From the IMG/VR virus record IMGVR_UViG_3300025132_006659: a stretch of DNA of 64,000 nucleotides, one strand, 5' to 3'. The DNA comes from an uncultured virus (IMG/VR IMGVR_UViG_3300025132_006659). Its lineage: Duplodnaviria; Heunggongvirae; Uroviricota; Caudoviricetes. Both the position numbers and the translations under genes were made by a program. The notes below the pieces were generated by a model. It was given only the letters and a program-made list of their open reading frames with translations. It was not told where the DNA came from and made no database searches. How positions within the stretch are numbered: the stretch's first letter is position 1; the number at the start of each line of letters is the position of its first letter. Below are positions 1-64,000 of this stretch, in pieces.

Positions 1-82
1 TGTGTCCGTCTTGTATGCCTTTCATATAAAGAGCGTGAGCAAGTTCCTCATAAGAAAGTTTAGTAAGTTCGTTTATGTTCAT
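1..82 (-). CDS. 5' part of a hypothetical protein (runs off the window)
   Basis: ATG at 82 with AGGAG Shine-Dalgarno upstream; open frame MNINELTKLSYEELAHALYMKGIQDGH to the edge. Confidence 0.6.
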   Translation of the reverse strand, partial: MNINELTKLSYEELAHALYMKGIQDGH

Positions 83-129
83 GTTATCTCCTTTGTACAT
101 TTATCCACTATCATATTGATTATTATTTG

Positions 130-1023
130 TCAAGTATTTTTATAATGTTTTCTTAGCTTCTCCAAACGCTCTAAGGATTTGTCGTAGTAATCCTTATCGA
201 ATTCACAGCCAACAAATTTTCTACCACACTTATCAGCCGCAATCATTGTTGAGCCAGAACCATTGAAAATATCTAGAACAACATCGCCTTCTTTTGTGTG
301 CGCCTTGATAATCCGCTCCATCAAGGGGATTGGCTTCTGCGTCGGATGCCAGCCAGCATACTCTGCTGAGGTCGTGTGGTTATTTTTGATCCACACATCA
401 GTTGGGATCTTGCCTTTGGATAGTTTTGTATCCTTCTTTACCAATTTGTCTAACTCATCCTTGTAAAGAGCCGGATCCATCTTATCGAAATTGTATTTTT
501 TCCAACTGTGATTGTCCGCTTCTTTGAACTCTGTGTTGCTTAGCTTTTTCTTGAGTAAGTTTATTTTCCTTGTTATGTTCATATTAGACTTTACTGCTCT
601 TTCTACAAGAATTTGGTCTGCGTAAAAATCAAACTTCTTTCCTTTAGAGTACATTAGCAAGTCCTCATGCTTTCTTGGGAACTTCTTTTTAGTTCTGCCG
701 CCCCAGTCGTAAGCCCAAATAATCCAGTTTTGATAGACCGCATCTTTTATGTTATTCAAGACGTTTAGCTTGTACCTCAAAAAAGTATCTTGCTTGGTCG
801 TACCCCAAACATAAAAACAACCACCAGTCTTCAAAACTCTAAAACATTCTTCGGTCCACTCTTTGCACCAATCCAAATATTCCTGTTCTGATTTCCACTG
901 ATTATCCCATGCGTCCTTTATTATTTCGAAATAAGGGGGATCCAAGACTACCAAATCTACCGAACTGTCTTCTAAGGATTTTAAAAAATCCATGCAGTCC
1001 ATGTGCTTTAAGACATGTTTCAT
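130..1023 (-). CDS. DNA methyltransferase (N6-adenine/N4-cytosine, beta class)
   Basis: DPPY catalytic motif near the N-terminus, HPTQKP, and VLDIFNGSGST SAM-binding motif near the C-terminus; start moved to ATG 1023, which has a GGAGG SD. Confidence 0.92.
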   Translation of the reverse strand: MKHVLKHMDCMDFLKSLEDSSVDLVVLDPPYFEIIKDAWDNQWKSEQEYLDWCKEWTEECFRVLKTGGCFYVWGTTKQDTFLRYKLNVLNNIKDAVYQNWIIWAYDWGGRTKKKFPRKHEDLLMYSKGKKFDFYADQILVERAVKSNMNITRKINLLKKKLSNTEFKEADNHSWKKYNFDKMDPALYKDELDKLVKKDTKLSKGKIPTDVWIKNNHTTSAEYAGWHPTQKPIPLMERIIKAHTKEGDVVLDIFNGSGSTMIAADKCGRKFVGCEFDKDYYDKSLERLEKLRKHYKNT

Positions 1024-1045
1024 TATTACCTCCAATGTATAATAC

Positions 1046-1074
1046 AGTATAACACATAAAGTTATTTCTGTCAA
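1046..1074 (-). promoter_or_regulatory. sigma70-type promoter for the methyltransferase
   Basis: TTGACA (1069-1074), 17 nt spacer, TATACT (1046-1051) on the minus strand. Confidence 0.85.
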
Positions 1075-1117
1075 GCAAATAATTTAGAAAAAAAACTAAC
1101 TATTTAGTTATAAAACG

Positions 1118-1789
1118 CTAGGACTTAAATTTTTTTAATCTTATTTGACCATCTTTAATCAAAGCATATGTTTGATGCTCGATCCAATCGCCAGTGTTAA
1201 CATATGTTTTGATTTTTTCGTTCTCATCTATCCAGATCACCGCCTCTGGTATGTGCGTGTGACCCATTATGAAAACGTCTGCTTCTTTATTCCATTTTAG
1301 AACATCCCAAATCCTGCGTAGTTTTCTTTTCTTTAGCTTTTGTTTAACCATCCATGAAGCCATGTCCCATTTTAGCCATCGTTCTAAGAAATCTTGAAAC
1401 ACCGAGATTATTTTCATGAAGAATCTCCATGTAACTATACCGGTATCAAATTGGTGCCCGTGCATTACCCTATACACCCTACCGGAGTAGGAGAACTCAT
1501 ATTTAGAAACAAATTTTACGCCTCCAATCGTTTCATTTTCAAATTCGGTAAGATTTATGTCATGGTTTCCAATAACATAGATTATTGGCTTGCCTTTGTT
1601 CTTCAAGGTTTCAATAAACTTTATTGTCTTCTTTGTAAATGTCGGCACTTTTATAAAATCAATGATGTCGCCTGCCAATATCAATTCATCAAATTCTATC
1701 TCATTGATCATTTTGCATAGTATCTCTTCTTTAGCATGCATGCTGCCCAAGTGTAAGTCAGAAATAACTAACCTAACGTAATCTTCCAT
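1118..1789 (-). CDS. calcineurin-like metallophosphoesterase, LpxH (UDP-2,3-diacylglucosamine hydrolase)-like
   Basis: SDLHLG, GDIID, GNHD, HGH, GHTH and NTGDW motifs; likely start MEDYV at 1789. Confidence 0.8.
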   Translation of the reverse strand: MEDYVRLVISDLHLGSMHAKEEILCKMINEIEFDELILAGDIIDFIKVPTFTKKTIKFIETLKNKGKPIIYVIGNHDINLTEFENETIGGVKFVSKYEFSYSGRVYRVMHGHQFDTGIVTWRFFMKIISVFQDFLERWLKWDMASWMVKQKLKKRKLRRIWDVLKWNKEADVFIMGHTHIPEAVIWIDENEKIKTYVNTGDWIEHQTYALIKDGQIRLKKFKS

Positions 1790-2051
1790 TCTTTCTCCTT
1801 TCCCAATCTGAAAACTTTTCAATTATTATATCAGGGATCTGTTCTATTGTTCCTGTCTTTGTCCAATAAATTACGTAATCAAAACACCTTACAGTCTCGT
1901 TATAGATAAAAAACTCATGTTCAATCTCGACTACTTCTAAAACAATACCAGTGTCCACATTCGCCATCTCCCACCCATTGCCGAAGTCATCGACGTTGTG
2001 TGACCTAATGCACACCAGATCGCCAACTAGAATATCTTTACAATAGCTCAA
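1773..2051 (-). CDS. hypothetical protein (small SH3/KOW-like beta protein)
   Basis: ORF track; VGDLV...GIVLEV pattern; overlaps the next gene. Confidence 0.6.
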   Translation of the reverse strand: MSYCKDILVGDLVCIRSHNVDDFGNGWEMANVDTGIVLEVVEIEHEFFIYNETVRCFDYVIYWTKTGTIEQIPDIIIEKFSDWERRKNGRLR

Positions 2052-2115
2052 GCAAAAATCCCCCTATACTCGTAACTAGTGGACTGTTTCAACTAGTTAC
2101 TGTCGGGGTAACAAA

Positions 2116-2280
2116 ATGTGGGTTATTATAGTGCTTGGGACTTTGATAGCTCTCTTTTCATTTATGATGATTAGCGATGCTATAGTCTATAGCAAGTATC
2201 CTATATCGGATCAATACTGGTTAACTGGTCTTGTCCTTATTGGGTTTCTTGCTGCTATGATTGGAATGATTCTTTCTTAG
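2116..2280 (+). CDS. 54-aa protein with two predicted transmembrane helices
   Basis: Translated by hand: MWVIIVLGTLIALFSFMMISDAIVYSKYPISDQYWLTGLVLIGFLAAMIGMILS; preceded by a plus-oriented CTAGTTA element. Confidence 0.65.
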   Translation: MWVIIVLGTLIALFSFMMISDAIVYSKYPISDQYWLTGLVLIGFLAAMIGMILS

Positions 2281-2364
2281 TTCCATCGTACCCCAGTCAC
2301 AGTCACATGGGGTACACTCACACCCCTCACAAAACTCACTCTCTTTGTTCTTCTGGTTCTTCAT
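2221..2364 (-). CDS. 47-aa Cys-rich micro-protein
   Basis: Translated by hand: MKNQKNKESEFCEGCECTPCDCDWGTMELRKNHSNHSSKKPNKDKTS; GGAG upstream. Confidence 0.5.
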   Translation of the reverse strand: MKNQKNKESEFCEGCECTPCDCDWGTMELRKNHSNHSSKKPNKDKTS

Positions 2365-2473
2365 GTGCGCTCTCCAACAATGCTATCCTCCACGACAAAG
2401 CATAAAGTCCAATAAAAATTATAAATTGAATCCCCACCAATGTCCAAAGTACAGTCTTAGGTAAACTTTTCAT
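2336..2473 (-). CDS. 45-aa single-pass membrane protein
   Basis: Translated by hand: MKSLPKTVLWTLVGIQFIIFIGLYALSWRIALLESAHEEPEEQRE; GGAG SD. Confidence 0.55.
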   Translation of the reverse strand: MKSLPKTVLWTLVGIQFIIFIGLYALSWRIALLESAHEEPEEQRE

Positions 2474-2483
2474 TCTAACTCCA

Positions 2484-2669
2484 TTATATATTAACTCGAA
2501 ATCTTTTTGCCAAACTAAACGGGACCTTTATTGTTGAAACATTGTAATTTGTACAATTATTCGTAATAAAAAAATGACCATCTGCGACATGAGAGCAATA
2601 ATACTTCCGCCCCTCTTGGAAAATAAAGAAGGATTCAACACAAATTATGGTTTGGCCATTGAAAAACAT
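2484..2669 (-). CDS. hypothetical protein
   Basis: ORF track; tightly packed in a minus-strand gene run. Confidence 0.5.
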   Translation of the reverse strand: MFFNGQTIICVESFFIFQEGRKYYCSHVADGHFFITNNCTNYNVSTIKVPFSLAKRFRVNI

Positions 2670-2672
2670 CTC

Positions 2673-2870
2673 TTAAGTAACTAGGGTAACTTCATGTTTA
2701 AATAAAAAAACAGTTATTCCGTTGGATTCAACCACGTAATCAAAGATATATTCTGAGCGGCTTGTAGGATACCCAATCACAATACCATAATCGCCCTCGT
2801 CAATCCTTTCGTGTCTAGAAAATCGAAAATTAATATTTATTATCACTAATGATCCTATCGGGACTATCAT
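2673..2870 (-). CDS. hypothetical protein (SH3/KOW-like)
   Basis: IGSLV...YGIVIG...FDYVV pattern like neighbouring small ORFs. Confidence 0.55.
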   Translation of the reverse strand: MIVPIGSLVIININFRFSRHERIDEGDYGIVIGYPTSRSEYIFDYVVESNGITVFLFKHEVTLVT

Positions 2871-3846
2871 AATATCCTATAACCTTGAGACCGTTTTCGG
2901 TTGCGATTTTAACTAGAACATCTTGATCATAAATATGCGTAGCTTCCAATAAAAATTTCAATTCAGTCTTCATATCTCCAGTGGAATATGGCTTATAAAC
3001 ATCGTGAATATTGTCTGACCCAATTGCAACAGTAAGGTCATATTCAATCAGTTCATCTACCGGCGTGATAGCATTATGAGTCGGTGTGTAAAGCTCGTTT
3101 CTTCTGGAGTCGATCCATGCGGTTGGGCACGTTATGAAAGACAAGCCTGCGTCTTTTGACATTTTATAAACTTCGTGTCTATAATCAATTGGGTGAGCAG
3201 CTAGACTTATAGAATGTACAGCAGTTACCTTACCCTCAAGACCGTGTTGCATGGTCTTTCTGGCTAGCAACTCTGTTTCTTTTTCAGAAGAAGTATTCAA
3301 CTGGTCTACGTGCACATGTACTCTTTTGTTATACTTTTTTGCCAAATCGAAAATAATATCGAGGTGGTTCGACTCTAAATCTTTGTCCGCTCCCGGCAAA
3401 GATCCAATCAAATCAACTTCACCAGTATCAAGTGCAATGTCCAAGAACACTCTCTCGTGCGGCTTTATGACTCCCTTTAGAGTCTGTGTCGCTATTTTGA
3501 AATCAAACCCAACAGACTTAGCATATTGCTTTGCCAAGATAGCTGCTCTGATTGATTTTAGCCCAACAACTGAGTCTACATCAACAAAGGACAAACAAGC
3601 AGTTGTGCCCATCGCCATCTGCTGGTCTATGGCTGTCTTTATATTTTTGCAAAAATCATTTATAAAGGAATTTTCTTTATATTCATCAACATAAAGCCAC
3701 TTATGATAGAGGTGGTCATAAACAATATCCTTCAAGTTATAAGGCGTTACTGTATAGGCTCGGTCTAAGTGCGAATGAGCATTAACAAATCCTCCTTTCT
3801 TGCTTATCTTTTCTAATAATTCATCCCATGGATTATAATAACTCAT
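2830..3846 (-). CDS. amidohydrolase-superfamily deaminase (cytosine deaminase CodA-like)
   Basis: FVNAHSHLD metal-binding HxH, HVHVD, TAVHSISL and AIGSDN motifs of CodA-type deaminases. Confidence 0.85.
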   Translation of the reverse strand: MSYYNPWDELLEKISKKGGFVNAHSHLDRAYTVTPYNLKDIVYDHLYHKWLYVDEYKENSFINDFCKNIKTAIDQQMAMGTTACLSFVDVDSVVGLKSIRAAILAKQYAKSVGFDFKIATQTLKGVIKPHERVFLDIALDTGEVDLIGSLPGADKDLESNHLDIIFDLAKKYNKRVHVHVDQLNTSSEKETELLARKTMQHGLEGKVTAVHSISLAAHPIDYRHEVYKMSKDAGLSFITCPTAWIDSRRNELYTPTHNAITPVDELIEYDLTVAIGSDNIHDVYKPYSTGDMKTELKFLLEATHIYDQDVLVKIATENGLKVIGYYDSPDRIISDNKY

Positions 3847-4033
3847 CTTTTCTCTCCTTAACTTTGTCCCAATTTTTTAGGATCTTTTTCCATGATTTCA
3901 TTGGCATCTTTACTTTTAGGTGACTATTTTTGCCTCCCTCTTCTTCCCATAGTTCAAATGAACATTCGGATAAATCATTTATCTCAAGGTAAACCATGCC
4001 CTTGGACTCTTTTATTTTTTGTTCTTTACTCAT
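3833..4033 (-). CDS. hypothetical protein
   Basis: ORF track; GGAGG SD; overlaps downstream gene. Confidence 0.65.
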   Translation of the reverse strand: MSKEQKIKESKGMVYLEINDLSECSFELWEEEGGKNSHLKVKMPMKSWKKILKNWDKVKERKDELL

Positions 4034-4042
4034 TGCACCTCC

Positions 4043-4678
4043 CTAAACGCTATATTTGAAAACTAAAAACAAAAATTCTTTGATAAGTTTATTTTTACAT
4101 TTGGTATCATCTCCGCACTCATACAGTCTCCAACTAAATGACAGCTTTTGTTTTTGCACCAATTTGTTAGTATCGTTAATTTCCTTTGTAATTAAGGAAT
4201 TTATTTTTTCATACCGTGTTGGTAATATATCATACTTTTCACAAATGTCAAGAAACTTAGCCCAGTTTTTTTTGTCGTAAGCAGAAGTAGCCTCTTTGAA
4301 ATCGTTAATTTTTTCAATCACTTCGTCACTCAACTCTTTATTAGAAAACTTATCAGGGTGTAATTTTTTTGCAATTATTCTATACATCCTATGGAAAACT
4401 TTATTTTTCTTCTTATCTTCTTCTTTTTCTTGATTGTGCTGTATTATTCCTGCTTCGTCTACATTCACTTGCTTTTTTGGAAAGATTGTACTCAGCCTCT
4501 CTTTGTTTTGTTTGTTAAGGTCATCTATTGGTACATCATTATTGTCGCAGTAATTTCTGTAATATATTTCGAATTCTAAGTGTGCGTCCTTCAATACTTC
4601 ATTGACGTACTCTAATTCCGAATAAGTGAACAATAATTCTTTCACTAACTTCTTATATCTCTTTACTGCGATTGACAT
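4043..4678 (-). CDS. J-domain (DnaJ-type) co-chaperone
   Basis: YRIIAKKLHPDK...FKEATSAYD: helix II, HPD motif and helix III of a J-domain. Confidence 0.8.
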   Translation of the reverse strand: MSIAVKRYKKLVKELLFTYSELEYVNEVLKDAHLEFEIYYRNYCDNNDVPIDDLNKQNKERLSTIFPKKQVNVDEAGIIQHNQEKEEDKKKNKVFHRMYRIIAKKLHPDKFSNKELSDEVIEKINDFKEATSAYDKKNWAKFLDICEKYDILPTRYEKINSLITKEINDTNKLVQKQKLSFSWRLYECGDDTKCKNKLIKEFLFLVFKYSV

Positions 4679-4685
4679 GCTATAA

Positions 4686-5597
4686 CTAGTCTCTATCTGT
4701 TGCTATTCTATTGAACTCTCTATAACTAAATAATTCTCTAGAAGGTCTTTTTATTGAATTGCCCAAAGGAGATGATAAAAACTTCCTATAGTTGTCCCAA
4801 TTGTCAATATCATAAAATTGTTCGATCTCTAAAACGCTGTCGTCGTTAGTCCTCGCACCGAAAAAAACATCCTTTAGTTCAAAAAATCTAGCGGACCACC
4901 TCTCTTCGATTGGCAATCTGCTCCTTGGTATTCCTCTGTGGTCTGTTTCTTTTGTCGAATATTGGCCTGTGCCTTTTCTGACGTTTCTGCGGTAAGTTAT
5001 AAATTCTTCCTTGCCAAATGTAAAGCTAGTGTATCGATTATCTTCGACTGTTTTGTTATTGCTTGAAATATAAAAATTTTTCTTACTTTTTATTGCTCTT
5101 CTATGATTCTTTAAGACTCTAGGATCGAAGATGCCGTAAGGAAAGGAAACATAATACTTATCTGGGTTTAGCCACTTTGAAATTCTACCGGAAGTCTTTA
5201 GTGAGGTTAGAGCGCCATGGATAACGGACCAAGATAGGCAGTCTCTCTTATCCCTATCCTTTGGGTGAATTGGAACCCAAAAAATTGGGATCCTTATTCT
5301 TCTGTCTTTCATGTGATTTTGATATTTATTATAAAAATGAATGGGGTCTTGGATGTAATCACCAATCCTATGTCTCACAATCGGTGCAATGTCATCATTA
5401 CAAACAATCCAAATGGTATCACAGCCAGCATGTGCAGCCTCCACTACCGCTGCCTCAATGATTGTGTAGTCACGGTAAACAGGGAGTAAAACATCTGGGT
5501 ATGGCATGTCGAAATCTAAAGGTTGGCCGGCAACCGGAATGATTCCTGCAAGGTGGAAATTTGCTTGTGACGAAAAAGTTTTTTCGCTGTATTCCAT
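4686..5597 (-). CDS. nucleotidyltransferase-like protein (GT-A / NTP_transferase fold)
   Basis: GIIPVAG...LLPV...IIEAAVVEAAHAGCDTIWIV N-terminus and a C-terminal FYDIDNWDNY, typical of sugar-phosphate nucleotidyltransferases. Confidence 0.65.
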   Translation of the reverse strand: MEYSEKTFSSQANFHLAGIIPVAGQPLDFDMPYPDVLLPVYRDYTIIEAAVVEAAHAGCDTIWIVCNDDIAPIVRHRIGDYIQDPIHFYNKYQNHMKDRRIRIPIFWVPIHPKDRDKRDCLSWSVIHGALTSLKTSGRISKWLNPDKYYVSFPYGIFDPRVLKNHRRAIKSKKNFYISSNNKTVEDNRYTSFTFGKEEFITYRRNVRKGTGQYSTKETDHRGIPRSRLPIEERWSARFFELKDVFFGARTNDDSVLEIEQFYDIDNWDNYRKFLSSPLGNSIKRPSRELFSYREFNRIATDRD

Positions 5598-6358
5598 AGA
5601 TTCTCCTTATCTGGTTCTATTAATAAAATTTCTTCAATCTTGTTTTTTGGACGGTAACGGTTTCTGAACTCTCTATAGGTGTGCTCAATCTTGAGGGAGT
5701 AATGAATTTGTTTGCCTCTCTTATCATAACCATTGCTCTGCCCTCGGATGCCGGCATCATGCATCATCTTGAGTACTTTGAGTCTTGCAATTCCCTCTGA
5801 ATGATCAACCTTAGCAGCCTCGGTTTTTGTAAGGTCAGATAAAGCTAACAAGTCCCTCATGTTCCGATTACCACCGATTCTGTTGGAGGTATAAAAATAA
5901 ATCTTATTAATAAAATCATTCCGCTCGTCTTTGATGAGCTCTAAACAATGATTGTTGCCAGAACGGACATTGAACCAGTCTAGCATTACAACTTCATCAA
6001 GTAGAATATTGTCGAAAAACACTAAATTTTCAGAATGAAAAAGGATTCTTCTATTTTTCTCGGTTATTACTGTGACCTCTTTTTCACCTGTTCTGTAAGA
6101 AGTCATAATGTTTGGGCAGACTAACAGATTGTTCATTGATAGTAGGAATGTTAACCTATCCCACATTTCCGATTTTCTTATTGTATCTTCGGGACTATAC
6201 CCTAGAAACCTCAGATTGGCGTGGTAATCAATTACTGCTACTTCTATTGGATAAAGAGGATCAACTAACAAAATATGCTTGTTTGATAGGTACGAGAACA
6301 ACAAACTTTCTAAAGAACCACCAACTATTAGCTCATCAAAAGAATACTCATTGATCAT
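5516..6358 (-). CDS. hypothetical protein with a degenerate Rossmann-like N-terminus
   Basis: FDELIVGGSLESLL resembles a beta1-alphaA dinucleotide-binding start but lacks the full GxGxxG. Confidence 0.55.
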   Translation of the reverse strand: MINEYSFDELIVGGSLESLLFSYLSNKHILLVDPLYPIEVAVIDYHANLRFLGYSPEDTIRKSEMWDRLTFLLSMNNLLVCPNIMTSYRTGEKEVTVITEKNRRILFHSENLVFFDNILLDEVVMLDWFNVRSGNNHCLELIKDERNDFINKIYFYTSNRIGGNRNMRDLLALSDLTKTEAAKVDHSEGIARLKVLKMMHDAGIRGQSNGYDKRGKQIHYSLKIEHTYREFRNRYRPKNKIEEILLIEPDKENLWNTAKKLFRHKQISTLQESFRLPANL

Positions 6359-7092
6359 TTTTTCCCCATAACTTTATTCATGATTTCTTCATAGGAAAGA
6401 CCAGCCATAGAAGAGAAGTGCTTATTTGTACTAGTGGCTGGTTGGTTTTGAATTTGCATTTCTTCCTTCGTCTCTGACATGAAATATAAACTTGCAATGT
6501 GTTCATCGCTAAGTTCCTTTGTTTGGGTGGGTGGCGGCAACCACTTGCTAATCAATGTCAAAATGTGAATTAGGTAGCTTTGACCTTTTGGATCTCTAAC
6601 AGTTCCTCCCATTCCCCAGTCATCAATGCTTGATCTGCCAAACATTGGCACACGAAAAGAAACATCAACCCCTCTATGCCCTGTCAATTCAACCGGAACC
6701 TGTACTGGGAATGATGGAATTCTAATTGTTCTATCTCTCAAAATAGAAATTAGTTGAGGGAGATCTGTTTGCAATGTCTCAACTTCTGCGGGGCTTAGCT
6801 GTTTTATAAAATATATCACTTTTTGTCTAGCAAACTCTAAGCCGCTTTCTGGTCTGTATATCTTTTTCTTCAGTCTTCGCTCCTCTTTTGTTCCATAAAT
6901 CGCCCAATGCAAATATCGGTACTTCATAAGGATATCTGGTCCGGTGTCTTTATAGCTTTGCGGATCGTCCATTGGATCAATTGATTTGAATAAGACTGTG
7001 CGCATCTTTATTCCCAAATCAATTCTATCTTGTTCTATATTTTCTTGACCTTCTGATAAAAAATTACGCCACTCATTTAGTATCTTTTTCAT
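6355..7092 (-). CDS. hypothetical protein with an MKKILNEWRNFLSE leader (possible internal head protein)
   Basis: ORF track; leader resembles that of 36084..38558. Confidence 0.65.
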   Translation of the reverse strand: MKKILNEWRNFLSEGQENIEQDRIDLGIKMRTVLFKSIDPMDDPQSYKDTGPDILMKYRYLHWAIYGTKEERRLKKKIYRPESGLEFARQKVIYFIKQLSPAEVETLQTDLPQLISILRDRTIRIPSFPVQVPVELTGHRGVDVSFRVPMFGRSSIDDWGMGGTVRDPKGQSYLIHILTLISKWLPPPTQTKELSDEHIASLYFMSETKEEMQIQNQPATSTNKHFSSMAGLSYEEIMNKVMGKK

Positions 7093-7318
7093 ATTTACTG
7101 TAGGCCTCCATAAACTCTTCTGGTATCATTTTAAATAGTTCACCATTGAGCAATACATCGTAAACTATATAGAAGGTTTCGTTCTCTGAGGATATCGGCG
7201 TAACTAAACTGTAGGGCTTGCTCACAATAATACCGACGGCTCCCTCGTAATGTGGAGTTATAAAAAACCCATACTGATTCAGAACGATTAGGTCACCCGG
7301 GTCAAATCTATCCGACAC
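7073..7318 (-). CDS. hypothetical protein (SH3/KOW-like)
   Basis: FDPGDLIV...GIIV...YDVL pattern. Confidence 0.6.
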   Translation of the reverse strand: MSDRFDPGDLIVLNQYGFFITPHYEGAVGIIVSKPYSLVTPISSENETFYIVYDVLLNGELFKMIPEEFMEAYSKYEKDTK

Positions 7319-8036
7319 CTCTTATGTTCCTATAACTCTGCACTGACACTGGCCATAAATCGTTTGCGATATCAAGGCAAGCTAGTGCTACTTTTTGGAT
7401 TTCCCATTGAGCACCCTCATGTGTGCGTAAATCAATAAACTTAAGCAAATTGTTAAGATTAACTGTTCCATAATACTCTGTATATAGACTTTGTGGCAAA
7501 ACTGCCCTTGCTTGCTCTCTGCACACCCCTGATTCGATCAATTTGTGAAATAGTTCAAGGCTCTTCATGTGATGGCTAATGATTGCATCTGAGGCATGAT
7601 AAGGGCTGGATGGAAGTGGTCCAGAAAAATTTGATGAAAGGCTTGGATTTATTAGTTCATCCGGGTTGGATGCTTGTCTATTAGATTCGTGTTGTGTCCT
7701 GAACTCTTTTGGCTCATAGAACCTCATGTCTTTGTCTGTGTATCTTCTTGAGATTTCATTGTAGCTCCACGTCCTATGGCGGTGATGCTGAGAACGAACA
7801 AAAAGAGGGACAGTAAATTTGAAAGTAACAAGATTATGCTCCAAGGTTGAGGTATGCCGATGCCTGATAAGGTAATTAATAAGTCGCTTGTCCCTCCTAT
7901 CCAAACTATCCCTTTGCACGCCAAAGCTAACCCGAGCACTGTTAACGACGGTAAGGTCACTGCCCATATGATCAATGTAGTCCACGCAACCAATGTCATC
8001 ATTGTATATTTTAATTGATTTTTCATATCCTATCAT
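7308..8036 (-). CDS. thyX: FAD-dependent thymidylate synthase
   Basis: HTSTLEH, RHRTWSYNEISRRY (RHRx7S motif), REQARAVLP, AQWEI; start at ATG 8036 behind GGAGG. Confidence 0.95.
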   Translation of the reverse strand: MIGYEKSIKIYNDDIGCVDYIDHMGSDLTVVNSARVSFGVQRDSLDRRDKRLINYLIRHRHTSTLEHNLVTFKFTVPLFVRSQHHRHRTWSYNEISRRYTDKDMRFYEPKEFRTQHESNRQASNPDELINPSLSSNFSGPLPSSPYHASDAIISHHMKSLELFHKLIESGVCREQARAVLPQSLYTEYYGTVNLNNLLKFIDLRTHEGAQWEIQKVALACLDIANDLWPVSVQSYRNIRGVG

Positions 8037-8325
8037 TGCTCCCTCCGTCGTATATCTTACCAAAAACATAGTTTTCCAATACTAAATAGAATGAAAGTTC
8101 ATCAAATTCAATCTTTTGCAACATGCTTCGGTCGACCAAGACGGAATCATTGCTGAATAGAACTCCGTTGAATTTTGAATCTTCGGAACACTCTATCACC
8201 TTTGCTCTCACATATGGAGACTTGGGCTTCTTATAATCTGTTGGTAGAACAACTAAACTCTTGTCCTCTTGCTTTTGTTCAATTAAATCGACAACTAAGT
8301 GTCTGTTGTATGGTTTAAAGTGCAT
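8023..8325 (-). CDS. groES: GroES/Cpn10-family co-chaperonin
   Basis: FKPYNRHLVV...SLVVLP...AKVI...YLVLENYVFG matches the GroES pattern; ATG 8325 with GGAGG. Confidence 0.8.
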   Translation of the reverse strand: MHFKPYNRHLVVDLIEQKQEDKSLVVLPTDYKKPKSPYVRAKVIECSEDSKFNGVLFSNDSVLVDRSMLQKIEFDELSFYLVLENYVFGKIYDGGSNDRI

Positions 8326-8354
8326 TTTTCCTCCTATTGTATTATACACACCGT

Positions 8355-8678
8355 TCATGGTTTATCAAGTTTGTATTTGAATTCATTAGTAGTTAGCCAC
8401 AATTCTATCTTACTGATGATTGTGGCGGAAGCTGTTATTTCATAATATTGAATACGATTTTTATAGTCTGGTGTTGTTTCAAAATCAAACTTTTTTCTTG
8501 TCTGTTCTCTGAGATCGTAAATGTAATTCCAAAATTCAAATTCTTTTATAGAATCGTCAAAATCAACAGGCACTACTATTTTTTTCTTCCTCGACAGGAC
8601 TCTTCTATAAACACGTGATTTGGTAGGCTCACCAGCCGGCTCATCGTCAATTACTCTGTGTGGCTCATTGTCATTCAT
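8355..8678 (-). CDS. hypothetical protein
   Basis: ORF track; CTATTTA element at 8693-8699 upstream. Confidence 0.65.
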   Translation of the reverse strand: MNDNEPHRVIDDEPAGEPTKSRVYRRVLSRKKKIVVPVDFDDSIKEFEFWNYIYDLREQTRKKFDFETTPDYKNRIQYYEITASATIISKIELWLTTNEFKYKLDKP

Positions 8679-8702
8679 TATAAACCCTAATGTAAATAGA
8701 AT

Positions 8703-10562
8703 CTAAAATTCTAATTCGCAAGAGCCACCGGCACACGCAATCTCACCAGACAAGTCAGTGTTGTCCTCCTTTTCTATCACCTTGTTCAAATCAATGTTTA
8801 CTAATGCTTTCATCATTTGATTATAGTCCTCTTCAGAACAGTCCTCAAAGGGGGCTTGTTTGTAAGTGTGATCCGAGAATGGCAAAATTGAAAGACCATT
8901 ATAATGCTTTCTATTATTCCACATCCATTCCCCGACAATAACCCACTCATCTGGTTTCACGGTAATTGTGGCGGAAACATTATTAGTGTTTTGTCCTTTT
9001 CTATGGCCGTTAGCGACCCATTCAGTTGCCACCTTCTTCACTCTCTCCAGCAAATCCAATGCCGATTCTGCTCTCGTAATTGCATCATTTGGAGCCTTTT
9101 GCGGCACTGATATAACAGCGGTGTCATGTGGCCTAAAAAACTCATTTTCGACTAATTCTGGATGGTTATCGGCTATATAAGAATAGATCGCTTCATTTTT
9201 TCCAACCCTGATCCTGCGTATGTAGTGATCATTGTGCCACGCATGAATTCCACTTGACGTACCTAATACAAGTGAGGTGGTGCCGGCAGGCTTCGTTGTG
9301 GTGCAGCGAGAGGCCGGTCCTATCCCAATCAATTTTGCAATTCTAGCATTCTCTTCTTTGACAGCGAGGGCTGCGGCTTGCATATCTAGCTCTAAAACAT
9401 TGCCGGATGCTATTCCGGTCATCGATACACCAATCAGATAATCCTTTTCAGTGTTTCGTTGCCAGACTGGTCTCAGATAATGAAAATCAGTATATGAGGC
9501 TTGCAAGGTTCCAATAAGAGAGGCTGCTCGTGCCCTAACTTCGTACTCTTCTTGAGTATCCACGTCGCTAACGTTTATTTCAGTTAAATTGCAGAATTGA
9601 AATGGTCTTAGGCTAATTTCGCAACATGGATTGCATCCATATTCCTTATCATTAGTAAAGTAGAATCCGGGCTCTCCTGCACCTGATGCTTTGACTCTTT
9701 CCCATAACTTTAAAAAATCATTCTTCTTTATTCTATGTCTCATTATGACAACTGAATTGTTTGCTCTTCCTCTTTGTGGGTTCTTCTCCCACCAATTTCC
9801 GGTCTTGGCTGCTAACATCTCTTCATCATCAATAGAAAATAGTGAAATTAGGGCTGCTCGTCTTATACCGCCGGCCAACACAGCATCTGCTATGTGACAG
9901 ATAATATCGTGAACCTCTATTGTGGTAAGTTTGTCACCGTTCTCTTTGCTCTCTAAGATGCCCTCTACTTTTATGAGGCATTCTTTAAGTGGCTGAGGTC
10001 CGGGAGCTTTGCCACCGGATGTTACAAGCCTCTCGCCCTTCGCTCTAATATCAGAAAAATCAAATCTAAGTTTACTGGTGCCTTTGAAGTAAGATTTCAC
10101 CAAAGCAGAAACCGCATCAGACCATCCTTCTATTGAATCACCAATAAGAAATCTACGGGCTCTCTTGATGTTTGGTCTTAAGATAGAAGGTAGTTTTTCA
10201 ACATGATGACGCTGAACAGAATAGCCAACGCCAGTCCCTCCAAGAAGCAACAACATTATTTCGCCAAACACCCTGTGGTCATCAATGGGTGCATAGGCAC
10301 AATTAAAGATTCTATTTGGGCTGATCTCGATTGGTTTACCGGCAAACTGCATTGAGCGCATAGAGGGTAAAACTTTCTTTTCATATACAAACCTATATGC
10401 ATCCTCAATCTCGGAAACAAGCTCCGGAAATTTTTTGAGATGCATCGATTTATTTCGAGTTACCAATTCTTCCCAATTCTCTCTTCTATTTTTCTCTGGT
10501 AAAAATCTTGCGTACTTCATGTGTACTGTTATATCTGATAAAATTTTATTTGCTACGCTCAT
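8703..10562 (-). CDS. nrdJ: class II (adenosylcobalamin-dependent) ribonucleotide reductase
   Basis: PSMRSMQFAG, FNCAY, GGTGVG, CNPCCEI, KPAGT and a C-terminal CAGGSC redox pair; no beta subunit nearby. Confidence 0.9.
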   Translation of the reverse strand: MSVANKILSDITVHMKYARFLPEKNRRENWEELVTRNKSMHLKKFPELVSEIEDAYRFVYEKKVLPSMRSMQFAGKPIEISPNRIFNCAYAPIDDHRVFGEIMLLLLGGTGVGYSVQRHHVEKLPSILRPNIKRARRFLIGDSIEGWSDAVSALVKSYFKGTSKLRFDFSDIRAKGERLVTSGGKAPGPQPLKECLIKVEGILESKENGDKLTTIEVHDIICHIADAVLAGGIRRAALISLFSIDDEEMLAAKTGNWWEKNPQRGRANNSVVIMRHRIKKNDFLKLWERVKASGAGEPGFYFTNDKEYGCNPCCEISLRPFQFCNLTEINVSDVDTQEEYEVRARAASLIGTLQASYTDFHYLRPVWQRNTEKDYLIGVSMTGIASGNVLELDMQAAALAVKEENARIAKLIGIGPASRCTTTKPAGTTSLVLGTSSGIHAWHNDHYIRRIRVGKNEAIYSYIADNHPELVENEFFRPHDTAVISVPQKAPNDAITRAESALDLLERVKKVATEWVANGHRKGQNTNNVSATITVKPDEWVIVGEWMWNNRKHYNGLSILPFSDHTYKQAPFEDCSEEDYNQMMKALVNIDLNKVIEKEDNTDLSGEIACAGGSCELEF

Positions 10563-10572
10563 ATGTTTCCTC

Positions 10573-11931
10573 CTATTTACCCCTTGATTGTGCGTATTTC
10601 TCTCTTAGAAATTTCATGTTGTCTTTAGATGACATTTCAGGCTTTGATTCTTCATGATCGGTCTTTTCTAGAACTTTCATACTAACGTTTGACCAATCCG
10701 CAAAGATCGGAAAAACCAAGCCATCCGGACCATTACGATTTTTTGCTATAAACACCCGACCCGTATTTGATTGTCTGTCCTGCGGAGTCCTTGACAATGA
10801 AAAGATAAAATCTGCCACAAAACACTTACTGAAGGCTTCTGAGATAGACTCCATGGTTATTACCTCTGCGCTTAGTCCGCCACGATTTGTCTGACTAGCA
10901 GTTATTACAGTGCACTTCTCTTGCTGTGCTATACCACGTAACTCTTCATAAATACTTTCCAATTCATGCCTCTTTTCGCCTTGCGATTTAACTGGTTTTA
11001 ACAAATCGGCGTAGTCAACAATCACCATATCAGGATTGATTCCACGTTTCTTCAATCTTTCTATATGACTTCTGATGGTCTGGGTTGAAGCTGACTTGCT
11101 TGGATATTCCTTAATAATTAGATGACCATCAATTTCCTCTATCTTTTTCTGGACATTAAATTTATTTCTCAAAAGGTCATTGAGTTTTATACCAGTAAGG
11201 CATGCATCAAACCTCTGTCCTACAACGGTCTCTGCTAATTCTAGCGTATAGTAAACAACAGTTTTCTTTTCCTTCAAAGCCGTGGCTCCCAAGTGTACCA
11301 AGACCATTGATTTACCAGCGCCAGTTGGAGCAATTACGACCCCCAATTCCTGTTCACCGAAGCCGCCCTGCGTGATCTCATCAAATCTAGACCAACCAGT
11401 TGTAATCGGGTTTCTAGCCTTTATCTTATAGCGGTCATCGATATCCATATGATAATCATGGCCAAAGTCTATGTTTGTGCCCAACTTCATTGCCTCTTCG
11501 ATTACTTTCTGTATTTCCTCGAATGAAGATGACTTCAACAACTTCACAGATTGGATCATCGCCTTCTTGAGAACTTGCTTTCTACAAAAATCGATCGCAT
11601 GATCTTTGATAAACTCAGAACTTTCTATCTCATGATTGTTTATCACTTTAGAGTAGAATTGTGTGATTTGCTTCTTTAGCGCTTCTGTGTAGTTGCCAAC
11701 TTCCGATGTAATGATAGTTGCCATTGTTTCATATGATGGATGCTTTCTATACTTATCTCTGTAATCTAAAAGCATGTTTGTAAAGATTCTAAGATGTTCG
11801 TACTGAACAAACTCTACATCTAGAACTTCACTAATTTGGTCGCAAAATGCCCTGTCCTGAAGCATTAAGTGACACAGGTCTTCCTGAAAGCTCTTACCGA
11901 ACTTTTGAAATGTTTCTTGTTTAAAATCCAT
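10573..11931 (-). CDS. DnaB/gp41-like replicative helicase
   Basis: Walker A APTGAGKS, VIVDYADLL, TASQTNR and KNRNG motifs. Confidence 0.92.
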   Translation of the reverse strand: MDFKQETFQKFGKSFQEDLCHLMLQDRAFCDQISEVLDVEFVQYEHLRIFTNMLLDYRDKYRKHPSYETMATIITSEVGNYTEALKKQITQFYSKVINNHEIESSEFIKDHAIDFCRKQVLKKAMIQSVKLLKSSSFEEIQKVIEEAMKLGTNIDFGHDYHMDIDDRYKIKARNPITTGWSRFDEITQGGFGEQELGVVIAPTGAGKSMVLVHLGATALKEKKTVVYYTLELAETVVGQRFDACLTGIKLNDLLRNKFNVQKKIEEIDGHLIIKEYPSKSASTQTIRSHIERLKKRGINPDMVIVDYADLLKPVKSQGEKRHELESIYEELRGIAQQEKCTVITASQTNRGGLSAEVITMESISEAFSKCFVADFIFSLSRTPQDRQSNTGRVFIAKNRNGPDGLVFPIFADWSNVSMKVLEKTDHEESKPEMSSKDNMKFLREKYAQSRGK

Positions 11932-11949
11932 GGTGTCCTCCGTTTCTAA

Positions 11950-12930
11950 CTATGGTTTTATATTTTTAAAAGCAGCCCACAAATCCGATAAATTTAGCTG
12001 CCCTTGCCCATCTGATATGAGCATTTTTTGTATCTCCAACTTATCAAACCCATACTCAAAGTTGTCTATGGTAAAATCAATGCCCCTCCTCCCATTGAAT
12101 GATATATTTGATTCATATAATTGCATTATCTTATAATTACTCTTAACACGTTCTTGATATTCTAGCAACTTTTTATGACAATTTTTTTGTTTTATTTGCA
12201 TTTTACAATAAACAAACAGTTCGTCACAAGACAGTTGCTTCTCGTTCTCCAAAATAGGAAAATTAGTCTTGATTGTTTTCATCCCAATCCTTGGGACTCC
12301 TTCTAAATTATCAGATTTGTCTCCGTCAATGGCTCTAGCCAGTGCATAATTGTTTGGGTGAATCCCAAACTTATTGACAAGTGTTATTCTGTCTACGAAC
12401 ACTTTCTGAATTGGTCTCCAGATCATAACGTTATCATCTCCAACCAACTGATAGAAATCTTTGTCAGATGAGATAATAATTTTTTGCCAGTCTTTATACT
12501 TCTTACTTTTTGTCACATAAGCTATAACATCATCTGCTTCTACAAAATCAACCATCAATTGGATTACCGGCATACTGTTCAGGTACTCATGCAATCTTAG
12601 TTGTTGATCTGCTCTGTTCTTTTTTACTTGGTCTTCTGGCAACTCAATCATTCTGCGGTTGAATCTAACAGGCCTACGACCTTGCTTGTATTCCTTGTTG
12701 AGTTGTCTTCTCTTTTCTGATCCTCCATGGCCATCCCAGCAAATAATCACTTCATGTGGCTTCATCTCACGACAAAGAACTTGCAGCGATTTTAAAAAGC
12801 CTATGGTTCCACCGTTTGGTAAACCCTGTGGGTTCATGCTGGGTATGATTGTGTATGATCTTAAAAACATATTGAGGGCATCTATTATTAGAACCCTTTT
12901 TTGGTTTGGTATTTTTGTTGTTGGTCTCAT
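11950..12930 (-). CDS. 5'-3' exonuclease / flap endonuclease (T4 RNase H-like)
   Basis: IIDALN, YKQGR, EADDVI, SSDKDFYQL and GDKSDNLEGVPRIG motifs. Confidence 0.92.
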   Translation of the reverse strand: MRPTTKIPNQKRVLIIDALNMFLRSYTIIPSMNPQGLPNGGTIGFLKSLQVLCREMKPHEVIICWDGHGGSEKRRQLNKEYKQGRRPVRFNRRMIELPEDQVKKNRADQQLRLHEYLNSMPVIQLMVDFVEADDVIAYVTKSKKYKDWQKIIISSDKDFYQLVGDDNVMIWRPIQKVFVDRITLVNKFGIHPNNYALARAIDGDKSDNLEGVPRIGMKTIKTNFPILENEKQLSCDELFVYCKMQIKQKNCHKKLLEYQERVKSNYKIMQLYESNISFNGRRGIDFTIDNFEYGFDKLEIQKMLISDGQGQLNLSDLWAAFKNIKP

Positions 12931-12947
12931 TTATCCTCCGTTTAATT

Positions 12948-12976
12948 ACTATAGCATGTTGGTCTCCATTTGTCAA
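12948..12976 (-). promoter_or_regulatory. sigma70-type promoter for the exonuclease-helicase-RNR operon
   Basis: TTGACA (12971-12976), 17 nt, TATAGT (12948-12953). Confidence 0.85.
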
Positions 12977-12977
12977 G

Positions 12978-13007
12978 AAAAAAGCCCCCGATTTTTCAAC
13001 CGGGGGC
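12978..13007 (-). terminator. intrinsic terminator after recA
   Basis: GCCCCCG/CGGGGGC stem followed by a T6 run on the minus strand. Confidence 0.8.
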
Positions 13008-13036
13008 CAAAGGAGAACAACTACGTCTAAACAAAA

Positions 13037-14116
13037 CTACGATTTGTATTTTTCTACCATGACTTCATTTAGCAAATCGATCACGGCACTTCGAAATGTT
13101 TCATCTTTTAGCTTCTCTTTCCATTGTTTTGACTGAAATTTCATTGGTTTTCCTTCTTTTGGTGTAAGGGTATACCAAGCACCGGCGGAAGAGAAATTGG
13201 GCGTTTTTGAGCGTTTTAGAATCTCTAACCAAGATTCTTCATCTCGGATGCCAATCTCATTACCCCAAATAATTTTGAACTCGCAGTCACGACCTTCAGA
13301 ACCGAAGCGTGATTTTTTGATAAAACACCGAACATGAGAACCAATTCTTGTACCGTCTTCATCAATCGCAAAGCTAGCCTTCGACTTGCGCTTTGTCAGC
13401 CAGATTCTAAGTGAACTGAAATATTCAATTGCTTTTCCTCCGGGTGCAATGTAAGGCTCAACAAGAGACATCATTGGATTTGATGAAATGTTGGTTTTCA
13501 ATTGGTTAATCATGAGGAGCGTTGATTCAGTATTCGCCAAGGGAATCGTAAGTTTGGGAAATGCTTTCGAAAAAATTCTTGGCTTGACAGCCATAGAAGA
13601 TTGTGGGTTGAAATCACCTTCCAAATCTTTCTCGGACGGAGTGGCAGCTACACTGTCCCAGATGAACAGAACACGGGCTTCACCATACTCAGTCATTACA
13701 TATTCCATTGTATTGAGCACATTCTCAACGCTCGTGGCTTGATAATAAAGAAGTTGGTCTTTTGAACAACCCGCCCTCTCTAAAAACTCAGGGTCTATAG
13801 CAGACTCTGCATCAAAGTAAACAACGAACATTCCTTTCTTTTGAGCATTCGCTGCGATCTGTGCTGCCATGAATGATTTACCAGAACCGGACAAGCCGGC
13901 CAGTTCGGTAATCTTTCCAACAGGGATTCCTGCTTCTTGGCCCGGACTTACAATCAAGTCAAGCCATTTCGATCCAGTCGGAATCCAGTCCTTTACGGAC
14001 ACCGGATCTGATTGGGAAAGGTCATGAGCGACATTCATTCCCATCTTCTTGTTGATCTTTTTTGCAAGATCAGCAACATTTATTTTTCCAGTTTTCATCT
14101 TTAGTAGTTCTCCCAT
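13037..14116 (-). CDS. recA: RecA/UvsX recombinase
   Basis: IPTGS, GIPVGKITELAGLSGSGKS (Walker A), DAE, WDSVA, INQL, PGGKAI motifs. Confidence 0.92.
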   Translation of the reverse strand: MGELLKMKTGKINVADLAKKINKKMGMNVAHDLSQSDPVSVKDWIPTGSKWLDLIVSPGQEAGIPVGKITELAGLSGSGKSFMAAQIAANAQKKGMFVVYFDAESAIDPEFLERAGCSKDQLLYYQATSVENVLNTMEYVMTEYGEARVLFIWDSVAATPSEKDLEGDFNPQSSMAVKPRIFSKAFPKLTIPLANTESTLLMINQLKTNISSNPMMSLVEPYIAPGGKAIEYFSSLRIWLTKRKSKASFAIDEDGTRIGSHVRCFIKKSRFGSEGRDCEFKIIWGNEIGIRDEESWLEILKRSKTPNFSSAGAWYTLTPKEGKPMKFQSKQWKEKLKDETFRSAVIDLLNEVMVEKYKS

Positions 14117-15348
14117 TACTTACCCGCCTCTGGTCCTTTAATAAAGACATCAGTTTTTTCCAATATGTTCCAATGCTCGATAAATTCAGACAATAGCATT
14201 TGCCTATCAGACTTCAGATGCGTTCTATTTTTTCTTGCATGAAAATAACCAGTTGGTTTCCAATTAGTAAGTTCGCCTCTGAGGTGTCTTTGTTCATCTT
14301 GTACCATTTTGGATTTACTTTCCGTCGTCAAAGATGTAATTCGCTTATCGACATGGAGCTTGAACTGATAGGGCTTTGTTAAAACATACCCTAATTTTGT
14401 GAAATGTCTAAGAGAGAGGCAAAACAACCAAAAATTAGGTTTTCCATATTTCAACTGGTCTTTTCTAAACGCCTTGTTCATGCTATCAAACAGATAATTT
14501 ATATCGGTCTCCAATATAGTCTTGTCATATCGCTGGTCCAATTGATCTGTTCCAATGCCGGCTTCATAGTATGATGTCAAATCGGCTTGGCCCAAATCGC
14601 TATCTTTTTCGAGACAAAGCGCTATCTTTGATGCTAATTCACGATCGCCCATTCTCATAATGGATTTATCATCAAGAATCATTCCAAACATATTACTATA
14701 TTTATTAGATATGCTTCGAGACCATTTTGCTATTGGTGTAAACATTCCATTTCTTTTTTCTTGCTCAACCAACGGTAAGCCACATTGCAGTCTTTGAAAG
14801 ATTGTTGAAAGATCCTGATAGACCTTGTCAGTAATAAAGGTAACGTTAACAAATCGATTATTCAGTATCTCAGATCTCATCTGAGGTAACATATCTTTGA
14901 AATAAACGTTTTCAAGCGGCGGATGAATGTTGTCTGCTGAGTCTATAAGCTCTTGTGTATGCACAGTGTATTCATTCAAGATAAATGATACAATTGCGTT
15001 AACACGGTTCTGGCCGTCAACACTGATATATTCATAGTTCTTGGATAACAAATTGCTGTAGTATTTGATAGATGGCTTGTCGCCAATGTTTTTAGAATAA
15101 GATAAGCATTTTCTAATGTCAACAATTACCATTGTTGTAAGTGCCATCTTGCCAAGCAGGGAATCAATATATAGTCTTTTTTCCTTATTGCTCCAACAGG
15201 CTTTTCTTTGAAAAGATTCGCAAACATATTGCTTTGCTTTGAACGGGTTTTTTGCCTTTCTTTCGATGAGAGTTGCAAACTCCGTTGGAATTTCCCTAGT
15301 TGAACAGTCAGTTAATAACTTTCTAATAGAGATTGTTTCATTACTCAT
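14116..15348 (-). CDS. DUF262 (ParB/GmrS-like) domain protein
   Basis: FQRKACW, YIDSLL, VDGQNR and FQRLQCGLPL...EKRN match the DUF262 QR / DGQQR / FxxxN motifs; ATG 15348 behind AGGAG. Confidence 0.75.
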   Translation of the reverse strand: MSNETISIRKLLTDCSTREIPTEFATLIERKAKNPFKAKQYVCESFQRKACWSNKEKRLYIDSLLGKMALTTMVIVDIRKCLSYSKNIGDKPSIKYYSNLLSKNYEYISVDGQNRVNAIVSFILNEYTVHTQELIDSADNIHPPLENVYFKDMLPQMRSEILNNRFVNVTFITDKVYQDLSTIFQRLQCGLPLVEQEKRNGMFTPIAKWSRSISNKYSNMFGMILDDKSIMRMGDRELASKIALCLEKDSDLGQADLTSYYEAGIGTDQLDQRYDKTILETDINYLFDSMNKAFRKDQLKYGKPNFWLFCLSLRHFTKLGYVLTKPYQFKLHVDKRITSLTTESKSKMVQDEQRHLRGELTNWKPTGYFHARKNRTHLKSDRQMLLSEFIEHWNILEKTDVFIKGPEAGK

Positions 15349-15548
15349 AAAATCTCCTATTTTGTTGAGTTTGGATGCATATAGCATTTTCCAGTTTTAT
15401 CGTGTGGGCTCCACGAACACCAACGGTGTCAAAGTCATTTGGCCAGCATTACCTGTTTCCACTCACGCCACGTGGAGGCAGACTTATTGTGAGCAATGCC
15501 CCGATTTTAAGTGCGGGGCCAACACTTTCCCATTTACACTGATCCTTG

Positions 15549-16313
15549 TTACATATCTTTATTCATAAAGTTTTTCAATGCATCATCAACAGTTGACTTC
15601 TTGTTGTAGCGCTCAGATTCTCTGGAGAGACTCTCGGAGGTAACATCGGAGGATAGGTATTCATCCAGCAACGCTTGGACATCGGAAGTTGTGTGTCGCT
15701 GGAATAAGGTCTCAATCTCAGGAATCGAGCTAATAAGTTCATCACAATCAGCTACATCATCATCACACAGTACAGAAGGTCTGCGACGAGGTTTCAAGGC
15801 AGTCTTGGGAAATGATCCGGGAGTTCCGGGAACTGTGTAGGTAAGTACAATATCAGTTCCGGTCTCAGGGTGTGTAAGATCACCGTAGTCTGGATCAAGG
15901 ACATAGGATAGTAAGGTCTCATATGCGGTTTTGCCATAAGCCCAAACTCTTACACCTTTGCTCTCTTCGCCACGAACAATTATCGGGGAATAGTATCGCT
16001 TTCGAGCAAATAGCTTTTTAGCCTCTCGCTTTGAGGTATCATCATTCTTTTCTACGCCTTCACGCCATAACTTTGACGCAAAGTCGCAGATTGGGCAATC
16101 TTCACCATAATTGCGCTTGGGACAAAGAATTCCGGGATTCTTACCGACATTGTAGTGGAAGTGGAATTCTTTGAAAGGGTCTCCATCCGCTGCGGGAAGG
16201 ATACGTACAGTTTGGTCGCCTTCGCTAGGGCGCCATTTGGTATTATCTTGTTCTTTACCGTTGTTTTGAGAAACTCCAAGTTTCTTTCTCATTAAATCTA
16301 AATTTATAGCCAT
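15549..16313 (-). CDS. single-stranded DNA-binding protein (gp32-like)
   Basis: VRILP...FHY...CPK...CPICD zinc motif, acidic C-terminus, position among replication genes. Confidence 0.8.
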   Translation of the reverse strand: MAINLDLMRKKLGVSQNNGKEQDNTKWRPSEGDQTVRILPAADGDPFKEFHFHYNVGKNPGILCPKRNYGEDCPICDFASKLWREGVEKNDDTSKREAKKLFARKRYYSPIIVRGEESKGVRVWAYGKTAYETLLSYVLDPDYGDLTHPETGTDIVLTYTVPGTPGSFPKTALKPRRRPSVLCDDDVADCDELISSIPEIETLFQRHTTSDVQALLDEYLSSDVTSESLSRESERYNKKSTVDDALKNFMNKDM

Positions 16314-16408
16314 GTTTATCTCCTTTGTTTAGCTAAGTTTTTTGTCTATGCAGACTAGAGTCAGGGGGAAATTTTCCCCCCGCTATTTGTAGTGTAACCG
16401 GTTATTGA

Positions 16409-16663
16409 CTAGCTGTCAAATGAAAATTGAATATTTTCTTTGACGATTTGGCCAACTTGGGTTGAATGGTTGAAGCGGCGAAATGCACGTAACTTTGTGT
16501 CATAAACGACTTCAGTTTTTCCATCACGAGACATCTGTGATTTACGCTGATTGGTGGAAAAATGCGTATAAGGCAAGTCTTCCGGCTTAATAAAACTCAT
16601 TGTACGTTGAGTACCATCAGCTTTTGTAAAAGTTCCAGTGTATTGTGTGTAAGTGTTAGACAT
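16409..16663 (-). CDS. small SH3-like (WYL_2/DUF2693-type) protein
   Basis: FTKADGTQRTM...VYDTKLRAFRRF pattern; GGAGG SD. Confidence 0.65.
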   Translation of the reverse strand: MSNTYTQYTGTFTKADGTQRTMSFIKPEDLPYTHFSTNQRKSQMSRDGKTEVVYDTKLRAFRRFNHSTQVGQIVKENIQFSFDS

Positions 16664-16791
16664 ATAACCTCCGTTTTGTGAATGTCTTTTCGTAAGTGTT
16701 TTCTTATAGTGGATGAATAGATTGTGATCGAAGGGTTTGTGTGATGATCAACAATGACTCAACTCGTTACAAGTTTTGTGCTTACTTATAT

Positions 16792-16820
16792 ATTATAACA
16801 TGTTTGCTATAACTTGTCAA
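16792..16820 (-). promoter_or_regulatory. consensus sigma70-type promoter
   Basis: TTGACA (16815-16820), 17 nt, TATAAT (16792-16797). Confidence 0.9.
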
Positions 16821-16890
16821 GAAAAAAGTTGAAGTTTTTTTTCTTGGTGTTTGTAATTTTTTTTTAGGAGCTTTTCTTGCTCACCTTTAT

Positions 16891-16919
16891 ACTATAACCT
16901 ATTGGGAATATCTTGTCAA
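16891..16919 (-). promoter_or_regulatory. second, tandem sigma70-type promoter
   Basis: TTGACA (16914-16919), 17 nt, TATAGT (16891-16896). Confidence 0.85.
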
Positions 16920-16928
16920 GAAATTTTT

Positions 16929-17735
16929 TTATTTTTTTTCTTGAATGTAATGAGTAAGTTTCAAAGAGTAAAAAAATGATTGGCTATGTTCTGATGGATA
17001 GATAACAAATGATGATATGATTTTTTCATTTTCATCTTTTTGAATTCTTTCTTTTATCAGACGAAGCAAATCTTTATTTTTATCTAACTGATTTTTGCTT
17101 ACACTATAAAGATAACATGCCTCAGTAATGTTGTCAAGTAAAAAGAATAAGTTTTCTTCATTTTTTTTGAAGTTGCCCACTGATAGGGTGCAAATTCTAG
17201 AAATTTCTTTTGATTCGTGGTTTGATCCCATTACTGGTTCTTGGTTATTGAGCCACTGTACTGTTTCAATAGCATTTGCAATTTGCTTATTTATACCTTT
17301 GTATAATCTATTGAGTGGTTGGTCTCCGATCATAGCAACCACCTCTTTATTTGAGAACAAATACATCCTGTTTAAAAGACCAGACCTTGTAAACTCTTGC
17401 AAAACATTGTAACAAACTTTGTTTCGCAACACCTGTTTTGTGTTACATAATGTTACATCCGGATAGATGTATATAATGTTTATTTTTTTATGCTTGATTG
17501 TCTCCATTACTCGTAATGCACAACCAGAAACTTTTCCTGCGCCGCACAATGCAACCCAGCATTCGTCTTCATCAAAACTCAAACGATCACTAAAATCAGG
17601 ACAATGCGTTTCGTAGTCTTCTGTTTTCTGACAACTGCTTGGGAAGTCATCTTTTGTTATTGTAATTTTTTTATGGTGCTTTGCAAATGAATTTACTAAA
17701 TTTGTTCCAGCACCTCCGATTCCTATTAAGACCAT
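16929..17735 (-). CDS. divergent tubulin/FtsZ-superfamily protein
   Basis: IGIGGAGTNLV N-terminal motif; GAGKVSG where GGGTGSG is expected; FSN...INKQIANAI region. Confidence 0.65.
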   Translation of the reverse strand: MVLIGIGGAGTNLVNSFAKHHKKITITKDDFPSSCQKTEDYETHCPDFSDRLSFDEDECWVALCGAGKVSGCALRVMETIKHKKINIIYIYPDVTLCNTKQVLRNKVCYNVLQEFTRSGLLNRMYLFSNKEVVAMIGDQPLNRLYKGINKQIANAIETVQWLNNQEPVMGSNHESKEISRICTLSVGNFKKNEENLFFLLDNITEACYLYSVSKNQLDKNKDLLRLIKERIQKDENEKIISSFVIYPSEHSQSFFYSLKLTHYIQEKK

Positions 17736-18919
17736 GATACCTCCACAAAATCTCTAAGGTTTGAACCGACATGGGCTGATGATTTGAACCAGCCTAACGT
17801 TGTGTCTTCAAAAATCTCTTGAACCTGTGGGAGCATGTACCTATCTTCTAAATGTAGATCAATTGTGAGCGAGTCATGTACAACTGAATGTACAAACGAC
17901 TTTGTGTTTTGTAAGAATTTGTTTATCTTGCAAGCCTGCTTCATGCAATTGTCAGATGAAGTGCTCTGCAATAGGTAATTCAGTGAATGAAAATCATCAG
18001 TTGGTATCTTTCTGCCAAATGGCGTATGAACTACCCCATCTCTATAAAACTCTTTCAACACTTTGGTTTTATTGTAGTGCCTTTCGGTTAGATAGTCTTC
18101 AGCATTTGGATTATATAGCCATGCGAAGAATCTCTTCTTTGCTTTATCTCTTGTTCCAATACCCCTGTATACGTTCTTAATATTGTACTCATGTACGTCC
18201 TCACGGGGGTGGGTACCAGTAGATAGCGACAATAATGTTCTAATTTCCGCACCATTCAAATCAAACTGTACAAACAGATCATTTTTTGGAACGACACAAT
18301 TGGCTGTTTCTTTTTTCAGATTCATGATTGGAAACGAACCAGTCTTTGTAGTAAGTCTACCAGTTCTAGAACCCCACACATCGTAATGAATGAATTTTTG
18401 CTCTCCATTCAAAAAATTTCTTAACGACTTAGCCTTTAGATCAGTTCTGGCTGAAACGTGTAGAGCATCGAAGTCAATTTGAATCGGTCTCTTAGCAATG
18501 TCACCTGCCATCTTGAATAAGTCAACTAAAAAATCATGATTGGATGGTTTTTCATAATTGCCAAACACCCACTCACAGATCTGGTTCTTTACTTCGCAAT
18601 AGTGCTTCAAGTGAGTTTCGGGTACAATTTCAAACATACATTGATTATCAATTTTTATTTTTGCATTTACCGCTGCGTTTACGAATGCTCTTATTTTGTT
18701 CTTTCTTTTCTCAAGGCGTGTCTTGTAGATGTCGGGACAGATCTCGTCCATCGTTTTCCCATTCACATAAACACAAGCATAATCAATGTTGTGGTCACTA
18801 AGGCAATTGTTGTAGCCCCATGTTCCAGTAATGTCGGCTGGTAGTCTGTCGTAAATAAACTCACCACCTTTATAAAGACCAAAGCAGCTATCCTTTGAGT
18901 CTAAAATTTGAAATATCAT
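17726..18919 (-). CDS. family A DNA polymerase, short (polymerase core only)
   Basis: TGRLTT, motif A FDLNGAEIR, motif B RDKAKKRFFAWLYN, TPFGRK, NYLLQST, motif C VVHDSL; ATG 18919 behind GGAGG. Confidence 0.8.
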   Translation of the reverse strand: MIFQILDSKDSCFGLYKGGEFIYDRLPADITGTWGYNNCLSDHNIDYACVYVNGKTMDEICPDIYKTRLEKRKNKIRAFVNAAVNAKIKIDNQCMFEIVPETHLKHYCEVKNQICEWVFGNYEKPSNHDFLVDLFKMAGDIAKRPIQIDFDALHVSARTDLKAKSLRNFLNGEQKFIHYDVWGSRTGRLTTKTGSFPIMNLKKETANCVVPKNDLFVQFDLNGAEIRTLLSLSTGTHPREDVHEYNIKNVYRGIGTRDKAKKRFFAWLYNPNAEDYLTERHYNKTKVLKEFYRDGVVHTPFGRKIPTDDFHSLNYLLQSTSSDNCMKQACKINKFLQNTKSFVHSVVHDSLTIDLHLEDRYMLPQVQEIFEDTTLGWFKSSAHVGSNLRDFVEVSWS

Positions 18920-20118
18920 TAATCCTCCGTTAGGCTCGCAAACCAACTAAAACTTCCGATTTTATTTGGATTACTTTTTGCAAGCTCATCATTAATATAA
19001 CGCATTATGGCATTGCTGTCAAGATCTTTTTGTAAAAAATTTATTACTCTGCCAAGTGCATCAATTTCAGTTTTATTTAAATATTTACCTTGTTCTATAT
19101 TTCTAATATTAATATAATATTTAATATATATACTAATATCTTTAATACTATTAACAATTTCTTTTTGTTTTATATTAATTATTATTTTATTGTTTTTACC
19201 AAAATGCTTTGTTTCGTAATCTGGTGATATTTCAAACATTTTGTTATAACCCTCGACCAGAGCGTTCATCAGCAGTTCCAGATCAAGCGAACTAGTTTCA
19301 ATATAGTAATCACGAAACATTTGGTCGATACTGTAGATTTGGTATTGTTGTAATGCTTTCTGCGTGATTGACGACCCAATATCTAAGCCAACTAGGTTTG
19401 GGCTATTTCTACTAATTAGCAAACCGTTTTGTTGTAATAAATTTACATAAAATGACAAATCACTACTGCCAACAATTATTTCTTTTTGTGCATCCTCTGA
19501 GAATGAAATAGGAAGCAGGTCAACAAACATGCCGGTGTTCAGCAAACTTGACTTGCTTGACATGTACCAGCCTGATAGTGTACATGGGAACGACTCTGAG
19601 ACAGATTCAAAGTATCGATAAAAATGAAGTAAATAATTGTCAAAATTTGTTATCCTATTTTTATTCTTTAGTGCTCTTGTTTCGTGAAACGCTTCAATCA
19701 TTGTATTTAGGTATTTTTTATATTGAGAGATTGGTGAAACATAACTGCCAACAGGTGTCAACATTTGTAAAAAACTATCTGGGTTATTGATATTACCCAT
19801 CATTATATTGTTTTGAATAACATTCATAACATTTGTTACTTTGTCTCCAATGATTGGAAACGTAGTTGTGTTTGTTTCTCCTTTTCTGCCAAAACCGTAA
19901 CTTTTCAATAACAATTCGTTTGGTATAATTGGCCTGTATTTTATATCAACTTTTGCATATAAACAATTGTGAGAAAAATTGAAATCAAAGACAGAAGAAT
20001 CTAGCATGTCTGATAACTGATCAAACGCCAATGCGGAATACTTTACTCTTCTGTAAAAAGCATTCATTGCACTTCTGTCAGAATTTGAACCTTTGAATTT
20101 ACTCATCGCTATTGTCAC
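18919..20118 (-). CDS. hypothetical protein at the end of the tail/baseplate operon
   Basis: 399-aa ORF overlapping the hub gene; start uncertain (20118 or 20106). Confidence 0.7.
   Translation of the reverse strand: MTIAMSKFKGSNSDRSAMNAFYRRVKYSALAFDQLSDMLDSSVFDFNFSHNCLYAKVDIKYRPIIPNELLLKSYGFGRKGETNTTTFPIIGDKVTNVMNVIQNNIMMGNINNPDSFLQMLTPVGSYVSPISQYKKYLNTMIEAFHETRALKNKNRITNFDNYLLHFYRYFESVSESFPCTLSGWYMSSKSSLLNTGMFVDLLPISFSEDAQKEIIVGSSDLSFYVNLLQQNGLLISRNSPNLVGLDIGSSITQKALQQYQIYSIDQMFRDYYIETSSLDLELLMNALVEGYNKMFEISPDYETKHFGKNNKIIINIKQKEIVNSIKDISIYIKYYINIRNIEQGKYLNKTEIDALGRVINFLQKDLDSNAIMRYINDELAKSNPNKIGSFSWFASLTED
18994..19022 (-). promoter_or_regulatory. sigma70-type promoter inside the upstream gene, serving the polymerase gene
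   Basis: TTGACA (19017-19022), 17 nt, TATATT (18994-18999); very AT-rich DNA upstream. Confidence 0.7.
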
Positions 20119-23100
20119 TCTTTCTTTTTTCTAAAATTTGATCAGCTAAATCTTCTGCATCCGAGGTTTGTTGTGCAAATGCAGATTTCCTTGCACTCGC
20201 TTCATAAATCGAGTTTTCAATTTTTTCACTATCACTTACATCTAAAATAGCTGTGCTGAATTCTGGTGCAAATATATCTTGCAAATGTTGTTGTCGTATG
20301 TTTATTATTCTCTGACAAAATTCTTCATTTTGTCCTTTAGCTCCTCTCTTTTCTAGATTATCTATTTCTAATTGATCTGAGCTTTTTCCTTCTCTGTATT
20401 TTTGCATTTTCTGTCTGTTGCTTTTTAGGAGCATCGAATTACTATCACCAGAATAATAAAACATTGCCTCAACCGTTGTGTTAAATTTGCCACGCCCTAC
20501 TGTTGATTGCACTTTAGTGATTAGATGATAACCACCAATTCCCAATGCGTTTGCCAATGACGGCATTTGATTAGAGGAAGGGTCCGGACCAATAGTTGGA
20601 TCCATTCCCTCACCAGCCAATGAGATCGGATTGATAAAAACAGTCATTCCGGGATAGAACATAGTGTTACCGACCATTTCTATTGTTGCTTTGTAAACTG
20701 ATCCCAGTTGCATAAGTCCATTATATCCGTGATTAAAATATCTTGCCTCTCTAATATATTGCATGTCGACTTTTGAAAACTTTATTGTCTTTACTAGTCC
20801 CCTGTCTCTTCCAATGTGAAGATGCCTTATTCCATTTTTTTCATCCTCGATCCTATTACCAGTAGGGGCTTTGTTACCGCTTGTAACGTTATTGTTTGTT
20901 ACGGGATAAACAACAATATAGTTGTATGCAGCATCAATGCTGGATTCGGCAAGACTTGAATTAAAAGGCAGATATCCACGATTGTAACCAGTCGAAAGAT
21001 CTCTTATTACTGTCCCGTCTTTGTAATCTATCAGGCTTAGTGGATCTCTTGGGTCTGATGAATCTGGCGTTGCTAGTAAACTTGTAGTTTGAAATCTCAA
21101 CTTAGTTTCAACATCCATAGATTTTATACACAGTTCGTACATTATGTCTACAAGTAATTTATTAGTTATGTCCCTGATAAAGTGCATAATTGGATAAGTT
21201 CTTCTCTCTCCTTCGATAACATGCTTGGTGAAAAACTCAATAAAATAATCCAAAGCAATTGGTACCGACGCTATATTCATGTTTATGGGAGTACCGGGAT
21301 TCAGCGGATGTTCATAACTAAAAGAAGAAAGAGCTAGAATTGTATTTTTTACCGCTTCTTTTTGATTGTCACCAACAAGAGCACCAGTCCCAGCCTCTGG
21401 AGGCTCAAACATACAATCCATAAGCGTATGCAGCAAATCACCTAAGAAAAAATAGTTAACTACTTCAACCTCAGCGTTTGGATTTCCAATTGATATACTT
21501 TCAGGCTTGAAACTTCTTAACTTGCCATCAATCAAACTGAATGTATCTGTCCTTTGAATCGATTTGTTTTCAGAGATAGATTGAAGTTCTGTTTTCATTT
21601 CTGTTACGCTATCGCTCGAATCATTCTCCGTATCATTTGAGGCTTTTGATCCATTAACTAATTCTGGTTGGTCTTCAAAATACCCCAATTGTGAGAAAGA
21701 TTTTTTATCCTTTAATTTACTAAAGGTATACTGTAGCCTTCTCCTCCTCAACATTCGATAAACAATTGATTGATAAGATTTTTTTATCAATTCCTTTTCC
21801 ATCGTTTTGTATGTGTTCATAAGTTCATACATTTGCTCAGGAGTACAATTATTCCATGCCTGATTCAGTTCAAGTTGTATTTGTTTCCTGACAGAATTTA
21901 CTTCTGGTGTGGCTAGGACATCCATATCAACACTCTTGCCTGCGGATTCAATATATGCTCTATATTTTATTTTTATATTCACAGATCCATCAACCGCAAA
22001 GTCCAGATCATGGTCAATCATGTTGAGGTAAAACGACTTATTTATCTTTTCTAATGCTGCTTTGATCAAAGCCGCACTTGTGCCCGACTCTTTAGCTAAT
22101 TTTTCAAACATGGGATCTTCTCTCAAAACCCATCCGACATCAACTCTAATTCTGTATCTGGAACTGTCATACATAAAGGGATGCTCATATGAATTATGAT
22201 GAACACTGCCCGGAAAGAGTATCAGATCAAGAAACCTGTATTTGTTTGAAGCATCATTGAGAGTGCTGTTGAGATTATTTTTTACGGGGTTACTGTTAAA
22301 ATCACCCACACTTCTTTCCTTTATCAAGTCGTTAAAGTCTCTGAAGTATAGAGATAATTCGGCGCTTATATCATTTCTTGCGGTTGCTGGTGATGTCCCA
22401 TCAAAACTAAATGAAAAATCTTTTACACCAAATTCCCACTTATCAGTCTTGCCACTGCCTTTTGCTCGATATGATTCAATGTCTGGATTATAGTTTTTTG
22501 GAAAATCAAATTCTAATTCTTTCAAGGTGCCTTCGTTTTCCTTTGTAAAGACCTTAAATAGTCTAATCTGTGGTACCAATGAAGAAAGCAGATCTGGTCT
22601 TATACTGAAAAAACTATCAATGTCAGCCCCCTTGGGTGAAGTTAACTTATTCATGAGGGACGCTCTGTCTGGCTCTGAATCACTAACATCAATTAGGCGA
22701 ATTCGACCAGAATATTCATTACCTTGTTTGTGTATCTCAGTGACATCGCCATTAGAGGATGCCTCAACCTCCTTGTTTGTTTGGCTTTGATAGGCTTTTG
22801 ATAACTTTTCCATATTCATAAGCAAAAAGCATTGTTTATAAAAAATTTGCCTCTCTTCAATTTCATCATCAGTTAACTTATCTTGGTCTGCGGCACCGGC
22901 CTGATTCGCTTGGTCTAGGTCTTTTTCTAAAGTCTTCTTATAAGATTTATGTAAACCTTTTACGCTGCTTTCACTCAGGGGGCTATCATTAGACCAAGTC
23001 CCATCTTTTTGATTGGTTATTTTTGTTATATAATCCCAGTGATAAATTAATAAATCATCTCTTAGAGCGGATAAAATCAAATAGGAAAAAGAAAAAGCGG

Positions 23101-25132
23101 CATAAGTCGTTGCCTCGTTGAACAATTCTCTTTGGCTTTTTCTGTCCTCGAATTTTTTTCGCATTTCAATAGATAAGGCAGTTTTCATGCCATTATAGGC
23201 ATTCGCAATGATTCCCTTATCCATAACCTCCCCATTTTCATCAAATAGGCTGTTATATGCTCTCAATTTCATTCCATAGTTCTCTATGAAATCCTTCTTT
23301 CCATAAAAACCTTCACTATCTGTTCCATCTCTCGTACCTTTATTGGCATTATCTATATGCTTATCAATGTAAGCAGAAACAGCATCATATGATTTTAGTC
23401 CAATTTTCGGATCATGCAGGTCAACTTTCCACGGTGCCCTTCCGTATGTGTTATTATCGCTAAAAGTCTCAGACTTAGTTTCTGGGCTTCCTTGGACATA
23501 AGTTCTTCTAAATTCCTTTCCGTCAACAAAAGGTTTTCCGTTCCTGATGATGGTCAGTCGATCACATTTTTCATATCCTCTTATCCGCCCATCATCATTT
23601 TCTTTATCCTGATTTCCAAGCCAAACACATGGATTGTTGCCGCCGTAATTTTTTTCAAATTTGCCATCTGAAAATAGTGTATACAAAGCATCAGCAGAAA
23701 TCAATGCGGTTTGAGGCCTTTGTTCCTTGTGATTTCGACTCATTTTTGCTTTCACTGCGGTCCACCACCACAGGTTCATATAATAGGAGTCTCCCCACCT
23801 AATATAGGGAGTGTATAGTCTTTCTTTATAGTGCTTATCAAAAATTGCAAATCTTTCTTTATTTTGATATTGGTTGACGTGCTTTACAAAACTCATCGGT
23901 GAATTGTTCAGTGGCATACCATGCTTTACAATCGCTCTTGTTTTTTCATAAATTTCCTCTTTCCACCTTCTGTCTTCTTGGTAAATTTCATTTAATACTG
24001 TCGCCATGGACGCATATGGGTCAACTTGGTCGTAGAGCTTTATGGCCCTCCTGAACCATGGAATTGACATAAAAGGTTTTCCATACCTAGTGTCGCTTCC
24101 AAATGGTATAAAAGTTGACACCATATCATCATGGTATGAACTACAGTGCCATAAAGACCAAAAAAACAGAATTCTTTCGTTGCCCGGTTGAAAAATAGTT
24201 TTACTGTACTGTGACATAAGGTTTCTTCGTGCCAACTCTTTTCCATATCTAGTATCAGTCCTAGTGCTTCCACCCCCCGTTACCGTCGGAGTTGGCCCCG
24301 GTGCAACTGTGGAAACAACGCCAACCGCCGTTTGGAGGTTGCGCCTGTTCTCGTTATTTTTAATAACTGCTTGAACTTGTTGATCACTAAGGTAAATTGC
24401 ATTCGCCACGTCAATAATTTCAGCCGGGGTCTTTAGAATACCATGGCCTTGGATTCCAGTAATTTTTGACAAGTCTAGGCCCCCATCATCAAGATCATAA
24501 TATGGTACTATTTTGTTTATAATCTCAATTTGTTTGGCTCGATATTCGGGAACCTTATTAAAAACCAAACTACTGCCTGCATACAAATCAAAACCAAGCC
24601 ACTCCTTTGATGATGACTTCATTATTTTTTCTAAAACATCCCAGATTTTATGTGTTTCGAAACTTTTCAAAATAAAAGAAACTGATCTGCTCCAAGGACT
24701 TACAACCCCGCCCTTATCAATAGTTTCTCTAATAGTTTTTGTATAGCCGCCACTATTTCTTATTTTTTCAAAATAATGTTTTTCGTTTAGATGTTCAAAC
24801 TCATCCCAAAAACTGCACATCATTTGTGCTAAATACCACAACTCTCTTTTATTGTTACTTCGAGTAGCCGCTATCGCATTAGCTACAAACTCTTTACCGC
24901 CGTCTTTACCAATAAAATCTTCTTCCGGCCTGATTACATCGTCTTTTGCCAAATAAAGATATTTATACTTCCCAGTTGTTTTTAAGGCGGTTCTGTCATC
25001 TCCGGCCATATCCCATTTTGCAAAATGGTGCATACCACCACCCCAAGCTGGGCCACTGATTTGTTTAACTCCTGCTTTGGTTTTATAAAGCCAAAACATT
25101 TTTGCAAAGTAAACGTTATTCCATTTGCTCAT
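20099..25132 (-). CDS. large baseplate hub / tail-tip protein (gp27/gpD-like C-terminal part)
   Basis: Follows the LysM gene; YKATIEMVGNTMFYPGMTVFI...GGYHLITKVQSTV resembles hub barrel ends. Confidence 0.6.
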   Translation of the reverse strand: MSKWNNVYFAKMFWLYKTKAGVKQISGPAWGGGMHHFAKWDMAGDDRTALKTTGKYKYLYLAKDDVIRPEEDFIGKDGGKEFVANAIAATRSNNKRELWYLAQMMCSFWDEFEHLNEKHYFEKIRNSGGYTKTIRETIDKGGVVSPWSRSVSFILKSFETHKIWDVLEKIMKSSSKEWLGFDLYAGSSLVFNKVPEYRAKQIEIINKIVPYYDLDDGGLDLSKITGIQGHGILKTPAEIIDVANAIYLSDQQVQAVIKNNENRRNLQTAVGVVSTVAPGPTPTVTGGGSTRTDTRYGKELARRNLMSQYSKTIFQPGNERILFFWSLWHCSSYHDDMVSTFIPFGSDTRYGKPFMSIPWFRRAIKLYDQVDPYASMATVLNEIYQEDRRWKEEIYEKTRAIVKHGMPLNNSPMSFVKHVNQYQNKERFAIFDKHYKERLYTPYIRWGDSYYMNLWWWTAVKAKMSRNHKEQRPQTALISADALYTLFSDGKFEKNYGGNNPCVWLGNQDKENDDGRIRGYEKCDRLTIIRNGKPFVDGKEFRRTYVQGSPETKSETFSDNNTYGRAPWKVDLHDPKIGLKSYDAVSAYIDKHIDNANKGTRDGTDSEGFYGKKDFIENYGMKLRAYNSLFDENGEVMDKGIIANAYNGMKTALSIEMRKKFEDRKSQRELFNEATTYAAFSFSYLILSALRDDLLIYHWDYITKITNQKDGTWSNDSPLSESSVKGLHKSYKKTLEKDLDQANQAGAADQDKLTDDEIEERQIFYKQCFLLMNMEKLSKAYQSQTNKEVEASSNGDVTEIHKQGNEYSGRIRLIDVSDSEPDRASLMNKLTSPKGADIDSFFSIRPDLLSSLVPQIRLFKVFTKENEGTLKELEFDFPKNYNPDIESYRAKGSGKTDKWEFGVKDFSFSFDGTSPATARNDISAELSLYFRDFNDLIKERSVGDFNSNPVKNNLNSTLNDASNKYRFLDLILFPGSVHHNSYEHPFMYDSSRYRIRVDVGWVLREDPMFEKLAKESGTSAALIKAALEKINKSFYLNMIDHDLDFAVDGSVNIKIKYRAYIESAGKSVDMDVLATPEVNSVRKQIQLELNQAWNNCTPEQMYELMNTYKTMEKELIKKSYQSIVYRMLRRRRLQYTFSKLKDKKSFSQLGYFEDQPELVNGSKASNDTENDSSDSVTEMKTELQSISENKSIQRTDTFSLIDGKLRSFKPESISIGNPNAEVEVVNYFFLGDLLHTLMDCMFEPPEAGTGALVGDNQKEAVKNTILALSSFSYEHPLNPGTPINMNIASVPIALDYFIEFFTKHVIEGERRTYPIMHFIRDITNKLLVDIMYELCIKSMDVETKLRFQTTSLLATPDSSDPRDPLSLIDYKDGTVIRDLSTGYNRGYLPFNSSLAESSIDAAYNYIVVYPVTNNNVTSGNKAPTGNRIEDEKNGIRHLHIGRDRGLVKTIKFSKVDMQYIREARYFNHGYNGLMQLGSVYKATIEMVGNTMFYPGMTVFINPISLAGEGMDPTIGPDPSSNQMPSLANALGIGGYHLITKVQSTVGRGKFNTTVEAMFYYSGDSNSMLLKSNRQKMQKYREGKSSDQLEIDNLEKRGAKGQNEEFCQRIINIRQQHLQDIFAPEFSTAILDVSDSEKIENSIYEASARKSAFAQQTSDAEDLADQILEKRKSDNSDE

Positions 25133-25443
25133 TTTATAACCTCTAAGGCTTGATAGATATCATAAGGAATCTTAATGGTTTCTCCTATTGAAACGTGTGA
25201 TTCAGTAGGCTTATTATTTAACAATGCTATTACATACCAATACTTTCTGTTGCCAAAATATTTATACGATAAAGACCAATATTGATCTCCTTGTTTCCAA
25301 ACATAATCAAATGTAGGCAATAGATCAGGTATCTTTTTCAATGATGGCGTTCTAAATTGTTCAATAAATTTTACACCTTTTTCATCAAAAATGTCTTTGT
25401 ATTGATCATTTGAGTTCTTTGCTTTGCTTCTATTTCTTGACAT
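25129..25443 (-). CDS. LysM-like baseplate wedge protein (gp53/tail X-like)
   Basis: YVWKQGDQYWSLSYKYFGNRKYWYVIALLN...GETIKIP. Confidence 0.85.
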   Translation of the reverse strand: MSRNRSKAKNSNDQYKDIFDEKGVKFIEQFRTPSLKKIPDLLPTFDYVWKQGDQYWSLSYKYFGNRKYWYVIALLNNKPTESHVSIGETIKIPYDIYQALEVIK

Positions 25444-25452
25444 AATTATCCT

Positions 25453-26352
25453 CTATGGTTCAAAGGGGCTGGTGTCTGACGAATCAGATGTAGGAAACTC
25501 TGGCTCTAAAGCATCCTCATCCGAGACAGCTAGTGATGTATTATCAAGAAAATTGTTTTCATCCTCAATAAATTGTTGAACTGATTGTGCCAGTGCTTCT
25601 TCTTCTTGTCTTTGAATTGTTTCGTCTGTTAGCGTTCCAAAAAAGTGACTCTTGCCAAGCCATTTCCCATCCGAATCGTATCCCGGAGTTTGCTGGTGCA
25701 GAACATTGAAGTTGAAACTGATTGATAGGGCTTTTGGGAAGTGTTTCATGTTTGCTGTAAATGTCCCCAATTCTAATTTTGGGTTAACTGTCAGTCCAGA
25801 GATAAATCCCAATAAACCATCTCCTGTGCCAGTTTGTGAGAATGGATCCTCAACAGTAGCCAATTGATCAACACCAGACAAATTATTGTTAAGCAAATTT
25901 GCAAACTTGACCTTTACCAGCGGTGACCCATTCATATATCTAACAGCGGTCATTCCCTGTAGTTCTCCTTGTTGCAGTTCGGTTGTCATTGTAGTGTTAC
26001 CAGATTCTAATGAAGGAGATAAGTTTCTATACGATGGGTAAAGAAAAGACGTAAGGGCATCTATTTTTCCTAAATTTTCTTGCGCCTGTCTGATATTGCC
26101 GGCAACCACGTCAAAGCCCAACGAGATTGATCTTTTAGTACCTTGAAAAATAGCAATTGGATCATTTCGCCCAAAAACTTGCTCTTCTTCCCAAGTAGAG
26201 TCAAAAGAGTAACTCAAATCGGTAAGCATAGCTAAAAATTGCACTATGTGTCCTTGAAAAAGCATACTCTTGATTTCTAAAATAGAATTAGTTGCTTCGG
26301 CATAAGATTTAAGATGAGCATCTTGTGATAATTTATATGTTGGACACGTCAC
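25453..26352 (-). CDS. tail tube initiator / baseplate-tube junction protein (gp48/gp54-like)
   Basis: VFGRNDPIAIFQGTKRSISLGF...SPLVKVKFANL; sits between tape measure and LysM genes. Confidence 0.65.
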   Translation of the reverse strand: MTCPTYKLSQDAHLKSYAEATNSILEIKSMLFQGHIVQFLAMLTDLSYSFDSTWEEEQVFGRNDPIAIFQGTKRSISLGFDVVAGNIRQAQENLGKIDALTSFLYPSYRNLSPSLESGNTTMTTELQQGELQGMTAVRYMNGSPLVKVKFANLLNNNLSGVDQLATVEDPFSQTGTGDGLLGFISGLTVNPKLELGTFTANMKHFPKALSISFNFNVLHQQTPGYDSDGKWLGKSHFFGTLTDETIQRQEEEALAQSVQQFIEDENNFLDNTSLAVSDEDALEPEFPTSDSSDTSPFEP

Positions 26353-29300
26353 TATGTTTCTCCTCTGATTTCAAAGTATCCGTCTCTGAGGATTTTCTTT
26401 AGTGCCACCTCGTCGACCTCTACCCTTATAGTTTGTTGATTGTTCATTTTGTTTCCAAGGTTGTTTATAGCAGATACAATTCCGCTTCCACCGTCTCCTC
26501 CCAACGTTCTGGCACTAGTGCCTGTTGCAATAAGTGCTAGATTTTCTAATGAATGATGAACCTTGATTCCTGCCTCGCCTTTCAAGTCAAGGGCTGACAT
26601 TACACGTTTTATGCCTGTGTACATCTCTAAGAATGCAAGGAAGAAATTACCCGGCTTTATTTCTACAAAGTTCTCTAATGATGTCTTGAGATCTTCTGAG
26701 AGAGTAGTCATTTGAGCAACCATATTGCTTGTTTCTGAGGCCATCTTTGCCTGAGCTTGGGCGAACTGCGACATGTTGTAAAGAACGCCTAGAAGCATAA
26801 CCATGCCGATTAGTGTCAAGGGATTTGCTAACAGACCCATAGCGTATGCTAGTGCAACAACAGCCCCTGCCATTCCGAACAACACACCAACAGCGGCAAA
26901 TCCATGCTTTGCTAGTTCTGTAAAATTGCCAACCATAAGGCCAAACGATTCTACTAATACGCTCATTCCCAAGGCAGCAACAGCTACACCTCCGCCCATA
27001 AGAAGAAACGCCCCACCAAGAGCCAACAAAGGACCTGATGCCATTTTGGCTACAATTCCCATCATTCCGGTAGCGGTAGCTAAGAAGTACAAAGCAGCAC
27101 CAAGAATTAGTAAACTAACATTCAGGCCAATTACTTGAGAAACACTAAGACTAGAGAAGGCCTCTACGAACTTGGACATTCCCCATCCTGCTAATGCGAC
27201 TCCGGCCCCCAACATCAAGAAAGCAGCACCTAATGCTAACATAAGCCCAGCACTGGTCGGCAAAATTCCACTCGCTAAACCCTTACCCATAAGAACAAGG
27301 AATCCGCCCATGGCCACTGTTAGAATCAAAATTGCACCAATAGCGCCCCAAATTTGCGGACCACTTAGTCCCGCAAAGCCTTTTACAAGTTCTCCCATAC
27401 CAGCCGCTGCTATTCCCATTCCGGCACCCATGAACATTATTGCCACACCGAGCGCCATTAGAGGACCAGAGGATAAACCTGCCGCCTTAGCCGCAGTAAG
27501 TATCGCAGGCACCAAGAAATACAGAGATCCTGCGAGTATAATAATTCCAGCAGATGCGCCTAGAATTTCTGTTATTCCCATTCCTTTGAATGCTTTTACA
27601 AATTCTGCCATTCCTTTTGCCGCCATCATCAATCCGGCACCAGCTAGAGCAATAGCTCCACCCATTGCCAACATCGCCTTCCAGCCCATTTTGTTCAACC
27701 TGTTTGTGGTTTTCTGTGTTACGTTGCTTGATTTTTGTGCTATATCTTTTTGCTTTATTGTTGCCGCTTCTGTTCTGTCTTGCGTAATTTTCTTTTGCTG
27801 GCTCAATGAGTTTTTCTTTTCTAAAGTTAACTTTGTTTGATTTGTTTTATTAGATAGTTTTGTTGTTGCGTCCAATTGTTTTTGTGCCAAGTCTTGCATT
27901 TTTGTACGGTGAGCAACCAACGCTCTCGCTGCGGCAATACTTTTAAACATTGCAAAAACAGGATATAGTACTGGTAGTAAGACCAGAAAACCGGCTATGA
28001 AAGCAAACAAGGGACCATTCATATCATGAAAACTTTGCATAAAATTCGATAACCCTTCCGCAAAATCTTTAATAATTGGCACCATGAATTCCATGCTTAT
28101 AGCAAAATTCATAAAGATGGTTTTTAGTTGCTCTCCGATTGACATGGCTTTTTGCATCCTATCATTCATTTCTTTTTGTGATTTATCTTGTGCTGCCATC
28201 TTTCTTTGATTTGCTTTGTATTCTTTGAAACTCATGCCAAAGATTTTATTGGCTTCAGCCATATCGGTTATACCAGCGGCATTTGCAATTGCTTTTTGTG
28301 TAAACCTGTCCATGTTTTTGAATTGTTTTCCGGATGCCTGTATATTTCTTAACAAATATTCAATTCTTTTGTCTTCTTTCATCGTAAGCATATCCATAGC
28401 AGACATCTGGGTACCCAAAATAGCATTCAATTTACCAGTATGCTCTGCCGCATCTGAGAAAGTATCAAATTTACCGGCCAAATCTAGTAAAGAGCTAGCC
28501 TCTACACCTGCTGCCCTAGCAGCGGCAGCAACATTTGAAAAAATCTTTACTGATTTGGTGCCATAGACTGCCAAAACTTTATTTGCGCTCTGAAACCCTT
28601 TTACAAAATCTGACATATTCATATTCAGGCCTTTTGCGGATAAAGCCAGCTTTCTAGTCATATCAACTGCTTCTTCTGTGCTTGTTCCGAACGCTTTATT
28701 GAATTCTTCAACCATCTGACCGGCAGTATCCATCCCAAGTCCGAATTTATCAAAAGCAGCGGTCAAAACAACCAAATCATCCCTAGTTTTTGAACTAACG
28801 GTGTCAAAATTTGCCATTGTTGTGTGAAGCGCTTGATGTGCCTTACCAGACTGTTCTATATTTATGCCCAAGTTAGAATGCGCCAAGGCTGTCTGGCTAA
28901 TAGACTTAGTATACATTCTACCAGACCCTGTTGCTTTGGCAAAAGAGGCCGCTGCTTTGTCTGTTGCGGTAAAGGCCTCCATGGTAGCCTGACCAATCGT
29001 ATAAAGCAAATTTGCGGCAATTTTGGTAGGCGTAAAGGTATCTTTTATGGCCATTGTCATTCCCTTTATGCCCTCTGGGCTATTAGCCAATAAGCCAATT
29101 TTCTGAATACCTTTGAAAAAATTTTCTGACTCTTTCGATACTAGCTTAATTTTGCTCCCAAACTTTTCGGCAGACCCTTTCATGCTATCATAAGCAGCCC
29201 GACCATTCTCACCTAGCTCCTCATAAAGTTCGGCCATTTTGTGCATCTCTTCAACGGTCATTCCAAGTTTAGCTGCCATCTCTTGTGCTTTTTGGCTACC

Positions 29301-29597
29301 TCTTTCAAAGGCGCCCTCCTCAGAAGCCCGCAATATCTCTAATGCCTCGTTGGCCAACCTCATTTGGTCTTGCGTGCTAGACCAAGATTTGGCGATTTCC
29401 ATCTCTATTTCTAATAGGCGCTCTTTACCAGCTAAAAATTCATCCAAATTATCAATATCAATTTTTCCGACCTTGCCGCCACTTTTTTTCTTGTCACCAT
29501 CAACTCCAAGAGCAGTAGCTAATGCTTCTCTTTGAGATTTATCAGCCTTTGACAATCCTTTGATTATTTCATTTATTTCTTCTTTTGTAAGAGCCAT
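26352..29597 (-). CDS. tail tape measure protein
   Basis: 1081 aa, Ala/Gly-rich and helical, with hydrophobic repeats; lies downstream of the tail chaperone genes. Confidence 0.85.
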   Translation of the reverse strand: MALTKEEINEIIKGLSKADKSQREALATALGVDGDKKKSGGKVGKIDIDNLDEFLAGKERLLEIEMEIAKSWSSTQDQMRLANEALEILRASEEGAFERGSQKAQEMAAKLGMTVEEMHKMAELYEELGENGRAAYDSMKGSAEKFGSKIKLVSKESENFFKGIQKIGLLANSPEGIKGMTMAIKDTFTPTKIAANLLYTIGQATMEAFTATDKAAASFAKATGSGRMYTKSISQTALAHSNLGINIEQSGKAHQALHTTMANFDTVSSKTRDDLVVLTAAFDKFGLGMDTAGQMVEEFNKAFGTSTEEAVDMTRKLALSAKGLNMNMSDFVKGFQSANKVLAVYGTKSVKIFSNVAAAARAAGVEASSLLDLAGKFDTFSDAAEHTGKLNAILGTQMSAMDMLTMKEDKRIEYLLRNIQASGKQFKNMDRFTQKAIANAAGITDMAEANKIFGMSFKEYKANQRKMAAQDKSQKEMNDRMQKAMSIGEQLKTIFMNFAISMEFMVPIIKDFAEGLSNFMQSFHDMNGPLFAFIAGFLVLLPVLYPVFAMFKSIAAARALVAHRTKMQDLAQKQLDATTKLSNKTNQTKLTLEKKNSLSQQKKITQDRTEAATIKQKDIAQKSSNVTQKTTNRLNKMGWKAMLAMGGAIALAGAGLMMAAKGMAEFVKAFKGMGITEILGASAGIIILAGSLYFLVPAILTAAKAAGLSSGPLMALGVAIMFMGAGMGIAAAGMGELVKGFAGLSGPQIWGAIGAILILTVAMGGFLVLMGKGLASGILPTSAGLMLALGAAFLMLGAGVALAGWGMSKFVEAFSSLSVSQVIGLNVSLLILGAALYFLATATGMMGIVAKMASGPLLALGGAFLLMGGGVAVAALGMSVLVESFGLMVGNFTELAKHGFAAVGVLFGMAGAVVALAYAMGLLANPLTLIGMVMLLGVLYNMSQFAQAQAKMASETSNMVAQMTTLSEDLKTSLENFVEIKPGNFFLAFLEMYTGIKRVMSALDLKGEAGIKVHHSLENLALIATGTSARTLGGDGGSGIVSAINNLGNKMNNQQTIRVEVDEVALKKILRDGYFEIRGET

Positions 29598-29632
29598 TGT
29601 TTATTTTTCCCGAAACCATAACAGTTGTAAAA

Positions 29633-29639
29633 TAAATAG
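29633..29639 (-). promoter_or_regulatory. CTATTTA element (candidate late promoter), tape measure gene
   Basis: One of at least 11 exact copies lying in short gaps just upstream of minus-strand genes. Confidence 0.65.
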
Positions 29640-29672
29640 TATAAACAAAAAAATGCCTTGTAAAAGGCATCT

Positions 29673-29865
29673 TTATCTTCTTCTTTTAGCTTTATCCATT
29701 TCTTTTTTCTCGTCCTCGAACTGCTTATTCAGCCTTTGTAACCACCACATTCTAAGACCAACAGGTAAATTGTACATTTCAGTAAATGACCAGCCTCCAA
29801 AATGCTTGAGTAAGAAGAACTGTTCATAAACTTGTTCTATGTATTTATCTGTCAGGCCAAAAAAA
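29673..29865 (-). CDS. frameshift extension of the tail assembly chaperone (GT-like)
   Basis: Frame FFGLTDKYIEQVYEQFFLLKHFGGWSFTEMYNLPVGLRMWW begins at the T7 run overlapping the end of the upstream ORF; no convincing start of its own. Confidence 0.65.
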
Positions 29866-30708
29866 GTCTGCCCCAAAAGGCACCTCCATCTCTTCCTCGT
29901 GGCCGCAAGAGTGGCAATTGAATTCGTCTTTGATTTTAACATCAGGTGCTGTTGCTTTATAGCATGCGATAAGATGTCTAGAATCTAGCGTTGGCATGTT
30001 GTTTACATAATTATTAATAATCTTTTTATCTCTGTGTCCTTCGATTGACATAATCATTCTCTTATATTGGTCGGACAATAAAGATTCTTTTAGCTTTTTC
30101 TTTCTTTTGCTACTAGCCAAGTTAGCAATATAAATCTCGTCTTCTCCCAACAGTAGCTTGTACTCTACTTCAAATTTAGAAAACGGCATCTTTGTACTAA
30201 ATGTCCCAACTCCGGTCTCTTTGATTCCCAATTTAGAATCTAAATTCAATGTTACGATTGTCTTGTCTTTTAGATCAAATTCGTGCTTTGAATTTGTACC
30301 ACAAGCCGGACAGGAAACAGATGTCTCGTAAGTGTCCCCGTAACCTGAGACTCTCGCCGCTATCAGTATGGCATTCCTATCGGCAACCAATAGCCTCTTG
30401 GCATCGATTTTTTGGTTAACAATAATGTTTTGCAAAAATCTCTCAATTGCTAATCCTTTCTTCAACAGGACTTGTGAAGATAGAATATCCTCATCTTTCG
30501 CAGTCATGTATCTTATCTCAATTGTTTCTTTACCAAATAGCGGATGCGTATCGGGATACCCTTTTCCTTTTGATGGTAGTTCTACAAAGTCTGTGGGTGC
30601 CACAAAGTGCAATGGGTCTAGGGCTTTTTCCTGAATTTGCGGCGGTGCTTCAGAATGCTCCGGGGTGTGTTGCCCCATCATTCTTTCTTCATTATTTCTT
30701 CTTGACAA
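29845..30708 (-). CDS. tail/baseplate assembly chaperone (T4 gp26-like)
   Basis: VELPSKG, IRYMTAKDEDIL, two CxxC pairs (CPAC, CHSC), C-terminal FFWP; lies between tube and tape measure genes. Confidence 0.8.
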   Translation of the reverse strand: MSRRNNEERMMGQHTPEHSEAPPQIQEKALDPLHFVAPTDFVELPSKGKGYPDTHPLFGKETIEIRYMTAKDEDILSSQVLLKKGLAIERFLQNIIVNQKIDAKRLLVADRNAILIAARVSGYGDTYETSVSCPACGTNSKHEFDLKDKTIVTLNLDSKLGIKETGVGTFSTKMPFSKFEVEYKLLLGEDEIYIANLASSKRKKKLKESLLSDQYKRMIMSIEGHRDKKIINNYVNNMPTLDSRHLIACYKATAPDVKIKDEFNCHSCGHEEEMEVPFGADFFWPDR

Positions 30709-30751
30709 TTTTCACCTCTCTTATGTCTTAACGTAAATAGTTTATTTTTGA

Positions 30752-31222
30752 TTATTGTATTTCTGCATGGTCAAACGAAATTGTTAATTCAACCTGTGCA
30801 ATGTTGTCGGATTCATAATTAAACTCCCCAAAGGAGATTGACTGAATAAAAGGATTATGGAGAGTCCAAGTTGACAAAGGCGATCCGGTCTCAGATAGAA
30901 TTTCTATTTTTGGAGGTGATTCGCCAAACATGTTTTTTGTTAGTGTCATTCCGTTTTGTTTTATGTTTTGGTATTTAGCCATTGCTAAAAATTTCTGATG
31001 AAGTTTGCTCTTAGTGACCACTAGAGTCATAGAGATATCACCCCATTTTCCTATTGATGGAAATTTCACCATGTGATTAACCAATTGAAACTCTTGTGTC
31101 TCAGTCTCGAAACTTGGCATCGTAACAGATTTTGCCTCTATTGCAACTGCCGAGTTATCAAGTCTCAACAAGAACCGAAATTCCCTCAGAGGTTCTAATT
31201 GGCCTGTTTTCCAAAATGTCAT
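30752..31222 (-). CDS. tail tube protein (gp19-like), copy 2
   Basis: EPLREFRF...KSVTMPSF...W...WTLHNPFIQSISFGEFNYE...LTISFD. Confidence 0.85.
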   Translation of the reverse strand: MTFWKTGQLEPLREFRFLLRLDNSAVAIEAKSVTMPSFETETQEFQLVNHMVKFPSIGKWGDISMTLVVTKSKLHQKFLAMAKYQNIKQNGMTLTKNMFGESPPKIEILSETGSPLSTWTLHNPFIQSISFGEFNYESDNIAQVELTISFDHAEIQ

Positions 31223-31230
31223 TTAAAATC

Positions 31231-31797
31231 CTAGGGTTCGAAATCGTTCTCGTAAGTTGCCACAAGGGTTGGTTCGGGTGTCTTAGTGTAATCACAATGA
31301 GCAAAATCGTATTTGATTGTCATCTCAACTGTTCTAAGGTTATCATCTTCGTAACTAAGTTCACCATACTTTGCATTCATGATGAATGGGTTTTTCAATG
31401 TCCACTGCTCGATTCGATCTCCACCAGAATTCAAAACTGAGATTTTAAAAGTACCTAAAGCGTTGTTTGCATTCTCTTTTGAGATGAATTGTGGAGCATT
31501 GAGAGACGTTGTATCTTTTACCTCATAACCAGAATTCAAGATAATGTCTGTTGTCTGTTGAACCATATCAGGATCAACCGGATCAACCAAAGTTACATTA
31601 ACGTCTTGCCACTTGATTCTTCCGGGATAATTGTATACATTATCTAAGAAGTGGTGCTCGACGGATGTCATTTCAAAATTCGGTGCATTGACTGACTTCG
31701 CCCACCAAATAACTGATTCGGACCCTTTTAGGCTAAACTCTACAAGCCATCTAAAATTTCTTTTTGGCTCTGTTGTGCCGTTTTTCCAAAAACTCAT
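31231..31797 (-). CDS. tail tube protein (gp19-like), copy 1
   Basis: EPKRNFRW...YPGRIKWQDVNVTLVDP...EQWTLKNPFI...YGELSYE; directly after sheath. Confidence 0.88.
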   Translation of the reverse strand: MSFWKNGTTEPKRNFRWLVEFSLKGSESVIWWAKSVNAPNFEMTSVEHHFLDNVYNYPGRIKWQDVNVTLVDPVDPDMVQQTTDIILNSGYEVKDTTSLNAPQFISKENANNALGTFKISVLNSGGDRIEQWTLKNPFIMNAKYGELSYEDDNLRTVEMTIKYDFAHCDYTKTPEPTLVATYENDFEP

Positions 31798-31833
31798 TTT
31801 TTGTTTTCTCCTTTTTTATAAATAGTCTTATTA

Positions 31834-34707
31834 TTAGAATTCAACGCCACTACGGGTAATAACGAAGTCTAATGCAATGAATTCGATTGCTCTGGCTGGC
31901 TTGATAAAGATCTTGGCATACATGATGTTTCTATCAACTAAATCTGCTGTTGTAGTAGTTTCATCTAAAACTAGCTTATATTCACTAATTCCAAATCTAG
32001 ATTTTACATCATCCAAAATCTTTGTCGCACGACCGGAGAATCTAGTCCAAGTTGTTCTAAGGTTCTGATCGAACAAAATGGTATTGGCAACCCTTCCAAT
32101 TTCTCTTTTCAAGTAAATCATCAATCTTCTGACGTTGATACGATCTAAAGCTGATTCATTTTGTTGCAAGGTTTTTTGCCCAAAGATAACAATTTCACCA
32201 ATCGATGGAAATCTGGCTATCGGATTAATATTTTCTTCATAGAGATCATCTCTATCCTGTTTTGTTAAGTGTTCCAAAGTTCCTACTACTCTCGGACCAG
32301 CGCTTCCACCAAGAACTCCAATTCCGCCTCGGTTGAAACCAGCAGGAGCAAACCATGGTCCTTGACTGTTAGCCTCAGAGAATCCAATTGCTCCGATTGC
32401 AGCAACAGAAGCAGGAAGCACAGTAACATCACCAGCAGAGTTAGCTGTATCTCTTACTCTGACATTGGGATAATAGGCAGCAGCATAACTTGTATCTAAA
32501 TCTCTAGCAACCGCATCTGCGATAACTGTGGCTTTTGATCCAAGATCTTCTGTTCCGTTGTTGTCATATGATTTTTTGTAACCAGAATCTAAGTCAACAA
32601 TTGCAAGAGTATCTGCTCTCTCTTCTGCTATTCTTATCATATCTAATGTAAGTGTGCTGTTAACAAGACCGGGCATTGAAATCAAATCATATTCTAACAG
32701 ATCTTTATCTTTTATAATGTCTAGTGCTTTTGTCACCGAATAATAGGCATAGTGTTTCGTAGCATCTTGATTAGCATTCGTGCCGTTAGCAACAGAAAAC
32801 GGATCAACATTTCTTACATCTAAGCCATCAAAACCACCAAAGAACGGAGCATTGAACTGCTTGATGCCTTCTGTTAGTAGTGCACCAGAGCCACTCTTAG
32901 CAGTATATGCAGTACCACCCGCCTGTGATCCGGATTCGTAATAATATTTACTAGAATCATTCGAATCTTGTATTATCTCATCTAATGAGAAAATCCATGA
33001 AATTTCTGTATAGTCACCATCAGTATGGATGTCGGCGAAATCTGGTAGAGCTCTAACTATGTCTTTGTAGTCAGGAGAAAACCAAAGTTCTTTTTTCGGT
33101 CTTGAATCCGCATCTAACATATGTCTTACGCCAAGCACATAATCTTTTGTGTAATTGCCACCAGCGTTCGAATTCTGGTCGGTTAGTTTGAGACTTGGCC
33201 ATTCCAGTCTGATTTTTGTACCGGCCAAGTAAAGATGCGAAAACATAGAAGCAGAACCAGTGTGTCCCATATCAAAGACACCATCATCTGCTTTTTTTGC
33301 AATGACTTTAGTTCCACCATCTGGATCGGCAGCAGCCGCAGAACCAGATTGCATAATTATTGAATTTGGCTTCGCCGGTCCCCAGACACCAAATGGTACC
33401 ATTCTTTTATCAGAAATTCCTGCTTTCCAGTCTGAGGCCATTTCAACTCTAACATAATCAGATTTATTAGAATATTCACCATATAGTTTTAATTTTTTAG
33501 TTGTTTGATCAAACGTAGTGTATTGGTCCCCAATCTTCTTGCCAATAAAGTCCGCACTTGATTCGTTCAAATTACATGAATCAAATCTTTCAACTTCTTC
33601 TCCGTTGGCATTAACGATAACAAGGGAAAATGTTGATGTTGGCTTTGCTTGAGTTCCAATTCGAATATTGTCAATTCTGACACCATAGTTTTGCTGAAAC
33701 CATTCTCCTTCATGTAAAGAAACTAATCTAAACAATTTTGATGCAGTAGCAGCATTGTAATCGGCATACGAACCACTGGGAGAGGGATTTCTGTTAATAA
33801 ACCATCCTGTTTTACCGGCTGTTGCCTCTATCTGCCTTTTGGAATAGTGTCGAGTACCATCGGAAAGAGGCACAAGAATACCATATTGCTGGCCGGCAGA
33901 TCCACTATTCTTATCCAAAACTACTCTACTTGCTGCTTCTTCAAAAGTTTCGCCTAAGAAATAAGTCTGTGCCGTACCTCCAAAGTTTGTGGTATCCATT
34001 TTTTGTGGATTACAGTTAAGAACATTCCTAATATAGCCATCCTTTTGTGAGCGATCAAAGTGAACTACAAACTTAGTTTCACCACCTGAACCGCTGTTGA
34101 CAAGAGCAAATGTATTTGGTTTACCACCAGTGGCAAGAGATGTTATAAGTGTATTTGCGCCTTGATTGTTTGTACCATCCACAACAGCACCAGACAAAGC
34201 CCAACTAGAACCAGTTGAATAAATTACAGCGGCTAAGGAGCCAGTGAGAACCTGACCAGCAGCACCAGATGGCATTACGAACAACCCATAAGCAGTTGCA
34301 ACGCTAGTAGCAGTGCGAGAAGCAGCATATCCCGTGCTCCATCCGGCTTTGACATAAGATCCGCCTTGCTTTGCGGTTTCTTGATCAGAGCCCAATAATC
34401 TATAGAATGTTACACCAGAGGTCTCAGATGCTAGCCACGCTTGGGCAGCGTACATTCCGTAAGTTGTGGCTTGTTGATTGCCGTCTCTCCAGACATCAGT
34501 TGATGTAGAACCTTTTCCTGAAATTGGTCTACCAAAAACTCTATAAAAATCTTCTAAATTCTTTACCTTTACTGGTTTATTGGCTGGTCCTTGCGGTGCA
34601 GTTCCAATAATTAGAATTCCCGGATCGTTAGTTTGTGCTGATAATTCACTCTGGTCAATTTCTCTGATAGAAACGCCGGGTGATATAAAATCAAATCTTC
34701 TAGGCAT
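31834..34707 (-). CDS. tail sheath protein (gp18-like)
   Basis: FISPGVSIREID N-terminus; PWFAPAGFNRG, INPIA, FGQKTLQ, SALDRINVRRL, KPARAIEFI C-terminal motifs. Confidence 0.95.
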   Translation of the reverse strand: MPRRFDFISPGVSIREIDQSELSAQTNDPGILIIGTAPQGPANKPVKVKNLEDFYRVFGRPISGKGSTSTDVWRDGNQQATTYGMYAAQAWLASETSGVTFYRLLGSDQETAKQGGSYVKAGWSTGYAASRTATSVATAYGLFVMPSGAAGQVLTGSLAAVIYSTGSSWALSGAVVDGTNNQGANTLITSLATGGKPNTFALVNSGSGGETKFVVHFDRSQKDGYIRNVLNCNPQKMDTTNFGGTAQTYFLGETFEEAASRVVLDKNSGSAGQQYGILVPLSDGTRHYSKRQIEATAGKTGWFINRNPSPSGSYADYNAATASKLFRLVSLHEGEWFQQNYGVRIDNIRIGTQAKPTSTFSLVIVNANGEEVERFDSCNLNESSADFIGKKIGDQYTTFDQTTKKLKLYGEYSNKSDYVRVEMASDWKAGISDKRMVPFGVWGPAKPNSIIMQSGSAAAADPDGGTKVIAKKADDGVFDMGHTGSASMFSHLYLAGTKIRLEWPSLKLTDQNSNAGGNYTKDYVLGVRHMLDADSRPKKELWFSPDYKDIVRALPDFADIHTDGDYTEISWIFSLDEIIQDSNDSSKYYYESGSQAGGTAYTAKSGSGALLTEGIKQFNAPFFGGFDGLDVRNVDPFSVANGTNANQDATKHYAYYSVTKALDIIKDKDLLEYDLISMPGLVNSTLTLDMIRIAEERADTLAIVDLDSGYKKSYDNNGTEDLGSKATVIADAVARDLDTSYAAAYYPNVRVRDTANSAGDVTVLPASVAAIGAIGFSEANSQGPWFAPAGFNRGGIGVLGGSAGPRVVGTLEHLTKQDRDDLYEENINPIARFPSIGEIVIFGQKTLQQNESALDRINVRRLMIYLKREIGRVANTILFDQNLRTTWTRFSGRATKILDDVKSRFGISEYKLVLDETTTTADLVDRNIMYAKIFIKPARAIEFIALDFVITRSGVEF

Positions 34708-34738
34708 TAAATTTATCTCCTTTAAATCTTTTCTTCAG

Positions 34739-34745
34739 TAAATAG
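34739..34745 (-). promoter_or_regulatory. CTATTTA element (candidate late promoter), sheath gene
   Basis: About 30 nt upstream of the sheath ATG. Confidence 0.65.
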
Positions 34746-34767
34746 TATGTTTGAATGGCAAAAACCC

Positions 34768-35598
34768 TTATTCAATAAATTCAAAATCATCTCGATGGAG
34801 CCAAGGTCTATCATCACCAACAATTGTTCTTTCTCTAACAATTCTAAGTTGTGCACGATTTTCTCTCTCAACATAATCAGGGCTAAGTCTATTGATTCCT
34901 TCTCCTATCAAATAGCCTAAAACCTTTACTTGTATCTTTGTCTCAAACTTTCTCTCCTCCTCACCTAAGTTGTCTACATTTTTAGTCTCTGCGAAGTCCT
35001 GCTGTATAAATGCTTCATAATTCCAATCGTTTCTTTCAAAGATAAAAGTGTTTATCTGGCCGGTCTTTGTTATAAAAGGGGCTAATAAATCATTCATTTG
35101 TTGTTGGTATTCGGTTCTCAAAACGATGGAATACATCATAGTAACATAAACAGGGATAGGAGTGGATAAATATTCATACACTATTTTTTTGTTTTTTGCT
35201 CTTCTTGTGTTGTTTCCCTCTAAAGATCTGTTAGAATCTGCATTGGCAAAGTTTCTGGTCTTGTCCTGCTTGATTCTTCTCTTTATTATTATAGAGCCAC
35301 CCTTGTGATCAGATTTTTCATACAAGTTTGCTTGGAAAGATCCTTTGAATTGTGGGTCTTTTGAGATCGAGTCACGGTTAACCGTTATGATTGGTAATTT
35401 TAGCTTACCAACATTATCTCTGAGTTCTTTATTGTTTTTTATTTGGTAAGCACGCTCAGTGCCCAACCAAATTACTGGTGTCTTTTTAAAACCATCGTTT
35501 GTTACTGTGTTCAATTCTAGATCATTGACCCAATCATACAAAGCAGTATCAATATTCTCAATGGTTGATGGTTCTACTGGATTTTCGTTAGCTGGCAT
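34768..35598 (-). CDS. tail terminator / sheath stabiliser (gp15-like)
   Basis: PVIW...ERA...LKLPIITV...PVYVTMMYSI...QQMNDL; lies between neck and sheath genes. Confidence 0.7.
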   Translation of the reverse strand: MPANENPVEPSTIENIDTALYDWVNDLELNTVTNDGFKKTPVIWLGTERAYQIKNNKELRDNVGKLKLPIITVNRDSISKDPQFKGSFQANLYEKSDHKGGSIIIKRRIKQDKTRNFANADSNRSLEGNNTRRAKNKKIVYEYLSTPIPVYVTMMYSIVLRTEYQQQMNDLLAPFITKTGQINTFIFERNDWNYEAFIQQDFAETKNVDNLGEEERKFETKIQVKVLGYLIGEGINRLSPDYVERENRAQLRIVRERTIVGDDRPWLHRDDFEFIE

Positions 35599-36079
35599 TG
35601 AATAAACCGTCTCTTGCTCTTATGCATTCGGCTTGAATTTCGAATCGATGCTCAGGTTGTCCGAATAACAATTTTGGTTCGGATAGTTTTACTATCTCGT
35701 AATAAATATCACCATACCTAATAAAGTCTCCCTCTCTGACAAAAAGATCTTGGTCTTCTGTCAATCTTCTGCGGTGGAACTTTGCTGTTATTTTAGTTGA
35801 TTTGTCAATCCCAATACTTTGAAGGAACTCAGTTTGAACACCTTGGTACTCAACCAAAGCATGCACTCTAACGGGCGGCAAGAAGGTTTTTTCAATGGCT
35901 TCACCATAAAGAGGGTGGTAGTCAGTGTGCTCAATGTCTAAGGGAAAATAGAGCACTTGTTGGCCGACTACACGCTCAATAATTTCATCGTTGACTTGTT
36001 TTACTAAGTCACGTTCCTTTTCTCCAAGAAACATTGGCGGAGGTGGTTGTTCTGGTTTTTTCCATTTATCATCTGACAT
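35588..36079 (-). CDS. neck / head-closure protein (gp14-like)
   Basis: VGQQVLYF...HPLYGEA...REGDFI...YEI pattern and synteny. Confidence 0.75.
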   Translation of the reverse strand: MSDDKWKKPEQPPPPMFLGEKERDLVKQVNDEIIERVVGQQVLYFPLDIEHTDYHPLYGEAIEKTFLPPVRVHALVEYQGVQTEFLQSIGIDKSTKITAKFHRRRLTEDQDLFVREGDFIRYGDIYYEIVKLSEPKLLFGQPEHRFEIQAECIRARDGLFNAS

Positions 36080-36083
36080 ATCT

Positions 36084-38558
36084 TTACCTCACTATCTTAA
36101 CTCTGATTCTTCTTTTGCTTTCAAGCATTTGTTGCTTTAGTGTGCTTGAGATCACTTCTTTTATTTTGTCTTCTATCTTTTCAGTAATATCATCAACACT
36201 AGCGTCATTTACAAGAAATTTAGCAATATTTTCTAGTTTTTCTACTGACATCGTGTTGGTCATCGATGTAGCAATCGTGAACTCCATTTCAAATTCGCCC
36301 TCGACTAATTCTAAAATATCCTCAGGGCCAATAGTTCTTCCATCAAATTGGGTGCTCATGATTGTTATTGGAGCCAGTTTATCATTGTAGTCTTGATCAA
36401 AAATAAATTCTGTGGAAGACTTCCAATTTTGCACGATTGGGTTTATAAATCGTGCCATTATTTTTATAGCTGCGGGTCTTAGTTGGTCTGGGATTTCTTC
36501 TATCAATTCGTGTGGATAGAAACTAAATGCTTCTTGAAAGCTCGCCCCTATAATAAACTCATTATTGAAGTCATCATATCTTTCTTCTTTGCCTACAAGT
36601 TCCCACCAAGAATTATTACTATCTAGATCATAATCATCAATCAACGTTCCAACCATATATTTACCACTTTTTGTAAAGCCGTCTCTTTCAAGGGCGTTCT
36701 GTATCAGTTGAATAGGCCCATCGGGCACATGATAGTCGAATATTCGATGGAAATTGGGATTGTGATACAACAGATTGTCTATGGCGCTGTCTAATTCCTC
36801 TATTGGAGTGTAATCGAGTAATTCATGACCGCTATATGATATGGCGATATTGAATTGTTTTTGAGTGTCATTCCAGCCTATGTTGTAGTCAACATCTTCA
36901 GGAAGAGTATAATAATCTGGTATTTCGTACCTTATTGTGTTTGCAATGCTTTTCACAATCTTTCCATATAGTTGGTACCCCATTGAATCAATTTCGAAAT
37001 CAATTGTAAAATTTATATTTATTTGCCAATCGTAGTTTACGTCACCATAGCCGTCTTCCTCAACGTTATAAGAAAATGAAATCATGCCGCCTCGATGGCC
37101 TTCAAAAATTTCTTCCAAGGTTTCTGTGGCCATTTCGACAGTTGTGTTACCTACCTTCTGGCTCATGCTGTTTTGTAAATCATAATCATACCTCACACTT
37201 CCGGAAAAGGTGTTATCCTTACCAGCGGCTGAGAACAACTGTGGTATCAAACTTTCTGCATCGTTGTCTTCGTAATCTCCACCATATCTAGTAAAGTCTG
37301 ATAGGTCGATTGATTGTGCAAATTGAGAAATTTTTTCTATCTCATTAGATTGCATAATAGACATTTTAGAGTTTATTTTATTTCTAAAGCCGGGCAATTC
37401 AACACCATATAATTGTTTTTCTGGAAGCGCTAATCTTATGGGCTCGTCTAGTCCATGAAACGATGCATTTCTTATCCTTATTCTGCTGGACGGTTCGAGT
37501 CCGTCTGTGCCTCTCGTCTCATCGGCAAAAATCTCTTCGTCATCCATCTTGTCTAGTGCATCCTCAGACGGTTCAATACCCATATCTTCAAATTCGCTCT
37601 CAGGCACAGCATAAACTATCATACCATTTCCATAAACTTCCGCCAATGCACAAATATTATACTTGTCCCATTCACCACTTTTTTGACTTGGCAAGCTATG
37701 ACAGCTATCAAGCCCCTTGTGATCAGACATTCTAAACACATCTATAGGATGTCTAGAATAAATCAAAAAATAATTTTGATATAATTTATTTACGTTTTTT
37801 AAAAAGTTTTGAAATTTCTCTTCCAAGAATAAAGAGAACTCCTTGATTTTTCCGAAATCAATATATTTCCGGCCAAAGAAAATATCGATTCCACGGGCGA
37901 ATGCTCTAGAATCGGGTTCAATCCCAAGCCAATAGTGCATAGAGGAAACGAATTTCATTATAGACAGGAACTCATCTCTTTTCAACAGCCCTAGTTCATC
38001 ATGTCTTTTGTCTTGAAATTCATATTTCGCCTCAGGGTTCGGATCAGACGGCATTTCAATACCATCTTCATAGTTTGTTTCACTCTCTTTCCTTTTGCGT
38101 ATGTTTATTATGGTGTTTTGCCATAAAGTCCTAAGCGCAGGCTCAGAGTTTTCAACAAAATTAACAATACCAGTCAATAGTTTGGGAAGATTTATCTTTA
38201 CTGCTCTTTTGACAGTCTGCACTTCGCCTTTCTTGTCGATATATTTGGTTATTTTCGTCTTCGTGCACCAAATCTTACCAGAAATTCTGTTTTTGGAATC
38301 GAATTTTATTTCACTAGGCTCTGAAACGTGCCATCCCATCTCTGATAGGGCATCCATTGTAATTTTAAACGGAGATGAAGGGTCGATAACCTTAAGCTCC
38401 TCAATTAGCCTATACTTGTCTCCAAAAATATTACCAAAAGGCAACTGGCTGATAGGAATATTGAGGGCATCATCTAAGTAACTAATTTCTTCATCAGTTG
38501 CTTCTTGTAACTCTTGCTCTTTAATGAACTGTCTCCAGTTCTCCATCAATAATTTCAT
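36084..38558 (-). CDS. 824-aa acidic hypothetical protein with an MKLLMENWRQFIKE leader
   Basis: ORF track; inserted between the two neck genes; SRHPIDVFRMSD...SCHS motif. Confidence 0.75.
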   Translation of the reverse strand: MKLLMENWRQFIKEQELQEATDEEISYLDDALNIPISQLPFGNIFGDKYRLIEELKVIDPSSPFKITMDALSEMGWHVSEPSEIKFDSKNRISGKIWCTKTKITKYIDKKGEVQTVKRAVKINLPKLLTGIVNFVENSEPALRTLWQNTIINIRKRKESETNYEDGIEMPSDPNPEAKYEFQDKRHDELGLLKRDEFLSIMKFVSSMHYWLGIEPDSRAFARGIDIFFGRKYIDFGKIKEFSLFLEEKFQNFLKNVNKLYQNYFLIYSRHPIDVFRMSDHKGLDSCHSLPSQKSGEWDKYNICALAEVYGNGMIVYAVPESEFEDMGIEPSEDALDKMDDEEIFADETRGTDGLEPSSRIRIRNASFHGLDEPIRLALPEKQLYGVELPGFRNKINSKMSIMQSNEIEKISQFAQSIDLSDFTRYGGDYEDNDAESLIPQLFSAAGKDNTFSGSVRYDYDLQNSMSQKVGNTTVEMATETLEEIFEGHRGGMISFSYNVEEDGYGDVNYDWQININFTIDFEIDSMGYQLYGKIVKSIANTIRYEIPDYYTLPEDVDYNIGWNDTQKQFNIAISYSGHELLDYTPIEELDSAIDNLLYHNPNFHRIFDYHVPDGPIQLIQNALERDGFTKSGKYMVGTLIDDYDLDSNNSWWELVGKEERYDDFNNEFIIGASFQEAFSFYPHELIEEIPDQLRPAAIKIMARFINPIVQNWKSSTEFIFDQDYNDKLAPITIMSTQFDGRTIGPEDILELVEGEFEMEFTIATSMTNTMSVEKLENIAKFLVNDASVDDITEKIEDKIKEVISSTLKQQMLESKRRIRVKIVR

Positions 38559-38562
38559 TTTT

Positions 38563-39825
38563 TTATCCTACAAATATTTTCAAGGGAACATCTTGAATGA
38601 TGTTTTTAGCATTTTCTGTCATGTCCTTATCGGTAGCAATCAGTTTATCGTAAGTCATTTCAGAAAGAATTGTTTTTAGTTCCTCTCGGAGATCTTTTTG
38701 TTCCGTCGAGGCCTGACTAAGTAAATCAGAAGCATTCAGGGTGACATTATCCCCCGGTATTGGTATAGAACCGCCAAACTTACCTCTAATCTGCCCTAGT
38801 GTTTCTTTAGACAAAGCAAGTGCGAATCGTCTAATCCATTGCTTTCCGATTGCATTTATCTTTTCATATGGTAGATTCTCAAAAGGAAGCGTGTTCATAT
38901 TGTTGATTCCGTTTTGGCCGGAGTCATAATCATCTTCCCAAATGTCAGATGCTCCGTCAACAGTAAACTTGAACCAGAACTTTTCCGGAGACACTGTGTC
39001 GGGTGTCGGATAAAGTCTTAGGTTATTGTTTATAATCTCGTAAGAATAGTGTGATGTCCTCGTATACAGATGATCTTCGTATGCGATTGCTTGCAATTTA
39101 TTATGCCAAGCCGGAATCACCTGCCATGTCGAGTCATCAGAATACTGGCCATAGTTGTGGAAGTCTCCAACAACATTTAGTCCACCATAGTATCCATAAA
39201 ATCTCCACATTTGTCTTGGAGTTACATAGTAAACTTGTCTAATCTTGACTCTCTTATTGCCTACTTTATTATAAAATGGCATACTAGCATCAGTAGCAGC
39301 AGAAGACACAATTGATTGAAGATCATAATCTTGCTGAGATGACACTCTTGTGAATGACGCAGAATAAATTGTTTGCATCCCTCCAATTCCTGCTTCGGTA
39401 GCAAAACTTTCTGCCATTCTAAATGATGTCTCGAATGAGAATTTAGGATACTTAAGGGCAACATTAGATCCGCTAAGGGCCTCACCGCTCTTTATCTCAC
39501 CTTTGTGGTTAAAAGATCCTGTTGATCCACCAAGAGCAGAGCCCATTATGTTTTTTGCCTGATGAAGATTGACAATGTACGAATATTCTAACACTGCCTC
39601 TTCGTAATTGGCATAAACGTTTTCTTCTGTTATTTCAAGATCTAAAACGTCTCCACCTAGTTTTTTGTAGGTAAATGCAACTTGTGCAACAGCACCCGTT
39701 ACAAAATCCGCAGAAGCAGTATATGCCCCAATAGGGCAAGCAGCAGCCACATTAGATGCGCTACCAGTTTTAGGTAGAATTATCGCACTAGTTGTAGACT
39801 TTGGTGTTAAAGTTGGTAAAGCCAT
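38563..39825 (-). CDS. neck / head-tail adaptor protein (gp13-like)
   Basis: KLGGDVLDLEIT, WIRRFALALSKETLGQIRGKF, IPGDNVTLN, C-terminal PLKIFVG. Confidence 0.85.
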   Translation of the reverse strand: MALPTLTPKSTTSAIILPKTGSASNVAAACPIGAYTASADFVTGAVAQVAFTYKKLGGDVLDLEITEENVYANYEEAVLEYSYIVNLHQAKNIMGSALGGSTGSFNHKGEIKSGEALSGSNVALKYPKFSFETSFRMAESFATEAGIGGMQTIYSASFTRVSSQQDYDLQSIVSSAATDASMPFYNKVGNKRVKIRQVYYVTPRQMWRFYGYYGGLNVVGDFHNYGQYSDDSTWQVIPAWHNKLQAIAYEDHLYTRTSHYSYEIINNNLRLYPTPDTVSPEKFWFKFTVDGASDIWEDDYDSGQNGINNMNTLPFENLPYEKINAIGKQWIRRFALALSKETLGQIRGKFGGSIPIPGDNVTLNASDLLSQASTEQKDLREELKTILSEMTYDKLIATDKDMTENAKNIIQDVPLKIFVG

Positions 39826-39861
39826 TCATGAATCCTCCATTCATTCTAAATAGTTTATTTT

Positions 39862-40239
39862 CTATGATTCTTCAATGGTTTTAATTAGTTGTGCTTTAGT
39901 CATCGATGTCTTGAAAGTAATGCCATTTTCTTTAGCATATTCAATCAATGCTTTTTTTGTCATTTTACTGAAATTAGGAGTTTCTTTTTCTATCAAAGTT
40001 GGTTCATTGTGAGGCTGAATTCTCATTTCAACGGATTCTGTATAGTCCAGATTGTCAATAACATCATCTAATGTACATGTCATCTCCTTCATTCTTTCTA
40101 AAATAACAGAGTTGTCTTCTACGATTTTGGCTACATTATGTTCTGTTGTCTCTTCCTCTTTTGAAAGATTTTTATCGTACTGGTTCCAAGCAAGTTTTGT
40201 ATATTTTCTTCTCAAGAGTTTCCTTCGTCTTTTGCCCAT
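39862..40239 (-). CDS. protein with a C-terminal Rho-N/HeH-like nucleic-acid-binding domain
   Basis: FSKMTKKALIEYAKENGITFKTSMTKAQLIKTI; basic N-terminus. Confidence 0.7.
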   Translation of the reverse strand: MGKRRRKLLRRKYTKLAWNQYDKNLSKEEETTEHNVAKIVEDNSVILERMKEMTCTLDDVIDNLDYTESVEMRIQPHNEPTLIEKETPNFSKMTKKALIEYAKENGITFKTSMTKAQLIKTIEES

Positions 40240-40352
40240 CGGGTTATCCTTTTCTTTTTCGGTGCTGCCTTTTTCTTCGGAGCAGGCTTTTTCTTAGCTT
40301 CTGCTGCTTTTTTTGCGGCTTCTTTAGCAGCCATTCTTCGTCTTCCGGACAT
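40212..40352 (-). CDS. 46-aa Lys/Ala/Pro-rich basic protein (histone-H1-tail-like composition)
   Basis: Translated by hand: MSGRRRMAAKEAAKKAAEAKKKPAPKKKAAPKKKRITRWAKDEGNS; AAGGAG SD; CTATTTA element at 40377-40383. Confidence 0.7.
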   Translation of the reverse strand: MSGRRRMAAKEAAKKAAEAKKKPAPKKKAAPKKKRITRWAKDEGNS

Positions 40353-40394
40353 AATATTCTCCTTTTATCTTGTCTATAAATAGTTTCAGGCAAT

Positions 40395-40421
40395 AAAAAA
40401 AGCCCCCTTCGAAAAGGGAGC
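40395..40421 (-). terminator. intrinsic terminator
   Basis: GCTCCCTT-TTCG-AAGGGGGC followed by a T run. Confidence 0.8.
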
Positions 40422-40449
40422 CATATCGTATAAAAGCAATTTTGCTATA

Positions 40450-41478
40450 TTAGAGGTCTGCCGGCTCTATAAAGCCTTCAACCCTAATCAAGAATTTTCC
40501 CTGAGTCATAGCAGTAGAAGTCCCAGCAGTTTTCCCGCCGCTAAAATTAGCTATTGTCAAATCCGCAGATAATGCAGCACCAGCCGCACTTACTCCATTT
40601 ACTAAAGCAATTGTTGTATTGCCGCCAACACCACCGGTGCCTTGGGTAATATTAACCACTTTATCGGTTGCTGAAGCGTTAAATTTTGCGTGATTATTGA
40701 TAGCCGCAGCGATTGATGTTGCCATTTCTGGTAGATCTGGTGACCCATCATAGCCAATTGTCCCACTAGATGATGATCCTTTAGCAGTTCCGGAATCGAA
40801 AACGTGCTCAACAACGGTACCATCTGTTGCGATGACAACTATTCTGGAAACCCCAGAATCAAGTTGTGCTGTTAAAAAAGTGTCATCCACAGTAATTGAA
40901 GCAGTCGCCGCAGTAAGGCCACCAAAGCCAGCACCAACACAAATATAAAGATAATTATCTTCTAATGTTTTTATTGCGAAAGCGCCATCACCAGCCCTAG
41001 TGCTAACATGTTTACCTTTTGCATCTCCAATACTATTCAAATCTGCGTGTATTGTAGTTGCTGCCGGTGCCGCACCGATTTTACCAGTTGCGGCAGATGA
41101 TGCTCTCAATTCATAAGCATTTGAGGTACTACCCAAAAGAGTACCATCACTAGGCATCTCCAAACAAACTGTTTCTACCATGGTGACTGTTCCGAATACA
41201 GACGGTGCCAGTTTACAAAGATACGAAACCTCAGCAACGCCTGATTCATCTAAAGTTCCAAGAGCCGCTCCATCAGCAGCACCACCGGTCTTCACAGTTG
41301 CCTTTGAAGTTCCCAAATCGACAACAATGTCAGTTACAACTTTATGACCTTCTCGGCTTTGTGTAGCAGAGACGATTGCCGGCTTCATTCCTAAAGAAGC
41401 GCCAATTGTATCAATAACGTCTAATCCTTTCTTTTCTATGTTATACAGTCTAGATCTGTTTAATCTTTTAACTCCCAT
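40450..41478 (-). CDS. virion structural protein, possible capsid decoration (paralogue of 41517..42083 with an insertion)
   Basis: Shares RLYxIEKxG, IVSAxQxRxG, VDLGTS and a C-terminal GFxxPAD with its neighbour. Confidence 0.65.
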   Translation of the reverse strand: MGVKRLNRSRLYNIEKKGLDVIDTIGASLGMKPAIVSATQSREGHKVVTDIVVDLGTSKATVKTGGAADGAALGTLDESGVAEVSYLCKLAPSVFGTVTMVETVCLEMPSDGTLLGSTSNAYELRASSAATGKIGAAPAATTIHADLNSIGDAKGKHVSTRAGDGAFAIKTLEDNYLYICVGAGFGGLTAATASITVDDTFLTAQLDSGVSRIVVIATDGTVVEHVFDSGTAKGSSSSGTIGYDGSPDLPEMATSIAAAINNHAKFNASATDKVVNITQGTGGVGGNTTIALVNGVSAAGAALSADLTIANFSGGKTAGTSTAMTQGKFLIRVEGFIEPADL

Positions 41479-41516
41479 TTTTTTACTCTCCTATATATGA
41501 AATGTGTAAGATTATT

Positions 41517-42083
41517 TTACTGATCTGCTGGTGCTTCAAATCCGTGTACATAAATGATGTATTTTCCATCATTGATAGCAGCAGTATTATTATCGCCAGC
41601 ACCATCAACAAAGTAAATACTATAAACAACACCGGTATCAAATGCATAGCTACTATCCAATCCTTTTTTATTTATTGCAGTCGCCTCAAGCACTGTTTGT
41701 TTACCAGCGGAGATGGTAGTATCTTGAACAGAATCCGCAGTTGTCGACAATAAAATATCAACATCTCTTGAACAGTTTTCAACGCAAATAGCTCTAACTT
41801 CTGTTACAATTCCAAATTTTGCCTCAGTTAGTCTAGCAACTTGGCTATTTACTGTTGCTACGCCAATTGCGCCATCTTGACCACCACCACCAACAATAGC
41901 CGCAGTGCTTGTGCCCAAATCAACAGCGATTTCTGTAATAATTTCTTGCCCATTTCTATGTTGAGATGCTGAAACGATTGCACCAGAGATTCCTGCTCCT
42001 GTGCCCATTTCATCTGTGGTGATTTTTCTTCCCGCCTTCTCAATGGCATAAAGTCGTTTACGACCAATTCTTCTATTTCCCAT
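41517..42083 (-). CDS. virion structural protein, possible capsid decoration
   Basis: First gene after the major capsid gene; strong AAGGAGG SD; paralogous to 40450..41478. Confidence 0.65.
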   Translation of the reverse strand: MGNRRIGRKRLYAIEKAGRKITTDEMGTGAGISGAIVSASQHRNGQEIITEIAVDLGTSTAAIVGGGGQDGAIGVATVNSQVARLTEAKFGIVTEVRAICVENCSRDVDILLSTTADSVQDTTISAGKQTVLEATAINKKGLDSSYAFDTGVVYSIYFVDGAGDNNTAAINDGKYIIYVHGFEAPADQ

Positions 42084-42133
42084 AATATATTTCCTCCTTA
42101 TTATGTTATTGCAATAACCTGTCTTTAATCATC

Positions 42134-42200
42134 AAAAAAATCCCAGCCACTTCGGGAAGTTTTCTTACAAGGGCAGTGGCCTCGCCCAAGGAGAATAAAA
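42134..42200 (-). ncRNA. candidate structured RNA: two hairpins with complementary loops
   Basis: GGGC-GA-GGCCACU-GCCC and UCCC-GA-AGUGGCU-GGGA followed by a U run; downstream of a CTAATTA element at 42212-42218. Confidence 0.55.
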
Positions 42201-42223
42201 CCAAGTCATAGTAATTAGTTTTT

Positions 42224-42260
42224 AAAATAAGAAACCCCCCAAGCCATAAGCAAGGGGGGC
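42224..42260 (-). terminator. intrinsic terminator after the major capsid gene
   Basis: CCCCCC/GGGGGG stem followed by TTTCTTATTTT. Confidence 0.75.
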
Positions 42261-42289
42261 TCTTTGTGAGTCAAACTCTTTTAGGTCAA

Positions 42290-44047
42290 TTAGGCGCCTG
42301 TGGAACCTTCTTCACCAAGGAGTCCTCGAACAACAACCAATCCGTACATATCAGGACGGACCATCTTCTTGCCGTAACGAGTCATTACCCCTTTACGAGG
42401 AACGAAGTCTTCAGGCCCGAAGATTGTAGGTGTGGTTTGTAAAGGCACGTAAGGTGCATAAACATAACCAGACTCTAAGAAAGAGCTACCTTTACGACCG
42501 ACAAGAATTAGATTTCTTGGGAAGTAAGGATCAACCATTACGTCAAATTTACGACTCAAGGATCCAGCTTTGATCGCACCGATGTCGCCTTTATCGGCAT
42601 CAGCAGTAACGTTAGCACGGAATCCAGAGGTAAACTCAAGGATGTTAGCAACTTCAGGAGAACAAACAACAAAGTTTGCGCCACCACGAAGTGTCTTTCT
42701 GTGAATTTGAGCAGAAACATCATTGATGGTCTCAATAAGAGTTTCATACCATTCACTTACTGTTCCTGTAAAGTCAGGAGCAGCAGAAGCAGCACCCAAT
42801 TCAGCACCAGTTTCTTTGTTAACAAACAAACCGGGAGAACGAGACCAGTAATATGTTGCAGCAGTTGCACCATTTACAAGGTCAGCAAGAATTTCACGGT
42901 CAATTTCCAAAGCGATTTGCTCTGAAAGAATTGAGGTCAATTCAACCTCGGCATCCAAGTTATGATAAGCGTTCAAGTCTTGTCCCAATTCAGGGGTCCA
43001 TTTAGCTTTTAGCTTTTTGGTTCCCGCTGTAATTGCGATAGAATCTACACGAATGTCAATCTCTGGGATTCCTGTTTCGTTCTCAAGGGGCCAATTAGCA
43101 CCACCCTCAATCGCACCAAGGGGACCAGCATCACGAAGATTGTCAGTAGCAGCCCAAGTAATTGTGCTAAGAGTGGACGAACTGACATCGCTTGTACCAG
43201 TTACAATAAAGACTAACTTTTCTGTACCTGCTGGGTTGAGAATTTGAGTCAAGCGTCGGACCTGAACATCATTAGCATCATTACTAGCAACAGTGATTGA
43301 TTGAAGCATGTCTTCACTAAAATCATTGCCGTTACCTTGAATTGCTGATAAATCGAATTCTTTTACCGCAACATACAATGTATCAGCAGCCAAGAAATCT
43401 ACATCATATTTTACCAGCTTTTTGAATTTTTCAGCATCTGCGGATGCTAAAATGGTAGAAAGCAGCTCTGATCCATTCAACTGCGCAACTGGTGTAGAAT
43501 TGTCTGCATATTTCGATAATGTAGCGTAATTTGATAACCCAGCTACGTTAGTATTAGAACCAGTAGCACTTGAGTAAGAAGATGCAAAACCATAAGGTTG
43601 CTTGTTCAAAACATCACTAGTAAGTTGTACCCCACCGGTGATTTCTGATCCTTTGACTCCTTGACCATAGATTGATTCTTGTGCTTGTCCTGCTCTAGTG
43701 GCATGTCTGTCACTAAATTGGAAGTCAAGGAAGAAAATGAGACCACTTGGTAGACTCATTGGCTGTACACTAACAAGATCGTTAGCGATAAGTCCGGCGA
43801 ATACACGACGAACAATTGGGAATGCAACAGCAGCAAAACCTTCAACAGCGCCACCTTGCATTGTATTTGATTCACGAAGTAATTCCTTCGCTTGATTTTC
43901 GAGCAATCTAGCCATTGTGTGTCTTTGTTGCTCGCCTGATAGGCCTTCTAATAAACCGGTTTGTTTCCACTTATTCAAAAGAGCTTGCCCTTCTGCTTTC
44001 ATGTCACGGTTAATGATGCCTTCAGATAATTTCTGAATAATAGACAT
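42290..44047 (-). CDS. major capsid protein (T4 gp23-like)
   Basis: LLENQ, VRRVF, VSVQPMSLPSGLIFFL, KLKAKWTPELGQDL, EIDREI, YAPYVPL, GVMTRYG. Confidence 0.97.
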   Translation of the reverse strand: MSIIQKLSEGIINRDMKAEGQALLNKWKQTGLLEGLSGEQQRHTMARLLENQAKELLRESNTMQGGAVEGFAAVAFPIVRRVFAGLIANDLVSVQPMSLPSGLIFFLDFQFSDRHATRAGQAQESIYGQGVKGSEITGGVQLTSDVLNKQPYGFASSYSSATGSNTNVAGLSNYATLSKYADNSTPVAQLNGSELLSTILASADAEKFKKLVKYDVDFLAADTLYVAVKEFDLSAIQGNGNDFSEDMLQSITVASNDANDVQVRRLTQILNPAGTEKLVFIVTGTSDVSSSTLSTITWAATDNLRDAGPLGAIEGGANWPLENETGIPEIDIRVDSIAITAGTKKLKAKWTPELGQDLNAYHNLDAEVELTSILSEQIALEIDREILADLVNGATAATYYWSRSPGLFVNKETGAELGAASAAPDFTGTVSEWYETLIETINDVSAQIHRKTLRGGANFVVCSPEVANILEFTSGFRANVTADADKGDIGAIKAGSLSRKFDVMVDPYFPRNLILVGRKGSSFLESGYVYAPYVPLQTTPTIFGPEDFVPRKGVMTRYGKKMVRPDMYGLVVVRGLLGEEGSTGA

Positions 44048-44066
44048 TATAATACCTCCTTATGTC

Positions 44067-45158
44067 TTATTTTATACCTGCAAGTTTCTTCATTTGATCT
44101 GCAAATGAAAATTCTTGTTCAGGTTGTTTACGTCTTGGCATAATCCCAGACAAATTAGATTTTCTACTTACTGACTCCCTAAGTGATTTTGGCCCATCTT
44201 TCTTTACTGTGCCCACTGTGGTTTTGAGTGCTTCGTGTAGGTTTCTAGCTTCTTCTGGTGTTTGCGCCTTAGCGATGGCTTCAACAATTTTATTTTTTTG
44301 TCGCTCATTCAAGGAGGCATCGCTTAAAGTGTGGTTGCTATAAAGCAACTTAGCATTCGACAACAATGTCTCATTGAGACTGTTGTCTAATTTCTTAATA
44401 ATTGTAATCATTTTTTCTTCGTTGTTCTTAAGAGACTTGATAGACTCAGACATTTTCTTGAGTCTTTTTTGCAATTCTTCATTTTCTTCTTTTAGTTCAT
44501 CTGATTCTTCTTTTGCTAATTGCATTTCTTGTCTATAGTTCAATTCGCCTTTGTTTGTTTCAAACCATCCGCCTTTATCATCGCCGGACATGTCAACAAT
44601 CAATTCTTCCATGAGGGATTCGTCGGCTTCAACTTCTTCATCTTCCTCTTCTTCATTTAGAACTTCTTCCTCTTCGTCTTCTTCATTGAGGTCTTCTAAA
44701 ATTCGAAAAACTTCTTGTAGAGCCAACTCGCCTTCGTCACCGCCTAAATCAAGATCTAATTCTTCGTCGCCGCCTAGCTCATCTCCACCCATTTCTTCGC
44801 CGCCTGCTCCGAGTTCATCACCACCTAAACCAGCCTCATCCGCACCAGCCGCTTCTAACTCAGACTGAATTTTGTCTAAATCAAACTCAAAAACTTCTGC
44901 GTCTGCTGTGGTTTTGAAATTTACTGGTTCGTCCTCTATATCCATTGGAGAAGCGGCCATTGGCGGGGCCAATTCTTCTACTTCTTCATCTCCATCCGGC
45001 TCATTCATCGGATCACCCATCGGGTCATCTAATAAAGAATCAATTGCTTCTTTTATTTGTGGGGCGTACTTTTCAATAATAGCTTGCTCAGCATTTTTCA
45101 GTGCAGCCTCTCTTAACGCCGCTGCGTCTACGATCGCTTGTTCTAACATTGAAGACAT
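44067..45158 (-). CDS. prohead scaffold/core protein (gp22-like)
   Basis: Very acidic coiled coil directly upstream of the capsid gene; LSNAKLLY; ends MKKLAGIK. Confidence 0.8.
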   Translation of the reverse strand: MSSMLEQAIVDAAALREAALKNAEQAIIEKYAPQIKEAIDSLLDDPMGDPMNEPDGDEEVEELAPPMAASPMDIEDEPVNFKTTADAEVFEFDLDKIQSELEAAGADEAGLGGDELGAGGEEMGGDELGGDEELDLDLGGDEGELALQEVFRILEDLNEEDEEEEVLNEEEEDEEVEADESLMEELIVDMSGDDKGGWFETNKGELNYRQEMQLAKEESDELKEENEELQKRLKKMSESIKSLKNNEEKMITIIKKLDNSLNETLLSNAKLLYSNHTLSDASLNERQKNKIVEAIAKAQTPEEARNLHEALKTTVGTVKKDGPKSLRESVSRKSNLSGIMPRRKQPEQEFSFADQMKKLAGIK

Positions 45159-45191
45159 TAATTATAACTCCTAGTAATACTTTATCAAAGG

Positions 45192-45198
45192 TAAATAG
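45192..45198 (-). promoter_or_regulatory. CTATTTA element (candidate late promoter), scaffold and capsid genes
   Basis: About 33 nt upstream of the scaffold ATG. Confidence 0.65.
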
Positions 45199-45219
45199 TT
45201 CTGTTGTCAAGAAAAGGAA

Positions 45220-47037
45220 TTATGATGTAGGGGGAGTTATCTCATAATAATAAATGCCTAACCTTAAGGCACCGGCTGCGGGTTGTGCATTGTATGTTAT
45301 TTTTAATTCGTGGTTACTGGTAAACCATTTGGTGTTGTGCCCAGTAGCATTTGCTGGGTGGTACGATGTAACTAAATTATCACCAGACTGCTCAAGATCG
45401 TTATCACCAAACGTTCCAAAAGAATCATCATCGTTTTGAGTTCCAATTTTTGTTATATGGGGAGAGGTTGCATCTCCACGTGTGATAGCAGTTGTAACTC
45501 TTACACCTAAAGCCATAGGTATCATGTTGACTGTGAAAAAGTTGGGTATGTCTTCACTGTCCGCACTTGTAGTACAAGTATGAGCTATTTCTTTATACTT
45601 TAAGGCCACAATCGAGCCACTAGTACCGACGCTGCTCTCAAATACTTTAGCTATTGTTCCTGAGTCTTTTGTCAAAAGAGAACCAGTCACTGTCAGGCTG
45701 TTGCCATCGAAACTCAAATTGGCTTCTGGTGTAACTGTGCCATCACCATCGTCTGTCAAAACCCTGTTAGCGGTTGCGCCCAAGCCAACCTCAGTCAAAT
45801 CCAGAACCATTGTTCCGCTTGAGGCATCTAATCCAGTTCCAGCCATTGCCGTCGCCATCTCATTGAAAGTCATCTTTTTCGTTGCGGAATCGTCTGCATC
45901 AATAAATACAAGACTATCAGCGTTTGCTGTAGGAGTTGTGGTGGTTAAGTTATTTGCATACAGCTTCAGTCCAGTGGGCGACACAGAAAGACCAGAATTA
46001 GATTCTAGCTTTATTGAGACTCCATCTATAGAATTTATACCGCCGCCATATTCAAGCCCGTTACCGGCGAATGAACCAGTAATTCCTATTTTATTTCCGG
46101 ATATCAAGACAGAACCAGTCACCTGAACATCAACTTCTCCGTTGTTATTAGCCAACCCTGCTCCGGCGATTCCAGTAGCATTACCAAGAGCAATTGCTCC
46201 TGCTTCTACCCTTGTGACGAAGTGCCCAATATTACCAGAGACAACCAAAGAACCAGAAACATTGCCGGTAATTGTCAAAGTCGAACCATCAAATGTCAAA
46301 TTTTCTTCACCATCAATCTGCTCGGAACCCCCAACTGTTATAACTCTATGTGCCGTTTGTCCATTGAATGTAGAAACAACAGGGTCAAAGAGAGCAGCAA
46401 TCGAGTTGGGAGATACCTGCTTTAGTGCAGTAGCATTAGTGTCATAAATCAAAATTTTATCCGCTGCCCCGTCAATACCTCCCGCCGGTGTGCCTAAGGT
46501 GTCAAATTTTATTTCAAGTTCATTACTGCTATAGTTGAGACCAGCGTTGGCTTTCAAAGCAGTCTGTACACCTGTGAGGTTAAAGCCATTACCATAAAAT
46601 GCAGACCCAGAAATATTACCAGATCCCGACAGTGTGCCGTAAAGATTAAATACGCCGTTTTTCGATGCAGCCCCATCTAGTGTCAGGGTTTTGCTGGACC
46701 CGTCAAACGTTAGGGCACTTTCGGCATCTAACTCAGTCGTGGTTGAACCAATTGTTACCAGTTCGTTTGCTGTTGCGCTGTTTATGGCCGTTACAGCACC
46801 GACATTTGTCAAGTTTCTACCATCGCCATAAAAAGCAGAAGCAGAAATGTTAACTGAGGCGCTAATATTTGCTAGTGCTACTAAATCATTAGTAACTCTA
46901 ACGTTAGTACCTGTCAAGTGGGTTATTGTTTTTAGGCCATTTACGGTCTGTGTTGAATGCGTATCGACCACATCTTCAATTGTTCCTTGAGTTGAGCCTT
47001 GAAAGTTTACATTTTTATTAAGAATATTATATGACAT
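45220..47037 (-). CDS. fibre-like virion protein
   Basis: Gly/Ser/Thr-rich; three xEANLTFDG-type repeats, two SAFYGxGxNLT repeats, AGxGL repeats. Confidence 0.7.
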   Translation of the reverse strand: MSYNILNKNVNFQGSTQGTIEDVVDTHSTQTVNGLKTITHLTGTNVRVTNDLVALANISASVNISASAFYGDGRNLTNVGAVTAINSATANELVTIGSTTTELDAESALTFDGSSKTLTLDGAASKNGVFNLYGTLSGSGNISGSAFYGNGFNLTGVQTALKANAGLNYSSNELEIKFDTLGTPAGGIDGAADKILIYDTNATALKQVSPNSIAALFDPVVSTFNGQTAHRVITVGGSEQIDGEENLTFDGSTLTITGNVSGSLVVSGNIGHFVTRVEAGAIALGNATGIAGAGLANNNGEVDVQVTGSVLISGNKIGITGSFAGNGLEYGGGINSIDGVSIKLESNSGLSVSPTGLKLYANNLTTTTPTANADSLVFIDADDSATKKMTFNEMATAMAGTGLDASSGTMVLDLTEVGLGATANRVLTDDGDGTVTPEANLSFDGNSLTVTGSLLTKDSGTIAKVFESSVGTSGSIVALKYKEIAHTCTTSADSEDIPNFFTVNMIPMALGVRVTTAITRGDATSPHITKIGTQNDDDSFGTFGDNDLEQSGDNLVTSYHPANATGHNTKWFTSNHELKITYNAQPAAGALRLGIYYYEITPPTS

Positions 47038-47079
47038 CTAATTTCCTCTGTTTTTGTAATAAATAGATCAAAATGTCTA

Positions 47080-48456
47080 TTATGTTACTATGTCTCTTAA
47101 TTTGGATGACGAATTATAGATCTCAGATATTTGATCAGCAGATAGTTCCTCAGCCCAGTGTGCGAAATCATCAATACCTTCTGCAAACACCTGTGTGTCT
47201 GCCCCATCATAAGCGCCCAACTCTTTTACTGAAGTAGTGACAACGGCGTTAGCTGTTCCAACAAGTGACCCATTGATGTAAAATTTTGAGTTAGTTCCGT
47301 TTGCAACGACTGCCATGTGAACCCAAGTGTTAGAGCCCTCATGTGTTGTCATATCATAGCCTGATCCATAAAACGTTCCGCCACTTGTCTCATTGAAAAC
47401 TCCTAATTCGTCTGAAGTGTTCCAAGTCACCAGTGGATAGTTTTCTGTATTCGCTGGTGAACCGCCCGACTCTTGTCTTAGAATTGCTCCGTAATCAGAA
47501 CCAGTTCTTTTTGAATAAAACCAAAATGCAAATGTATAAACACCACCAAGCAACGGGATTGCTGATTCAAATCTAGCTGGTGCTGTATTTCCGGATGAGC
47601 CGAAATCAATAAAGCCATTTTCGTATTTACCATTGTCTGTGCTAATAGTAGCATTTGTAAACGAGTTATTTCCTATCTGAGAAACAGCAGAAATACCTGA
47701 GAAATATAGTCTTGGGTAAGGGATTGTAACACCACTAGAGCCACCGCTATCAAATACAATAGTTACAAGGGCCTCCTTATCCGAACCAGCAGATTTGCCA
47801 ACCTTTATATGTATCAAATCTCCTTCCGACACAGATTGGTTTAGGCCAGAGAAGATCTTTTGATTGCAGTCAGTTGTTCCACCAGCCATGTTTGACACTT
47901 TTTCAGAAAAATCATCTGCGCCGACTGTTTGATTTACGATTGTTGATCCATAATCTGATTGATTTTTATATATACTTAGTGTTACGTTTCCATCGTTTGC
48001 TGTGCTAAAATTGTTCCCCTTAACAGAAACTATCACCTTGTCGATAGTGGTTGTTTTCGGCACGATAAACCAAGATTTTATACCTGATGCTGCCGAAATA
48101 GATGAAGCATTAATCCAATTGACAGGCTTATTGTTTGTGGTTAAATCAACATGGCCGGTCGCATACTCTAAACCTACACCAGATCCACCGCCTCCACCAG
48201 ACTGTGTCGCCCAACTTAGTTGCCCAGATCCATTTGTTTTTAGAACCTGATCTGCGCTTCCATCTGAGATTGGAAAAGTAAATGCTTCGTTGAATGTAAT
48301 AGAGCCATCTGATCCTGATATTTTCATTCTCAAAGATCCGCTGGTTTCGAAGCCTATATAATCTTCTCCAAAATCAATTTGTGTATTTCTTTCTGTGTCA
48401 TCTGCTGCTTTTAGGTCTCCGATGACTTGAGCCCCTTTTGAATATTTATAAGACAT
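47080..48456 (-). CDS. fibre protein with a C-terminal LamG/concanavalin-A-like domain
   Basis: FPISDGSADQVLKTNGSGQLSW fibre motif; YTFAFWFY...WVHMAVV...KFYINGSL...GIDDFAHW...LSADQISEIYN. Confidence 0.78.
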   Translation of the reverse strand: MSYKYSKGAQVIGDLKAADDTERNTQIDFGEDYIGFETSGSLRMKISGSDGSITFNEAFTFPISDGSADQVLKTNGSGQLSWATQSGGGGGSGVGLEYATGHVDLTTNNKPVNWINASSISAASGIKSWFIVPKTTTIDKVIVSVKGNNFSTANDGNVTLSIYKNQSDYGSTIVNQTVGADDFSEKVSNMAGGTTDCNQKIFSGLNQSVSEGDLIHIKVGKSAGSDKEALVTIVFDSGGSSGVTIPYPRLYFSGISAVSQIGNNSFTNATISTDNGKYENGFIDFGSSGNTAPARFESAIPLLGGVYTFAFWFYSKRTGSDYGAILRQESGGSPANTENYPLVTWNTSDELGVFNETSGGTFYGSGYDMTTHEGSNTWVHMAVVANGTNSKFYINGSLVGTANAVVTTSVKELGAYDGADTQVFAEGIDDFAHWAEELSADQISEIYNSSSKLRDIVT

Positions 48457-48487
48457 TTTTTATCTCCAGAATAATTAGCCCAAAAAT

Positions 48488-48518
48488 AAAAAAGGGCTGG
48501 TGCCCGAAGACACCAACC
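48488..48518 (-). terminator. intrinsic terminator with a cUUCGg loop
   Basis: GGTTGGTGTC-TTCG-GGCACCAGCC followed by CTTTTTT. Confidence 0.85.
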
Positions 48519-48543
48519 ACAATTTGAACAACCCAAGTTTGGA

Positions 48544-50760
48544 TTAGAATACTCTCCATAAATCAGCAGCGACATATACCAATTCAACAGCAGAGAATGG
48601 CGACTCTAAACGAATTGAGGCAGCGCCATCAATTGTTTGAGAACCAGCTTTGTTGATTGTGATATAGCGAGCAGCAGAGCAGTCAGAAGGAGCTTTGACT
48701 TTGACTGATTGCCCAACACTCATTCCAGCAGAAGCAGGAAGAGTCACAGCATCTTCACCATCACTACCCATGTCAGAAAAATAGTTAACACCGACTATGA
48801 GAGTGTCACCATCAGCTTTATTTGCAACAACAGCCGCAGCATCAGACATGTAAACTTTAAGACTATCAAGTCCGATCTTCTTTAGTGTTCCGCCATCAGA
48901 AATCAACATTTCGTCAGCATCAACAGCATCACCAGAAGCTAATTCAGTTTGTCCGCTAATGATATTATCATTAAGCATTCCAGACTCAATAGCATCAGCA
49001 GCAATAGTTAAAGCACCACCGTCAGCAATTGTAGCATCACCAGAAACTTTACCAAAAGCGTGGTTTTGAATACTATCAACACCAACTCTTTTAATAACAC
49101 CACCATCACTGATCATTAACTCATCAGCATCAAGAATATCAGCATGAAGCAACTCGTCTTGACCGGAGATGATGTCATCATTAAGCATGCCATGGTGTAC
49201 AGCAGCAGCAGCAATAGTTAAAACACCAGTATCAGCAATAGTAGCATCACCACTAACCTTATCAACAGTGTACTCAAACATTTTAAGAACATTGGTCTGC
49301 TTCATAGTTCCGTTATCATTATGAATGAATCCGTCACCATCGGCAAGAGCACTAGTTCCACGAGCATTGTCACCATCGCACACTGTATTAACTTCAGCAG
49401 CAGTCGCAGCAATAACTGTTGTTTTAGCGTTTGAATCAGCAAACACAGGCATGTAGTAAGTTCCAGCCGCACCTTGGAACAACTCTAGGGTTGCATCCGC
49501 AGTTGGAGAACCACAAGTCAATATTGTTTCATGAGCATCAGCAGGACCTTCAAATGTAAAAGAACTAGAGATGTTAATTGTAGTAGAATCAATAGTAGTG
49601 GTTGTACCATTAACCTGTAAATCACCAGCGATAACAAACTTTCCAGCTTCCACAGTGGCAACCAAAGAGTCGTTAATTGCGAATTTGATCTCATTGGCAG
49701 TACCAAAATCAATGTATTCTTGATTAGCAGCGGTACCAATCTTGCCCATTGAAGAGTTAATGATAGAAGTAACATTAGTTTGAGCAGCAGCCAAAGTAAT
49801 TGCACCGTTGTTTGCCAAGGTTGCATCTCCACTCATAGTAACAGCAGCAGGGTCACCGTTAGAATCACCCAAGATAAAATTAGCAGAAGCCAAACCAGCC
49901 AATTTAGCCAAAGAAACAGCGTTATTAGCAATAGTCAATGCACCGTTCGCAGCAAGTGTCGCATCGCCACTTAGTGCCACAGAAGCAGGATCACCATTAG
50001 AATCACCAATGATAAACTGACCAGCAGTAATACCAGCCATTTTAGCAAGAGTTACACCATTGTCCTTCAAACGAAGAGTATCAGAGTTGATTTCAATACC
50101 AGAATCGTCAACCTTGACTTCCATTCTTCCTGAATTGTTGCCTAGACCATCACCGGCCACAGCAGCAATAAAGTTACCACCAGATACACTTTTCAATTTA
50201 GAATCGGTCGCATCAAAGAAAACAACACTATCATCACCAAAAGCATAAGTTTCAGTACCAAAACCATCAAGATAGTTTAATTCAGTTGCAGAAGCATCAA
50301 CAGCAGCCAATTTAGTAAAGTCAGCCTTTACCAAACCAGAAACACCATCAAGCAAATTTAATTCAGCAGCAGTAGATGTCATTGCAACACCACCAATTTG
50401 TAAACCACCAGCCTTTGCAACGTTGAAATCAACATCGTTTGCAAGAACAAGAGATTGAGCGGCAAGAGTCATGATGTCTGCGTCCGCATCACAACCAATT
50501 GTTGATGAATTATCAACAGCCAAAGATTTGAGAGCAGTGTCACCATCTGCATCTACAGAAAAACCAGTCATAGTAATGGTACCCATAGTAAGGTCACCAG
50601 TACCGTCGATGGAACTAGCACCAGCAATAGAGCCAGCGTTTGTAATTCCACCAGATTGCAAATTCATTGAATCCGCAGTAAGAGCGTCAACTTCGACTGC
50701 TCCTTCTTGGGTCAATGAACCGGATGCAACATAAGCACCCAATTGAAATTTATAAGCCAT
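48544..50760 (-). CDS. long fibre-like virion protein with SGDATxA repeats
   Basis: Repeats of SGDAT(L/I)AxxGxLTIA, GDSNGDPA and MLNDxIISGQxEL; C-terminal GSQTIDG...LESP domain. Confidence 0.75.
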   Translation of the reverse strand: MAYKFQLGAYVASGSLTQEGAVEVDALTADSMNLQSGGITNAGSIAGASSIDGTGDLTMGTITMTGFSVDADGDTALKSLAVDNSSTIGCDADADIMTLAAQSLVLANDVDFNVAKAGGLQIGGVAMTSTAAELNLLDGVSGLVKADFTKLAAVDASATELNYLDGFGTETYAFGDDSVVFFDATDSKLKSVSGGNFIAAVAGDGLGNNSGRMEVKVDDSGIEINSDTLRLKDNGVTLAKMAGITAGQFIIGDSNGDPASVALSGDATLAANGALTIANNAVSLAKLAGLASANFILGDSNGDPAAVTMSGDATLANNGAITLAAAQTNVTSIINSSMGKIGTAANQEYIDFGTANEIKFAINDSLVATVEAGKFVIAGDLQVNGTTTTIDSTTINISSSFTFEGPADAHETILTCGSPTADATLELFQGAAGTYYMPVFADSNAKTTVIAATAAEVNTVCDGDNARGTSALADGDGFIHNDNGTMKQTNVLKMFEYTVDKVSGDATIADTGVLTIAAAAVHHGMLNDDIISGQDELLHADILDADELMISDGGVIKRVGVDSIQNHAFGKVSGDATIADGGALTIAADAIESGMLNDNIISGQTELASGDAVDADEMLISDGGTLKKIGLDSLKVYMSDAAAVVANKADGDTLIVGVNYFSDMGSDGEDAVTLPASAGMSVGQSVKVKAPSDCSAARYITINKAGSQTIDGAASIRLESPFSAVELVYVAADLWRVF

Positions 50761-50835
50761 ATATTATCCTCCAAATAGACTTAAGGGGACTATGCCCCCT
50801 CACTCATAAATAGAATTCAAAAGTCATAATTGCCA

Positions 50836-51474
50836 TCAATATATGAAGAATTTATCCGTTCCGTTTGAATACAGGTTTACCGATGAATAGGGACTTTCTA
50901 AAACGATTGATGTTTCACCGTCTATTGTCTGAGAACCGCTTGTTTTTATTGTGATATTGTAAGTATTGGCATTTCCTGCCTCGTCTTTTATTAGGAAATA
51001 TTGACCGTCAACGTAAGCCCCTGCTGATGGCAATCTTATTTCTATCGCAACAGATGCAGAAACGCCTATTAGTGTGTCACCAGTAGAGGCTGTTGCTGTT
51101 GCTGTTATTCGTCTTCTGCTGTAGCTTATGCCTCCGACTGATGATGTAACTATAAGATTGCCACTAGAATCTAATCCCAAGTAGCTCCCCGAACCAGCTA
51201 AAGAGCCTGAAATTGGGTTTGTGATTCTAATACCAACTGATGAAGTAAGTCCCGGAACTGTCAGGGCATTAGAACTTACATCAAACGTAAAGCCGCTGTT
51301 AGCGTTGAGGCCTAGTTCTCCACTGATTGTTTTATAAAATGGTATCCTTGTAACAGAAGCGTTCTGTAGGGGAAACTGCTCAACATTTTCTAGCTGTGAT
51401 CCGTCGCCAACAAATGATCCGCTCATTGTCAGACTTACAGCCGATGTGCTCCCGCTTAAAACATTGTAACCCAT
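50836..51474 (-). CDS. short fibre-like virion protein
   Basis: C-terminal IRLPSA...IKDE.G...GSQTIDG...LESPY...KFFIY domain shared with neighbours. Confidence 0.7.
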   Translation of the reverse strand: MGYNVLSGSTSAVSLTMSGSFVGDGSQLENVEQFPLQNASVTRIPFYKTISGELGLNANSGFTFDVSSNALTVPGLTSSVGIRITNPISGSLAGSGSYLGLDSSGNLIVTSSVGGISYSRRRITATATASTGDTLIGVSASVAIEIRLPSAGAYVDGQYFLIKDEAGNANTYNITIKTSGSQTIDGETSIVLESPYSSVNLYSNGTDKFFIY

Positions 51475-51488
51475 AAATTAGCCTCCTG

Positions 51489-52094
51489 CTAATAGATGAA
51501 CCACTTGGAAACACCATCCGAGTATAAACTGAGAGCAGCATTATCTCCAGTGATACCATAATTATCCGCATGGTCTATTTTTTGACCAGAGGAGGCCGTA
51601 ATTCCGATCGCTTTTGGGTTTGTTCTGGTAAAAGACCATTCGTCTTTTATTATAAGAACTCTACCATAAGCGCTTGCTGCCGATGGCAACTTTATAGACA
51701 CAGCCGCACTGGCGCTAACTCCAATTATTGAGTCATAGGCACTAGCTGTGTATGAGGTCGTTGTTAGTCTTTTGTAATGATTCCTAAAAGCACCAGAAAC
51801 TATAGAAACGCTCCCTGTAAAAACATGTGTGTCGCCGCTATCGTTACCAAAATTACTGCTACCCGAAGATTGCAATTCTATTTTATTTGTGTGGATTACG
51901 TCAAACGTAAGTGCTTGAATGGTTCCGCTGATTATCATTGTTCCGGTCAAGAACAGCTTATTTGTGCTTTGATCAAATGTAAATTTAGAACTACCGGTTA
52001 ATTCACCGTTAGTTGCTTTCAAATACTGTATGCTTTTTGCCGGTCCTTCACCAGTTACTGCCCCAGATAAATATGCCCATCCAAAATCTGCCAT
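51489..52094 (-). CDS. short fibre-like virion protein
   Basis: SGSSNFGNDSGDTHVFTGS motif; C-terminal IKLPSA...IKDE...KID...LYSDG.SKWFIY domain. Confidence 0.7.
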   Translation of the reverse strand: MADFGWAYLSGAVTGEGPAKSIQYLKATNGELTGSSKFTFDQSTNKLFLTGTMIISGTIQALTFDVIHTNKIELQSSGSSNFGNDSGDTHVFTGSVSIVSGAFRNHYKRLTTTSYTASAYDSIIGVSASAAVSIKLPSAASAYGRVLIIKDEWSFTRTNPKAIGITASSGQKIDHADNYGITGDNAALSLYSDGVSKWFIY

Positions 52095-52106
52095 AGTTGT
52101 TTCCTA

Positions 52107-52568
52107 CTAAAATGTGCTACAAGCGGCAAAGAGATTAATCTCAGAAGCGTCAGCACAATGAAACGCTACCCTGTCAACTCCGACAATTTCATAAACTCGA
52201 TATGTGCGTTTGTCGGGTGTACAACTGGCAGGAGTAAGATTGGAATCCTCACCGACTATGCTTATTTCCTCTGTTCCGCTTTGAGCAGCATTTGTTCCTC
52301 CGACTCTTGTCATAAGAGGAAACCATCTTTGAAATGCGTGGCAATACCCAAAGACAGTTACAGTTTCGCTGTCGTCTTCATTAGTATCTTCAATCAACAC
52401 ATGCAAGTATCTTTGGTTTTCTGTTGCGTAACCCTGACTTCCAATTGCTGACGTGATTCCTCTTAAATCATCTAAACTCTCAACCGGTGTTACTGTTCCA
52501 CCTTGAGAGCCTGCTATATTTTTTGGGCTTCTTGTCCTGCCCCAACTTGTATACTTATGTACTGACAT
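52107..52568 (-). CDS. hypothetical, probably structural, protein
   Basis: GGAG SD; CTATTTA at 52590-52596; first gene of the fibre block. Confidence 0.7.
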   Translation of the reverse strand: MSVHKYTSWGRTRSPKNIAGSQGGTVTPVESLDDLRGITSAIGSQGYATENQRYLHVLIEDTNEDDSETVTVFGYCHAFQRWFPLMTRVGGTNAAQSGTEEISIVGEDSNLTPASCTPDKRTYRVYEIVGVDRVAFHCADASEINLFAACSTF

Positions 52569-52596
52569 AGTTATTTCTCCAATCTTTTATAAATAG

Positions 52597-52803
52597 TCAT
52601 TTGTTAGCTTTTGCTAATTCCTTTGCTCTTCTTCTATCGGATCTCTTGTTTCTCAATCTTCGCTTATCAGAAGGCTTAGTATACCTTTGACTTTCCTTGT
52701 ATTCGTTTATGATTCCAAGTTTCTTTACTTTCCTATTGAACCTTTTTATAACTCGCTCAATATTTTCGCCCCTTCTAGGCTTTACAACCAGATTTGTTGC
52801 CAT
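52597..52803 (-). CDS. rpsU: 30S ribosomal protein bS21
   Basis: VKPRRGENIERVIKRFNRKVKKLGIINEYKESQRYTKPSDKRR matches the bS21 pattern ExxxxxxxRFKRxxxxxGxxxExxxRxxYxKPSxxR. Confidence 0.9.
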   Translation of the reverse strand: MATNLVVKPRRGENIERVIKRFNRKVKKLGIINEYKESQRYTKPSDKRRLRNKRSDRRRAKELAKANK

Positions 52804-53210
52804 TATTCTTTCCCCATCATTTTTCTAGAAATTGCAAATGATTTTGCATTAAAAATTTCACTTATATCAACTCCGGGATCATTAGGGGCCACATCAGACA
52901 ATGGACCTCTACCGTTTCCAGTTTGAACAGGCGCTGGAGCCGGGGTTGTCCCTTCAAAAAGATCTATTCCGTTGTAAGCATCACGCCCAATAACATCAAG
53001 CAATTTTTTCTTTTTTTGTTTTAAGTGCTTATTGTTTGCCTTGGGTTTGGGCGCATTATAGTTGGATTCTGTTATTGTTTCTTTTCCAGATAAACCAACC
53101 GCAACTTCTTTTATAACATGCGACAAAGCGCCACTTTCTTCAAAAAGCACTTCCTTGATACACTCCTTTATAAGAGGTTTCAAGATTCTCTTTAGTTCAT
53201 TTTTATTCAT
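52803..53210 (-). CDS. hypothetical protein (head gene cluster)
   Basis: Translationally coupled to protease and bS21; leader MNKNELKRILKPLIKECIKE. Confidence 0.75.
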   Translation of the reverse strand: MNKNELKRILKPLIKECIKEVLFEESGALSHVIKEVAVGLSGKETITESNYNAPKPKANNKHLKQKKKKLLDVIGRDAYNGIDLFEGTTPAPAPVQTGNGRGPLSDVAPNDPGVDISEIFNAKSFAISRKMMGKE

Positions 53211-53836
53211 TAGTCTCTCAAAATTTTATCAAAAAGATCGTTAAGTATCAGATCTTTCTTTTCATTAAGTTTGTTTTCACGCATCCTAATGGTTCTGCCC
53301 GAAGCGCTCTGCTCTGGATATATGTAGGCGTCGGGCGTTGATGGTTCCGAAACAATGTCAAAGCAGATTAGTTCAAAGTCTTCTTGCACAACAGTGTTTC
53401 CCATGCTTTCTTTTACAGATCCAAGGCCTCTAGAAGAAATTCCTAATTTTACGCCGTTATTGATAAGATCTTTCAAGATCTTACCAGATGGTGTGTCTAG
53501 GACCTTTATCTTGCCCATTACATCATTTCCTTCCCACCAGATGTCTGTTACCATATGAGAAGCATTTCTAAGATTTATAACCGAGTCATCAGGGTGATCT
53601 AGTTCGCCTAAAGCCCTGTTGTCCTCTATAACTCTTTTGTAATTGTTAATCTCTCTATCAAGAACTTTACACGGGTAGACTCTTCCATTGCCATTCTTTT
53701 TTTCGCATGTCTGAAGTCTACCAGATAAATACAGAACGCCATTTGCCATTTCTCTCTTTTCCCTCTCGGTCAACAGGTCTTGGCAAATACCATCCTTGCA
53801 AAGTTCAAAAAATTCTGTTAATAATTTTTTAGCCAT
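53210..53836 (-). CDS. prohead core protease (T4 gp21-like)
   Basis: NGNGRVYP, ALGELDHP, ASH, GISSRGLGS, FDIVSEPSTPDAY. Confidence 0.95.
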   Translation of the reverse strand: MAKKLLTEFFELCKDGICQDLLTEREKREMANGVLYLSGRLQTCEKKNGNGRVYPCKVLDREINNYKRVIEDNRALGELDHPDDSVINLRNASHMVTDIWWEGNDVMGKIKVLDTPSGKILKDLINNGVKLGISSRGLGSVKESMGNTVVQEDFELICFDIVSEPSTPDAYIYPEQSASGRTIRMRENKLNEKKDLILNDLFDKILRD

Positions 53837-53870
53837 TTTCTTTCCTTATTGCGGGCGTTACCCGCTTGAG

Positions 53871-53924
53871 TCAGCTTCCTGAACAACAACGTCGAACGGG
53901 CTGTAACATCCATTTTTTAGTCAT
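53871..53924 (-). CDS. 17-aa peptide MTKKWMLQPVRRCCSGS
   Basis: GGAG SD at 53931-53934, ATG 53924, TGA 53871-53873; fills the intergenic gap. Confidence 0.55.
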   Translation of the reverse strand: MTKKWMLQPVRRCCSGS

Positions 53925-53925
53925 T

Positions 53926-54249
53926 TTATTCTCCTGATTGTGATCTTACTTGCTGCATGATCATTCCTTTTAACTCACTAGGTAATTCGGGCACTGTATC
54001 ATTGAGAGCCATTTCTAAAGCATTATCAAATGTCTGTGGAAAATCTGCATTTCTTGTATAGTTTTTCACTGAAGATTCAATTTGTGCTTTTTGGTCAACA
54101 GGGATAGCAGTAATCCCATTCAAAACGTTGTTCAAATGATGCATCATGAATGCATTCTTGCTTCTTTGGTCATCATCTCTATTGTAAGACATCATTTCCT
54201 TTAGTTCCCGCTTGATCATTTGCTTAAGTCTTTTGCTTGTTAATTTCAT
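53926..54249 (-). CDS. hypothetical protein with an MKLTSKRLKQMIKREL leader
   Basis: ORF track; shared leader. Confidence 0.7.
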   Translation of the reverse strand: MKLTSKRLKQMIKRELKEMMSYNRDDDQRSKNAFMMHHLNNVLNGITAIPVDQKAQIESSVKNYTRNADFPQTFDNALEMALNDTVPELPSELKGMIMQQVRSQSGE

Positions 54250-54252
54250 CTT

Positions 54253-54564
54253 TTATTCCTTTTTTGTTATTTTAAATCCGGAATCATCCACTACCATAGA
54301 TAGAAAATAAGAAGTCCCAGATGAGATCCAACCGCAAATAAAAAAATTTGCAATTGTGTAATCAAAAGTAAATAGTTCGGTTCCGGCGTTTATCAAAAAA
54401 AGAAAGCATCCTGTCCAAAATCCTACGCAAAGAGGGCAATGAAATAGTGTATTCCATTTTTTACTATAATCTTTTGCCGGCCTTAGGTCTTCAAAAATCT
54501 TGCCATAAACCAAAATAAAGGTCAAGCCATATGAGGCAAGAATAAAATATAGTAAATCCATCAA
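54253..54564 (-). CDS. membrane protein with a CPxCxGFW motif (DUF1360-like)
   Basis: Three hydrophobic segments; LFHCPLCVGFW. Confidence 0.7.
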   Translation of the reverse strand: MMDLLYFILASYGLTFILVYGKIFEDLRPAKDYSKKWNTLFHCPLCVGFWTGCFLFLINAGTELFTFDYTIANFFICGWISSGTSYFLSMVVDDSGFKITKKE

Positions 54565-55388
54565 ATCTCCAGTTTTGCTTTCATACGTTCGAAATCCCCA
54601 GAAAGAACTTCTTTTGTCACGTCATATAATCTATCATTTACAACAATTTCTATTTTAGTTGGTGAGATGTTTTTCCCATTATACTTGAATGCTGGTGCTT
54701 TCTCAATTAGCTGCTCTTCGAACTCTTGGTGAATTCCCTTAGCAGCAGAACCAAATAGTCCTTGTTCCATAAATTTGAAAACTCTAGACATAACGTTCCC
54801 AACCAATCTTTTTGTGCCACCAGATATTTTCTTGTCTAATGTAATATAAGGGCCTAATTGTCTTTTTACGTTGTATGGTGGTTTAACTACAATCCTATTA
54901 TTTTCTTTGTCATAATAATCAAAAATCTTTTGTCCATTAGGCAGCGTTAAGGACAAGAACCTATCCATATAGGTGATTACGAAATCAATCCAAATGTCGT
55001 AGCTAACCTCATAATCTATTTCCAAGTGCCTAAAGCTGTAGGGGACCTCTAGGGTTATAATCATACCTAGTCCATCTAAATCAGGATCCATCTTTCTATA
55101 TGAATGAATGCCTGTTTCTTCATCCCAATCAGAGACTGCCGCAGTGCTCTTGAGTCTTCTTAGTGCTCTATTCTTGTCACTAAATAAGTAAAAGCCACCA
55201 CCCTGAGCAGAGGCCATATCTACGCTCCTATTGGTTGTAATCTCTTTCCATCCAAGCACATTAGATAGATTTACCCCTGTGTTTGTTGCGTGATAGCCAA
55301 TTATTTTGTTACCCCTTCTATCTTCGTCTAAAAAGAATTCTATTTCTTCTTTTATTATTTGCTTTATTTGAAAGGCAGATAATATCAT
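54561..55388 (-). CDS. putative H-Y-type ADP-ribosyltransferase-fold protein with shared leader
   Basis: GYHAT strand and GGGFYLFSDKNRA motif; leader QIKQIIKEEI. Confidence 0.5.
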   Translation of the reverse strand: MILSAFQIKQIIKEEIEFFLDEDRRGNKIIGYHATNTGVNLSNVLGWKEITTNRSVDMASAQGGGFYLFSDKNRALRRLKSTAAVSDWDEETGIHSYRKMDPDLDGLGMIITLEVPYSFRHLEIDYEVSYDIWIDFVITYMDRFLSLTLPNGQKIFDYYDKENNRIVVKPPYNVKRQLGPYITLDKKISGGTKRLVGNVMSRVFKFMEQGLFGSAAKGIHQEFEEQLIEKAPAFKYNGKNISPTKIEIVVNDRLYDVTKEVLSGDFERMKAKLEI

Positions 55389-56074
55389 TAGTACGTATAT
55401 CTCCCGTAAAGATATGGAGCAAACAAGCCATGCTGCCTTATTGATCCTTTTTCTTCTTCATGTGGCACTTCGCCTAACTCAGTCGACTGGTCTTCTTCTG
55501 GATCTGAATAATAGTCATTGATAAGATCATCATAATCGTTATCGGTTTCAAAATGTGGTTTTTCGTTCTTCATCCATTCACTAATTTGATATAAAACTAA
55601 ATCAAGAACTTCCGGCTCTTTTTTATCTTTGGCTTCCAACATAAGGGCTTCTAGAGACCCATAGACGCTACCGCCTTTTATTGAGTCATAAGCCACAATC
55701 CCTTTTTTACGTAGATGGTTGAAAAGTCGATTTTCGGCACCATAAACCGCCTCCGACATCATGTCTTTAGCAAATGCAACAATTTTCTTTTTTTCCTTTA
55801 TTATCATGATATCAATGTCTTTATGGTCAAAAATCATAAAGTCGCCATTCAAAGCGCTTCTAACATTTAGTTGAAATTCAAATACTCTTTTCTTATCGTT
55901 AATGATGTTAACAGACATGTCAGGCGGCTTGATATTGACGCTAACCTTCTCTTCCTGACTCGGAAGGCCCGTTATTTGAACTGGAACTTGTTGCGCCTGT
56001 TGCACTCTAACATCAACATCATCGTATAAATCAACATTGAGCATGTCTTTGGGTGTTATTTTCAAATTAGGCAT
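55388..56074 (-). CDS. hypothetical protein (head gene cluster)
   Basis: ORF track; coupled to neighbours; acidic C-terminus. Confidence 0.75.
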   Translation of the reverse strand: MPNLKITPKDMLNVDLYDDVDVRVQQAQQVPVQITGLPSQEEKVSVNIKPPDMSVNIINDKKRVFEFQLNVRSALNGDFMIFDHKDIDIMIIKEKKKIVAFAKDMMSEAVYGAENRLFNHLRKKGIVAYDSIKGGSVYGSLEALMLEAKDKKEPEVLDLVLYQISEWMKNEKPHFETDNDYDDLINDYYSDPEEDQSTELGEVPHEEEKGSIRQHGLFAPYLYGRYTY

Positions 56075-56894
56075 TTCTATTGATCTCCGCTACTAAATCT
56101 TGTATATAAAAAACATCTTTTACCATTTGCTCACAGATAGGCTTCTTTGAAAAGTCTTTCAACTTAGTAGAAACACGCTCTATTTTGGACAAAAACATAC
56201 CATTTTTATCGTTTTTTTGAGTTTCGGTAATGTTATCTACCTCTTTTATAAGTCGTGAAATTTCCTCATTCATGAACGATTTTAGGCCTAATCCATTATC
56301 AGAAAAAGAAACAATATAATTAGTCAGTAAGTCCTTTTGCTCTTTTCTTAATGTCTTTTCATATCTCTTGTTAAAAGAATCCACAAAAGTTTTATAAGTC
56401 AGGTTATCAATATGCCTCATTTCCTTTTCGGCACTAGGCTTTTTAGTCAATTTTGTCAGCAGCCTAGATTCGACAATTAGTCTGTTTTTTGCCTTCAAAT
56501 TGGAATCAAAAAAAGCACCAACAGACGCTATGTCTTTGTAGTTTGATATAAAGTTAGCAAAAGCATTGTTTGATAACGTCTCGTTAATGGCTCTAATCAG
56601 CTTTGTCTGGAGGTTGAAGATAGCTTTTCTATCTAAAGCGTCGTAGTCTTTTTTCGCTTCAAAGATAAATCTTTTGGCGAACTCTGTAGACATCTTGTTG
56701 GATTCTAGAACCGATTTGTATATTTCCAAATCCTCTCTCAAGAGTGATCCTCTACAGTAAAACTCTTTTATAATCTTTATAATTGCTTTCTTTTTGTCTT
56801 TATCATTTCTAACAATTGATTTTGTAAGTTCTTTTACAAGACATTCGTAAAGAAAAGCGGTATTTCTTTTCTTATTGTGCTTCATTTTCATCAT
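56067..56894 (-). CDS. hypothetical protein downstream of the portal gene
   Basis: KHNKKRNTAFLYE N-terminus; start at ATG 56894 behind GAGG. Confidence 0.75.
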   Translation of the reverse strand: MMKMKHNKKRNTAFLYECLVKELTKSIVRNDKDKKKAIIKIIKEFYCRGSLLREDLEIYKSVLESNKMSTEFAKRFIFEAKKDYDALDRKAIFNLQTKLIRAINETLSNNAFANFISNYKDIASVGAFFDSNLKAKNRLIVESRLLTKLTKKPSAEKEMRHIDNLTYKTFVDSFNKRYEKTLRKEQKDLLTNYIVSFSDNGLGLKSFMNEEISRLIKEVDNITETQKNDKNGMFLSKIERVSTKLKDFSKKPICEQMVKDVFYIQDLVAEINRNA

Positions 56895-58815
56895 TATTCC
56901 TCTTTGATAGTAAGCCTTCAACTAAGTAAGCTGTTTCATCTTTAGTACTAAATAGTTTATTTTCTTCTACTTTATGAGATTCTATAATACCTTTCCCTAA
57001 ACGACTCAGTTCTGGATATCCTTTCCAGATTGATCGCCCAGTTTGTCCATATTCTCCAGTAGCCATATTTTTCATCTGCTTTCTTCTGCCGCCTTTGTCA
57101 TAAGAAGACTTGTGCCTTTTATATTTGCCTCTCTTGAACTTGGCCGCATCTGCACGAACCCAAATGTCCTCATCTCTTTTGCCGGGCGCTGCCAATAGAA
57201 CATCATCGTCACCACCAGCGTCTCCTCCTTCATCTTCTCCGGCATCACCGCCTTCATCACCTCCGAGGTCCAAATCACCACCAAGGTCCCCACCGAGATC
57301 GCCGCCAAGGTCTCCGCCTAGATCACCACCACCGAGATCGTCACCGCCTCCTTGTTCACCAGATGCTGCTTTTTCAAGATCTGCTAAGAATTTTTTGTCG
57401 AAGTACATCTCTCTTTGCATTCTGAGGAACTCTTCTTCGGATACACCCAACATGTTTTCTGCTACCCACCTTCTAGAGAAATAGTTTTCAGTGGCCGCAC
57501 CCGCTGCGTCGAATTTAGTCTTCCAGTGCTCCAGTTCTTGTAATTCTGCTATTTTTGAAGGGTTGTTCAAACCTAACTTGAATGACAGCAAGTCATCTCC
57601 ACGATAGCCCAATGTAAAAAGATGTATAATTCCTATTTTTTCCAATTCAGACACAACAGATCTTTGTAGTCTTTGAATTGTTCTCGCAAACCTGATGTCC
57701 TTTTGGGCCAATGTTGTCTTGTCTTCTTGTGCGCCCTCACCCATAACAAGGTATGATTGTGGGATTTTTAACGCTGCGAACAACTTTTCACGCAGATACT
57801 TAACATCTTCTATTTGGCCGGTAAATTCCCCACCTTTCATAGATTCGATTTTTGTGTTGGAAGCACCACCACGGATTGGAATAAAATAATCCTCCTCAAT
57901 AGAAAGCGGATTGTATCGTAAGTCAACCCGACCAGTTTTCGGATCAACAACTTGGTGTCTCTTCATTTGAGTCATGACTTTTTGCATATATTGCTCAACA
58001 TCTTGCGGGGGAATAGACCCAACATCAATATAAAATGCTCGTCTTTCTGGAGAACGAACAATTCTGTAGGCCATCATGGCGTCTTCTAACAAAATTAGCT
58101 GCCTCCATATGCGTCTGGCTGGCTCTAAGACTGAGGTCCCGTATGGATAGTGCTTGTCGTTTCCTAAAACCCTAAAATGTGCAACCTGCCAGTTTTCTAA
58201 TGTCAAACCAGCAGAATTCCACTGGAATTGTACATAATTTGGATTTGATTCATCTTCGCCTTCTAATCTTTCCACTTCTTGGGACGGAATCCCAATGCAC
58301 GAACGAACTCCTATGTTATCGTCAAGGTCTAAATACAAAAATAGATCGCCATACTTACACATGGTGCGAGCCCATCCAAAAAGATTGTGCTCTATGTTCA
58401 AAACATTGTAATATAATGAATTTAAAATTGCCTTTATTTCATCATTCGGACACTTGATCTTCAACATTGGTTGTATTGAGGAGTGTGTAGTGATTTCGTC
58501 CGCATAAATATCAATACTAGATGCAATTATTGGTTCATATTCCATTTCATCAAAATCTACATAACGCTCTGTTCTATTTCTAGCCGAGATCATGTTGACA
58601 GTGATCGCATTCATTGCATTGTATTCTGTCTTTTTGAATTGTTTACCGCTAGCAGATCTAAACTTAGATGAAAACATGTCTAAATGTCTGCGTCTGAGTT
58701 TTCTGCCTGTTTGAGTTCTTCTATTTATTATTGGACCCGAAAATAATTTTGTGAGCGCTTTGAAAAGCCCTGATGTTTCATTATACGGATTCTTGTTATT
58801 TTTATTATAAGCCAT
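56872..58815 (-). CDS. portal protein (T4 gp20-like)
   Basis: LEDAMMAYRIVRSPERRAFYIDVG, EEDYFIP, IEDVKYL...KIP; directly after terminase. Confidence 0.95.
   Translation of the reverse strand: MAYNKNNKNPYNETSGLFKALTKLFSGPIINRRTQTGRKLRRRHLDMFSSKFRSASGKQFKKTEYNAMNAITVNMISARNRTERYVDFDEMEYEPIIASSIDIYADEITTHSSIQPMLKIKCPNDEIKAILNSLYYNVLNIEHNLFGWARTMCKYGDLFLYLDLDDNIGVRSCIGIPSQEVERLEGEDESNPNYVQFQWNSAGLTLENWQVAHFRVLGNDKHYPYGTSVLEPARRIWRQLILLEDAMMAYRIVRSPERRAFYIDVGSIPPQDVEQYMQKVMTQMKRHQVVDPKTGRVDLRYNPLSIEEDYFIPIRGGASNTKIESMKGGEFTGQIEDVKYLREKLFAALKIPQSYLVMGEGAQEDKTTLAQKDIRFARTIQRLQRSVVSELEKIGIIHLFTLGYRGDDLLSFKLGLNNPSKIAELQELEHWKTKFDAAGAATENYFSRRWVAENMLGVSEEEFLRMQREMYFDKKFLADLEKAASGEQGGGDDLGGGDLGGDLGGDLGGDLGGDLDLGGDEGGDAGEDEGGDAGGDDDVLLAAPGKRDEDIWVRADAAKFKRGKYKRHKSSYDKGGRRKQMKNMATGEYGQTGRSIWKGYPELSRLGKGIIESHKVEENKLFSTKDETAYLVEGLLSKRNNDENEAQ
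57205..57352 (-). repeat. imperfect 12-bp tandem repeat encoding (GGDL)n and GGD/E in the portal C-terminal tail
   Basis: GGGDDLGGGDLGGDLGGDLGGDLGGDLDLGGDEGGDAGEDEGGDAGGDDD; codons vary between units. Confidence 0.8.
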
Positions 58816-58819
58816 TTTT

Positions 58820-60403
58820 TTATCCTTTGTAAATCCATGAGAATTTAGTCATATCTTCTTTGAATTTTTGTTGTTTTTCTTCAATTTTTTCGTTGTAGCC
58901 CTTCATTCCTTTAATTGTTGTGTTCATAACGCTGTCACTTTTATACATAGAATTCAATAGCGCTTTTTTATATTCTACTTCTCTCTTGTTGACCTGTAGA
59001 GCGGTATCTCTGACCCAGCAGCCGATGGCAAGTGCCATAACCAAATCGTCGTTATATGAACGCATTGCTTGTGGTTTGCCGTTTTGCCAAATAAATGTCT
59101 TCAATTCGTGATAAATTCTAGATGAATAAGTTGTTAAGAGTCGATTCCTAAAAAATTCTTCCAATTTAGCCACAACCAGTGGCCTTGTCTTGGTAGAAGT
59201 AGTAAACCCTGCTACGGCCTTGTCCATCACTTCCCCCTGATAAGACTCAACGAACTCATGCGTTGACTTTATTGAATAGTAAAGATTAGGATATCCCAAA
59301 TCACATAGCTTTTCTAAAACAGAGATCCCAATTCCGTTGTTCTCGACAACTAATAAGCAATTTCCGTATTCAACACCGGCATCAAACAGGATCCTAGAAT
59401 ATAAATCTAAAGATGGTTTGCCCTGATATTCTGCTACGATCTCCATGGTGTTTAGTTTTATGACATGGAATACAGAATTATCTGCACCATCGCCTCTGGC
59501 TACGTCTGCTGTTAGTAAGTATTGGTTATTGCCGTCAAATTTCTCCCAAATCCAAAAATTTCTATCATATCCAGTTCTATAGATCGGATCTTTGATGTTT
59601 CCTTGAATCCAAGCCAAATCATCCGGATGAACAACTGTATCTCCGGAGGTGTTAAAATTACAGAGCAATTCTTGGGCCACTTGTCTCTTAGACATGTTTT
59701 TAGTTTCCTTTTCAAACCAAGCCTGATCTCGCTCCGGGTGCACATCCCACATTAGCTCTATGGGATTGAATTCGTTTTCTCCGTCAACTGCCCCAATATA
59801 CGTCTTGTGAAACCAGTTTCCCGTTCCTTTTGGAGTAGAAAGTGCAATGCACCGACCACCAGTTGCTAGCGTGGAGTAAACCGCAGTCCAAATTTCATTC
59901 ATTTTTTCTATATGAGCAGCCTCATCAACAACAAGCAAAGATAACGCCTCTGAACGACCAGCGTCTTCAGAAGTGGGCACTGCTTTTATGATTGAGCCAT
60001 TAGATAATTCAAAAGACGTTCTATTGTCAACGTCAATTGTTGCTATTTTCATCCACTCAGGTAAATTCTTCATCATACTTTTTACTTTTTTTACTAAGTT
60101 CGCCGCTGTGCTGAACTTGGTCGCAAGAACAACAATGTTCTTTTCTTTGTGGAAAAGCATAAACCAAACGCAATAAGCAGCAGTAATGGTTGATATCCCT
60201 AACTGCCTAGCTTTTAGAATAACGTTGAATCTAAAATCATTATAATCATTTAGTAAATCATCTTGATATGGGTAAGTCTTGAACTGAATCAAACCTTTCA
60301 TGGGGTGACTTATTCGACAATAATTATTAATAAAATGTGGAGCATCTTTTCCACATTTTAGTATTTCTTTAACAATCTGTTTCTTTGTTAACCTGAAGGC
60401 CAT
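58820..60403 (-). CDS. terminase large subunit (T4 gp17-like)
   Basis: LKARQLGIST, GRSE, VVDEAAH, STPKG, ADVARGDGADNS, VENN and DDLVMA. Confidence 0.96.
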   Translation of the reverse strand: MAFRLTKKQIVKEILKCGKDAPHFINNYCRISHPMKGLIQFKTYPYQDDLLNDYNDFRFNVILKARQLGISTITAAYCVWFMLFHKEKNIVVLATKFSTAANLVKKVKSMMKNLPEWMKIATIDVDNRTSFELSNGSIIKAVPTSEDAGRSEALSLLVVDEAAHIEKMNEIWTAVYSTLATGGRCIALSTPKGTGNWFHKTYIGAVDGENEFNPIELMWDVHPERDQAWFEKETKNMSKRQVAQELLCNFNTSGDTVVHPDDLAWIQGNIKDPIYRTGYDRNFWIWEKFDGNNQYLLTADVARGDGADNSVFHVIKLNTMEIVAEYQGKPSLDLYSRILFDAGVEYGNCLLVVENNGIGISVLEKLCDLGYPNLYYSIKSTHEFVESYQGEVMDKAVAGFTTSTKTRPLVVAKLEEFFRNRLLTTYSSRIYHELKTFIWQNGKPQAMRSYNDDLVMALAIGCWVRDTALQVNKREVEYKKALLNSMYKSDSVMNTTIKGMKGYNEKIEEKQQKFKEDMTKFSWIYKG

Positions 60404-60409
60404 TATACA

Positions 60410-60961
60410 TTAGCCCTTTTTCCTTGTATCGTTCTGGGGTCTCTTGTTATTGTTACTTAACTCTAAAAACTTTCTAATAGAATCATCAACAGATCTATTT
60501 TCTGATCCTTTCCAGCCTTCGTCTTCTTTTAGGCCGGATATGTTATAGTGACGATATGCTTGTACAAATGACCTTACTCGTGAAACAGAAGTTGCTAAAA
60601 TCTGAATATCGTCTACTTTTGATAATGTAATTGATTTGCCGGTGATTACCTTATACTCTTTTTGCAAGAACTTTTTGATCTCATCGAGTCTTCTTTCCAT
60701 CTCTGTTTCAAAGCCGCCACCATGAATCTCTTTCAATTGAATGTCTGATTGGTATTTTATACAGATTTTATTTCCGTAAAATTTTACATTAAATCCATCC
60801 ATAACCCTAGAATCCATTATAGGGCAACCTTCCTCTCTCTGGAGTCCGACTTTCTTAGCCTCGCCATCACGAACAAAGCGCTCATCATGCGAACCATCAT
60901 AAGCATTTGCTGCCGCTTGGGCCAAGCCTCTTACAATCTCTAAAATATTAGAATCTGCCAT
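60410..60961 (-). CDS. hypothetical protein
   Basis: ORF track; coupled to neighbours. Confidence 0.75.
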   Translation of the reverse strand: MADSNILEIVRGLAQAAANAYDGSHDERFVRDGEAKKVGLQREEGCPIMDSRVMDGFNVKFYGNKICIKYQSDIQLKEIHGGGFETEMERRLDEIKKFLQKEYKVITGKSITLSKVDDIQILATSVSRVRSFVQAYRHYNISGLKEDEGWKGSENRSVDDSIRKFLELSNNNKRPQNDTRKKG

Positions 60962-61266
60962 TATTTTTTCCTCTTTTTTCTTTTGAATCCTTCCATCATA
61001 CCGGCATGCATTGGCATTCCGCCCATGTCACCTGAAGGAGGAATGGAGCCTCCTGTTGGCGGCAAGTCGCTACCACCATCAGACATAGCTTTCAATTCCT
61101 CAATAAAACCATCTAAAACCATAATTGGATCTGGGATTCTGCCTGAAAGCAATAATCGTCTCAATTCATCCATGGCCTTTTCAACAGCCCAATCATTATC
61201 GATTTCCTCAAGTCTTTGCATTTCTTCTTGAATAATTTTTCTAAGTCTCGTTTTTGTAATCTTCAT
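60961..61266 (-). CDS. hypothetical protein with an MKITKTRLRKIIQEE leader
   Basis: Start moved to ATG 61266 (GGAG SD). Confidence 0.7.
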   Translation of the reverse strand: MKITKTRLRKIIQEEMQRLEEIDNDWAVEKAMDELRRLLLSGRIPDPIMVLDGFIEELKAMSDGGSDLPPTGGSIPPSGDMGGMPMHAGMMEGFKRKKRKK

Positions 61267-61627
61267 TTGGTCTCCATCCGTTTTTCCATCTTTCTTCACG
61301 GCCTTCAACCCACTGAATGTAGCACCTTTGACAGCAACCAAACTTTGACATGTAAACATCATCGCTTGATTTGAATGAATATGTGTTACAAATCGGACAA
61401 GAACGATCAGATTCTTTTGTAATTAGTTTCCTTGATATTAAAACACCGTCAATTTCAACATCATCATCTGGATTGCTTTCTGGCTTGTAAAGCCTTTTCA
61501 TTTCCGATAAGTATTTTTTTTCTTTTTTATCGCACCAATTCTTTTTAGGGTGCTGTACGGTTTCATCGCCATACTTTTTTGCTATTGCTTTTTCTATTTT
61601 AATTGCATAATTTGGATCTTTGCTCAA
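61241..61627 (-). CDS. zinc-finger-containing hypothetical protein
   Basis: CPIC...CCQRC; probable TTG start at 61627 behind GGAGG. Confidence 0.7.
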   Translation of the reverse strand: MSKDPNYAIKIEKAIAKKYGDETVQHPKKNWCDKKEKKYLSEMKRLYKPESNPDDDVEIDGVLISRKLITKESDRSCPICNTYSFKSSDDVYMSKFGCCQRCYIQWVEGREERWKNGWRPNEDYKNET

Positions 61628-61637
61628 GGTGCCTCCA

Positions 61638-61883
61638 TTAGTCTTCAATAAAAATCTTACTTAGAATAGCTGCCTTGACTAATCCCTGAACGTTTTCATT
61701 TCCACCAGAAATGTTTTTTGCTGCGTCGTCTACAATCTTGACCACAGCAGCATTTGTTTTCAAATCATCTCTAAGTTTTTTCGCAATTGGTCCAACTTTA
61801 TTTTCCAATTCGTCTGATAGGACGTTATCTAGCTCCATCTCTTCTTTTATTAAGTTCAATAATTTTTGTTTTGTTATTTTCAT
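61638..61883 (-). CDS. hypothetical protein with an MKITKQKLLNLIKEE leader
   Basis: Start moved to ATG 61883 (AGGA SD). Confidence 0.7.
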   Translation of the reverse strand: MKITKQKLLNLIKEEMELDNVLSDELENKVGPIAKKLRDDLKTNAAVVKIVDDAAKNISGGNENVQGLVKAAILSKIFIED

Positions 61884-61891
61884 AATAATTC

Positions 61892-62302
61892 CTATTTTAT
61901 AACATTCATTATGCCAATCGCAGTTGCCACACCAGTGATAAATCCACCAGCCAACCACCACGAGTTTTTACTTGGCTTAATCTGTTCACGAAGAAATTTG
62001 TTTTCTTCTTCCCTAATGCTAATTAGTTCGCTCAAACGCATATCATCTGCTTCACAAGTCGCCGTGAGGATATCAAACTTGTATTTTTCATGTGCCTTCA
62101 TCAAATCAACCTCGTAATTCACACGCAACTGGCATTCTTTGCCTTCGAATTTCTTATCAACAATGATAATTGCAAGAGCCTCGTCGTTGAATAGTCGCCC
62201 TGCGAAGGGCGCAGCTTCTCCTTTCTTAATACTTGTAAACTTTGGCACATCCGCATGAGCAACAGGGCATGCCATTAGCAAAAACATAAAAAAACTAGTC
62301 AT
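61892..62302 (-). CDS. exported coiled-coil protein with a C-terminal membrane anchor (spanin-like architecture)
   Basis: Hydrophobic N-terminus with LMAC and AHA; coiled coil; C-terminal WWLAGGFITGVATAIGIM. Confidence 0.6.
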   Translation of the reverse strand: MTSFFMFLLMACPVAHADVPKFTSIKKGEAAPFAGRLFNDEALAIIIVDKKFEGKECQLRVNYEVDLMKAHEKYKFDILTATCEADDMRLSELISIREEENKFLREQIKPSKNSWWLAGGFITGVATAIGIMNVIK

Positions 62303-62323
62303 TTGATCTCCGTGTAAAAATAT

Positions 62324-62352
62324 AGTATAACACGCTTTTAGGGGTTTGTCAA
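62324..62352 (-). promoter_or_regulatory. sigma70-type promoter
   Basis: TTGACA (62347-62352), 17 nt, TATACT (62324-62329). Confidence 0.85.
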
Positions 62353-62380
62353 GTTTTTTCTTGTAATTATATTCTATTTC

Positions 62381-62986
62381 TCACATACTATCCGATTTGA
62401 ATATATCATGAAGAACTTCCTTGTTGTACAATTTGAACATATCATAGATAACTTCCGTGACAATTTGATCTATAGATTCACGATGTTTCCCGAACCACTC
62501 CTCACCGTCAGGGAAGCCATGCCATTTAAGCTGATTGTCCTGACTTTTTTGATGTTCTGGTTCTCCTTTCCATCTATTAGCCAAACGTTCCCTGAAGCCG
62601 GGATAATGTGTGTCAAGTACATGGTTCATTACCTTTGGCTTTAGTGCGTGTATATTCCAATTCTTAAAGGGCATTCGCTCACGATCCCATCCAGATGATA
62701 AATAATCTATTGCTGTGTTTCGAATTGTTTCTTTTGGTATCCGCATCCCAGTAGTCCCAAGAATCTGTTCGGGTTTCTCAGGGCCCATATGATCTTTGTC
62801 CACGCCACCTAACTCAGATCCCATTATTGGATCTGTCTGGTATAATTCATCCGCCGCTCTTCTCTGTCGGGGATTGAGTGTTTTTCTGATGTCAGTCACC
62901 CCGGGTGGAACATACATTGCTTCTTTTACAAGCGAGCCTAATTCTTCTTTAATGATTTGTTTTAACTGTTTTGTTGTCAATTTCAC
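62381..62986 (-). CDS. hypothetical protein with an MKLTTKQLKQIIKEEL leader
   Basis: GTG start overlapping the upstream stop codon; shared leader. Confidence 0.7.
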   Translation of the reverse strand: MKLTTKQLKQIIKEELGSLVKEAMYVPPGVTDIRKTLNPRQRRAADELYQTDPIMGSELGGVDKDHMGPEKPEQILGTTGMRIPKETIRNTAIDYLSSGWDRERMPFKNWNIHALKPKVMNHVLDTHYPGFRERLANRWKGEPEHQKSQDNQLKWHGFPDGEEWFGKHRESIDQIVTEVIYDMFKLYNKEVLHDIFKSDSM

Positions 62987-63213
62987 TACTCTATGTCCTT
63001 TCCCGATTGTTTGATCTCGGCATCAAAAGTGTCTCTTAGTCTAATGAGAGGGTTGAAATTTGCTCGTTTTCTTTCTAAGATGAGGTTACCTTGCGGCCTT
63101 ACCAGTTCGCCTTCTAATTCTAATCCTTCAAAGTCTATGACCGTTTCTTTTTGATATTTGACCTTTGGTTCTTCGGTCTCTTGTGCTAATGTTAATAATA
63201 ATAAAAATTTCAT
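62986..63213 (-). CDS. cglF: adventurous gliding motility protein CglF/GltF-like
   Basis: YQKETVIDFEGLELEGELVRPQG...ERKRANFNPLIRLRDTFDAEIKQS matches my recollection of the myxobacterial CglF/GltF pattern KTxIDFxxxxxEGELxKPxG...FxSLIxxRxxFxxExxxS; short hydrophobic N-terminus. Confidence 0.75.
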   Translation of the reverse strand: MKFLLLLTLAQETEEPKVKYQKETVIDFEGLELEGELVRPQGNLILERKRANFNPLIRLRDTFDAEIKQSGKDIE

Positions 63214-63998
63214 TTTATATCCTCTAACGTTATGACTATGACATGCTGATCATATCTTGGAGGGTTTGGAGAATTCAAGAGGTCCTGTAAGCTATTGCCT
63301 TCTTGCCTCTTGTTCTCCTTTCCTCTTGGGTGCGATTCTACTTTACTTATTCTAAATTTACCAGACACTATAATCTCTACTTCATCGTCTTCGAACTGCG
63401 AGAACTCATCGACGTCAGCACCCCTTGTCAATTTAGGTATATATAATATAACACCCCATTGACCTTTTTGCAAATTAGCAAAATGCTCGCCTTCCATAAA
63501 ATTATCGTAAGCAATATTCTTGTCAGTACTAAAAGAGCTAAGATTACCCACACTAATTACGTTCCCTTTCTTATACAAATCTAAACCGGCATACCTACTT
63601 TTACTAGATGTCGTCTCTTTCATACTAAGGCCTCTCCACACCTCGACAGGTTTTATTTTGGATTGAACTAGTTTCTGTAATATTACTTTAGCCTTTTCGT
63701 ATGTTTCTTTGGAAGGCTGAAACATGTCGATGATGCCATCATTAACAAACTTGAGAGCTTTGGCTTTCTTTGGATCAAAAGCATCAGGATCCCTGATCGC
63801 TGGGTAATGTCCTCCGGTAAAAATACTAATTGCTCTAAATAGCTCCCTTTCAATTGGACTATAAGCATCAAGCATGATTTGTCTAAGATCTGCGACAGAT
63901 TTGTCATAATTTTTTTCTATATCGGCCTCTTTTTCTTTTGATGTCTTGAAGGAGGTCCTAAGAATTGCGTTGGTTATTTTTTTGATTGAGTCGAAAAA
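63210..63998 (-). CDS. R-S-E class ADP-ribosyltransferase (Alt/Mod/VIP2-like); 5' end lies beyond the window
   Basis: VEVWRG, LSSFSTD and EVE motifs in order; frame stays open from 63875 to the window edge. Confidence 0.75.
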   Translation of the reverse strand, partial: FFDSIKKITNAILRTSFKTSKEKEADIEKNYDKSVADLRQIMLDAYSPIERELFRAISIFTGGHYPAIRDPDAFDPKKAKALKFVNDGIIDMFQPSKETYEKAKVILQKLVQSKIKPVEVWRGLSMKETTSSKSRYAGLDLYKKGNVISVGNLSSFSTDKNIAYDNFMEGEHFANLQKGQWGVILYIPKLTRGADVDEFSQFEDDEVEIIVSGKFRISKVESHPRGKENKRQEGNSLQDLLNSPNPPRYDQHVIVITLEDIK

Positions 63999-64000
63999 AT

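Follow-up and report, generated by a model that had tools for sequence, protein, structure and literature searches.

Why should a phage encode a protein that resembles part of a bacterial gliding motor? The question is raised by a 75-amino-acid ORF in a 64,000-nucleotide stretch of DNA from an uncultured member of the Caudoviricetes (the window), which the initial annotation had assigned to the CglF/GltF family of the Agl-Glt machinery. In the available text of the published accounts, GltF of Myxococcus xanthus is required for adventurous gliding and localises to focal adhesion clusters, and GltF/CglF is listed as a small protein with a '+' for a signal peptide (Luciano 2011, PMC3169522, Table 1); CglF has a type I signal sequence, and transfer of CglE and CglF between cells is, in the accessible part of that paper, only inferred from signal sequences (PMC3325183). 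The gene in the window is real, homologous to cellular CglF/GltF, resident in phages and conserved there, and these properties frame what its product may do.

The ORF has the extent and the translated residue strings that the initial annotation gave it, and the coupling reported at both of its ends is likewise present: the ATG shares ATGA (63210..63213) with the stop of the upstream ORF, AGAGGA lies 6 nt 5' of the ATG, and the TAG has one base in common with the GTG that opens the downstream ORF at 62986 (Table 1). A longer in-frame start is impossible, because the ORF listing opens at the first start codon past a stop. The database holds 204 homologous proteins, a number that, together with the purifying selection described below, means that the ORF is not a chance frame. 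The upstream ORF reaches its full length of 377 amino acids in an identical contig (L086:6871-8004); the full-length protein has no match in Pfam or PHROG, and the fragment in the window draws from PHROG only a chance-level match (phrog_832, E 0.046). Profile searches likewise gave no family match for the downstream ORF. Promoter-like sites number 18, as against 10.8 expected in shuffles, and one lies in the gap before the fam22 gene.

Table 1. Positions of the CglF/GltF-like gene, its parts, its neighbours and the phage genes that identify the carrier.
Feature	Position	Strand	Remarks
Tail sheath	31834..34707	-	
Major head protein	42290..44047	-	
Prohead protease	53210..53836	-	
Portal	56872..58815	-	
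Terminase large subunit	58820..60403	-	
fam22, 136 aa, signal peptide and C-terminal transmembrane helix	61892..62302	-	Conserved partner gene of spanin-like fam28
Sigma-70-like promoter match (TTGACA, 17 nt, TATACT, with TG; 11/12)	62324..62352	-	Gap before fam22; consensus match only
Downstream ORF, 201 aa, GTG start	62381..62986	-	N-terminal MKLTTKQLKQIIKEE motif; only in the window's closest relatives
CglF/GltF-like gene	62986..63213	-	ATG start; 75 aa; span includes stop codon
C-terminal amphipathic helix, residues 61-75	62989..63033	-	Predicted binder of GltC (TPR) crevice; AF2 and complex model
Predicted strand against TonB-like C-terminal domain, residues 19-33 (KYQKETVIDFEGLEL)	63115..63159	-	Complex model interface
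Short Sec-type signal peptide, residues 1-10 (MKFLLLLTLA)	63184..63213	-	Probable cleavage after TLA; acidic linker ETEEPK next
Upstream ORF	63210..64000, runs off window	-	N-terminal MKLIMENWR motif; only in the window's closest relatives

The carrier proved to be a phage, as annotated, with structural and replication genes across the window, all on the minus strand; besides those in Table 1 they include genes for tube, baseplate, a DnaB-like helicase, a UvsX-like recombinase, RNR and thymidylate synthase, and the carrier is of a T4-distant myovirus type. That the ORF is an artefact or a dead passenger, either an assembly chimera or a recently captured and non-functional host fragment, has only the gene's cellular ancestry in its favour and deserves next to no credence: three viral contigs, whose names carry different dataset numbers, match positions 58000 to 64000 of the window at 100% identity, the GC content of the ORF equals that of the phage, relatives are encoded on 93 viral contigs, the gene is under purifying selection, and translational coupling ties it to the genes on either side. 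A chimeric bacterial insert was rejected on the phage-like GC and the identical flanks in viral contigs.

The family assignment given in the initial annotation stands up to a profile search, in which NCBIfam NF033764 (gliding_CglF) matches at E 3.5e-15 and 55.8 bits, with residues 11-73 of the protein aligned to positions 25-87 of an 88-position profile, and the cellular relatives lie within glt clusters. The score falls short of the profile's 90-bit equivalog cutoff, as do the scores of glt-cluster-embedded cellular copies in two genomes (58.3 bits in G133 and 45.1 in G002); the cutoff therefore marks close Myxococcus-type orthologues and not the wider family, to which the phage protein belongs by full-length core similarity to cluster-embedded GltF. 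Pfam and PHROGs contain no match to the 75-amino-acid ORF, and a PDB sequence search with the family profile found no solved relative (best E 0.68). The product is also a small protein with what appears to be a type I signal sequence, although the signal peptide is very short and, like the cleavage site between TLA and QE, was judged by eye. A hydrophobic run, an AxA-like site and an acidic stretch ending in P-K/R recur in 61 of 63 unique viral copies, and longer homologues bear typical signal peptides.

Cellular relatives, from 80 loci, are 42-63% identical to the phage protein; they come from high-GC MAGs, for the most part titled Myxococcota, where the gene is flanked by GltE-like TPR genes on one side and by gltG on the other. 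Neighbours at these loci belong to the GltG family (52/80), the GltE-like TPR proteins (53/80), CglE (32/80) and GltC (29/80), and in 17 of the 80 the CglF-like gene occurs as a tandem pair. Many cellular copies are short (81-91 amino acids), and the Glt-cluster copies of individual MAGs (L006, L010 and L065, for example) range in GC from 0.43 to 0.68. The CglF-like segment is found outside glt clusters as well, within proteins of 636-1345 amino acids; of nine such long proteins tested, four begin with a part of VWA type that is 'sortase target'-like, and two (P0226 and P0267) are natural fusions in which an AgmX/PglI TonB-like tail (NF033768) follows the segment, an arrangement that favours docking on such a domain. 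Among unique sequences, the core that unites the family is 56 residues long in 55 of the 63 from viruses and 75 of the 87 from cells, and no strongly conserved core position has switched between the two sets, while four are relaxed in viruses. Y20, T24, I26, D27 and F28 are invariant or nearly so among viral and cellular copies alike; position 25 is V in the window's copy and E in 97-98% of copies. Across the 56-codon core of the viral copies the median dN/dS is 0.150 (228 pairs with dS<2), a sign of purifying selection.

On the viral side, the relatives on the 93 contigs occupy several syntenic contexts, and the carriers form one capsid-related clade of aquatic phages with genomes of 185-290 kb, in which the capsid protein is 66-68% identical in four of five carrier records. 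What the initial annotation saw as a single gene is therefore a feature conserved throughout a phage clade. The CglF-like gene has phage neighbours only and lies outside any gltE-gltG cluster, the setting of its cellular counterparts; GltG, GltC, CglE and GltE-like neighbours are found at none of 83 viral loci. The TonB_C and NF033768 profiles had no match in five viral records, three of them at least 96% complete, and a search of the same five for a GltC-like gene, which had no positive control among them, gave none. A tblastn search of 50,697 named phage records returned no match at E <= 0.01, and none was found in the nearest record (G001), a 16-kb fragment. The viral ORF has a GC of 0.37, as against 0.62 for cellular copies, and this ameliorated composition, the low dN/dS and the shared capsid clade together indicate that the gene has long been resident in phages. 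In a quick LG+G4 tree of 160 unique domain sequences over 88 columns, viral and cellular homologues together, the labels need five changes, of which well-supported branches force only two; we claim neither a donor lineage nor a number of captures, because the tree has many open forks and a number of flagged long branches. Proteins with a 'choice-of-anchor D' domain, present at 13 cellular and 24 viral loci, were considered as a second glt-linked gene captured together with the first and were rejected; the domain is a generic one, as the best cross-match (E 3e-12) covers only 33-46% of the query.

What the protein might bind can be approached through models. AF2 predicts for the phage protein a coil and a helix (residues 64-74, pLDDT about 86-90). 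The published GltF model, as given in the available text, is a disordered chain with a C-terminal helix, in which a strand is modelled as pairing with the TonB-like domain of GltG and helix 133-147 as binding a crevice of GltC (PMC11761067); in the NF033764 register, phage residues 19-33 correspond to the strand that the same text places at 94-111. A three-chain ESMFold2 model was built from GltC residues 27-624 and GltG residues 540-665 of the MAG locus L006, with alignments of our own, and phage residues 11-75. It scored 0.73 (the best of three controls scored 0.14), a mark that 116 of 157 solved complexes attained, as did two of 215 mismatched pairs, although GltC and GltG are stand-ins from a MAG that is perhaps not the host and a three-chain model departs from the tool's calibration. 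Contact agreement between runs was at least 37%; the fold of the phage chain is uncertain, with a pLDDT of at least 46 that was under 50 in one run. In the model, phage residues 19-33 meet GltG at 567-577 and 648-661, and the contacts of lowest error are those of residues 63-71 with GltC 287-344. The score fell to 0.14 when GltC was replaced, so the control lends no support to the GltG contact by itself, and the strand pairing may in part reflect likeness to a TonB box, complexes of which have been solved. The models thus point to disorder, a terminal helix and two contacts, one with the GltG domain and one with GltC, as in the published model of GltF. The proposal in the initial annotation that the protein plugs a Glt outer-membrane barrel is not supported by them, for in our model, as in the available text of the published one (PMC11761067), the contacts fall on periplasmic GltC and the TonB-like domain of GltG.

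We therefore read the ORF product, with a probability of roughly 0.65, as a secreted and largely disordered GltF/CglF homologue that docks on Glt-type partners of the host. Export, which we infer from the N-terminus, and removal of the signal peptide would leave about 65 residues with the complete conserved core, whose strand would pair with the sheet in a C-terminal domain of TonB-like type (as in GltG) and whose helix, beyond a conserved linker, would lie in a TPR groove (as in GltC). Neither partner is encoded by the phages searched, and the protein would therefore act on host proteins in the periplasm of the infected cell. It may there take the adaptor's place where the outer-membrane platform meets the proton-driven motor of the inner membrane; replacement of a labile host part would, by analogy with the host-like genes that large lytic phages carry, maintain the trans-envelope linkage once host gene expression stops, to the presumed benefit of the phage. 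We prefer replacement to blocking since purifying selection acts on the linker as well as on the two contact elements, and the statement as a whole, docking and replacement of the host adaptor together, is one that we hold tentatively, at somewhat less than even odds.

The same docking evidence would serve a phage that disturbs the machine instead of sustaining it: an excess of two-sided adaptor could saturate GltC and GltG separately and so uncouple platform from motor, stopping gliding or hiding or immobilising a surface structure used as receptor, a periplasmic form of the superinfection exclusion envisaged in the initial annotation. Phage proteins that disable type IV pili exclude other phages and provide a precedent, and the phage copy is a minimal form, signal peptide plus core. 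Minimal size is not peculiar to phages, however, because many cellular copies of 81-91 residues are equally short; moreover, a blocker needs one interface, whereas here both contacts and the linker are kept as in cells with no position switched, and neither the published model nor ours has a contact with an outer-membrane barrel, so that interference seems to us an unlikely, if serious, contender. A further reading, to which we give somewhat less weight, is that the host is no Glt glider; the core would dock generally on TPR proteins and on TonB-like domains of AgmX/PglI type, and the phage would direct it at a different trans-envelope system of its host, for example a Tol/Ton-like or VWA-linked one. 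The occurrence of the segment outside glt clusters with VWA-type parts and TonB-like tails argues for it, as does the resemblance of Glt TPR proteins to Tol-Pal YbgF (TIGR02795, E 1e-39 for the L006 protein). So does the matter of the host, which the initial annotation had placed in a gliding or predatory 'deltaproteobacterial' lineage: the MAGs with the closest cellular copies mostly bear the titles Myxococcota or Deltaproteobacteria, but no host link was found, and the GC of the phage is 0.38 against a median of 0.66 for glt-bearing loci. A DNA search with positions 44001..64000 of the window of 401 genomes from the phylum of G002 gave no spacer-like or prophage-like match; short matches of 74-91% occurred at two spots of the window, in 19 genomes. 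The GC gap is weak evidence, because large T4-like phages such as cyanomyoviruses can lie far below their hosts in GC, and the 50-63% identity and identical pattern of invariant residues shared with glt-cluster copies speak for the same partner surfaces.

The neighbourhood of the gene hints at yet another role, for spanin-, holin- or endolysin-like neighbours occur in three phage groups, and the protein could belong to a lysis or envelope cassette in which it works with phage envelope proteins, for instance by standing in for a lipoprotein o-spanin as the tie between the outer membrane and a spanin-like protein of the inner membrane, or by tuning the timing of lysis. In the window's group the order is fam31 (two transmembrane helices), fam28, the CglF-like gene and fam22, with overlaps of 1-4 nt in L091, where, as in other relatives, fam22 adjoins the CglF-like gene; fam28, which lies beyond the window's end, has an N-terminal transmembrane segment and a coiled coil, and four of four members tested have weak matches to Rz-like spanin PHROGs (E 4e-5 to 4e-3). 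Another phage group has an endolysin/amidase gene two genes upstream, the largest group has a weakly holin-like ORF (phrog_689, E 0.0017) two genes downstream, and no o-spanin with a conserved lipobox was seen. The CglF-like protein itself was rejected as an o-spanin, the viral N-termini listed having no conserved cysteine or lipobox. Look-alikes of fam22 in the Atlas are viral clusters of hypothetical proteins, and its predicted structure (mean pLDDT 44.8) is too poor for a fold search. Such a cassette is nevertheless improbable: adjacency of fam28 to the CglF-like gene is confined to the window's group, whereas in G159 fam28 and fam22 adjoin directly with the CglF-like gene about 105 kb away; in G160 and G161 too the CglF-like gene lies elsewhere, far from fam22; in the window two unrelated ORFs intervene between the genes; the spanin and holin matches are weak and may reflect coiled-coil composition; and conservation of the core with cellular GltF points to cellular partners. 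A long shot is that the clade uses its long-carried 'coupling pin' of a proton-driven, TonB-like trans-envelope motor to control the motor's outer-membrane link. In the boldest form of this idea the spanin-like pair fam28 and fam22, having no outer-membrane lipoprotein, would depend on the GltF-like adaptor and the GltC platform of the host to reach the outer membrane; lysis or envelope remodelling by the phage would then make use of a part of the host's gliding motor.

The preferred reading, docking on Glt-type partners, gains perspective from known systems. The phage protein matches nearly the whole conserved part of the CglF model and shares with M. xanthus GltF/CglF (MXAN_4868), the Agl-Glt adaptor, small size, a signal peptide, disorder with a C-terminal helix and the same two modelled contacts; it differs in being phage-encoded without glt neighbours, in scoring below the cutoff, in having no long N-terminal extension and in its AT-rich codons. 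The glt-cluster copies of MAGs (L006, L010, L065) have the same 56-residue core and invariant residues, with NF033764 scores and length similar to those of the phage copy, but are placed between gltG and GltE-like TPR genes and often come in tandem pairs. The TonB-box and TolA-binding segments of colicins and of filamentous-phage g3p are short, otherwise disordered segments that add a strand to a TonB/TolA-type C-terminal domain, as the phage protein is predicted to do; these act from outside at entry, whereas the CglF-like protein would be made inside and exported, with a further contact, through a helix, for a TPR protein. Like cyanophage psbA, one of the 'auxiliary' host-like genes of large lytic phages, the CglF-like gene is an anciently captured, ameliorated and purifying-selected single small part of a host machine, although its product is a structural adaptor of an envelope motor and not a metabolic enzyme or photosystem core. 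T4 RI antiholin and Sp are small periplasmic proteins, which the CglF-like protein resembles in size, in apparent export and, in some carriers, in its proximity to lysis-type genes; no homology to them was found, PHROGs giving no match, and its conserved residues are those of cellular GltF. No description of any phage-encoded Glt part was found in print, in agreement with the initial annotation, and the available part of a preprint on myxophage CRISPR (10.64898/2026.09.14.751636) mentions neither Glt nor CglF nor large low-GC myoviruses.

GltF is the least understood part of Agl-Glt, and its place as a bridge between platform and motor comes, in the available text, solely from predicted structures (PMC11761067). 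By retaining the GltF-like part and no other, trimmed to a 56-residue core and long conserved, a phage lineage marks that core as the functional unit, and the phage copy is a natural minimal variant for complementation or binding work in M. xanthus. The evidence suggests that this virus group either interferes with or supports an envelope machine of its host, one for which no earlier link to phages was found in print. If the docking reading is true, a trans-envelope machine for motility and force transduction would join the host systems touched by host-derived phage genes; if the target is not Glt, the core would serve as a docking peptide for TonB-like domains of AgmX/PglI type in general, which would also be new. 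The gene content in addition hints at which hosts these large aquatic myoviruses, an abundant and uncultured clade, infect.

A 75-aa ORF in the window, which the initial annotation had described correctly down to the strings quoted from its translation, encodes a relative of the Myxococcus gliding-motor protein GltF (CglF). Its ATG and the stop codon of the ORF upstream overlap in ATGA, with AGAGGA ahead of them, and its stop shares one base with the GTG start of a 201-aa downstream ORF. Pfam and PHROGs returned no match to the ORF; the NCBIfam CglF equivalog NF033764 matched it with an E-value of 3.5e-15 (55.8 bits, residues 11-73 aligned to positions 25-87 of the 88-position profile), below that profile's 90-bit equivalog cutoff. 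Because copies within glt clusters of two cellular genomes score 58.3 and 45.1 bits, the cutoff is narrow, and the initial annotation's assignment to CglF/GltF is right as far as the wider homologous family is concerned.

Relatives of the ORF fall into two genomic settings. A word-indexed protein search found 204 (51-92 aa among the 120 matches listed). An exhaustive profile search recovered 1,383 representatives with E <= 0.001, of which 402 had E <= 1e-10; most are of 70-100 aa. The species-genome collection encodes a relative on 140 stretches, the best 80 of which (42-63% identical) form the cellular set, and the viral collection on 93, of which 80 distinct contigs, taken as 83 loci (three contigs are present twice), form the viral set. 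Neighbours within 6 kb were called by a greedy longest-ORF rule and grouped by blastp single linkage, a rough procedure in which opposite-strand shadow ORFs arise in high-GC loci, yet the cellular/viral split is clean. Cellular gene order is GltC, two TPR (GltE-like) genes, the CglF-like gene, GltG and CglE (representative NCBIfam matches: GltG, E 2.7e-98; CglE, 1.2e-30; GltC, 2.1e-70), with GltG-family neighbours in 52, TPR in 53, CglE in 32 and GltC in 29 of the 80 loci. None of these occurs within 6 kb in the 83 viral loci, where the neighbours are phage genes: SbcC-like nuclease, DNA polymerase, endolysin, GroEL, nudix hydrolase, terminase and portal. A second CglF-like ORF, usually in tandem with the first, divergent and on a long tree branch, is present in 17 of the 80 cellular loci (L007, L010, L014, L019, L036, L043, L045, L050, L052, L054, L058, L059, L069, L073, L076, L079 and L083).

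The window itself is phage DNA. PHROGs matches cover head and packaging (terminase large subunit, portal, prohead protease, major head protein), the tail (sheath, two tube proteins, baseplate parts) and DNA or nucleotide metabolism (DnaB-like helicase, UvsX-like recombinase, SSB, RNR, thymidylate synthase, DNA methyltransferase). Every large ORF lies on the minus strand, GC is 0.35-0.42, and the 64 kb hold no tRNAs. Its head protein is distantly related to gp23, and the best named matches are in an uncultured 484-kb phage (39.5%), Microcystis phage Mel-JY01, Flavobacterium phage immuto and Rhodothermus phage RM378. Three viral contigs are 100% identical to window 58000..64000, and one of 78,617 bp runs ~66 kb past the window's end while the window reaches 63 kb the other way; the genome is therefore at least ~130 kb. 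G158, a record of the same phage group, has 185,386 bp and is rated 100% complete. That the gene is an artefact is scarcely credible.

Viral loci show at least six syntenic contexts, but the carriers are mutually related, because the window's head protein is common, at 66-68% identity, to four of five large records (G158-G161, the remaining record being only 40% complete). Median GC of the CglF-like gene is 0.37 in viruses (n=84; window copy 0.368) against 0.62 in cells (n=80), and over a 56-codon core of 57 unique viral sequences the median dN/dS is 0.150 (228 pairs with dS<2; maximum 0.536), with synonymous sites close to saturation. On the tree, viral and cellular labels need five changes, of which well-supported branches force two, the alignment being too short for resolution. 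Given related carriers, phage-like GC and this dN/dS, we read the gene as an old capture followed mainly by vertical descent, with no donor named.

Most of the MAGs that contain cellular relatives carry the title Myxococcota, 'Deltaproteobacteria' or 'Proteobacteria', and 92 of 151 genomes sampled in the phylum of one glt-bearing MAG have a match. Others (L005, L012, L018, L029, L031, L034, L044, L054, L057 and more) are titled Enterobacterales, Enterobacteriaceae or Klebsiella pneumoniae, labels that look wrong given a GC of 0.61-0.70 and the presence of glt clusters. The GC gap between phage and glt-bearing cellular loci is large; T4-like cyanophages lie similarly far below their hosts, and two glt-bearing MAG loci (L048, L065) have a GC of 0.47-0.48. 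No spacer-like match to window 44001..64000 was found in 401 genomes of the phylum of G002. Two short segments (see table) have 74-91% DNA matches in 19 of these 401, probably compositional or repeat-like coding sequence and not spacers.

According to Luciano et al. (2011; PMC3169522), gltF is MXAN_4868, an 89-aa protein with a signal peptide, among genes confined to Myxococcales and Bdellovibrionales; a functional GltF-mCherry fusion is located at focal adhesion clusters, and gltF is needed for GltD clusters. CglF is GltF (PMC4488436), and CglE and CglF have type I signal sequences, from which transfer by outer-membrane exchange was inferred (PMC3325183). An AlphaFold-based model of 2025 (PMC11761067) has GltF largely disordered and bridging GltC, GltD and GltG, with strand 94-111 paired with the GltG TonB-like domain and helix 133-147 in a GltC crevice; its authors note that biochemical evidence is lacking. 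In the NF033764 register these elements map to phage residues ~21-38 and ~60-74, if the 147-residue numbering counts a presumed N-terminal extension in addition to the 89-residue protein.

Both elements are kept in the phage protein. Of 63 unique viral copies, 61 begin with a short hydrophobic run, followed by an AxA-like site and an acidic segment that ends in P-K/R; the window's putative signal peptide (MKFLLLLTLA) is, by eye, among the shortest. The core keeps one length in 55 of the 63 unique viral sequences and in 75 of the 87 cellular ones, and between the two sets no strongly conserved column has switched, four (33, 36, 56, 67) being relaxed in viruses. The window copy has V25, a position occupied by Glu in 97% of cellular cores and in 98% of viral ones. 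AF2 (80 sequences; mean pLDDT 70.4, pTM 0.22) gives a signal helix, otherwise coil, and a confident helix at 64-74. Phage residues 11-75 were then modelled with two chains from MAG locus L006, each supplied with its alignment: GltC 27-624 and GltG 540-665, stand-ins that may not be the host's own. The three-chain score was 0.73 against 0.14 for the best of three controls; the score mark is reached by 116 of 157 solved complexes and 2 of 215 mismatched pairs, counts that are rough for a three-chain design with custom alignments. Contact agreement between runs was at least 37% and partner pLDDT at least 46. In the model phage 19-33 touches GltG 567-577 and 648-661, and phage 45-75 touches GltC (lowest errors at 63-71); these predicted contacts are the two modelled for M. 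xanthus GltF in PMC11761067. Replacing GltC lowered the score to 0.14, so confidence stems mostly from the helix-GltC contact. A PDB search found no solved relative of the family; solved TonB-box complexes exist.

Natural fusions carry the same segment: NF033764 matches eight of nine long segment-bearing proteins, four of which (P0226, P0239, P0250, P0267) start with a VWA-type part (below cutoff, 'marine sortase target'-like), and in P0226 and P0267 an AgmX/PglI TonB-like tail follows. P0161, P0166, P0181 and P0245 (971-1345 aa) have no other NCBIfam match. TonB_C, NF033768 and GltC profiles found no partner in the five large viral records.

A lysis-cassette role would explain the protein differently. 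Within the window's group, which comprises 11 distinct viral contigs and the window itself, L091 has the simplest layout: fam31, fam28, CglF-like gene, fam22, with overlaps of a few bases among the last three. Each of the four fam28 members tested has a weak Rz-like spanin match (E 4.4e-5 to 4.3e-3), an endolysin/amidase lies two genes upstream in another group, and a weak holin-like ORF two genes downstream in the largest, a neighbourhood suggestive of lysis. In the window and its identical contigs, two extra ORFs flanking the gene have been inserted relative to the L091 layout. However, in G159 fam28 and fam22 adjoin directly with the CglF-like gene ~105 kb off, and it is distant in G160 and G161 also; thus fam28 and fam22 form the conserved pair, and the CglF-like gene moves as a module of its own. 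A lysis role is the least likely of the biological alternatives. Among the five large records fam22 occurs in four and fam28 in two. Fam22, whose look-alikes are viral hypothetical proteins only, has a pair of conserved cysteines and, C-terminally, a Gly-rich TM helix; no lipoprotein o-spanin was seen with fam28 and fam22, which may form an atypical spanin-type system or an envelope system of another kind.

Two N-terminal motifs also recur. MK(L/I)T(T/K)xxLxxII(K/Q)EE opens otherwise unrelated small ORFs, and its beginning at an internal Met in two window ORFs suggests true starts at 61883 and 61266. The motif might serve as a shared leader, for instance a capsid-targeting sequence like that of T4 internal proteins. 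MKL(L/I)(M/L)ENWR is common to three ORFs of differing context.

Features of the window, related loci and fusion proteins
Feature	Location	Description
CglF-like gene	window 62986..63213 (-)	ATG at 63213, TAG at 62986
Codon 25	window 63139-63141	in predicted strand touching TonB-like domain
MK(L/I)T(T/K)xxLxxII(K/Q)EE	window 62381-62986 (-)	extra ORF flanking CglF-like gene
MK(L/I)T(T/K)xxLxxII(K/Q)EE	window 61638-61883, 60961-61266 (-)	
MK(L/I)T(T/K)xxLxxII(K/Q)EE	L086:5777-6145, L091:5837-6214	
MKL(L/I)(M/L)ENWR	window 36084-38558 (-)	824-aa ORF
MKL(L/I)(M/L)ENWR	window 63210..>64000 (-) = L086:6871-8004	extra ORF upstream of CglF-like gene
MKL(L/I)(M/L)ENWR	L101:8198-8803	HAD-like ORF next after CglF-like gene, another phage group
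fam28/fam22 pair	window 61892-62302 (-); L086:6470-6874; G159:C1:107672-108414	
fam31	L091	~85 aa; two hydrophobic helices
fam28	L091	134 aa; N-terminal membrane helix, charged coiled coil
fam22	L091	132 aa; signal peptide, C-terminal membrane helix
GmrSD_N-like domain protein	window 14116-15387 (-)	E 4.3e-9
Amidohydrolase-family protein	window 2830-3846 (-)	E 6.7e-9
GroES-like co-chaperonin	window 8023-8358 (-)	E 7.2e-7
GroEL	L145:8191-9813	another CglF-bearing phage group; E 4.5e-142
Short DNA matches	window 44619-44697, 57207-57346	
P0226	segment 466-526	636 aa; TonB-like tail 548-633
P0267	segment 605-656	763 aa; TonB-like tail 680-761

No description of a phage-encoded Glt part was found in the openly accessible literature searched; a 2026 myxophage preprint (10.64898/2026.09.14.751636) has no occurrence of Glt or CglF in its main text, and tblastn of 50,697 named phage records gave no match to the gene at E <= 0.01. 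Docking of the phage protein on Glt-type partners in the host periplasm is probable, a target other than Glt being improbable, if slightly less so than a lysis role. Interference, in which the same docking disturbs the host machine, is also unlikely, though the strongest of the alternatives; replacement is favoured over it because every element of the two-sided bridge is kept under selection. Docking and replacement together we put at roughly 0.4. The CglF-like gene is a trait of these phages and not an accident, and its docked product would stand in for a labile host adaptor.
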